Origin: Mytilus edulis
Lineage: Eukaryota
Assembly: GCF_963676685.1 (NCBI RefSeq)
Contig: NC_092350.1
Location: 19,778,001 to 19,842,000 of the forward strand
Reading direction: 5' to 3'
DNA: 64,000 nt
Every line of letters begins with the position of its first letter. Positions within the stretch are counted from its first letter, which is position 1. This document shows positions 1 to 64,000 of the stretch, in pieces. Below the pieces are notes generated by a model. The model did not search any database. It was not told the DNA's origin and worked only from the letters and a program-made list of their open reading frames with translations. The position numbers and the translations under genes were made by a program.

Positions 1-13500: not shown

Positions 13501-16500
13501 ACCATCTGAACTCATTAGGGTCCATACATACTGCTCCGTCGTTAGTCTCCCCTTTCAGACCTGCATTGCATAAGTAAATATAAAAGCGGATGTCATTTCA
13601 ACTTTGACATCCAGTCATTCATATTGTAAAAGAACTTGCATGTACCAATAATTTAATTTTGGATGTATAGCGTCTTCTGATTGGCTAACGTTATTTTGTT
13701 ACGAGCCCATAGACATAATTTAGTCATGTGACCGTGACGTCATCAACGTTTTTTCATGGTTTTCTACGGTTTAAAATGGAATTTAGAATTAAATTATAAA
13801 AAATGACTGTAATATTTTTTCTGTCTATTCGACATAACATTAAAAATGTGGTGCACACTGTTAAATAACCCGCAACGCGCGTTATTCAGTGTGCACCAAA
13901 TCTTTTATGTTATTTCTTCATAGACAGAAAAAATATTACAGTCATTCCTTAAATGGATTAATATGATTAAGTTCGAAAGACATATGCAAATCCTTTACTG
14001 TATGATAGTACAAGGCATCACTATAGAGATGTTAACATTGGAGTATAATACCATTCCGGAGCACCTCATATCATCCCTGCTTTGTTTAGTTTGTATTGCA
14101 TGTTGAATAACATGTTATTTGAAACATATTCTTTTATTTATTTTAGAGTGCAAATTTAACTGTTCCATATCACCCTACCTCAGAGATCGTTGGTATTTAG
14201 TCAATCAACCAAGAACAATACTTAGGGTCAGAAGGAAAAGTGTGGTGTTCAAAGAACCTGGCAAAGAAACGTTGAGATATAAGTGTGCTGAAAGCAAAGG
14301 AAATACTTTTCTTCTAAGGTAATACCAGTATATGATTTATTCTGTTTTAATTTGTTTTAAATGTGACAGTACAAATTGAAGAAACAACCCAACAACACAG
14401 AACGAAAATTGAAAAAACAACCCAACAACACACAATGAAAGAAAATTGTGATATGAAGGTCAACATATAGCATGAACAGTGGTTTATACAATATGTGAAG
14501 CTCAAAATTGACCATAGTCGATACAAATAGATACAATAGAGCCTACCAAAGATGTGACATCAACACACCATTCCATTAAGGACAAATGCAATTATATTAT
14601 ACTGATTTGGAACATGTGCATTAACATGTGGCGAAGAATGTTCTCATTGTTAAAGGTCGTACGGTGAAATGTAGTCATCCCTTGGTCACAGATGAATAAT
14701 TGTATCATTTGCATTCATACTATACATCTCAGTATTTTCAGTAAAACTTAATGAAAACATACAAGGTCAAATGTTGTATATGTATTTTCAAATCAATGTA
14801 TTGTTGATATTTATACATGCTGTAGCTGTCTTAAGTTTTGAGAAGATACTTTGCAATGATTATAACATTTCCCATTGTGTTTCCTGTTAAAATAATTAAC
14901 TCCCAACATCTGGATAAGTTTGATTAATTTATATTAAAATTACATGTAATTATTTCGTGCAGACTTAAAACGCATTGGATGATAGGAGATTCACTTCGTA
15001 ATTAATTTACAGGCAACTAGTTAGCACTTGAAATTCTTCTTTGTCAAGTAGTTTCTACCCTAAGTTTGTTATAATCACTTATATATTAGAAAACCAATAC
15101 TGTTTTAAATAGAAAACCGTTTAACATGCTTGAGAACATTATTTTTGAATACTCCTAATTCTAGTTCAGCACATCATTAACGTAAATGGTATGCACTTTT
15201 AATTGCTACGATATTACAACGATTTCTGCATGACCACGAGTTTCTTCTTTGTTCTGGTGCTTCAGGTTTTGTTAATCTGCCAGCAGTGCTATGCTATAAT
15301 CGTAAAGAAAAGAGTTTCAAATGAAACCATTTGTTCCACATTTTAAATCTAAAATGTAAAGGACGAACTTTTCTTCAGTTTGATGTCGGAGTTAAATATC
15401 TATGGAAATATGGGACATAATTCTGAGTGTAAATCAAAATTTCACAATTCATGAATAAATTGATTTTTTTTTGTGCAAATGAGACTTATGATGATAATGT
15501 TAATATAACAATACTACAGCGATGCATAAACCGACCCAAACCGACAAACTTGGGACAAAAAGAATTAGAAATTAAAGAATTACAAAAGGAGATAAATCAA
15601 AATTGAATACATATGTAGATATTCATTTAAGATTTTTGAAATTTAGTTCTATTTTACACGTGTCTGGCAAATTTCGCTTCATTTGCGAGGCTGTTTTTTG
15701 AAAAATGATTCAGTCAAAGATTGTATATTGCAATGCATAATGTTGCTATAGTTAATTAATGGTTTAGAGTTTTACAGTATAATAGTTACTGCAAGGATTT
15801 TCTATGATATTAATATGCAAGAATGTTTTTTATTTGAGAGCTTCATATACACGATGTCATCACATATCTATACGAATTTCTATACATTAACATATTTTCA
15901 TTTTAATTTCAGAATTCGAGACTATAGGCCTGGTTATCATGGTTACTTATGTATCGGATTTGCTTACATCGCATATCATGCACGTGCAGAATACAGCCTC
16001 GTTCGGCTAAATGGCAAGTCGTAATTCTAAAATTTCTGCTATTTATGTTGTTTTTTTTTATATATATGTTACACTGAAAGCCAAATATCAATTGATCATT
16101 ACATTACCGAAAGGTGAGTAAAAGAAAAGAAAGAAAAAAAGACATAAAACACCAGAAATTGTATATTGATTAAATCAAAATTTAATTGGATGTAATCAAC
16201 ATGGAAGTTTTCAATAAATTCATCCAGCTCCTTAGATCAAAGAATTCCAATGATATGCACAGTTATATGTTTATCAGAACATAAATCATCTGGCACAATT
16301 TGTTGATCAGGAATATAGATAGACGAAATTGAAAAATAGCTATATTCAATTATAAATCTGCATATTGAATTCTGTTAACAATAAATAAGAAAACAGAGTA
16401 ACAAGAAATGATATGAAACAGTAAATAACAGGTACTCTGGAAAATTTTGCAATTTATTAGTTCCAAATATGACACAATCGTCAAATTTACAAAAACAAAA

Positions 16501-19500
16501 AAAGATGTCCAGTGTTCTGTCACTGTCTTTAAAAGAAACAGACTGAGAATCGGCAACGAGGATAAAATCATAGTTCATTTAAAACAGGAAAACTGTAGAA
16601 AATATCGTATATATAAGGACTACGAAATTAATGATCACAGGACTTTAACTTAGGATAGTTTAGTTTAGTTTAGTTTATTCTCATAAAACCATGCAAGTAC
16701 AAAGGTTACAGAGAAGTTAAAAAAAAATATACATAAAAATAAAAAATGCATTAAAAATGCATAAAATTCAAAATTTCGGATGAGATAACATATAAAAGAA
16801 TATATATATAGATTTATATAGTCAAATGTAAAAACTAAAATTGTATAAAGAAATACTTTCTATAAGTATGTTAAATAAATTATGGTTGTTAAGAAGGAGT
16901 GAGCTTACTATTAATACATCTTATAAAATTGCAAAGGTTTCTTAGTGTCTTTGTTTTTTTTTGAATTAAACAGTTTGTTGAATGTAAAAATGTTATGTCT
17001 TGGTATTAGTCCATTTGGAATAAATCTTCTTCTGTCATCTTGTAAAGCCGGGCAAACAAAAATATAGTGGTATTCGTCTCCGATATCTCTTTATGTACAT
17101 ATTGAACATTTTCTGTCACTTCTGTCAATGTTATACCATCTCCCCTTTTCTATTGGCAGTGAAGGATTCGATGTTCGGAATTTACAAAGTGTATATATAT
17201 GATGTTGAAATAATTCTCAAATTCAAAATGTTCCTTAAAGAGCCTATAAGTAATGCATTTTGATGTGTTCTGAATAGCTGAGTTCCAAATTTGTTTAAAC
17301 TGGTCAATTAATCTAAGTTTGATACTTTTTGGTAACCATTTGGTGAGGTCTGTATTTTGCACATAACATAAGTTTGAAAATCCGGCATTGTCCAATATAT
17401 TTTTAATGTTCTTTATCCATAAAATATCATCATTGTTTGTGTGATATCGGGAATATACAAATTTTTATAAGATTGATGATAACTTGTTTTCATCTATAAG
17501 CAGCCTGCACCAATATGTTATCATTCGACATTTAATGCTTATTTCCAATGGGTATCGTCCGGTTTCACCGTACACAATCATGCTTGGGGTAGATCTCTTG
17601 AGGTATAGTAAATGCTTTAAAAATTTGAGATGAACTTGTTCAATATAAATGTCATTTTTTCCAAATCCCCATACTTCACATCCGTATAGAAGAATTGGTT
17701 TCACCAGTTTGTCAAATAACTCTAATTGGCATCCAATTTATAAATTACACTGCCTATCTTTTTTTAATAACGTTGTACATAGCTTTTGTTGCTTTTTCTG
17801 ATAGTCTTTTCTTTGCTTTATTGAAGGATCCGGATCTTGTTAACAATAGTCCAAGGTAGATAAATTCTTTCACTGTTTCATAAATGAAATTAATATTATT
17901 AGGCTGTCTTCTTTTAGAGAAAATTAAAACTTTAGTCTTAGATGTATTTACTTTAAGTTTCCAAGTATCACAATATTCACTGAAGCAATTTAATTGCATT
18001 TGAAGGTCTTCCTTTGTTTCTGACATTAGAACAGTATCATCGGCATATAATAAAATGAACAGCTTTAAATAGATATTGAGGCTAGTTTCAAGGGACAGTT
18101 ACCATAGAGCAGATACAGTTTAAAGTACAACAAACCATGAGTTATTTGGTGAAGTTATTTGTAGAGAAGTCTGTCTATGAGTCCGAAATATTATTTATAG
18201 ACATTGAATGAAATATATGATTTTAACATGATCGATATAAAATTTGGCTTTTTTGATTCCATTAAAAAACTAGCTAGCCAGCCTCTGTGAATATAACACA
18301 CAGAATGCCGGAAAACAGCAAAATCCTGCAATTAGATATAGGAGATGTGGTATGAGTGCCCATGAGACAACTCTCCATCCAAGTAACAATTTATAAAAGT
18401 AAACCATTATAGGTCAAGGTACGGTCTTCAACACGGCTCACACCGAACAGCAAGCTAAAGGGCCCCAAAAATTACTGGTGTAAAACCATTCAAACGGGAA
18501 AACCAATGGTCTAATCTATATGAAAACGAAAAAAGAGAAACACTTATGAACCACATAAACAGACAACAACCACTGAAGTTGACTGAACATCAGACTCCTT
18601 ACTTAGGACAAGTGCAAACTATTGCAGCGGAATTAAATGTTTTAATGGTACCAAACCTTCTCCCTTTTCTGAAACAATAGTATACGTCACAACATAGAAA
18701 GACACACTGTAAAATATCAAAAACATGAATTGTTCGAGTTTATAATTTATGATTGGTGATTTCCATCTTTTAAACAGATCCATCTATTGGTCACAGCTTG
18801 ATGGGTCCATTATTGTACAGAGGAGATTTTGGTCCCATGTCATTAAACGATGTGTGTCTTGGATCATCAGTGCCTGTCTATTCATATCTCCAAAGAACGA
18901 GTAAGTCATTATGTGTCGGCTAGAATGCAATAACAAAAGTATTCAATGTATACAAAACTCTTGCTTACAATATGTTTCTTCGCGCTTGTATGAAGTTATG
19001 TTTTTAAAAAAAAACCTGTCTGGTTCTAGATCTAGAGCTTGTCACATTTCAGAACAAACAATAAATTATTGTAACAGATACATGCATAAGTGTCAAAAGA
19101 GGTATTTTTTCTGTATTATGATTGCATGAATGTATTCCTAGCATATAATACAAATGAGGACAATTCGGCAAATTTAAAATAGTGCATTTTAAGGATAAGC
19201 AATTATTTTTGCCCTTTTGACACAGTGTCGACCTTTTGACACCAGCATTGATCGTATGATTAAATACCTTCCACGAAAACGATGAACAAAGGACACGAAA
19301 ATTACTATCACAACCCATTCATATCTATGCAGGGTCATTTGTGACTCCGGTATTCGATAAATGTCAAATGTCATGATGATGAGTGAAATACTCAAAATAA
19401 TGATTTCAGTTGTTGAAGACTGCGATAAAAGTCTGCACTTCGTCTATAATGAACATCTTTGGTGTGTTTTTAGACAACAAATAAAAAGTAAATGGGATAT

Positions 19501-20577
19501 ACATTATGAAACTACAAAGGACGATTTCATCGATTTTCTGTTTCCAATATTCAACGATATACAAATTTCAACACGTTATATCAAGCTCAAAATCGCCACC
19601 TAGTCTAGATTCATTTTCATAAAAACACTTCGTTTTTTTCTTTTGCTTAGGTCCTGGATGTAAGTTTCCGAAGGTACTTCGTCATTCCTGGAGTACTTCT
19701 ATAAAGATTGCATGGAGAGTGTCTTTTACCAAATCTGATTTCACTCTGACATTAATGAATGGGACAGATGTTTTATTCAGATGTGAAAAAAGAGATAAAC
19801 ATATTTTTCAACTGCGGTAAGTATGAACATCAAGAATTATTACAAATATTTTTTGATACCATTTTCTAATCACGAGTACATGCATGGCTTTACAAAGTTT
19901 GATTATAATAGTATGTTTTCTGAAGTTACTGAATCATGAATTTTTAATCGAGGGCTAGCTACTACTAGTAAATGACTATAAGTAATACAAATGTTCATAC
20001 CATTGGCTTTATACAATATGTGTACCTTGTCGAGTCTTGCAGGTCTGATTTATTGTTTTTTTTTTTCTAAATGGATCAATTTATTTTACCATTATATCGT
20101 GGACTCTTATTATTTCAGAGCTAGTTCCATAACATCAGGTCAGGATGGAATATTGTGCCTTCGTATTAAATCAATACGTAACGATCCTTTCTATGATTTT
20201 GAAATCGCCCGGATGAATAGTAAGTATATTTAGAACATAGGATTAGTTATTCTAACGAAACAAATAAATTTATCACCATAAGTCCATGGAAATTCACAAG
20301 CGTTAAAATGAAGTCATGAATAACGTATTTTTAGTTCTAAGAGCAAACTCTATATATGAAAGTTATTTTGCCTTTAGAAGTAAGAAAGGATGACCATGTG
20401 CTCATATATATTCAGCTTAGATGTATTATTGTGTGTTGTAAAATTGTAGGTGGCAGTACAGAAATGGGAATGATTATGACAATACCACGTGGCAAACCTT
20501 TTCACATGCACGAAGATTGTGATTGGATAGACAGTCCTGCTCGTTCGGAGTTCCTTTACACTCTTCCTAAAGCATGA
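10585..20577 (+). CDS. Uncharacterised secreted protein (~285 aa) with two tandem 4-cysteine domains
   Basis: Exons 10585-10648 (VYWFRCSIAYMYILVYLSTII, hydrophobic), 14147-14318, 15913-16013 (GC donor), 18778-18900, 19651-19816, 20119-20219 and 20450-20577 (TGA) join in frame with phases 1,2,1,1,2,1. Start codon uncertain: ATG at 10615, or an upstream exon ending ATG|gtacgt at 8152-8154. Confidence 0.85.
13645..13952. mobile_element. Non-autonomous repeat with a long terminal hairpin (family uncertain; Crypton- or Helitron-derived possible)
   Basis: About 70-bp arms AATGACTGTAATATTTTTTCTGTCTA..GGTGCACACTG / CAGTGTGCACC..TAGACAGAAAAAATATTACAGTCATT at 13802-13947; partial reverse copy at ~51912-52090. 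Confidence 0.7.
16880..18085 (-). mobile_element. Degenerate RTEX-like LINE, RT C-terminus and post-RT region
   Basis: YADDTVLMSETKEDLQ..KVNTSKTKVLIF..YLG, KPILLYGCEVWG, VYGETGRYPL and GDEYHYIFVCPA motifs, split by frameshifts and stops (ORFs 17754-18026, 17465-17704, 17150-17395). Confidence 0.9.
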
Positions 20578-21647
20578 TAATGAAAAGCGTAAACTGTTTT
20601 ATTCAAAATATATCTGTATATATTCATGAATTCACAATGATGTAGTTTTTATTATTACTGACTTATTGTTTTGATGTTATATTTTTTAATTCTGTGTTTT
20701 CTAGGTAGTTTATCTTGAAAATCTAATTATTTGTAAAGTTTTGTCTTTTGGCTAGCATCAACAACCAACAAGTTCTACCTTAAACAACTAAATGATGAAA
20801 TAAAGAACCAGCAATTTTAAAGCATTGATATTGATATATTATTTAATTTTGAGAACCGAATGTCATTTTTTTTTAATAAATACTCTCGGAAAGCAGATTT
20901 AATAAAGCACGATTTTGTTGTTTTATCTTATTGCATATTCTTGTTGATTATTTATATTTTACAATTCATAAACTGAAATAATTCAAAATTTTGATGGATA
21001 TTTTTATTAAAAAATAGTAAAACGCATTATGGTCACTGCCATATATAACCTGAACTTCAATAACATTATGTTGTTCATGTTTGATCCTAATGAATATCAA
21101 AGTCGTGACTGAAAGAGTGCTTCTGAATTCAACTTGTTTGTAATGGAACATTTACTTTAAAGCTTAAGATAACACCAAAATGTATTCCTTTAGATGAAAA
21201 TAAAGGGACAGGAAAATCAATGATTCAGACAAATGCGGAGCTCAAACTTGATCCTTTCAACATTGGAGTTTTAACGTAAAGCAATAGTTATGGTCAATTT
21301 TATTCTCCATATCAGCTATACGGAAGCCTACCTTTCACATTGTTACCAATTAAGAGTTGTTCCTTAACAAAATAAGACTTCTAGGCTTTATAAATCTAAC
21401 CACAATTTAATATTTCACTTTACCACCAAAGATTTTTTTAATCATTTTCATAAACAAATTTTGATAGAAATAAAAAGTTTCATTTAAATAAATCACCTTT
21501 TATCGCATTCATTGATGCCTTTATAATACATACATATTAAGAAATTATTAGTCTTTACCATGTTCTTAATATTAAGTACCGAAGTCCTAGTAATGATAGT
21601 AATTGATATAACATTTTATTGTTAAAATATAAAAATCAAGTGAGCGA

Positions 21648-24600
21648 CTACGGGCACCTCACTCGTCCTTGTTTTCGTGTGTTGGGAACCTCTTGTCCAT
21701 TTGAATAATAAACACACCAACACTCCCCAACGCAAGGGTCACATTGGGTAGGAGCGAACCAACCTGAAACAGAAAAATAATAACAATAAAAAAGTCATAG
21801 ATAAGAATTGAACAATATTACAATACTGAAATCCATAACCAAGGTTAGAACTTGTAGTTTGATTGATGGTTGTCTAACGTCCAGTGGCAAATATTTCATG
21901 CATGTTTAGGACGAGAATAGGTTAATAAATAAAATAGGTAGGTCTAGGTTAATAAATACAATAGGTAGGTCTTGTAATAATAGAGGCCATCCGGGATGAT
22001 GGTCCGGGTAATCTGGACTGCCACTGGAAAATGACAGTGCATTCGATAGGGACATAAATTCTACCTTGCAACAGGCCACCTACGGATTGATGGTTGACGT
22101 TCAGTGGCAAATATGTCATGCATGTTCAGGACGAGAACAATTTAATAAATACAATAGGTAGGTCTTATAATAATAGAGGCCATCCGAGATGATGGTCTTG
22201 GTAATTTGGACTGCCACTGGAAAATGAGAGCGCATACAATAGGGACATAAATTCTACCTTGCAACAGGTTACATACGGATTGTTAGTTTTTATCCCTTCT
22301 AACTCGATGCTTTTTTATGACGTTTGTCTCTGAAAGATTGTTAATGTGCATACCGAAAATAATCTGCGCAAAGATTATATATGTGGTATTTCCCTTTTAT
22401 ATTTCGCTCTTCGATATAAAGGCGAGAGTATACGACAAAGTATATAATTACACAGTATTGGTCGAAGAAAGACCATGACATGTATTAGAAATAGACAAAA
22501 TAGAAACATAACACCTATAAACCGTTTCTGCTCCATTCATGACACCATCGTGTTGATGTTTGTAATATTCGGTTAGTTATAGTCTAAGATTAGACGACTC
22601 TATGCTTAATTTCATTGAAAAATGTGAAACATTTTAAGGAAAGAGGTTTGAAAAATGGTGACGTGAAATAGAAACAATACAGACATACATAATCTCATGT
22701 CGATAAACAGCACAAAACTCCTGAGCAAAATACGAAAAACTTATTTAAAAAAAATCATTTATCGCGATCATAAAACCTCTTGAGCGGAAAACCACAGTAC
22801 AAAATAATACAAAAAGAAGAAAATTGCAGTATAGATAGAGTATTTATTTACCTTCTGGTGTACACCTTGGCTTGAGTGGACACGGAGTTGTCGTTGGGAC
22901 TGTCGGCGTCGTTAATACCTCTGTGGACATGTCAGGTGTTGTGGTAATTGATTCACTTGTAGATCCAAGGTCTGTCGTCGATACTGCAGTAAATGTTGTT
23001 GCCTCGGTGGACGATTCACTTGTGAACGAAATGTCTTCTGTAGTGATTGGTTCGCTCGAAGTAAACGAAGCAGTTACAGTTGTTTGATCCTCGGTAATTT
23101 GTTCCGAAGTTCCAGATTGTGGTGTGGTAATAGTGTCATTTGGTGTCATATTTAACGATCCAGTTGTAATATTCAGTGGTGAATCTGTTGTAATTTGTGA
23201 TAACAATTTCATTAATGTAGTATAATTTGGTGATGATGGACCATTGCTGGATTGATTCGCCTTAGTTTTGGAAAGTGAGACCAGTAAATGTGTTGTGCTA
23301 TTCAGGGTTGGTTTTGTTACTTGTTTTGAAGTGGACAATGGCTGTCTGTTTGTAACCGCTTGTCGTTTTCCTCTGATATGTATGTCAGTTTGGTACTGCT
23401 TGAGAGCAACAAAACATGGTCGACTTGATTGCAAAACCTCTGTTTAAGAAAGTGTCACATAATTTAATAATAAAAAATGGAATTTTTTTATGAAATATAA
23501 AACGTATTGTTTTATGAATATAATCATGTTATTCAAAGAAGTAATCATATACAAAATGTTTCTATTAAAATAGGTTGATCTTGTTTTTGATATTCAATTC
23601 TAACATTGTTTTTTTCAAGTGTTCAATCGGTTTGAAAAAAGGTTATCAAACTATTTAAGGCTTACAATTTCATAACGGTAGATGTCGTTTGATTTTGCCA
23701 TGTGATTATGGACTTTCCGATTTGATTTTCCTCTGAGTTCAGTATTTTTGTGATTTTACTTTTTTCAGTTCTAACGTAATCGTCTTACACTACTTATTAT
23801 TGATTTTCCTTATAAATAGACTTGCCTATATTTCTTATCACAGACAAAAAAAAAAAAGAACAAGTAGACTGTCATCCGTTATATAGAAATTAAATATGAA
23901 TTTATTAAACGTTCTTAATCTATTGTCCGTCAGCCAAATTGAAAGAAGATTTTTTCTCATTTCAAACAGTGAAATTCAATAGATATTTTCAAGGTTTATT
24001 AAATAATAATTGTCTAATTAATAATTTTGCAGGACACAAACGATAAGTTTCCTCTAGCAAAGTTTGAAATATTGAATTTGTTATCAGAGAGTCCCAGACT
24101 TTACGACTCATTAAAACATAATTAACTATCAGGCTATGCATATATCTATGACATTTCAGATTTGCATTACACTACATTTCTACTACACATTTTTAACAGT
24201 TATGGATATACTTAATAAGAATAGTTGGTGAATGAGAAGCATGCAGATAAACTTTAAGACTGGGTATGATTGAAACATTAATTTAGTCTAGAAAAAAGAC
24301 GAAAGAAATTATAGGAATCATATTAAGTTCATAAGTTGAAGGGATATCGACAACAACATTGCAAAAATGGAAAAATGCCGAAAATACAAAAACTGCGTAC
24401 ATATAAAACAAAACACTAAAAGAATGTCACTTTTAGTACAGTGTTTTTAAAACACAACAAAGAAAACAAAAGACTTCGCAAGACTTAACAAAAATACAAA
24501 AGGAAATATACTTATAATGTTTGAATTTACCACCAGGCTTTCTGCATAGTCCTTTTGGTTCGTGATGATTACCGAAGTTGCCACCTGCACCTAATGTATC

Positions 24601-27156
24601 AGTGGGAACGGAGGCCTGACAATTTAGTCCAGATGTACATTTTCCATATATCTTCCAAGGTCCACCACATACTTCTCCCTCAATCTTAAATAAAGTGCTG
24701 ATGTAATGGTTATATTATCAAAAATCAATATTTGCAAAACTAAGATATAAAAAAGGAAAGGCAAGTTAAATACTACTGAGATTATGTCGTACTCACATTC
24801 CGAACTTTTGAAAAGTGGTAGCGAAAGATTAATTTGAGCGCTAAATGAAAAATTATCATGCCTAAAGAAGAGCTTTGAATATACCGAGAGTTATTACTAA
24901 CTTTTAAAATTATTCTGCCAAGAACTTTGATGAGGAGCAAAACTTAAACCCCCAATTCCCTAACCCATTGACCACTATCTAGTTAAACTTTATAATAAAA
25001 ACTGAAAAAGTCTACTCTGCAACTAAAGCTGTTCGTATTATACCAGACCACATGATCACTTATATTTACATGTATGCCAGTTACATGTAGCAGCATTTTG
25101 GTTAAGATACTAGTAATCTAATACATTAGATATAACACTGTTTTGTTTATGCATTAACTAAAATACTGTAAAAACCTTGGAACAAATTTGGCAACATCCA
25201 CATGGATCTAGAACGAGAGTGCTAGTCGTAGGACAGGTTGGCACTGGTCCACAGTATGTGTCTCTGTGTCGATAGTCACAGTCACATGATAAACATGTGA
25301 TACTAAAAAAACAAAACAAAATGAATCCCTTTGCATTTTATCTCCAAGACAACTGGATTAAAGATCTTTAATTTTAAGGCCCCATTTCAGAATAGTGACA
25401 CAGCAAACCTAAGTTTAAAAGAAGTCCGAGTCCGATGTCAGAATAGGTAGCTATTGATCCAGACGACTTCCTCAAATCAGCAAGAACAAGACGAAACATC
25501 GCAGCTAAAAAGTTTGACAACTATCAAGCCACAAACATTGTTGAAAAACAAGTGAGGAACAATACCAGGTGTTTTGACATTACTACTAGTAAAACACCGC
25601 AACATTCAAATTCATTCTTTGTGTCTACAATAGTAAATTGGAACCATTTAGAAGACACTATTGCTCGCGCAACAAGTGTAGCGATCTTTAAATCTGCTCT
25701 CGCGAAACGTCAATAAATCGACGGCGCCTTCACTCCCGTTGTATAAAATCCAGAATTGGTAGCTACGACGTACCCATACAGATACAGATACAGATACAGA
25801 TAGACATACTTTCACACTCGGTCACGTTTTATGGACAGAGAATTAACATGTTCCAAAAATTTATAAAGTTTAATTGAGGTTTGATGCTGGCAGGTCAGTA
25901 ACTGCTAGTAGTCCTTTGATAATTTATGTATCATTGTCATTTTGCTTAGTTTCTTTTGTTACCTATTCTGACATCGGACTCGGACTTCTTTTAAACTTAG
26001 TTTTGCTGTGTGTATTGCTGTGTGTTTGTTTTTTCTTCATTAGTTTGAGGTATAGGAGGAGGGTTGTGATCTCACAAAACATTTTTAACCCCGAAGCAAT
26101 TTTGCGCCTGTCCCAAGTCAGGAGCCTTTGTCCTTTTTTGTATGATTTTTAATTTTAGTATGACGTTCATTACCACGCGCACTGAACATTTATTCATCTT
26201 TGTTTAAGGGTCAGCTGAAAACTCCCTCTTGCTGCGGGATTTTCTCGCTGTGTTGAAGACCTGTTGGTGGTCTTCGGCTCTTTTTTGCTATGTGGTCGGT
26301 TCTTTTTCTCTTTGACACATTCAACATTTCCACTCTCAATTTTATTGGTTGTCTTGTGGTTAGACAAGAGACATTTATATATAAAAAAGCCATTAAGACA
26401 ACTCTTCTCAAAAGACCAAATGAAATGGAAATTAACAACTATAATAGGTCCCCGTACGGCCTTCAACAAAGCCAAGACCGCTTAGCCAGTTAAAGATGCT
26501 GAAATAGTCCGTTTTTGTGTGATGTGTAAAAAAAACTACGGTTAACAAGATCTCACACCCCATCTTAAGTTACTGCCAGATTGAATAAGAAAATATGATT
26601 TAAAACACTGTTGTTATGACGAAATAAACAAAACCATGATCTGTTTGAAGGACTGAGAAGCGTTTATCTTCCAGTTATAGTTATACATGCTATATTGGAA
26701 CTTTCTGACTGTATATAGAAGCATAAAGGTTGATAAAGGAATTCGTGATTTAACTTATTCAGAAGTTCCAAGTGTTACCAGTGAATATGAAATGATGATC
26801 ATTAGCGCATTTTGCCTAACGCGCAAGTTTATATCTATTTATTTTTTCTTTACCGTTTATGAATTTTACTTTTAAAAGATGCTTTTACTTGATCGAGTAC
26901 CAAAATTTCTAAGCATAATGTAGTAAACCTATCGAGTCAAAAGTCCGTAATATGACATAGTCTGTACGACAAATACTATAATGTCAAATCCTATAAACTT
27001 TAAACAATTATGCATTTTACAGGCTGAAACAGTTCTGCAAAAAAAATTACAATGCAATCAGGCTCTTTAATCGAGAACAACAGCAATCACATAGTTAACC
27101 AATTTAACATACCTTGAAACAAAGGATGTAATGATTAAAATCCCGAATTTATTCAT
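21648..27156 (-). CDS. IGFBP-like secreted protein (342 aa): signal peptide, IB domain, thyroglobulin type-1 domain with Thr/Ser-rich insert
   Basis: Exons 27113-27156 (MNKFGILIITSFVS), 25176-25302 (LSCDC..LVLDPCGCCQICSK), 24531-24684 (EGEVCGGPW..GKCTSGLNC), 22852-23439 (SSRPCF..RGKR..Thr-rich..PRCTPE) and 21648-21763 (GWFAPTQC..GECWCV..NGQEVPNT..RCP*). Phases are consistent. CGCCxxC and QC/CWCV are IB and TY hallmark motifs. Confidence 0.9.
21861..22282. repeat. Tandem duplication (~200-225 bp x2) in an intron
   Basis: TTGATGGTTG..CAGTGGCAAATAT..CATGCATG..GACTGCCACTGGAAAATGA..ACCTTGCAACAGG..TACGGATTG occurs twice. Confidence 0.85.
25447..25802 (+). mobile_element. CR1/L2-type LINE 3' end with (CAGATA)n tail
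   Basis: Translates as ..HSNSFFVSTIVNWNHLEDTIARATSVAIFKSAL..*, followed by a short 3' UTR and a CAGATA microsatellite. Confidence 0.75.
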
Positions 27157-28482
27157 TGTCGTTGTGCGTACAAGTGATGCACTGATGAAGATGTCCCGCG
27201 TTATCTATAGGTATGTTTACTGGTTACGTATCTATGTAAAGTTGTTTGTGTGTTCCATGTTTAGTTGTTTCTCGTACAAATAACATACATTCACATGATG
27301 TATCGCGTACAATCAATATACATTCACATAATGTACCGACGGACTCTTTAACCTTTTTCAGTATAAAATACCACCTCTTTATTCATCTTTTATTCTTTCA
27401 TATGCAGCATCTCTTTCACAATAGTGATCACTTTTTTATATTATGAAAACGGAGATGTTGGGTTAATGTCAATGAGCAAGTTTATATAAAAACACAAAAT
27501 TTTGAATCTTTTATATCTGAATATTTTTTTTGTTTTTTGAGATATCATTTCAATGACTGATACATATCCATTTTTATATGTGTGCTATCTAATGTTGTAC
27601 ATTTCGACTAAGTTCATATGATCTAATTCTTCTGTCAACTAAAGGGGGGTGTCAACATTCATCAAAGGGATAGTTAATGCCTATACTTTTGAATTGTGCA
27701 AACAATTTTCTACTCGGATACAAATATCTGTGAAAAGGCAATTGTCCATTACATCAATGACTAGCTTCTTTTCTCTTTGAAAGTATACTATAGACTCATT
27801 GGTGGCCTTCGGCTTTTTTCTGCTCTTTGGCTTGGTTGTTGTCTCTTTGACACATACCCCATTTCCATTTCCATTTTAAATTATAGAATGCACAACAAAA
27901 CTGTCAGAAAGAATGAGTAACTCATTATTGTTCAATCGTTGGAATCTACTGTAATATTTAGAAAAGTTCTTCCTTAACTTAAAAACAAATTTGTCCTCTG
28001 AAACTGGTGGGGCACATTGGAACAACTTGTCCATAACCATCATAAGGGTATTAACTACTTTAAAAAAGTGTGTCCGATGACACCAACTGCCAAACCAACG
28101 TTACAAGCTACCAATAAATCCAATGATTGAATTGTGAGAAGACTCCTTATTGGAGTTATTGCCATTTGATGACGTTTTTTTTCAATTTGCTTGCGTTTTA
28201 GCTGAAGATCTGAAAAACTATAATATAATAATTCTTGATTTTTTTTTTAAATCGGCTGGTCGTCACTCAAGGACGAATAATGATGATGTTAGTTATAAGT
28301 CCCTGTCTTCACTATAATTTGTACTGTAAACTACCAATTTGAAAATTGTGTTGGTCCGTTGCAAACTTTTGCTAGTCAAAACTTTTGGACAACAACTTCT
28401 TGAGAACTCCATTGGATGCTCCTAATTTAATGACGATTTTTATACATTTTAAGTGTCTACTTCTTATGTTTAAACTATAATA

Positions 28483-28761
28483 TAACAAGAATGTGTCCCC
28501 AGTACACGAATGCCCCACTCGCACTATCATTTTCTATGTTCAGTGGACCGTGAAATTGGGGTAAACCCTCTAATTTGGCATTAAAATTTAAAAGATCATA
28601 TCATAGGGAACATGTATACTAAGTTTGAAGTCGATTGGACTTCAACTTCATCAAAAACTACCTCGACCAAAAACTTTAACCTGAAGCGGGACAGACGGAC
28701 GAACGGACGCACAGACCAGAAAACATAATGCCCCTCTACTATCGTAGGTGGGGCATAAAAA
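28483..28761 (+). mobile_element. Helentron-type non-autonomous element (HINE/DINE-like)
   Basis: 5' AACAAGAATGTGTCC, internal GACG/GACA microsatellite, 3' hairpin ATGCCCC..GGGGCAT before an A run. Confidence 0.65.
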
Positions 28762-28984
28762 TGATCAGATAGACAAGGTCTTAAGGTCTACAAGGTCTAC
28801 AAATAAGCCAACATGACTGAAATCCCTAGTCGACTCCTTTTTATAGTGTTTGCTGTTTAATTACGATCTTTTAATTTAATATATTTTGTGTTTAACTATA
28901 GTATCCTGAAAACAATAAAAGACAGATACACACTTCGAATACAAAAAAAAATCAATAAGCCCAAATGTACAAACCCTGAAGTGG

Positions 28985-29268
28985 AGCTTTACATAAGGGT
29001 ATATATATACGATAGAAGCTTTACACAAGGGCATATATACGATAGAAGCTTTACATAAGGGTATATATATACACGATAGAAGCTTTACATAAGGGCATAT
29101 ATATACGATAGAAGCTTTACATAAGGGTATATATATACGATAGAAGCTTTACATAAGGGTATATATATATACGATAGAAGCTTTACATAAGGGTATATAT
29201 ATACGATAGAAGCTTTACATAAGGGTATATACGATAGAAGCTTTACATAAGGGCATATATATACGATA
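28985..29268. repeat. Minisatellite, ~28-35 bp unit, ~9 copies
   Basis: AGCTTTACATAAGGG(TA)nCGATAGA repeated with variable TA length. Confidence 0.95.
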
Positions 29269-29844
29269 CAGAATGGATTTCTTGTGGGTTTTACTTCAAG
29301 TTTTGACACAATAAAAATATTGCTACGAACTTAGACAAATATGCAAATGAAAATATTCCTTCATGAATTATTTTTTTGAGATATTTCAATTCGTGTAAAA
29401 ACTTTCAAACGATAAGAGATATTTTCAACAATTTTTTGTTAAGTGTTTCTTAAATTATAGGCCAAAAAGGAATTCTTTTCAATGACCAATGCAATTAAAA
29501 TTTTGTGAAATCATATATATTTATTTGTAATCAATTTCTTGCCAATACAAACGCAAAAAAAAAAACCCAAAATCAACCGTTGATTTTTTTTTTGTGCAAT
29601 TTAAATAAAATATTCGTGAAAGTTATAGGGCAACTTAAATAACTTTGATAATTTTAAATTTTATTATTTATTCTCATAATTTTACAACTTGATTCTTGAA
29701 CCGCAATCTTCTTCCAATTCTGACACAGACTTTTCAACCTAAAATAAAGAAAAAATTAAAAATAACAATAATACTTTTACTGTAATTTATCAGTATAAAT
29801 ATTTACCATGTAACCATTTTAGAGTAATTTATCTGAGTAGTTTA

Positions 29845-30015
29845 TTTACAGCAATTACTAGTCTGTTAACGAGGTTGTGAGTTCGACTCCAAACCTAGAT
29901 TAAAAGGTTTGAAATATTTCCTTCCGATGGTTCTCTCTATGCACTATTGTTCCCTTAATCGACAAATATGTCCGCCATGAGATAGTCAATAGTGTTGAAA
30001 GTGGCGCTAAACACA
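29845..30015 (+). mobile_element. Degenerate tRNA-derived SINE
   Basis: B-box-like GTTGTGAGTTCGACTCC and 3' GTTGAAAGTGGCGCTAAACAC end; lies in the 3' UTR intron of the FSIP2-like gene. Confidence 0.5.
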
Positions 30016-30128
30016 TATACACTCAATCAATTATACTATGTTTATGAAACTGCTTCGTATAATTGAAAATCATTAAAATTGCCTTGATTTCATTTGTGAA
30101 TAGTGTTCGGATTATATACTTACTGAAA

Positions 30129-33100
30129 TTAATGAAACGGGGGACGTTTACAGGACTGGTTTTCATCATCGTTTGAGGAACGCACAGATATCTTGGTTTT
30201 GTGAGATCCACAAAGAGATTTGACCTCCAACGTTGCTGTATGAACAGGTTTTATGACTGGCTTCTGCATATCATTTGAAGGTATTTTTGAAGTAGTTGAT
30301 ATTTTATCTCCTACAGAAGAAGCTGAAGGTATTCGAATTTCGGGTGACGATTTCTTCGCAGCTGATTTCTTGTCAATGTTCAGACTCCTTTTTGCGTTAG
30401 TTGGTACGACTTTTTTCTCATTTTTTTCCATTGTAGAAACGCATCTGTTTCTTTCTTTTTGTGTGGGTGTAATTCTAGTAGTTTGATGACTTTGTTCAGA
30501 TACAGATCTCTGTTCAACTTGTTGTCTCCTATGTACTTTCGGAGATAGCAGATTTGTTGCACGTTTAGGAGACTGAACTGCTATACCAGCGTTTGTTGAG
30601 CGTCTATTAGGAGTTTCTTGCCGCTCTGCAAAACGTTCACGTGAACTGGTTTCAAGTTGTTTTGTCACGCGTTCATTGAGCACCGGACGTTTGGGATCTG
30701 CATGAGGTATTCTTACATGATGAGGTAATATTGGACGACCGGGAAATGGACTATCCTTGTGAACAGCAGTAATAGTTCGTGCATTGGAAACAACATGTCT
30801 GTTAATTGGTGATCCGTTTGTAGGGTTTGCATTCATACGTGTTCGCCTGTTATTCATATTTGCCACTGGAGTTGTCTTGGCAGATTTCTGTGGAGTAACC
30901 ATACACATTGGTTTTGATTTCCCTGTTTTTTCAAAAGAAGAGTAATTATTACTAGGAACTGACTGCATCATACCATATTCTTTGTTGTCAAGTGGTTTGT
31001 CTCTTATTTCACAATATGAATGCAGTATTGGCACTGGTGTAGTCTTCAAAGGCGTATTCACCCTATCACTTGACAGTGCAGATAAACGACATTTGGCTGC
31101 ATTTGGATTGATATTGGCTTTCCTATCGTCTGATTTGTTTGATTTGCTACTACCTTCAGAAGACAGAGATTTTATCGAACCCTGTTTCTTTCTACTGTCC
31201 TCATGTATGACAATATCATTGTCAGAGAATGAACTGGCAATGTTTGATAAGACATTTTTTACCAGCTTTGTAATAATCTCTGACGGAACGGATGTTACAG
31301 AAGCGTGCTGAATAATATCGATATTTTCCTTTGATTCATTGTGCATATCGGTCATACTTTGAACGACCATTTTCAACCTATCTTCGTCTATCACACCAGT
31401 TTGCAGTTCCGCTTTAACTTTTTCAAGAGTGGCCACGACAAAGTCCTCAACAGTTTTGTCATCACTAGCGGACGATTTAGAGATATTTAGTGAATTGTCT
31501 TGTTCATTCAGAGTTGCCACTGGATATCGCTCAGAAAGGGCAGTTGCTAGCTCATGAACCTCTTTTTCAGATAATTTACCACTTTCTACGTTTGACAAGG
31601 TTTTTGAAACTGCTTCAGACAACAGCTCAACAACTTTTTCGCCAGGTATTTCACCAACGATTTCTTGCTTTGAGCCTCGAGTGCTCTGAATATTTTCATC
31701 ATACATCCTCAGCATGCGAGTTGTCATTTCGGCCATTTTCTGCAAACTCATGGTACGTCCATCCAACAACATTGATTCGCTCACCCCACTTGGTATTACT
31801 AACAAATCAAGAGCCACTTCCGATTCTACAGAAGGCTGAGATGCACCTTGTCGGACTTGGTCATTTGTTCTAAGCTTGTTGTTTTCTAATGTTTCAATGA
31901 TCATATCAATTGTATTTTCTACAAAGTTGTCAATATTGTGATCCGATTCCTTAGATTGGCCGGCGTCCTCCACTGTGTTTTGAATAATATCAGTGACTGC
32001 ATGTCTCACATTTTTATTATTTGGATCTCCGAAATCTCTTTTTATATTTTGAAGAGTACCAATCACATATTTCTTAGTACCTTTGCCATCAAAGTTGAAA
32101 CTATTCATTGTTATTTGTTCTGCATCACTTTCACCAACAAAATCTCTGACTATGTTATGAAGAGCTTCAACTACTACAGCCTCAGCTTCTAGTGAAACAG
32201 TCGATGTACCTTTTATGGAGTCTGAGTTGGTAACAGCCAGTTTTTTGTTGTCTTCTTCTTTTTCTCTAATTGTTTCCGCCATATCCTTAAGTATATTGTT
32301 CATAACATCCATTACAAAAATAGAAGTTTGACTAGCATCGTTTGTTATTCCCTGCATGTCACGCATGTCAGCGTAAGACATTTGGTCCTGCATGTTTTCA
32401 ACAATATCTTGTAAAGTTTCCAGAACGAAATCCTCTATTACGCCCGAAGATATCCTTTTCTGAGCGTTTCCGTACCCTTCTCCTGCTATATTACTTATCC
32501 TATCAACAGACCTATCCAGTCTCATGTTAGAAATAATGTTGTTCAAGGTTTCAAGAATATGAGTTCCAATCTCATTAGAGGATATTCTACATAGAAGATC
32601 GTTTTCAAAGTTTGCAAATGAAGGACCTCGTTGTCCATCTTTTCCTTCTGAACCTTCTGATCCTAGCTCAGTGTCTGAAGCTAGTGGTTTACCACTCAAA
32701 ACAGTTCTTTCAACTCTGGTTAAAAGCTGTTGAACTAATCTATTGGCTACCATTGACGACGCTGTTTTCATTAACATTCCTGTATCTGAATGAGACATGT
32801 CTAGGGTAAGTCCTGCTGACTTCATCCTACTTTTTCTAACGTCACTTAAAACATCTGCTACTGTTATTTTAACGAAGTTTGATAATACACCAACATTCAT
32901 AGTCTGAAGAATACCACCAACCGCCAAAATATCATCGTGTGTGCCAACGTGTGATACAAAATGCCGGAGTATTTTCTTTAGGTAACTGGATGAGTGTCTG
33001 CTGCTGGCTATTTCTTCAAGAATACGATTTAGAGAATGATTAACTTCAGCATTTGATTTTATATTGTCACAATTTTCTGTATCAACTGTTCTCAAAAACA

Positions 33101-35299
33101 GTATAACTTCGCTGGCATCGGTACTTTCTGTTACTTGAGACTGTAAATGTTTGATGATTGATGACACCAAATTTATGATATCATCTGGCATTTCTCCAAT
33201 TATCTTGCTACGTGATCGTTTGCTTTCGTCTGCAAATAACAGTAAATCATCCTCACTAAAGTGACCAGATCTTAAATCCCTATCAATTTTGATGATAGTT
33301 TCTCTAATCAAAGATTCGGCAAGTTCTGAATCGGCTGATGTTGGCACCTCTCGTGGGAACATAACACTGTGGTCATACTGATATTTACGTAGAATAACTC
33401 GAAAAATTGCTCTCACTTCCTGCATTGAAATCTTGTCTTCTCTTAATTTTGAAATGATATTACGCATAATTGTGTTTAATGTTTCGTTTCTATCAAAATC
33501 CTCAGAAAATATCGAAACAGCAGAACTCGCCATGGAAACTAATGTCATTCTGTTTAACTTTCCGTCGTCGATCTCATCCATAATTGTACCCAGTGCAGAC
33601 CGTACGACATCCTCTGCTATCTTAGAGTCATTGGAAGCTACCAGAGAGATTGTCGATGATGTGGACTGCAATATGCATAATGCTAATTCTTTCAACGCCT
33701 CTTTCTCCACATTTCCTTTTTCAAATTCGACCTGCAAAGACTCCAATAGATGTTCGATAAGATTATTTGCTACAGCTGTGCTTGTCAGTGAAGGCGTCCT
33801 CCTTTCCATACTGGAAGATCTGTCGGTCATTTTTTTCCCACAATAGATCAATTCTTGTCCGATCTCTTCCAGATCTTTTGAGTCAAGTAAACCGGCGTCT
33901 AAGTCTGCGAGGAGATACTTTATATGGTTGGTCAAAACTGCGTGCTTATCTTCTCTTGAATCGATAATCCGCTGAACATTGGTCACCATGTCAGCTACGT
34001 CAGACTCAGTAAAATAACCTTTCTGCAAATTCGTGTAAACGACCTTCAATACATCTGTAACAAACATTGATACATTGTGGGCAAATGGGATATCTTTTTC
34101 CTCAATGTCTGTGTTTGAATCTCTCAAGACATCGTTTATTGATGATGTCAGTGTCGTTGCTATCAGTGTTAGTTCATTGCTATGGGCTCCAATTATCTTT
34201 GCTTTTGCTCGTTCAATTGCATCCTCTACAACCAATCTTGCTATTTCAGTTAAAGATCTACCTTCTTCATCCAAGGTTGCAATAACATTATTTGCTATAC
34301 CAGACATCTGTGCTGTCGTTAGAGATTGTGTGGACATTGTTTTAGCCAGTTGTGTAAGTGTCTCTAATTCCTTCGTGTCTCCACTCAGTTCTGTAGTTAT
34401 TCTATTAATCACAATATTAACAAGATCGCTTAAAGATTCTTGCGAAGATTCCTTAAATGACATATACGATGAAACGAAAGCATGAACCACACGATATAGT
34501 GATTCACCTTTTTGGCTTTCAAGGTCTTCTATAATCCTTTGTAAAATTGACTTAAAATTTGTATCTGTAGACTCATGTGTGACATTGGAGCTGACCTCAG
34601 CATTCATTAAATTAAGCATGTCTTCAATCATTTCTTTGGATAGACGACCGTTTTCCACATCATCTGCCAGTGTTTGTAGTGTTCTAATGATGAAGTCGTC
34701 TAGCATTGCATCATTGGTAGGAGATTCTACATGTAGATCTTCATCTTGAACAATGTCTTGTAAGGTATCTTCCACAAATTTATCGATTGCTTTGTCCATG
34801 GACTCCTCCATGTCAACGCTATCACTACCAATGATAGACAGCGTTAACTTTGTCAGGTCTTCTTTGCTAAGTTGGCCTCTTTTTAAATCACCTAGCAACC
34901 TTTCTAAGGTAAACTTAACTAAATTGTCTGCGAGACCGGAAACTTGATACTCGTTCAAATCATTGACATCAAGATCTTGCAGAACTGCAATTTCATAATC
35001 ACGTTTCTCAACCATTTCCATACAATATGTTGTCAGTTGTACAATATCATCTTTCTGAAGTTTGTCCTGACTTAAATCGTCTAGAAGTCTCAACAAAAGA
35101 CTCTCTGCCATTTTCATATCTTCTTGTCTTCTGCGTTCTGCCTCCTTCGCTTCTTCTAATTTGATATTTTCCATTTTGTAAATTGATGGAACAGGTGTAA
35201 CCTCATGATCACCAGTAGGTTTATAAAAACTGGTTGTTAAGCTTTCGCCACTCGTGTGTGGAATCACAGATAGCCTTCCTCTAAAGGAGATCTGACCCT
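30129..35299 (-). CDS. Giant terminal coding exon (5.17 kb) of the FSIP2-like gene
   Basis: 1712-aa ORF in the track; acceptor TTTCAG|AG at 35300-35302 is phase-compatible with the upstream exon 38358-38415. Confidence 0.9.
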
Positions 35300-38200
35300 C
35301 TGAAAAAAAACAAAATACAGAAGAGGTGTCAAGCTTTCGACAGTCGTGTGTGGAATCACAGATAGCCTTCCTCTAAAGGAGATCTGACCTTCTGAAAAAC
35401 AAAATACAGAAGAGGTGTTGAGTTTTCGCCACTCGTGTGTGGAATCACAGATAGCCTTCCTCTAAAGGAGATCCGACCCTCTGAAAAACAAAATACAGAA
35501 GAGGAGTTAAGCTTTCGCCACTCGTGTGTGGAATCACAGATAGACTTCATCTAATGGAGATCTGACCCTCTGAAAAACAAATATAAAAACTGGTTGTTAA
35601 GCTTTCGCCACTCGTGTGTGGAATTACAGATAATCTTCCTCTAAAGGAAATCTGACCCTCTGAAAAACAAAATACAGGTTGTTAAGCTTTCGCCACTCGT
35701 GTGTGGAATCACAGATAACCTTCCTCTGAAGGAGATCTGACCCTCTGAAAAAGAAAAAAACTGGTTGTTAAGCTTTCGCCACTAGTGTGTGGATTCACAG
35801 ATAACCGTCCTCTGAAGGAGATCTGACCCTATGAAAAACAAAAAACTGGTTGTTAAGCTTTCGCCACTCGTGTGTGGAATCACAGATAGCCTTCCTCTAA
35901 AGGAGATCTGACCCTATGAAAAACAAAAAACTGGTTGTTAAGCTTTCGCCACTCGTGTGTGGAATCACAGATAGCCTTCCTCTAAAGGAGATCTGACCCT
36001 CTGAAAAACAAAATACAGAAGAAGTGTTAAGCTTTCGCCACTCGTGTGTGGAATCACAGATAGCCTTCCTCTAAAGGAGATCTGACCCTCTGAAAACAAA
36101 AAAAAAACTGGTTGTTAAGCTTTCGCCACTCGTGTGTGGATTCACAGATAACCTGACCCTATGAAAAACAAAAAACTGGTTGTTAAGCTTTCGCCACTCG
36201 TGTGTGGAATCACAGATAACCTTCTTCTAAAGGAGATCTGACCCTCTGAAAAACAAAATACAGGTTGTTAAGCTTTCGCCACTCGTGTGTGGAATCACAG
36301 ATAACCTTCTTCTGAAGGTGATCTGACCCTCTGAAAAAGAAAAAAAAAACTGGTTGTTAAGCTTTCGCCACTCGTGTGTGGATTCACAGATAACCGTCCT
36401 CTGAAGGAGATCTGACCCTATGAAAAACAAAAAACTGGTTGTTAAGCTTTCGCCACTCGTGTGTGGAATCACAGATAACCTTCCTCTAAAGGAGATCTGA
36501 CCATTTGAAAAAGAAAAAAAACTGGTAGTTAAGCTTTCGTCACTCGTGTGTGGAATCACAGATAATCTTCCTCTAAAGGAGATCTGACCCTCTGAAAAAG
36601 AAAAAAAACCTGTATGTTAAGCTTTCGCCACTCGTGTGTGGAATCACAGATAACCTTCCTCTAAAGAAGATCTGACCCTCTGAAAAAGAAAAAAAATGGT
36701 TGTTAAGCTTTCGCCACTCGTGTTTGGAATCACAGATAACTTTCCTCTAAAGGAGATCTGACCCTCTGAAAAAGAAAAAAAAACTGGTTTATAAGCTTTC
36801 GCCACTCGTGTGTGGAATCACAGATAATCTTCCTTTAAAAGAGATCTGACCCTCTGAAAAAGAAAAAAACTGTTTGTTTAGCTTTCGCCACTCGTGTGTG
36901 GAATCACAGATAGCCTTCCTCTAATGTAGATCTGACCCTCTGAAAAAACAAAATACAGAAGAGGTATTCATTATGCTATAAGAAATTGTAACTGGGTCAA
37001 TAACCCTTAATGCACCTCAAAATGATGAATTTAAAAGTTGTGTGTAAACTCAAAATCTCTGTGTAGTGCTAATGGACATGTTTCTATTCTTTAGAAATGA
37101 CTGAGCTCAACCATGTGTGGTGATTTGGAAAGAAGAAGAACATATAATAATTGTGTGAAAACTATGGAGCTATTACATGTATGTGTTCAAAGTATTAAAT
37201 TTTCAAAGAAATTATTGTGTTAAAAAAAGGGATTTTTTACCACGAGTAGCCGCATCACGAAAGGATTTTAGGGCTATTCTAATTTATGGAAAATGTAATC
37301 TCATTTTGTACACCTAAAATGTAACCAGATTCGAAACGAGCTATCATACATATTCAAGTTTACGATATGGACTGAGCTACAGGAAAAAAAGTTACCATTA
37401 CCGCCTATGGAAAAACAATTAAAGATATTTACCCAACTGACTACTTTATATGGTTCAATATCCCTTAGGTGGCCAAACGTAAGGAACACAGCTAACTAAA
37501 ACATATATCCATTAAAATATTGAATCAAGTGATCTAACTATTAAAAGTATCCCAATTTCAGATAAACTCTTGAATGTTGAGTACCAAAGGCAAAATTCAA
37601 TCAATGCGACATGTGTCTTAGTTTCTATAGCAGTGTGCTTAAAAATATAAAAGTTACGTTCTTAATCACAAGAAAAAAAAAGGAGTTTTAATATAATTAA
37701 AGGAATAACTCTTGAACATAAATGTAAAAATGCTGAAATCGAACTTGACTTGTATTTATTTTCATGGTCCATAACTTTGTTTTTAAGTTTGGGTCAAGAG
37801 AAACCTCAATTATAATCCATACATTTTACACAAATCAAATCGTTTCGGTAATTAAGGGCATAGATATAAGAATATCTTGTATGAATGCCAATGAGACAAC
37901 TTTCCATTTAAGTCACACTTTGTTGAAATAAACCATCAAAGGTCAGAGTACGGCCTTCAACACAAAACTATATGGTAGGGATTTATGTTTAACGAATAGA
38001 GTCAAATTGAAGTATATTCAGAACCAGAACATGTTAATGGTACTATACAGTGGAACTTGCCTTCTCCGACACACTGGGGGACCAGAAAATAATGTCGGTT
38101 AAACAGGGTTTCGGAATACTCAGGGTTTTTATTTTTTTGCAAGGATAGGCCAATTTTGGGACCATGAAAATGTGTCGGTTAAAGCAGGATGTTGGAATAC

Positions 38201-41200
38201 TCAGGTATCGGAGTAGGCAGATTTACAATGTATATAAATATGAACCCTGCGTTGTCCTAGACCGACATTTGCTCGAAATACAATTGGTTTGATGTTTTTA
38301 CTTTGGTTGAGTACTAACAGTATCAATCTAACCATACAGTTCTTAGCTTATACATACCTTCATGACCATCGTAATCTTCGTCATCTGGAAGTGGTAACAT
38401 TTCACTGTAGTGTTCCTGAATAACAAATCAGTTGTTATAGAGAACATAATCGAAATATTTGTTATGAAAACATGTGATCTCCGTAATGCAACACCTGTCT
38501 CTGGAATAATCCCGTACACAACCAATTATACCAAAACATGTATTTATGGTTAGCGAATACAATATTTGATTGTTAACACTAGACCATGTTAAATTGAACG
38601 ATACCTCATATTCCAGTCTGAATATCGAAGCAGTTAATGTATAAAACATTTTTATCCTGTAATCAGCCAAACTTTTGTCCAAATAACAGGCATACAAATA
38701 AAGTTGAGCTTTTTTCTGCAATAGCAATAACACAGTAACCATGAAACGTGTTTCTAACATAAGAGCAAAACATGCAATACATAGTTAACATTTGATCAGT
38801 ACTGTTTAACTATGTTACTAAGAACACATGAATTTTCTTGAATTCAAGGCCGGTAGAAATCCAAAGGTCACCAACAGACATTTGTATCCGACACCAATAT
38901 CACTACTTGGTTTGTGGTAAGTAATATGCGAGGTATATTTCGTGACATTTTAATTTGTGGAAATTACAGTTTACGTATATCCATGTGGATTATTATTAAT
39001 TTTCGAGTAAATATATATGCATCTTACTTGTTTTACGGTATTGTATACATCCATTACAATTTCTCTAGCCTTTAGTTGGAACTGTTCTTCTTCGTTGGCA
39101 GAAGTGTCTTCAAACTTTTAAAGAAACAAGAATACTATAACCATTGATCAATATGCCTCGTTAACACTGTTAAAAATGTCCTGTACCAAGTCAGGAATAT
39201 GGCCATTGTTATATTATAGTTCGTTTCTGTGTGTGTTACAATTTAACGTTGCGTAGTTTGTTTTCTCTTATTTTTTAGTGTAAATTGACATTGCGATAAG
39301 ACGTGTCACGGTACTTGTCTATCCCAAATTCATGTATTTGGTTTTGATGTTATATTTGTTATTCTCGTGGGATTTTGTCTGATGCTTGGTCCGTTTCTGT
39401 GTGTGTTAGTTACATTGTAGTGTTGTGTCGTTGTTCTCCTCTTATATTTATGCGTTTACCTCAGTTTTAGTTTGTTACCCCGATTTTGTTTTTTGTCCAT
39501 GGATTTATGAGTTTGAACAGCGGTATACTACTGTTGCCTTTATTTAAACTTTCTTGGACAGCGAATCTCCAAAACACTATTTTTGACAAAGGAAATTAAG
39601 TACTGATCAGTAAGATCTCACTTATGTGTAAATGATAACCTTTAAGAATATTCTTTTTCAAAGAATCAATGAGTCTTCTTGTATCCTAGCTAAATTAACG
39701 GGCTCTATATTGTAATAAAAATTCTACATCTACGGCCGATTTCCTATCGTAATCTCTTAAACAAATGAAATATAAAATGTCATAACAGACACTTGCAAAA
39801 TAATCCTTGTTTGTGAAATTGATAATGTATTTCCATAGAGTGTTTAACTATGATGGCATTAAAAAATAATGGTTCGGGAAAATTTACGTCGCACGCTTCA
39901 AATTTTTAATATATAGATTTAATTGATGTCTATTCTAACAAGATACATATTTGGAACAATTTCAATAGTTGCAGCGTAAAGAGAACAACCATTTATTGTC
40001 TCAAAACAAACATTTTATTTTGTATTCGACTCGAAACAGTAATGAAATACTTGGGACAGCCTTGTATACAAACAGTTTCTACGCCTTGTACAGATACATT
40101 TTATATTTTATGGCAATGTTTAGTTATTATATATTTAAACGCATATTTCTCGAATATATTATATATGCTACGTACTACAACCATCTTTTGGACGTCACAA
40201 TGCCATGTTGACACATAAAGAGCATATGATGGCTTTTACCGGAGAGAGGTTCATTCGTGAATTGTGGTTAGTGTTTCAAAACAGAACCAATTTAGAATTT
40301 TCATTGTCCCTTGAAAAAAGAATTTTACTAGCTGTGTTTTATATTTTCAATTAAAAAATCCTATTTGTAAATTGGAACAATGATTTATTTCCAAACAAAC
40401 TTAGTGAATTGTTTGGTACGAACATACACACCGTACCTCGTCTCCATATGTTGTCTCGTCAATGAAAATTGATATCTCATCATAAGCATCAGTCAGCATT
40501 TGTAAAAATCTTTCTGATCTCTTCTCTAAAAAAACAAATTTTGACATGTGAGCATATGTTTTCAGTTTGTGGATAGCTACATGACGTAATGACCATAACA
40601 TTAAGTTTTTTTTAAACTGAAAATTTACGAACACAAATTGATACCAAGTTAACCCTACAAGCATAGCTATCATCAGTCTGTTCAATGAAAACATGTGCAT
40701 GTACAAAATGAGGCGGATTTGAACTGGTGTTTTAGCATTCAACTTTTGTTCACGTTACGGTGTTTAATTAATTCAAAGTTAATCCCTAACCTCCAATAAG
40801 ACGCTGAATGTAAAAAAAATGATTTGTCTCTAACGATTTCTCTGTAAACAGTTTCATCCTTACTGTCATACAGCTTACCTTTCAAGTTAGACAACTCCAT
40901 TCTTCTAAGACTTGATACAATACCCCACATGCTGAGGAACTGTGGTTTTCGACTTCGTCTTTTCGCTGAAATTATGAAACAAGTAGTATTATCTTAAAAG
41001 GATGTGTATGCATTATCTTTCACCAACAGTTACGGTATAGAAATCATATAGATAAGATTGCTGTTTTCGATCGTTCATATCTTAATTCCGATATTGATTT
41101 ACAGTGCAGCATACACTAAAGATCTTTCGGAATACTAAGGAATATTATTTCTACGCAGTTCACCTGTCAGTCAGAACTAAACAAGACCAAGGGAAAATCA

Positions 41201-44200
41201 AAATAAATGTAGATAAGACGCTGGATTGACAACAAAAACAGTATAATATTAACTTTAACGTTCTAAGCTCTATTTTCTTGTGCAAATAAACTCATCATAG
41301 ATACCAGGATTAAATTTTGTATTTACGCCAGACGCGCGTGTCGTCTACAAAAGACTCATCAGTGACGCTCGAATCCAAAAAAGTTAAAAAGGCCAAATAA
41401 AGTACAAAGTTGAAGAGCATTGAGGACCAACATTACTAAATAAAGGCAACAGTAGTATACCGCTGTTCGAAATTCATAAATTGACTGAGAGAAAAACAAC
41501 AAATATGGGTAATAACAAACTAAAACTGAGTGAAACACATCAAATATAAGAGCAGAACCACGACACAACAGAAACACAACACCAAAAAGCAACATACACC
41601 GAAACGAACTAGTTTACCCTATAATAATATATCAATGGCCATTTTCCTGACTTGGTACCGGACATTTTTAGAAAAAAATGGTGGGTTGAACCTGGTTTTG
41701 TTTTTAGCCAAACATAAAAGTTTTGCCAAATACAGCTAATTAAGGTACTCTATTCCTGGTTAGAAAAGCCTTAGTATTTCAAAAATTCAAACGTTTTGTA
41801 AACAGTTAATTTATAAATATGACCATAGGAATGATAATTCACGTCAGCACAGAAGTGCTGACTAATGAGCTGGTGATACCCTCGGGGAATTAAAACTCCA
41901 CCAGCAGTGCCGTTCATGAAACAAGAGACGTGCTAGACATAAGTTAAAATGAAACAGTTTTCCTGTGGTCTTGTGTTTGTTTGTTTGCTGGAAATTTTTG
42001 TTTATTTTTTCTTCACAGCATTGAATAAAACGTTTCCTGTATCTATACTACTAACGGAAGATACCGATTTCGTTGAGCCGCATCCCCTCTGAAACCATAC
42101 AAAGTCAGAAATATTTGTGATATGACGTATAAATGTAGTGTTTTGTTCTCCTAAATTTGTCCCTGAAAAAAAAACTTTTTTTGAGAAAAAAAAACGAAGT
42201 CGGAGACTGTCTTATACGTTTTCGCGCATGATCAGTCGACGTTCTTCCCTCGAAAGGAGTATGTTCGATAAGGCCCTAAAATGGCCCCCTTTTTAGCGTA
42301 AATTTCAAATTGGAATTTATTGACTAATATCACGATAAATTATAGCTAATACATTGACTAGATAGGATATAAGCCATTTTGTTGAAAATTTTACATTTCT
42401 GCGTTTCATTATGACGTCACAAGTTTTACTCATATTGATTTTTCACGAAAAAATCAATGAAAATGGGTAAATTTCCAAAGATTATTTGACAGGAAACATA
42501 GAGCGCATACGTCGACAACAAAGATTTTTTAAAATAATGTTTATGAAGACATTTAACATGTCTTATTTGAATATTAAGCTTGTCGACGCATGCGCTCTAT
42601 GTTTCCTGGTCCTTTATTTGGTTGAAATCCAGCTGATTTTGTCAAATTTCACCAAAATCCCTTATCTTGACCTTTTTGGGATGTAAAAATCAACGTGTTA
42701 GAATTAAACTTTGACAAAAACAGCTCTGTTTAAACATTTTCACATGTCTTTAAGGCAACTTAAAACAATTAATGTCTTGTAACCATGAACTTTATAATTG
42801 GGGCCAAATATGGCACTTACCGAACTTACTCCTTTAAAATCTTTTTGTTTCAGCACTTGCCCAATTGTACTGTGATTTCGCTGGTATCTTCTACTTTAGT
42901 ACCAATCTTCTCCTCCTGCTAATTTGCCCTTTTCCAGTGGTTTTAAAATTGATAATTCTTTTTGTAAAGGCGACATTTTAAAAATGAAATCGTGATACAT
43001 GGAAGTTCATTGGAGATGGACTGTTCTTTAACGTCGATTTACCATCCTTAACATTGAAAGTCCAACCAATGACGCACCATCATTTTTAATTTGGGGTGCA
43101 AATGCCGAATTTACCCATAGTCAATTACCAGTATATACTTTTATAGATGAAATACTAACCATTACGCCGTGCCATACTCTTTATATCTGCGAGAGCTAAT
43201 CTTTCTGAAAGACGCCGTGCGTGTTTTCTTTCAACGGCCTCTTGTTCCTGTTTCATTTTTTGTCTGATTTTCTCTAAACTATCTGTAAAATATAATCGTT
43301 GCAAAAACTGAATTTCGTCAGTGTCTTCTATGGATATTCGATGATGCAATCTTATATAAATATGTTTTAGAATTTGACTTATTCTAACGATGATTGATAA
43401 TCATTTGGAACAATAGTTAAAATACTGCTTTTACATGATAGTTTAAGAAACATCATGTCTTCCCTTACAAACAACGTACATTCTATGATGTAAGCTTAAA
43501 ATATGCTTTAAAATTTAACTAATATAAACGGTGATTGCTAATCATTTGGAACAAAAGTTAAAACTTTGCTTGTACATAGTTCACTAAACATGACACATCT
43601 TCCAGTACAAACAACGGAAGAGGAGATAGTACAAATAAAAGTCAAACATCAACATGGATTTCAGTACAGATTCAATATTATAAATAATTATCGTATTCCC
43701 AAATCAACAGCGCGTATAATATCTGCACGACATTAAAGTAGCCTAATATAGACATTTTATTTACATGCATTTATGTATATGAATAAATCATATCCAAAGA
43801 AAAAAAACCACTTATTGGTAAATCTTATCTTAAAATTAAACGATTGAGCTGCATCGTGCTAAAGACATGAAGACTTCGTTTACATACCTTGAAGTTTTTG
43901 TCTTTGGATAGTCGCACGCCTTTCCCTTTCAGCAATACTTTTGTCTTTTTGTTCCTGAATGCGAACTAATGCATCAGCCTCTCTAGATAGTTTCTCTTCC
44001 TGACTTCTCTTTCTAGACTCCCATGAATCTTGTATCTAAACAAGAACATATTTCAAAAGTGTGCTTTTTATTCAGGTTACATATTCTTTCAACTGTGCAT
44101 TTATAACACAATTATATCAGTTTCTAGAAGAATGTATCTATAAGTACAATACGATTCCATATCCTTTTAAAATAACTCCAAATAAATAGTAACTGACAAA

Positions 44201-47200
44201 TACCATGCCTAAGTATGAAAATCTTAATCAATTATAAATAGGGCTATATTCCGTTTTTATGAACAATTAAAGTTGCAAGGTGAACGTCAATTGAACAGCA
44301 ACTCGATGACAAAAATAACTAAAAGACATTTTTCAACAGCAGATAAATAAATAAGTATAATCTACCTGTATTAACCAATATTTATTGTTTATCGTTGATT
44401 ATCTCAACGATATTGATTTTCTCGCTTGAGCCGGTACGGCGAAAGCGAGAAAAGCAATCGAGTTGAGCTGACCAATGACCAATGTTTATCGTTATTTTAC
44501 CTAGACGACGATGTCAATTTCATGTAAATTTCATTAGTAACGCCACGTGCCTACTTAGTTTCTAGCGATACTTTTTCATCTTAAGGATGTACTTAGGTGA
44601 GGTTTTGGAATTTGTGTCAAATGTTCGGACTCCTTGGTGTTTTTCCATATAATACAATGTAAAATATTTTGCCCCATAACACCCATTTATTTTTTCATAT
44701 AAGATTTAATAGCTCATGAAAGGTCATTTACCAAAATTTTAGAAGATTCTTAATTTTCTTTCTTTTGTTTTGAGACCTAATAATACCAATGCAAATATAA
44801 GGTAAAAGTCCGAGTCAGCCTTTTCCCGCCATTTTTTAAATCTCAAATATCTCGAAAAGGAGGTCCATGACCTATCAATATTTTTAGCTTATTTTTATCC
44901 TTAATTGATGCTCTATCAACTTATAGTATCAATTTTAACTTCTTAATTTATTAATTTTCACCTAACCTCACCTAAGTACATCCTTAAGCGAGTAGCATGA
45001 TATAAAAAAATATCACAAAAGAGAGATCAAAGGAAAAATGCAAAAAATAGCGACAAAACTCGATAATAATTCAAAGCACGCTTTATGTTAAGTTAGCTAC
45101 CTTTTGCCTTTGTTCCATCAGCTGTTTATGTTTAGCGTCTTGAAGCCGTTGCTGACGCTCTCGCTCCTGGGTTTTCCAGCGTCTCATCAGCAGTTGGTTT
45201 CTTCTTTCAATCTATGAGAGAGAGGCAATAAGAATTTTGTAATATAGCAGAAAAAAAATCATCTTTGCATTTGTATAAAAAGAATGGAAAAACATTACAT
45301 TGTATTCTAAAAAGAGAATATTATTTCTATGTATAGAAAAGGATCTAACATTTACTACATTTTATAAAAAGAAGAACAAAAGACCATTAAATTTTACAAA
45401 AAAAAAAAAAAAAAAAAAGACCATAAATTTTATAAAAAGAGGGAGAAATTTATTACCTAATATTTATAGAAAGAGAAAAAAAATCACTGCATTTTATAAA
45501 AAGAGAGAAAATATATACGTTATATAAATTTAACAATAGTCAGGAGTTATTAAAGGTGGTTGTTAATGATGAGTGATTGATCGACAACGAAAACACCTTT
45601 GACTTCATGCAGTGTGGCACCGTTAAAGTCCACAATTCCTCTAAAGTCCACAACACCGCTAAAGTCCACAACAATTTTCCGCTAAAGTCCACAACGCCGC
45701 TTAAGTCCACAAAATTTCCGCTAAAGTCTACAAAATGACCTCCGCTAAAGTCCACAAGAAAACACCGTTAAAGTCCACAACAACAAGTTCCGCTAAAGTC
45801 CACAAAAAAGCACCGTTAAAGTCCAAACATTTTTTTTTCATTATCAAAAGACAATTTTCTGTTTTTTACACCCGATATTATAGATCTAATTAAAAGCACG
45901 GACTTTTGTTCTTAGAAAGTATTTCTTGTCAGCATTAATTATATTTTTGATGAATGAAAAAAATATAGTATTTGATTTATCGATTTTTATGCGATTTTCT
46001 ATCAATCAAACATACAACATTTCTGAAAAGCTATCTAACTATTATAGTCTTTTTATTTTTTAGTAAATATTTGTTCATCCACAAGAAACTCCAACATAGC
46101 GTTCTCTTTATGTATATGCTGGCGACATAATTTGGAGCCTATATTCGATATTTAAATTTCCTTTGCAATATCTATAAAACATAAGTAAGATTTCCATTCA
46201 GTGTCTGTTAGGTTCCACAGCAGCCAAAACGGTCCGTAAATCTCAAAAATAGACTTGGATCCATCATGTTCTTTTTTGAAATCAAAATAATGATAAAGAA
46301 TACCACACATTCATGCATTTTGTGGTGCTTAGCAGATTTCCATCACTCTTTGGTTTGCATATAAAAAAGAAGATATTGTAGGATTGCCAATGAGACAACT
46401 GTCCACAAGAGACAAAAATGACACAGACATTATAAACAACTGTTTGTTTTGTTTTCAAAAAGGAAAATGAATTTGTTTCAGAATGAAAGATGAATTGAAT
46501 AAATTATACGCGGATGTGGTTCTGTATTGTGTATTATCCATGATAAGTTTTTTTTCAACAATGCTACATGTATATATATGTTCCAGACAATAAGAGTATA
46601 TCTGATTTGAACCCTTACACGTACAATGTGGACCATATAAGTATACCTGAACGTATACTCGTACCGTATGAGTATACTCGTATGGTTTAGTATGAGGTCG
46701 ACCATACATGTGCATTTGTCAAATTTATCAAGAGTCAGAAAATGAAATAAAAACTTTAACCAAATAAACTAGAGTCTCTAAAGAGCCTGTGTCGCTCACC
46801 TGTATTTACTGATCCTTTGGGAATCATTTAAAATAAGGTTAAAATCATAATTTATAGTATAAGATATCATTAGATACTATAATAATATCTAATAAAATCA
46901 ACGGTACTAATTTTGTTGCACCAGATGCGCATTTCGACAAAACATGTCTCTTCAGTGATGCTCGTGGCCAAAATATTTAAATCCAAAGATTATATAAAAG
47001 ATGAAGAGCTATAATCCAAAAGGTCCAAAAAATATAGTCAAATTCGTGAAAGGAATCAGAGCTTTGTATGAGGGAGATACATTCCTTAATTTATAATAAT
47101 TTCTAATATTTTGTAACAGCAAATTTTAATAACACAAAAAATCCGTATTTTCATGCCAGTAATAGCAAAGAACTCAGGGGCAGCAACCCAACAACTGGTT

Positions 47201-50200
47201 GTCTGAAAATTTCAGGGCAGATATATCTAAATCTAATGAACATTTTTGCCACCGTCAGATTTGCTCTAAATGCTTCAGTTTCAGAGATATAAAACAAAAA
47301 CTGATTTTACCCTATGTACTATTTTTAGCTATATGTATATGTATGCCATCTTCGTTCGCGGGCAGGGTCATCGGAGACATTTTTTAAACTATATACTCTT
47401 ATGATGATTGTGGATAAGTTTAGTCACACTTTGTTTAAGTAATTTCAGAGGGGAAGATTTTTGTAAAAGTTAACGATGACGACGACGACGCCGGACGACA
47501 CCGAACGCAAAGTGATGAGAAAAGCTCACTTGGCCCTTTGGGCAAGGTGAGCTAAAAAGTGACGCTACATTTTTTAGTATGAAATTAAGTTCAAATGCTC
47601 AAATTGCAATTGAAGTTATGGAAGTACATACATGTATATTTTGGAAGATAAGTTTTTAGAACATTTAGGAACGTTGTACTTCAAAAAGCGATAAGCCAGA
47701 AAAGTAAAATGGTCAGAAGTATTTGTCACCTATAATTAGTTGTTATACATATATCATGAAATCTACGGGTATTTTTCATAACAAATATTAGGAACTATTT
47801 CATGTAAGATTTTAATCAAAATTAGTACCAATAGAAGCAGACCTCTCATAGGTTTATTTGTTTATTTGGTAATTTATCTATTTTGAAGCGTTAATTCTCA
47901 ATTTCTGATGATATAACACAAAGTTTATATCTTATCCAAAAAATTTGATTTACACCAAAAATGAAAAACAAAATTAACCGAAGAAAAGTATGACCAAATA
48001 AAAAAAAACTTGCCGACGTATTTGTGTGTTGAGAAATCCAGAACTAATAAAAATAAGTGTCTATGAGCATTGGAGGGTGTGGGAATAGGATAAAGACAGG
48101 ATGTGGATATAGAATAAAGGCGATAGGAACGTTCATCTTGCATTGAACCCGAACACCAACAATTGTTGAACTATCCTATAGTCATATTGATTGATAAAAT
48201 GTACGTCACATCAAAGTTCACGGTATCGCTTTCAGAGTTAATTCGTTTCTTTATTCTCTTTTAAAGATACTTTTTTTGTATTTTGAAAAGGCTAAATGGA
48301 AGACTAGTATGAAGTTTTAAGCTGAAACTTTTACGAATTATATAATATCAAAGAATGTTTCTGTTCTTTTCAATACAATTTTATTGGTTTAATACTGTAG
48401 AACAGATTTAGCGTTTTGTGAGTTTATAGAAATTAATCTTGTGAGTAATTTTACATGTGATTAAAACACTTTACCAAGATAAACAACTAGTGTATGTATA
48501 TTTTCTTAAGCCCCATTTATGGGCATTGGTTTTTCCTTTTGAATGGTTTTACACTTGTAATTGTTGCGGACTTTTATAGCTGGCTGTTCCGTGTGAGCCA
48601 AGGTTCCGTGTTGAAGGCCGTACCTTGACTAAAATGGTCTTTTATAAATTTTAACTTGGATAGATAGTTGTCTTATTGGCACTGTGACTCATACCACATC
48701 TTCCTATATCGATCAAATCAGGTTTTGTTGTGACATTTTGGTAGAAACCCATTCAACGCATCGATATCTGATACTAATCGATAAAAATATAACTTAAAGC
48801 ATAGAATATTTTCTTTTTTATTTGGAATTTATCATACTGGCTTCATTTTTCCGTTCTGAAAATCAAAACAGAAATTAATACCGTTAAACGTTGGTTAAAA
48901 GTTTTGCGACAGGAGACCTTTGGGAATTCATAAACTTAGTATTTTTTTGTTTAATGATATAATCAAGATTGTTGCATGCCGTTCAAATGTTATAGATTAG
49001 GAGGCACATTTGCTTTGTACATTAATTATGTCAAAAAGTGATTATATGCAAAGAAATAAGAGAAAAAAATTACTTGTTGAATGCAGTAAATTAATAATAA
49101 GTAACGAATTTACAAACTTTTTAGAAATGATGTCCAAATTGGCCATCAAGATCAAAATTGATAGAACAAAATCATATACCGATACTGTACTTTTGTCATG
49201 TATCAAACTGATAAAAAAAAAAACTACCGAGAAGAAAGGCCAATGCTTTGTATTGTACTAACGGGATAAAAATAACGAATAATATGTTTTTAACAATAAA
49301 AAAATTGGTGTGGACTTTAACGGTGCTTTTTTGTGGACTTTAGCGGAACTTGTTATTGTGGACTTTAACGGCGTTTTCTTGTGGACTTTAGCGGCGGTAA
49401 TTTTGTGGACTTTAGCGGAAAGTTTGTGGACTTTAGCGACATTGTGGACTTTAGCGGAAATTTGTTGTGGACTTTAGCGGTGTTGTGGACTTTAGAGGAA
49501 TTGTGGACTTTAACGGTGCCACAATGCAGGAACTTTTTAGGAAGAAAGATAAGAAGTTAGCAATATCCTTTAACTCTACTTTCCGCTATATAGATGACGT
49601 TCTTTCACTAAACAATTCAAAATTTGGTGACTATGTGGAACGCATCTATCCCATCGAATTGGAGATAAAGGATACTACAGATACAGTTAAGTCGGCTTCA
49701 TATCTTGACTTACATCTAGAAATTGACAATGAGGGTCGGTTGAAAACAAAACTTTTCGACAAAAGAGATGATTTCAGCTTTCCAATTGTGAACTTTCCAT
49801 TTCTAAGTAGCAACATTCCAGCAGCACCTGCATACGGGGTATATATCTCCCAATTGATACGATATTCCCGTGCTTGCATTTCCCATCATGATTTTCTTGA
49901 TAGAGGGTTACTGCTCACAAGGAAGCTATTAAACCAAGAGTTCCGAATGGTGAAGTTGAAATCATCCCTTCGTAAATTTTACGGACGCCATCACGAGTTG
50001 GTTGACCGTTATGGAATAACCGTTTCACAAATGATATCGGATATGTTCCTTACGTCGTAACTACAATCCCCTTCCCTTTCATGAATGTGACCTACCGAAT
50101 TAGACTATTTACCGGATTTGTAATCACATAAGCAACACGACGGGTGCCACATGTGGAGCAGGATCTGCTTACCCTTCCGGAGCACCTGAGATCACCCCTA

Positions 50201-53200
50201 GATTTTGGTGGGGTTCGTGTTGTTTATTCTATAGTTTTCTATGTTGTGTCATGTGTACTATTGTTTTTCTGTTTGTCTTTTTCATTTTTAGCCATGGCGT
50301 TTTCAGTTTGTTTTAGATTTATGAGTTTGACTGTCCCTTTGGTATCTTTCGTCCCTCTTTCAGTAATAATAATTGCTTCCCGTGATATTGATAGACCTTT
50401 GTGAAGCTTTATTTTGGCAGCAATTTGTTTTTTTTTTTCAACTTTGTTTGTTATCTTCGTCATGATTTGAATTGCCTCCTCTGTTGAGTAAGTTGGCGTG
50501 ACTTGTTTTATGTTTGTTTGTAGCGATGGTGTATGTGCGTGAAACTTTGTAGTAGTGGTGTATTGCCAGTGTGTTTGTAGCGGTGGTGTATGTTTATTTA
50601 TTATACTTTACGTTAAATTCCATATTTTTACTGGCTAATATGAAGGTGTTAATTTACTCTATCACATGGCTGAACGGGTGACAATTTTTTTGAATGTTAC
50701 CCTCTCGTCTCGACCAATCAAAAATCGACAATTCAAAGGAAAATGAATTGAATTTACATAAAGTTATTAAAGAGAATGCGTAAGTTCTACGTTTTGGCTC
50801 AGATTTTATTATTTTACTGTCAAAATAAATTTAAAACATTTTGCTTCACTTCTGTTGATTTTTCTAATACCCGTAATGTTGTTATATATGTGATGTCATA
50901 TAAAATACTTTTAAATACAATTCATCTGTAAAAGACAATAAATAAATTTGATGTTTTTACTGTCTTCTGATTGGTTAAAATTATTAGTTTTATTTTCAAT
51001 GTTGTCAATTTTGATGGCGACACGCCCACTCTGACGTTGTGTATTCATACGCCAACATTTGTGTACGTTGTTATTGTTAATATAAATGATATAAAAAGTT
51101 CTTTGAGCCTTATTTTTGATAGAAATTTATTTATAATGAATGGCAATAATTTATTTTGATTTTATTGAACCATAAAACTAATTTTGGACTCTTCACATTT
51201 TACATAATCCACTTCGCGGATTATTCAATGTGAAGAGTCAAAAATTAGTTTTATGGTTCAATAAATTCAAAATAGATAATAGCCATTCATTAAATAAGGA
51301 TAGGACATTCAGTATAATAAATTGAATAACACATAGCTGAGAGGGTGATAGAGCAGATTGGTACCCCTCGAAAAAGCATTGTCAACTTTGGCTTCGCCGC
51401 GGTTGACAATGTTTTCTCGAGGTAACAATCTGCTCCATCTCCCTCTCAGCTATGTGTTATTTATATAGTGTTTTGTAAGTTGTTTTGCTGGTGTTTGTGT
51501 TTTTAATGAAAACACTAAATGTCACATGTGAATATGCCTATACCATTGGAAGTTTAATCAATCAACTTTGAGACAGTCCCTAGCGAAATAAACTTTATTA
51601 GATAACATACCATCTCCTTGTGTTGTTGAAGTGTGTGTTTCCTTTTCCTCTCGCGCTGTTTATTTCTAGCGTCTCTTATTGACCTTTCTCCGTCTAGTTC
51701 ATTCAATCTTTTCTTTTGTCGCGTTGATTTACATTGATGCTCTCTTTTATATCTATATCGTAAAACAAATGATCAGTATAAAGTTGTTTCGGCATATAAT
51801 AAGTTATTTGGGCGATAGAAAGCGGAGCAGATCCTCATAATATGCTTTGACTGGCTTTAATTAATAAATGTATCATAATAGGAAAACCACTATTTAGACT
51901 ATATGATATATTTAAGGAATGACTGTAATATATTTTTTCTGTCTATGAAGAAATATTATCAAAAATATGTTGCACACTAAATAACCCGCGTTTTCAGTAT
52001 TTAAGAATCTTAAATTATGTCTAAAGACTATGAGCTGATATACAAGACAATGGCAGCCAATCAAAAGACGCAAGTTACATCCAAAATCATATTATATATA
52101 TATAAATTTCTCTATGCACTCGATGGTTCACTACATATACAAATGTAGAAGTGATGTAGTATATGTATTATGTATTACAAAATGTTAATATTTTATTAGT
52201 ATTAGTTTGTCTAAGTTTTTGTATGTTATATAAAAGCAACACGTTCAGTGGACTTTGAAGTGTATGGAAATCAGAATGAAGGTATATTAAAGATCGAGGT
52301 ACATTTAGTTTGAAGTTGATATTGTTGTCAACACTTATCAATGCCAATTTCTTAACGAATAATTAAAAAACTATTGACGGATGTCATAGGAGACAGTCAA
52401 GACCAGAATTTTTGATTAAGGTTTTAAAACAGCTCCCGGTTTAGCCAGCCAAAATATCCGATGCACAAGTAAAATGTAGCTTGACTAAATATACACTTCT
52501 TATGGTTTGACAGTCTGTCACATTTTGGCCTGTGCGTTCGAAAGCAAGCATGTGCGTTATCAAATTTGTTTCCGTTTATTAATTTGATAAAACTTGACCA
52601 AATCATATTTTTTTTTATCTGAGAATGTCGGAGACTGTCATGAAATAGAAGTTCCTTGTTAATGTAATAATAAAGAAATAAAAATAACTTTTGACGTCGT
52701 ATTTTGTTGAGTTCTTCCATTCGTTTTTGTACCATCTCTAGTCTCTTCTTTGTATAACTCTCTTGAAGATCATTTGAAGTACTTCTTCTTGAATCTGCCA
52801 TACATTGCTTGGAAATATCAAAATTCATAACATTCATTTAAATTCTGGTAGTAAACCATCTGGTTTTTAATTGAGAGCTGTCTACACATTTTTCTTTAAA
52901 ATAGAATTGTTGTCAAATTTCTGTTTTAGTATCAGCAAAACAATTGACTTTTGGACAAAACACAAACTGCTAATGGTGCGATATCATCTCGTACATAAAT
53001 TTTTTATTAGACTTGTTAAAGTTTCTCAAGTAGACAGATATCAAAAAGTTAGGCCAGCATTACTTGTAGTATTATTGAACAAGTGGTATATCAAACATCA
53101 ATACAGTGATGACCATGTTTATTTTGTCTGGATAGTTCTTGTAGAGAGATTGCTATCCTGTTCGATTCATATGTTGTATTGATTATAACGATGTTTTCAT

Positions 53201-55475
53201 CCTGGACATGTGTGAAATAGTTGCCACCGGACATATTTAGAAACAACAATCAAATCTGAATTTCTAAACGGATTTACTTATAACCTGCCGCCTGTTTATA
53301 ATTTCGATAATGCAAATAGAGATATTTAAATAGCACTGGTGGTTACGCAAAAGATTCAAAGTAAATGAAATCAGACTGAGAAGGTAAAAAAATCTCCATC
53401 GAAATGAGATCACTGTAGAGAGTAAGTCAAAACATCTTCATTATAACGAGATGTGCCAATGGGGATTTTTGCCTATTTTTTGGCAAGTTTCATAGTCAAT
53501 GGACCATGATAGATGGGTAGGTCAAATAATCTCAATGAAAATGAGATATGCCAATGCTAATCCAAATGCATACCAAATATCATTGACTTACTATTAGTAT
53601 AGTTCCCTTCTGATATCGGAACGTAGATGGAAATTTGACATGAAACTAGACCATGAGAAACTGCACATGTTCATAAAAAAATGAATGTACATGTATAACT
53701 TTCAAACTTTCTTAGACACGGAAAGTTTTAGAAATATCCAGATAAAAAAGTTGTCATTTTTAATTTTGATTAAATCATTCTCGAAATAGTTCTTTAAAAA
53801 CTCTATGTTATTGCTACTGATTTTCCGTTTTATTGACAATATAACATGCGTTTGTCTATTTAATTAAGTACCTTTTACCTTAATTGACCTAACCACAAAA
53901 TTAAGCAACAGTTGATGAGGCTGTAAACGCCACCGACCCCGGAAAAAGCACGCCTTATTCTCACTTCCGCTACGTATAGTTGTAGGCGAGGCAAAAGGTT
54001 TTTTAATTAATATTAATGTAATTTATGAATGTAGTCAATCACAACTCTGATTTCTGTCCAAACCTAGTCTATAGTTTTGTTCGTATGGGATATGTTATAT
54101 TTATGCATTTAATTATTTATTTCTGTCCTATTGCTTTTGTGTAATTAAAAAAAGACATGCTACTTTTTTTTTAGAAAAAAACAAACTCAAAATCATGTGT
54201 GTGCAATAGTGAAAGAACTTATTACAACTAAGGATTTTATGATAGGAGTTCAAACGTTGTATTCGCGCATTTAAAAGCTGTGATTTGAGTTTCATTAATA
54301 TATAAGAACCACAAAATAAAAAAAAGCTTGTTCAAAAATTCTAGATTGTTTTAGGATAATTTTTTGTAAAGATAAGAAATAATTGTATTGCGTTTTGATA
54401 TTTTCATAGCTCAACCTAGCGAATATCGCCAATATCCTTTTTCTCTGTTTTGATTACATGAGTAAACCAGAATTTACGACCGTAATATCTAAGATTGACG
54501 TCATCATGTTCTTTTACAGAACAATGCTTTCTGTTTAGTACTATGATATCATACCTTGTTTGTATATTAAGTTGTATTAACAGTTATTAATTCGACATAG
54601 AAAATACATCTATTTTTTAACAAAACTGTAGTATTACCTTTTTCTGTTTCTCGTATGCCAATTCAAGAAGAAACATTTTTCGAAGGTATTGTCTATATTT
54701 GTTAAATTCTTTAAGGTCACACACCACTTTTCCGTCGTGTAAATATCCATTCCGCACCAAATGTCGCCTCGTCTGGGGAATATTAAAATGGTTGCGTAGA
54801 TGTGGATCGTGCAACGGTTCATATTGACTGAATGCAACATAGCCGTATGGGTCAGTGAGGTCGAAGTCTGTTTGTGCCGTTTTATGTTTCTGTAAAAAAA
54901 AGAAAATTTCTGTTGAATTAAAACCTGTTCTCATGATCTTCCATGATATTTTGAAACTTGACCACAAAATTCACTTAAGCAACATTTCGCTTGATTTGTG
55001 AATTAAAATCTAAGAAGTGTTTACATACTGGCTGAAATTTCATAACATCTTGAATATTTGTATATTTGAAAGGAAAAAAAGATATCTTCATGTTGTTTTT
55101 TGTAGAGCTCGAAATCTAAGACGTCTTCTAACTTGAAAACTCCCTATGATTTACATGTATGCTATATCTATATAAGAAACTTAAAATTGAAAGTAATGTT
55201 AAAAGTAAAAATATCATACTGACCGGTTCACATAAGCTAGTCGTGCACAATTTGTAAGACCCTTTTAGGTTTGGATAAACTGGTAATTTGGCAAACAATG
55301 GCACCTCTGACCAGAAAGGCAATCCATCACCTGCAGGCAAGCATTTCTCCTTCTCTGTTGTTTTGGGGCGTGGTTGTAGTGTTAAATGTTCCATTTTGTT
55401 ACCTTGAGTTCGCAGAAAAGCAGCCGCCAGCCATATTTGATTTGTTTTGGCTGGTCTGTCGCTACGCATGAACAT
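30129..55475 (-). CDS. FSIP2: Fibrous sheath-interacting protein 2-like (~2212 aa), 12 coding exons
   Basis: Exons 55224-55475, 54638-54889, 52689-52807 (weak GTTATT donor), 51611-51752, 45101-45211, 43888-44035, 43160-43282, 40879-40965, 40437-40525, 39028-39114, 38358-38415 and 30129-35299 total 6639 nt in one frame. The N-terminus PLFAKLPV..FDLTDPY..YEPLHDPHLR..GY...KVVCDLKEFNKYRQYL matches the FSIP2 N-terminal motif as recalled; it is followed by a charged coiled coil and a giant acidic helical exon. Confidence 0.85.
35229..36965. repeat. ~88-bp tandem array (~20 copies) of the splice acceptor plus the first ~65 nt of the giant exon
   Basis: Plus-strand unit AAGCTTTCGCCACTCGTGTGTGGAATCACAGATAGCCTTCCTCTAAAGGAGATCTGACCCTCTGAAAAA..; 20 occurrences counted, one with an internal deletion (~36150). 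Confidence 0.95.
38048..38230. mobile_element. Tc1/mariner-type MITE
   Basis: TA|CAGTGGAACTTGCCTTCTCCGACAC ... GTATCGGAGTAGGCAGATTTACAATG|TA: imperfect TIRs with a TA target. Confidence 0.65.
39175..39546 (+). mobile_element. Retro-derived interspersed repeat (3' end GAACAGCGGTATACTACTGTTGCCTTTATTTA)
   Basis: Inverted related copy at ~41437-41715. Confidence 0.65.
41325..41368 (-). ncRNA. Type I hammerhead ribozyme with a mutated core (GAAA to GACA), inside a Penelope/retrozyme-like repeat (~41286-41910)
   Basis: Minus strand: GCGTCA-CTGATGA-GTCT TTTGT AGAC-GACA-CGCGC-GTC-TGGCGT; stems I and II pair. Confidence 0.7.
42256..42832. mobile_element. MITE with GG..CC TIRs inserted between AAA and TTT (Spy/PHIS-like)
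   Basis: aaa|GGAGTATGTTCGATAAGGCCC..GCACTTACCGAACTTACTCC|ttt; internal palindrome at ~42490-42608. Confidence 0.75.
44585..44983. mobile_element. MITE with TTAA target duplication (Kolobok-like)
   Basis: ttaa|GGATGTACTTAGGTGAGGTT ... AACCTCACCTAAGTACATCC|ttaa, perfect 20-bp TIR. Confidence 0.85.
46767..47558 (+). mobile_element. Helentron-type non-autonomous element nested in the TIR transposon
   Basis: 5' AACTAGAGTCTCTAAAGAGCCTGTGTCGCTCACC, (GAC)n microsatellite, 3' hairpin AGCTCACTTG..CAAGGTGAGCT then an A run. Confidence 0.7.
46918..46961 (-). ncRNA. Type I hammerhead ribozyme with an intact core, in a Penelope/retrozyme-like fragment (~46890-47160)
   Basis: Minus strand: GCATCA-CTGAAGA-GAC ATGTTTT GTC-GAAA-TGCGC-ATC-TGGTGC; stem I 6 bp, stem II 3 bp, minimal palindromic stem III, AUC cleavage triplet. 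Confidence 0.8.
49524..50360 (+). mobile_element. 5'-truncated Penelope-like retroelement (RT C-terminal half plus 3' UTR; Naiad-type, no C-terminal GIY-YIG)
   Basis: FRYIDDVL..YLDLHL..LKTKLFDKRDDFSF..SNIPAAPAYGVYISQLIRYSRAC, stop at 50060. Its extreme 5' end (GACTTCATGCAG, DFMQ) lies at 45601-45612. The 3' end matches short copies at ~10240-10330 and ~60065-60250 on the minus strand. Confidence 0.9.
50960..51462. repeat. Two adjacent long-hairpin repeats
   Basis: Inverted arms at ~51153-51273 (TTTATTGAACCATAAAACTAATT..AATTAGTTTTATGGTTCAATAAA) and ~51325-51461 (AATAACACATAGCTGAGAGGG..CCCTCTCAGCTATGTGTTATT). Confidence 0.75.
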
Positions 55476-56778
55476 TTGACGTTACAATTGTATTTATGAC
55501 GTGAAAAACGAAACTTCTTCATAACGCATATTTCAACTTCTTCGTCTTGTAAATAAAATAATTCACTTAATTATTCATTCAATCTTAAACCATTTTCACG
55601 GAAACGGGTATCAAAACAATAAGAAATTCATGAAGCAGTTCCCCAATGCCTAGCTAGATTAAAACTGCATAAGCTGTAGCTGGTTTCAATGTCAAAGAGC
55701 AAAAGAGGAAAAGGGAAATGGATCAGCTGGTTCTGTTTACTACTACTTTTGTTTGAGTGTAACATAAATGCAAGCGGATTCCAGTTTAATTATGAAATAC
55801 AAAGAACTCACAGTAAGTCGAAAATATTGCATTAAAACTAAAAGAACGGGAAAAACTTGATGAACTAGGAAATAAATTGATTTGTGAAAAATATGCAAAA
55901 AAAAGTGTTAGTTGTCTTTCAATGGTCTGTAGAGTATTGCTGAATACACCGCTGCTTTATTTTTAATACTAGCTCAAATCACAACAATTTCAGGGGCGTT
56001 TGAAATTAAGTGTTCGGTAACTTGACATTTATAAATGAAATGTCTGCCATCATTAAAAAATGCCGCCGTTGCTAAAATATAACACATTTTAATCGGTTTA
56101 AACGTAGGTCAGTATAATAATTTTGTGGAATCATGGTAGTGTTCGAATCCCAGTCGGATGAAATGAACTAATTTTAGAACTTGACATTTACTGCTTCTCC
56201 GCTTATATAAAAGGTCGCTTCATTTTAGAGAAAGAAAAGTTAAAGATTGGAAAGTTTTTTTTTCTTCTGTTGATTAAACATTATCGGTACTAACATCGGT
56301 TCAACTTTCTCTAGTAAGTATATCATTGAGTTTAAGTTGGTCTTTTAACCAGCAGTTACAACAGCAAATGGTACTGCATGTACGTATAATGCTTAATAAA
56401 CAAATCATTGTCCCAGCTGATAATGTAAACCTCGAGTTTGTATTTTTCTGATAACCACACTTTTTTTATTTAAATTCGTAACTTTCAAATAAAAGTTTAA
56501 CAGTTGATTATAGAATGGAAGATAAGATACCTATTTTACAGGGAGAGCAAAAGTCACTGGAAGTGATTTTTAACCTTCTACACAAAAGGTGTATACACAA
56601 AGTAAGATAACTTCCTGATTAAACTTTCTTTAAATAATTGAAGTGTATCCTCGGATGTGTACCGGAGTGGTGTTATCCTTTTGATCACATTAAATGTAAA
56701 GGATGATAGGGTTGTTGTTGTGACAATCCTGATTCATCTTAGTACATCACTACTTCCGTCTTCTATGATTTTAACACA

Positions 56779-59700
56779 ATGTTTAGGTATTATGTGATAA
56801 TTATTTGTTGTATTATTTCATCCTTACTTTCTGCCATCACTGGACCTGGAGACGGAGTTTGTCCAAAACCAGTGTAAGTATTTTGTTACATAGTGAAACA
56901 TTAAATTTTAACTAATTATAAATAAGACATACAACGCATCACAACTATTAAATTTAGACCAAACTAGCTAAACAGTATACATCTGTGACGTTCCCTTGTC
57001 ACCATCTTATGGTGTTTATATATCTCAACTTGTACGATTCGCTCGTGTATGTAACAATGTATTAGATTTTAGCGAGAGAAATTTATGTATTACTGAAAAA
57101 TTATTACACCAGGGTTTTCGATATCACAAACTGGTCAAAACATTTACTAAATTTTATCACCGGTATAAGGAAATAATTCGTAAATATAACTCAACATGCA
57201 GACATCTTATACGTTCAGGTATTTCACATCCAAAATTTTATGGAAATATTCTTTATAAAGCACAAAAATGTCAGTATTCTCCTCAGAAACTAACAAAACC
57301 TTTAAATAGACTTATTAAAAGGGGATATAGTTACGATATTGTTGTCAGGTCATTAAAGATTGCATATTTTGGCTTTAACATTGATTCACTGATAGGGTCT
57401 TTGCATCGGAACTAAACACATTTACTTCTAAAAAAACAGTTGTTGGCATGACACGGGTTATGTTCTTCTCATATATTTTATGATAGTATGATACTAAACC
57501 CCTAACGGGAGGGATTGTACCTGATTTTCATATGATGAAGACATAATCTTTCAATCAGTTTAATTGAGGTCTGGAGCTGGCATGTCAGTTAACTGCTAGT
57601 AGTCTGTTGTTATTTATGTATTATTGTCATTTTATTTATTTTCTTTTGTTACATCTTTTGACATCAGACTCGGACTTCTCTTGAACTGAATTTTAATGTG
57701 CGTATTGTTATTCTTTTACTTTTCTACATTGGCTAGAGGTATAGGGGGAGGGTTGAGATCTCATAAACATGTTTAACCCCGCCGCAATTTTGCGCCTGTC
57801 CCAAGTCAGGAGCCTCTGGCCTTTGTTAGTCTTGTATGATTTTAAATTTTAGTTTCTTGTGTATAATTCGGAGTTTAGTATGACGTCCATTATCACTGTA
57901 CTATTATGCATATTTTAGGGGCCAGCTGAAGGACACCTACGGGTGCGGGAATTCTCGCTACATTGAAGACCCATTGGTTGCCTTCGGCTGTTGTTTGCTC
58001 TATGGTCGGGTGGTTGTCGCTTTGACATATTCACCATTTCCTTTCTCAATTTTATCTGTATTGCCCGAGGATTGACAAAATTAAACCGCAGCTTTGTATT
58101 ATAAAATATTTGTTTGTTTTGTACATTTAGATGTCAAGAAGTTTAACATGTACTTCGTAAATCTAAATTGACGCTTGAAACTGTAACTTTACATTCTAAT
58201 TTTGAGTTCATATATATAGTATGACATGAAAAAGTGTTATAAAAGTTGTAATGAAATTTTCAACATACCAACATCCAAAATTGTATCATTTACAATGTTG
58301 AATACATAATAAATGTAAGAAGATATGGTATGATTGCCAATGAGAAACTTCTCAACGGCACCAGAGACCAAATGACGAATAAGGTTAGCAATTATAGGTC
58401 AACATACGGCCTTCAACAATGAGCAAACCCATATCACATATAGCAAGCTGTAAAAAGCCCTAAACTAATGACACGCTAGCTGTTAACCAATTCAAACAAA
58501 AAACTATCGACATCTAAGCTGCATGTTCTGTGAACAAAAGACTTATATGATATACAGCAACAAACGAAAACCACTGAATTACAGGTTTCAATCTTTGGAT
58601 AAACACTGACATAATGGGGCTTTGACATGTTTGCAGACGCACCAACCCTTCTCTAAACTGGGACAGTGGTGTAATAGCGCAAATAAAAGACAAACTTTCT
58701 AAAGATATCCCATTTCAAAATGTTCAAATCATTATGGATTATAACGATGAATAAGCATAAGTTTCAATGAAAAAAAAGCACAGAAAGTTAAAAGGAAAAT
58801 GACATTCTAAAATTATTAACTTAAAATCTGCACCAGAAAACGATATTTTTTGGACATCTTGAAAATGGCAATGATTTGATACACCCCCTAGATCCGCCAC
58901 TTTTTTTTTACAAAATAATGACTATTCTTACACTATGTCTTTATTGAAAAAGTTATTTCCTTTCTTTAGTTTTATAACCCTGTAAATTCGTGGGTTACAT
59001 TAAAGTATGTTGGTTTTTTTTTTTTTTTATATAATTGACATTGTGTCTTCGTGCCCGTTTTTAATGTACGATACACATTTCTTTACACATGTCTACAGTT
59101 TGAAATACATACATGTAGTTAGACTGCCTAAGCAACAATTTACAATATCTATAGTAATCGTCCATTTAAACTAAATCATTTAATACATGTATATACGTTT
59201 AACTGTTAAAACTTCTGGCCAATCTTTTAAATTAGTAATCGTCATGAGGTCAAACTTTTTAAAATATCGATAAATGCTCCTTTTTTCTGACATTTGATTA
59301 AATAAAGATAAAGACACACTTCAAGTTGATATAATAAATTAACATACAATTTAAAACCATAGCAACGCAAATATTTGTTTACATTCTTTAAAAAAAGGTT
59401 TGCATCGTCATTTTTTTCTCTTATAGTTTTTCCCAATTATAGAATGGATGTTATCTAGATTTTGATTGGTTAACATGTGACCATATCCGCACATAAATGA
59501 TAAACAAACTTTTAAAAAGAAAGTCATACATTGGTATCATAGTTTACATGGTTTATAAATAAAAGAACCAAACAATTTAAAAAAAAGATCCGTCTACTTG
59601 TCAGTTTTCGAGATATAAGCCATTGGAAATTTTGCGGGAATTGATTATCTCTAGATTTTTCATACGTTTACCAATGGCACCTTTTTTGTTTCAAAAACAA

Positions 59701-62700
59701 CGTTAAACTAACAAAAATTCTGTAAGATTTTCAAATATGATTCCGAATATCTGGCAAAAATAACAAAACGATGTAAGATTCTAGATACAATGCCATGTCA
59801 GAGCCTTTAGTTTTTTCTTGGTGTTCCAGTAGATTATGACTGTTGTGGTTTTGACAAATCAATACAATAAATCAAAAGATCAAATGTATCTCATACTCTT
59901 GAGTTCAAAACAACCACAGATTAACAAAAGGGACTCCCCCTAAACATTTTAAAAAGTTATCGTCTCTTCAATATGTTAATTTACCTTTTTTTTTGCCTAT
60001 TTGCACTTTACTACTATAACATGATAGCCATTACATAAAATCGAAATTATGTGTAAACATTTTGAAAGTGGGGCGAAAGATATCAGAGGAACAGACAAAC
60101 TCATAGAACGAAAATAAACTTACAACGCCATGGCTAAAAATGAAAAAGACAAACAGACAAATAATATTACACAAGAAACAAAAAAGAAAACTAAAGACTG
60201 AGCAACACGAACCCAACCAAAAACTGGGGGTGATCTCAGGTGCTCCGGTGAACCTGAAAACTAATTCATTACAAATCTGTTATATATATAGTGCTTGAAG
60301 GACATGGGGAATTTTAAACAAGGGTATTGTATTCGAATAAAGCTCTTATATGCTTTGACAACACATACATTTATAGCTAAATTTACAGAACGATACATAT
60401 ATTATATTCATTTAGAACAGAAATTCCTTTGTGCTCCACAATTAAGGGTTTAATCCTGACTAACATCAACTCAGACTGGTACAATGTAAGGTGTTGTCTC
60501 AAAAAACGTTATGGCAGTTCTTAGTCGAGTCTAGATTAGAAAAAAATCCTGTTACTAGTAGCAATTATTTATACTATATAAAAACATTATATGAGAGAGA
60601 GAGTGAACAAAATTTGGAAAAAGCTCATTTAAACCTTGTCGTAATAAGATTCGTTTGTAAACAGTCAGTTTGGATTCCCATCACAACTATTCATATTTCT
60701 TAATAGATCTTAATACGAAGTCGAATGCATAATTCTGATAACGATTTATAATCTTCTTTATTTTGTAACCATATCAGTTTTTGGTCGAATCTAGATTGAA
60801 AAAATTCCTGTAGCTTTTATTTATACTGAATATATATATAAAAAACATTATATGAGAGAGAGAGAAAAATGGAAACAGCACTTCACAGTATACCTTGTCA
60901 TGATAAAATTCGTTTGTTAACAGTAAGATGTGACTTTTACGTTTTACGAATTAACATGCTGTATTATGATTGCAAACACGGATCAAATACGATGTATAAA
61001 AAAAGTTGTACGAAAAATACTGTGGACTACATGTATATAAAGAGGAACCCCAGTTATCTTCGGACATTTATCGCATATAATTAAAAGTCCCTTTAAATTT
61101 TGAATTGTCATTATTTCCAAATACAACATGATCATTTATCTATATAGTCAAAGTTCGTGCAGAATAATTATACTTATAGATAGTACAGGCGTCACACTAA
61201 GATAGACAAAAATATACTAACAATTTGTTGACTTTAACAGGATGTCTATTGTAGAAAAGAAATAAATTTGAATCCTAATCTAAAATCTCTCTTCTTTGAA
61301 GAAAACAAAATTAAGTGATTTTTCAGTTTTAATTTATGTTGTAAAGTAAAATATATAACATACATAATTGTATGTAAGAAGTTTTCACCTTATTAAGTAC
61401 GGTCGTGTGGTTTTGGTTATTGCTTCCTGTTGCAATGTTACGTAAAAGCGAGTACAAAAGTAAACAATATGTAACACAGCTTTCAAGGATTTACGAAATG
61501 TAGCCATTTGGATATGACGCCATTTGTTAAAATAAGCCGTGACCATCTTAAAAAAATGGATTTTTTTATGGCCAGCAGCTGATTTTTTTGGTTATCTATT
61601 AGTCAACCTTTCTACCAAAGTTCATGCTTGTATCAGGATTTTTACAATTATTTCCATAATATATCTTACTAATACACATAATTCTCTTAATCTCATCATA
61701 AACAGCTACTTAACCTGTGTAAATTTTGTCCCCCTTGATATCTCAATATTACCCAACAACTCTATATTTCTATTTTGAAAAAACAGATAACAGTTTGATT
61801 GTTAGGCTATAGATTAGCCGCACATACATGTATATTCGGATAAAACAATATTTGATATATATATATCTATTCATTTTATTTTAGTTATACACATGAAGTA
61901 GTATGTACTGCATTTAAAATTATGTTTCAGATTTGGCCGGTGCTTCACATTTGGTCAACCGAAATCCTTATAGATCGTATTTTTTTACTGTATAGTTTTA
62001 TTCAAATTTGTATTTTAGATATTGTTTATGAAGACTTGCGTTGGATTTACGTAGATACATACAAAAAAATCAGAAATTATACACGGGAGAGGGTATTAAT
62101 TTAAAAATAAACCGGACTGTTCTTATCTATTGCAGCACGAATACAGTAGGAAATAAAACAACAACAACGACAAATTACTTCTGTTGTAAAGGATATACAG
62201 AATCTACAACAGGAAAATGTACAGGTATATATAGTGAACATATACAACTACGTTTGCTGTGTTATTATGTATTATCTTGGATCTTCACAGGGGATATAGG
62301 CAGATAGTCACTGTCAGTGTTGTATGCCCTCTTGGTCATCAGACGAAGGGTAATAAGGCAGAGAACAGAGGAATATTAGCCCATATCCAATGTGAAGCCA
62401 TAATGATAAACTGGAGTGTCCTAATATTTAATACCATCCTGATCTTTGTTTTTGTTCAACTGGTATAAAGGCTCATATAGCCTGTCACGGTAACGAATCA
62501 AATGCTGGATTAGCCAAGCAATTTCACTTTAGTAATATATTTTCAACACGATACTTTTACAGTAAATGCAGAAAATACCCAAGTGGAAGAAACATTGCTA
62601 CTCATGAGTAAACTATTTGATAGTTAATTCTTTTTCGCTCAAATGAGCTGGCTTTTTATGCACCTTGTATACTTCAATTGTTCGAGATCAAAAGCAGGTT

Positions 62701-63973
62701 CTGAACATGAAAAATGTTCCTTGTGCTTTTCTTCTTGTGTTTAATAAAATTTATATGAGATTTACTTCATTTGAAAAACTAAAATAGGTCGCTTGTATAT
62801 GAGGGGATAAATTAAAAAAATAATGCTAGTTTTGAGATAACTTGCTATTGCAAAAACTTACTATATAACGTCCAACGGTGAAAACAAATAGAAAGTTTAG
62901 ATTCATTCTATATTTCACAAAATTTAAAATAAGCAATTATATGACATACGTGACAAAGTTGTAGCACTGTTGTACCACCTTGAAGTATTATAACATCATT
63001 GTCATATATAAATAATGGTGCAATATGAACGTTGGGTGTTGAAGATGACAAGTATACCCATTACTGCAGTTACATTGTGATAATGTTCTTCATCTAGATG
63101 AAAGGGGTAGGTCCAGCAAGACCCCTTTTTGGCCCCAAAATATAGCAGTTTTTTCAAAATTGTTAAAATGTATACTTTTAGTTATTTATTGGACAGTAGA
63201 ATGCTTCTGCTACATAAATACGGGCTTTTTTTTTGACAATACGATGCACATATATAGAGTACTAGCACCATTAAGTCATGCTAAATTACTGAAATCTTCA
63301 CAATTCTAGCATTTTGGTTAAATTTTAGACGGTTTCCGTGTAAAACGAAAGTGGCCGCATTCGTGTTCATCCAAAATATTTAAATGTAAGTTGTATTTGA
63401 TGATAATACATAACATATATAAAGGTTGAGGATGAACACGGATGCGGCCACTTTCATTTTTGACAAAAACCATCTTAAAAGTGACATTTTTCAGCATATT
63501 TGGTAAATTTTTCATATTTGAGCTTGAATCGGAGCGTTTTTAATGACTAAATTAGTTAAAATCTTTCACATAAATTAATTGAATCAAATAAAATAGACAC
63601 TTAAGTGTTTAAAAAGTGGTCAACATCTTTCGTCAGATGAACCTGAAATTTGAGGCCAAAATCGGTCCTTACCGGACCTACTCCAAATTTTACAAATATT
63701 AGAAAAACAAAATTTCAGAAATACCTTTTTCTTTTTCAGTGAATAGAATCAATAAATATAGAAAAAACTCCTGTTCATGTTTCAAAACTAGATTTGTTTT
63801 TGGCAAACACTATCAAAATAGCCATTTTGTTTTTTCAGCATGCACCACCAATAAATTTGGAGATAACTGTGGTAAGACATGTAGCTGTGTCGCGGGAAAT
63901 ACTGTAACCTGTAACCATACAAACGGAGCATGTACATGTAAACCTGGATGGGAAGGAACAACATGTAGTCAAA
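56779..63973 (+). CDS. MEGF10/11- or SCARF-like multiple EGF-domain protein, 5' part (continues beyond the window)
   Basis: Exons 56779-56873 (MFRYYVIIICCIISSLLSAITGPGDGVCPKP, signal peptide), 62136-62224 (..YFCCKGY..GKCT) and 63839-63973 (CTTNKFGDNCGKTCSC..CNHTNGACTCKPGWEGTTC, EGF-laminin type). Phases 2 and 1 match. Confidence 0.85.
56985..58053 (+). mobile_element. 5'-truncated Penelope-like (Naiad-type) retroelement with a long 3' UTR, in intron 1 of the MEGF-like gene
   Basis: ORF end DVPLSPSYGVYISQLVRFARVC..KLLHQGFRYHKLVKTFTKFY, homologous to the 49524 element; stop at 57415; candidate TSD ATCTGT at 56981-56986 and 58054-58059. Confidence 0.88.
57459..57545 (+). promoter_or_regulatory. 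Type II SECIS-like element in the retroelement 3' UTR
   Basis: Helix I TATGTTCTTCTCATAT/ATATGATGAAGACATA; ATGA at 57480; helix II AGTATGATACT/GGGATTGTACC; AAA at 57496-57498; CCC/GGG mini-stem; TGA(T) at 57522-57525. Confidence 0.7.
63104..63684. mobile_element. MITE related in structure to 42256-42832 (Spy/PHIS-like)
   Basis: aaa|GGGGTAGGTCCAGCAAGACC..GGTCCTTACCGGACCTACTCC; internal palindrome AAAGTGGCCGCATTCGTGTTCATCC/GGATGAACACGGATGCGGCCACTTT at ~63348-63454. Confidence 0.7.
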
Positions 63974-64000
63974 GTAAATAATTTGATTTTTCCTATGTTT

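What the first reader, a model, noticed from the sequence alone, without database searches (positions are those of the whole stretch)
35229..36965. About 20 tandem copies of a 3' splice site in front of a 5-kb exon, where only the last looks productive
Seen: each ~88-bp unit has a polypyrimidine tract, usually (C/T)AG, and the first ~22 codons (EGQISFRGRLSVIPHTSGESLT) of the giant exon. The penultimate acceptor is 92 nt upstream of the last and its frame ends ..GSDLL*; unit lengths vary through poly-T slippage. The spliceosome would have to bypass ~19 near-identical earlier acceptors to make full-length protein. Inference: a copy-number-variable splicing rheostat or decoy array producing NMD or truncated isoforms, stepwise re-splicing, or a recent expansion crippling this allele.
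Basis: partly seen in the sequence, partly recalled or inferred. Interest (0 to 1): 0.8.

Follow-up and report, generated by a model that had tools for sequence, protein, structure and literature searches.

The report
Tandem pseudo splice acceptors in mussel gene
A mussel gene carries about 19 extra tandem copies of one intron-exon junction inside its intron, yet assembled RNA joins the upstream exon to the genuine, last acceptor, so this is a large example of a known kind of splice-junction repeat and not a new splicing device.

Summary
At 35225-36965 (gene on the minus strand) there are 20 head-to-tail units of 85-92 bp (one of 71). Each holds a branch-like motif, a pyrimidine tract, mostly CAG, and the first about 22 codons of a 5.2-kb stop-containing exon. 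All 19 upstream acceptors run into a stop after 7-121 codons.

In 3 of 3 RNA runs (2 studies) the assembled transcript joins donor 38358 directly to the last acceptor at 35299, and no RNA contig lies in the array. So this allele is not crippled, and stepwise re-splicing is not the main route. Minor use of upstream sites stays open. A Mytilus galloprovincialis RefSeq isoform X2 (529 aa) ends exactly as an upstream-acceptor product would. Two older M. edulis models hold an in-frame penultimate unit that adds 30 aa.

The kind is already described: amphioxus "mirages" (PMC3087553) and, for donors, the human F7 intron 7 repeat (PMC1557585). This scan had already noted splice-junction minisatellites on other DNA of this genome (s1-832289, s1-832300).

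The gene is FSIP2-like at its N-terminus.

Verdict: new member of a known kind, modest interest.

The parts
35300..36965 (-). Array of 19 pseudo-acceptor units inside intron 11. Each holds an exon-like 66-70 nt, a spacer/T-run and CAG (14 units), CAT (4) or CAA (1).
35229..35299 (-). Start of the genuine exon. It is repeat unit 20, the part homologous to the array: AG GGT CAG ... ACC AGT TTT TAT.
   Evidence: RNA contigs begin the exon here.
30129..35299 (-). Giant stop-containing exon 12 (5171 nt) with stop TAA at 30131-30129. It encodes the C-terminal 1723 residues of a 2212-aa protein.
   Evidence: RNA contigs
35300..38357 (-). Intron 11 (3058 nt), GT..AG. Its 3' 1.67 kb is the array. Its 5' part holds high-copy dispersed repeats.
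   Evidence: joint 35299/38358, skips 3058, ends CT..AC on the + strand, in 3 of 3 RNA runs..
38358..38414 (-). Exon 11 (57 nt), ending ..GGT CAT GAA G, with donor AAG|GTATGT. It gives the first base of the split codon.
39027..39116 (-). Exon 10, joined to exon 11 in the same RNA contigs. The boundary is uncertain by 1 nt.
30129..55475 (-). Whole coding span of the FSIP2-like gene: 12 coding exons mapped with the M. edulis RefSeq protein XP_071120048.1.

Best explanation
This is a splice-junction minisatellite (a 'mirage'). The last about 20-30 nt of intron 11 plus the first about 66 nt of the giant exon of an FSIP2-like gene were duplicated in tandem. Several different exon-to-intron breakpoints occur at or near short T-rich stretches. 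The array was then amplified and reshuffled by unequal exchange and slippage to 19 extra copies, all lying in the intron. The extra copies are pseudo-acceptors. The spliceosome pairs donor 38358 with the copy that is followed by real exon sequence (35299), and the whole array is removed as part of the 3058-nt intron. I infer, but have not shown, that the choice is made by sequence context beyond the repeated 66 nt. The genuine exon continues into a purine-rich stretch, whereas each pseudo-exon runs into the next pyrimidine tract with no donor behind it. Occasional use of an upstream copy gives a truncated product of about 500-610 aa, or a 30-aa insertion in alleles where a T-run length restores the frame. 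I regard these as by-products and not a regulated output.
For: Array anatomy and uniqueness to this locus. The exon start existed before the array. The motif G-x-[IV]-[SK]-F-[RG] at this position is present in a 51%-identical relative (P0003, with no second copy in the 43 codons read upstream of it) and aligns in scallop and oyster orthologues. At least four spacer types show repeated rounds of duplication: CTTAAC-ACCTCTTCTGTATTTTG, AACC-TGTATTTTG, CCAG-T(n), and CCAGTTTTTATA-TTTG, which keeps extra exon letters. There are nearest-neighbour pairs at distance 7 (u7/u14 95.5%, u8/u15 97.6%) and an identical pair u12=u13. Major splicing goes to the last acceptor: the joint 38358 to 35299 is present in contigs of X15, X16 (study P7) and X17 (study P8), 3 of 3 RNA runs. 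Each contig runs on into unique exon sequence, and RNA contig depth over 35389-36980 is zero. RefSeq models of M. edulis, M. trossulus and M. galloprovincialis X1, and a fourth model (VDI04561), all read ..DYDGHE-EG(Q/E)ISFRGRLSVIP.. with one copy. The last acceptor is not intrinsically the best. Upstream sites 3, 4, 5, 8 and 15 have CAG, pyrimidine runs of 13-16 (the last site has 8) and a TTAAC or CTTAT branch-like motif 24-27 nt upstream, which is why I place the choice in the context. The same behaviour is described for amphioxus mirages, including one made of an intron 3' end plus an exon 5' part; there regular splicing was not disturbed (PMC3087553 passages; PMC3902484 passage). It is also described for the F7 donor repeat (PMC1557585 abstract and passages).
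Against: All RNA evidence is Logan contigs, which drop rare variants and give no quantities, so any minor share of upstream-acceptor products is invisible. One further joint was not shown. If upstream-spliced RNAs are degraded, steady-state RNA would look the same even with substantial decoy use. M. galloprovincialis isoform X2 shows that an annotation pipeline found grounds for an upstream-acceptor transcript. The contextual mechanism (enhancers in the true exon, silencing over repeated pyrimidine tracts) is inference and no assay was run. Array lengths in the individuals behind the RNA runs are unknown.
Confidence: 0.72

Rival explanations
1. The array works as a decoy or rheostat. A meaningful share of transcripts is spliced to upstream acceptors. 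This lowers full-length FSIP2-like output or makes a short protein of about 500-610 aa with the N-terminal part only, and the share depends on copy number and T-run lengths.
For: 14 of 19 upstream units keep CAG, and 11 of those 14 have a branch-like motif 23-28 nt upstream with good pyrimidine tracts. M. galloprovincialis isoform X2 (XP_076114363.1, 529 aa) ends ..EGQISFRGRLSVIPHTSGESLTTSFLVFQRVRSPLEEGYL*, exactly an upstream-acceptor product. The premature stops lie in the stop-containing exon, so junction-dependent decay need not remove such RNAs; that follows from general knowledge of NMD and was not tested in molluscs.
Against: No RNA contig in 3 of 3 runs lies in the array or joins 38358 to an upstream unit. 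5 of 19 units have lost the canonical AG, which shows no sign of selection to keep decoys. The short product has no Pfam domain of its own. Comparable repeats elsewhere are reported as silent.
Confidence: 0.18
2. Stepwise (recursive) removal: the intron is spliced unit by unit through the array until the last acceptor is reached.
For: Many evenly spaced acceptors lie in a 3-kb intron. A weak donor-like AGG|GTCAGA sits 3 nt inside each unit.
Against: Ligation of exon 11 (..GAAG) to a unit (AGGGTC..) gives no GT at the junction. Use of the GT 3 nt further on would add one codon per step, yet contigs skip exactly 3058 nt and 5 of 5 single-copy models read HE-EG with no extra residue.
Confidence: 0.03
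3. Assembly artefact or an allele-specific recent blow-up: the real locus has one or a few copies.
For: Copy number was not verified with long genomic reads. Short-read contigs break at the array.
Against: Units are 61-100% (mean 85%) alike, with several spacer types and a deletion variant, which mis-assembly does not produce. Other assemblies and species encode at least two units. The DNA-type run X1 has contigs inside the array, one at about three times single-copy depth.
Confidence: 0.05

Closest known systems
[quoted passage not shown]
   Same: These are tandem repeats whose end unit is the gene's own exon-intron boundary. BflGb6 duplicates the intron 3' end plus the exon 5' part, as here. 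Many units keep AG/GT signals, regular splicing is not disturbed, units are 81-100% alike, and haplotypes differ in copy number (PMC3087553 passages; PMC3902484 passage).
   Different: This one is in a mollusc, not a cephalochordate. It has 19 extra copies against 3-6 in BflGb6, with a shorter unit (85-92 bp against 150-160 bp), in front of a 5.2-kb stop-containing exon. A sister-species database isoform uses a pseudo-acceptor. Copy-number polymorphism is not shown directly here.
Human F7 intron 7 37-bp VNTR with repeated 5' pseudo-sites
   Same: A minisatellite whose boundary unit spans the exon-intron junction, so 5-9 identical splice sites compete. Only the exon-adjacent one is used, although the others are functional when tested (PMC1557585 abstract and Discussion passages).
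   Different: In F7 the donor is repeated and the most upstream copy wins. Here the acceptor is repeated and the most downstream copy wins. In both cases the winner is the copy attached to the real exon.
Engineered tandem duplications of globin splice sites (Lang and Spritz 1983; Kuhne et al. 1983), as cited in PMC1557585
   Same: These test which of two duplicated acceptors is chosen.
   Different: I saw only the citing passage and reference list. It says splicing went to the 'proximal' copy in one study, with opposite results in another. The mussel array uses the copy farthest from the donor, which does not fit a simple 5'-to-3' scan from the donor. I did not read the original papers.
NAGNAG and other short-range tandem acceptors (recalled, not searched)
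   Same: More than one AG is available to one intron.
   Different: Those lie 3 to a few nt apart and share one branch point and tract. Here each copy brings its own branch-like motif and tract, at a spacing of 85-92 nt.

Membership tests
Splice-junction minisatellite ('mirage') | Tandem repeat whose terminal unit spans the gene's own exon-intron boundary | tested here: met
   Unit 20 is the real acceptor plus exon start, and 19 further units lie directly upstream.
Splice-junction minisatellite ('mirage') | Unit derived from the local boundary, not from a dispersed repeat | tested here: met
   All 10 genome matches lie inside the array. The exon-start motif is conserved in other bivalves.
Splice-junction minisatellite ('mirage') | Regular splicing to the authentic site is kept | tested here: met
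   The joint 38358 to 35299 is in contigs of 3 of 3 RNA runs, with no RNA contig in the array. This covers the major form only.
Splice-junction minisatellite ('mirage') | Length or sequence instability between haplotypes | tested here: inconclusive
   Older M. edulis models P0001 and P0009 carry a different proximal unit of 90 nt, in frame, against 92 nt here. No copy-number data.
F7-type VNTR of pseudo 5' splice sites | The repeated element is the donor site and the most upstream copy is used | tested here: not met
   Here the acceptor is repeated and the most downstream copy is used. This is an analogy only.
Recursive splice sites | An acceptor directly followed by a sequence that rebuilds a GT donor after ligation | tested here: not met
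   The junction would read GAAG|AGGGTC. There is no extra codon in the contigs or protein models.
FSIP2 (fibrous sheath-interacting protein 2) | Pfam FSIP2 repeat domain PF15783 | tested here: not met
   No Pfam hit above threshold for P0012 or for the giant exon.
FSIP2 (fibrous sheath-interacting protein 2) | Shared N-terminal region | tested here: met
   Pangolin FSIP2 isoforms match at E 7e-13 and 1e-10. Pairwise, residues 49-223 against 41-205 give 34% identity, E 2e-19.

The most novel reading that the evidence does not exclude
The array is a natural, copy-number-variable dial on an FSIP2-like gene. A variable share of transcripts ends on pseudo-acceptors and yields a short N-terminal protein, as in M. 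galloprovincialis isoform X2. T-run slippage can switch the proximal unit between a stop and a 30-aa in-frame extension, as in the older M. edulis models, so new exon sequence would be caught in the act of being born from a junction repeat.
Probability: 0.12. Interest if true: 0.6.

Novelty: new member of a known kind. Interest (0 to 1): 0.3.

Why it matters
It is an unusually large natural test of 3' splice-site choice. Fourteen upstream acceptors keep CAG, several with a better pyrimidine tract than the real one, and all are skipped in favour of the copy attached to true exon sequence. That argues for context-driven choice, against choice by order or by site strength. It also extends junction minisatellites from amphioxus and one human gene to bivalves, where earlier notes of this scan suggest they are common. 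For annotation it is a practical warning: one public M. edulis model inserts 30 residues from the penultimate unit, and one M. galloprovincialis isoform is truncated by it.

Tried and rejected
Dispersed satellite or transposon origin is rejected, because the unit occurs only at this locus.

Units acting as mini-exons are rejected. Unit lengths are not multiples of 3, and the only GT-containing spacers would make introns of about 16 nt.

Coding repeat is rejected: every upstream frame stops within 7-121 codons.

Recursive splicing is rejected for the major product (see rivals).

I looked for selection on the acceptor signals. Column conservation is uniformly high across the exon-like part, and the canonical AG is lost in 5 of 19 units from about two mutational events (CAT four times, CAA once). 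This is not informative either way.

A metagenome scan for the unit core found 0 matches.

Cross-species statements therefore rest on protein models only.

A literature search for disease duplications of acceptors gave nothing useful.

I did not open supplementary files. Additional files 4-6 of PMC3087553 (mirage alignments and trees) may bear on how close the parallel is.

I searched no joined (spliced) model. Exons were mapped one by one with a database protein.
Full report
**What is there.** The window is C7:19778001-19842000 of a 1.37-Gb, 32% G+C genome. Protein matches of 100% identity named Mytilus edulis agree with earlier notes of this scan that it is the blue mussel. Tandem Repeats Finder gives one large array at 35225-36953, period 85-89 (a 174-nt double unit in the distal half), about 20 copies and 89% matches. 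Among the 13 rows for the whole window it is by far the largest.

The gene lies on the minus strand. I mapped its 12 coding exons with the M. edulis RefSeq protein XP_071120048.1 (P0012, 2212 aa), from 55475 down to the stop TAA at 30131-30129. Exon 11 is 38414-38358 and ends ..CAT GAA G, followed by gtatgt. Exon 12 starts at 35299 behind ttttttttcag and runs 5171 nt to the stop.

**Anatomy of the array.** There are 20 homologous acceptor positions: 36939, 36853... 35391, 35299.
- Each unit has about 66 nt equal to the exon start (AG GGT CAG ATC TCC TTT AGA GGA AGG ... GAA AGC TTA ACA ACC AG), then a spacer/T-run, then the next CAG.
- 15 of 20 positions have CAG (14 of the 19 upstream). Four have CAT (one shared change in related units, leaving a TAG 2 nt further on). 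One has CAA.
- The coding letters GCTTAAC supply a branch-like YTNAY motif 23-28 nt before the AG in 11 of the 14 upstream CAG sites.
- By these simple measures the last acceptor is not the best. Its pyrimidine run is 8, against 13-16 at sites 3, 4, 5, 8 and 15.
- All 19 upstream acceptors meet a stop after 7-121 codons.
- The penultimate one is 92 nt upstream and reads ...FFQRVRSPLEEGYL*.

**Origin.**
- The unit occurs nowhere else in the genome.
- The exon start is old coding sequence. A 51%-identical relative has GHISFRSRASVIP at the same place, with no second copy in the 43 codons read upstream of it. Scallop and oyster orthologues align there with QGKAVKFG and KGKVKFG. So the array was copied from the boundary, not the exon from a repeat.
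- The spacers come in at least four types. One keeps extra exon letters (CCAGTTTTTATA joined to TTTGTTTTTCAG). Another keeps 25 nt of the original intron end, which is also seen before unit 1. The array therefore grew in several rounds.
- Nearest-neighbour pairs at distance 7 (u7/u14, u8/u15) and an identical pair (u12=u13) show block duplication. Mean pairwise identity is 85%.
- The three units next to the real exon are the most diverged from it (7-8 of 70 columns). u12 and u13 are identical to it. I leave that pattern unexplained beyond ordinary repeat turnover.

**Which acceptor is used.** I had one call each of the look-up of sequencing runs and read laying, on window 33200-39150, with three RNA runs (X15 and X16 from one study, X17 from another) and one DNA-type run (X1). 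All are Logan contigs.
- In 3 of 3 RNA runs one contig joins 38358 to 35299 (skips 3058; CT..AC on the + strand, which is GT..AG on the gene strand). The same contig joins 39027 to 38414.
- Each contig runs on from 35299 into unique exon sequence, so the junction is to the unit attached to the exon.
- RNA contig depth is zero in every bin from 35389 to 36980.
- The X17 contig differs from the window at 56 of about 2100 positions, and X15 and X16 at a handful, so the same junction holds in diverged animals.
- The X1 contig stops at 35254, where the repeat begins. X1 has patchy contigs inside the array, one at about three times single-copy depth.
- Limits: contigs drop rare variants and give no quantities, and one further joint was not listed.

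**Database models.**
- Single-copy junctions (..DYDGHE-EGQISFRGRLSVIP..TTSFYKPTGD..) appear in 5 models: M. edulis XP_071120048.1, M. trossulus XP_063400695.1, M. galloprovincialis XP_076114362.1 (X1) and VDI04561.1. These have one copy each.
- M. galloprovincialis isoform X2 (XP_076114363.1, 529 aa) ends ..TTSFLVFQRVRSPLEEGYL*. That is a splice to an upstream unit read through the next tract, so that species also has at least two units, and a pipeline found grounds for such a transcript. I could not see its evidence.
- Two older M. edulis models (CAG2232205.1, CAG2216331.1) use a penultimate unit that is in frame and adds 30 residues (..SEIPHTSGESLTPLLYFVFS-EGQ..). This implies a 90-nt unit with a T-run of 6 where the window has 92 nt and 8 T, and other letter differences. 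The proximal part of the array therefore varies between haplotypes.

**Mechanism.**
- Shown: the array is intronic in the main mRNA, the exon-attached acceptor is used, and upstream sites look competent by sequence.
- Inferred: the choice depends on what follows the repeated 66 nt. The real exon goes on into a purine-rich stretch (GAAGAAGCGAAGGAGGCAGAACGCAGAAGACAAGAAG). Each pseudo-exon meets another pyrimidine tract and has no donor.
- Stepwise re-splicing is disfavoured. GAAG|AGGGTC has no GT at the junction, and the GT 3 nt on would add a codon that is not seen.
- Because the premature stops lie in the exon that carries the normal stop, junction-dependent decay need not apply. Whether long-3'-UTR decay does in molluscs is unknown to me. 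This rests on general knowledge and was not tested.

**Comparison with what is known.** Earlier notes of this scan on other DNA of this genome (s1-832289, s1-832300) pointed me to amphioxus 'mirages'. I then read the relevant passages.
[quoted passage not shown] These include the 3' end of an intron plus the 5' part of exon 2 of globin BflGb6: 3 and 6 units in two haplotypes, 150-160 bp, 81-100% identity, many with AG/GT signals, and regular splicing not disturbed.
- PMC3902484 says the same of Adh, troponin C and PGBD5.
- PMC1557585 (abstract and Discussion passages) describes the human F7 intron 7 37-bp repeat. Its first unit spans the exon-intron boundary, giving 5-9 identical donors of which only the exon-adjacent one is used.
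- The mussel array is the acceptor-side counterpart, with more copies.
- My searches for acceptor-side minisatellites turned up no other named case beyond these. That is no proof that none is in print.

**The gene.** There is no Pfam family above threshold. The N-terminal region matches mammalian fibrous sheath-interacting protein 2 (E 7e-13 and 1e-10; 34% identity over residues 49-223, E 2e-19). Orthologues of about 1900-2750 aa exist in oysters, scallops, abalone and Dreissena. The RefSeq name 'fap1 adhesin-like' is probably a low-complexity artefact; that is my opinion.

**Verdict.** This is a new, unusually large member of a known kind, the splice-junction minisatellite. A minor decoy role stays open at about 0.1-0.2.

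Noticed in passing
window 36981-38373: The 5' part of intron 11 carries very high-copy dispersed repeats. The DNA-type run X1 shows summed contig depth up to about 71,000 against about 20 for single-copy sequence, and RNA contigs of other origin also land there.
   Followed up: no
window 21648-27156 and 30129-35299: The public M. edulis model CAG2232205.1 (P0001) fuses this FSIP2-like gene to the neighbouring IGFBP/thyroglobulin-type-1 gene (Pfam PF00219, PF00086). It is probably a chimeric prediction, because RefSeq splits them.
   Followed up: partly
window 28985-29268: A 32-nt (66/98-nt higher order) tandem repeat, 8.9 copies, 90% matches, lies about 0.9 kb beyond the gene's stop codon.
   Followed up: no
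window 35915-36084 (units 12 and 13): Two adjacent units are identical to each other and to the first 70 aligned columns of the real exon, while the three units next to the exon are the most diverged (7-8 differences). This is an odd gradient for a boundary repeat.
   Followed up: partly
window 30129-55475: The gene shares only its N-terminal region of about 175 residues with vertebrate FSIP2 and has a single giant exon. The public names ('fap1 adhesin-like', 'uncharacterized') miss this.
   Followed up: partly
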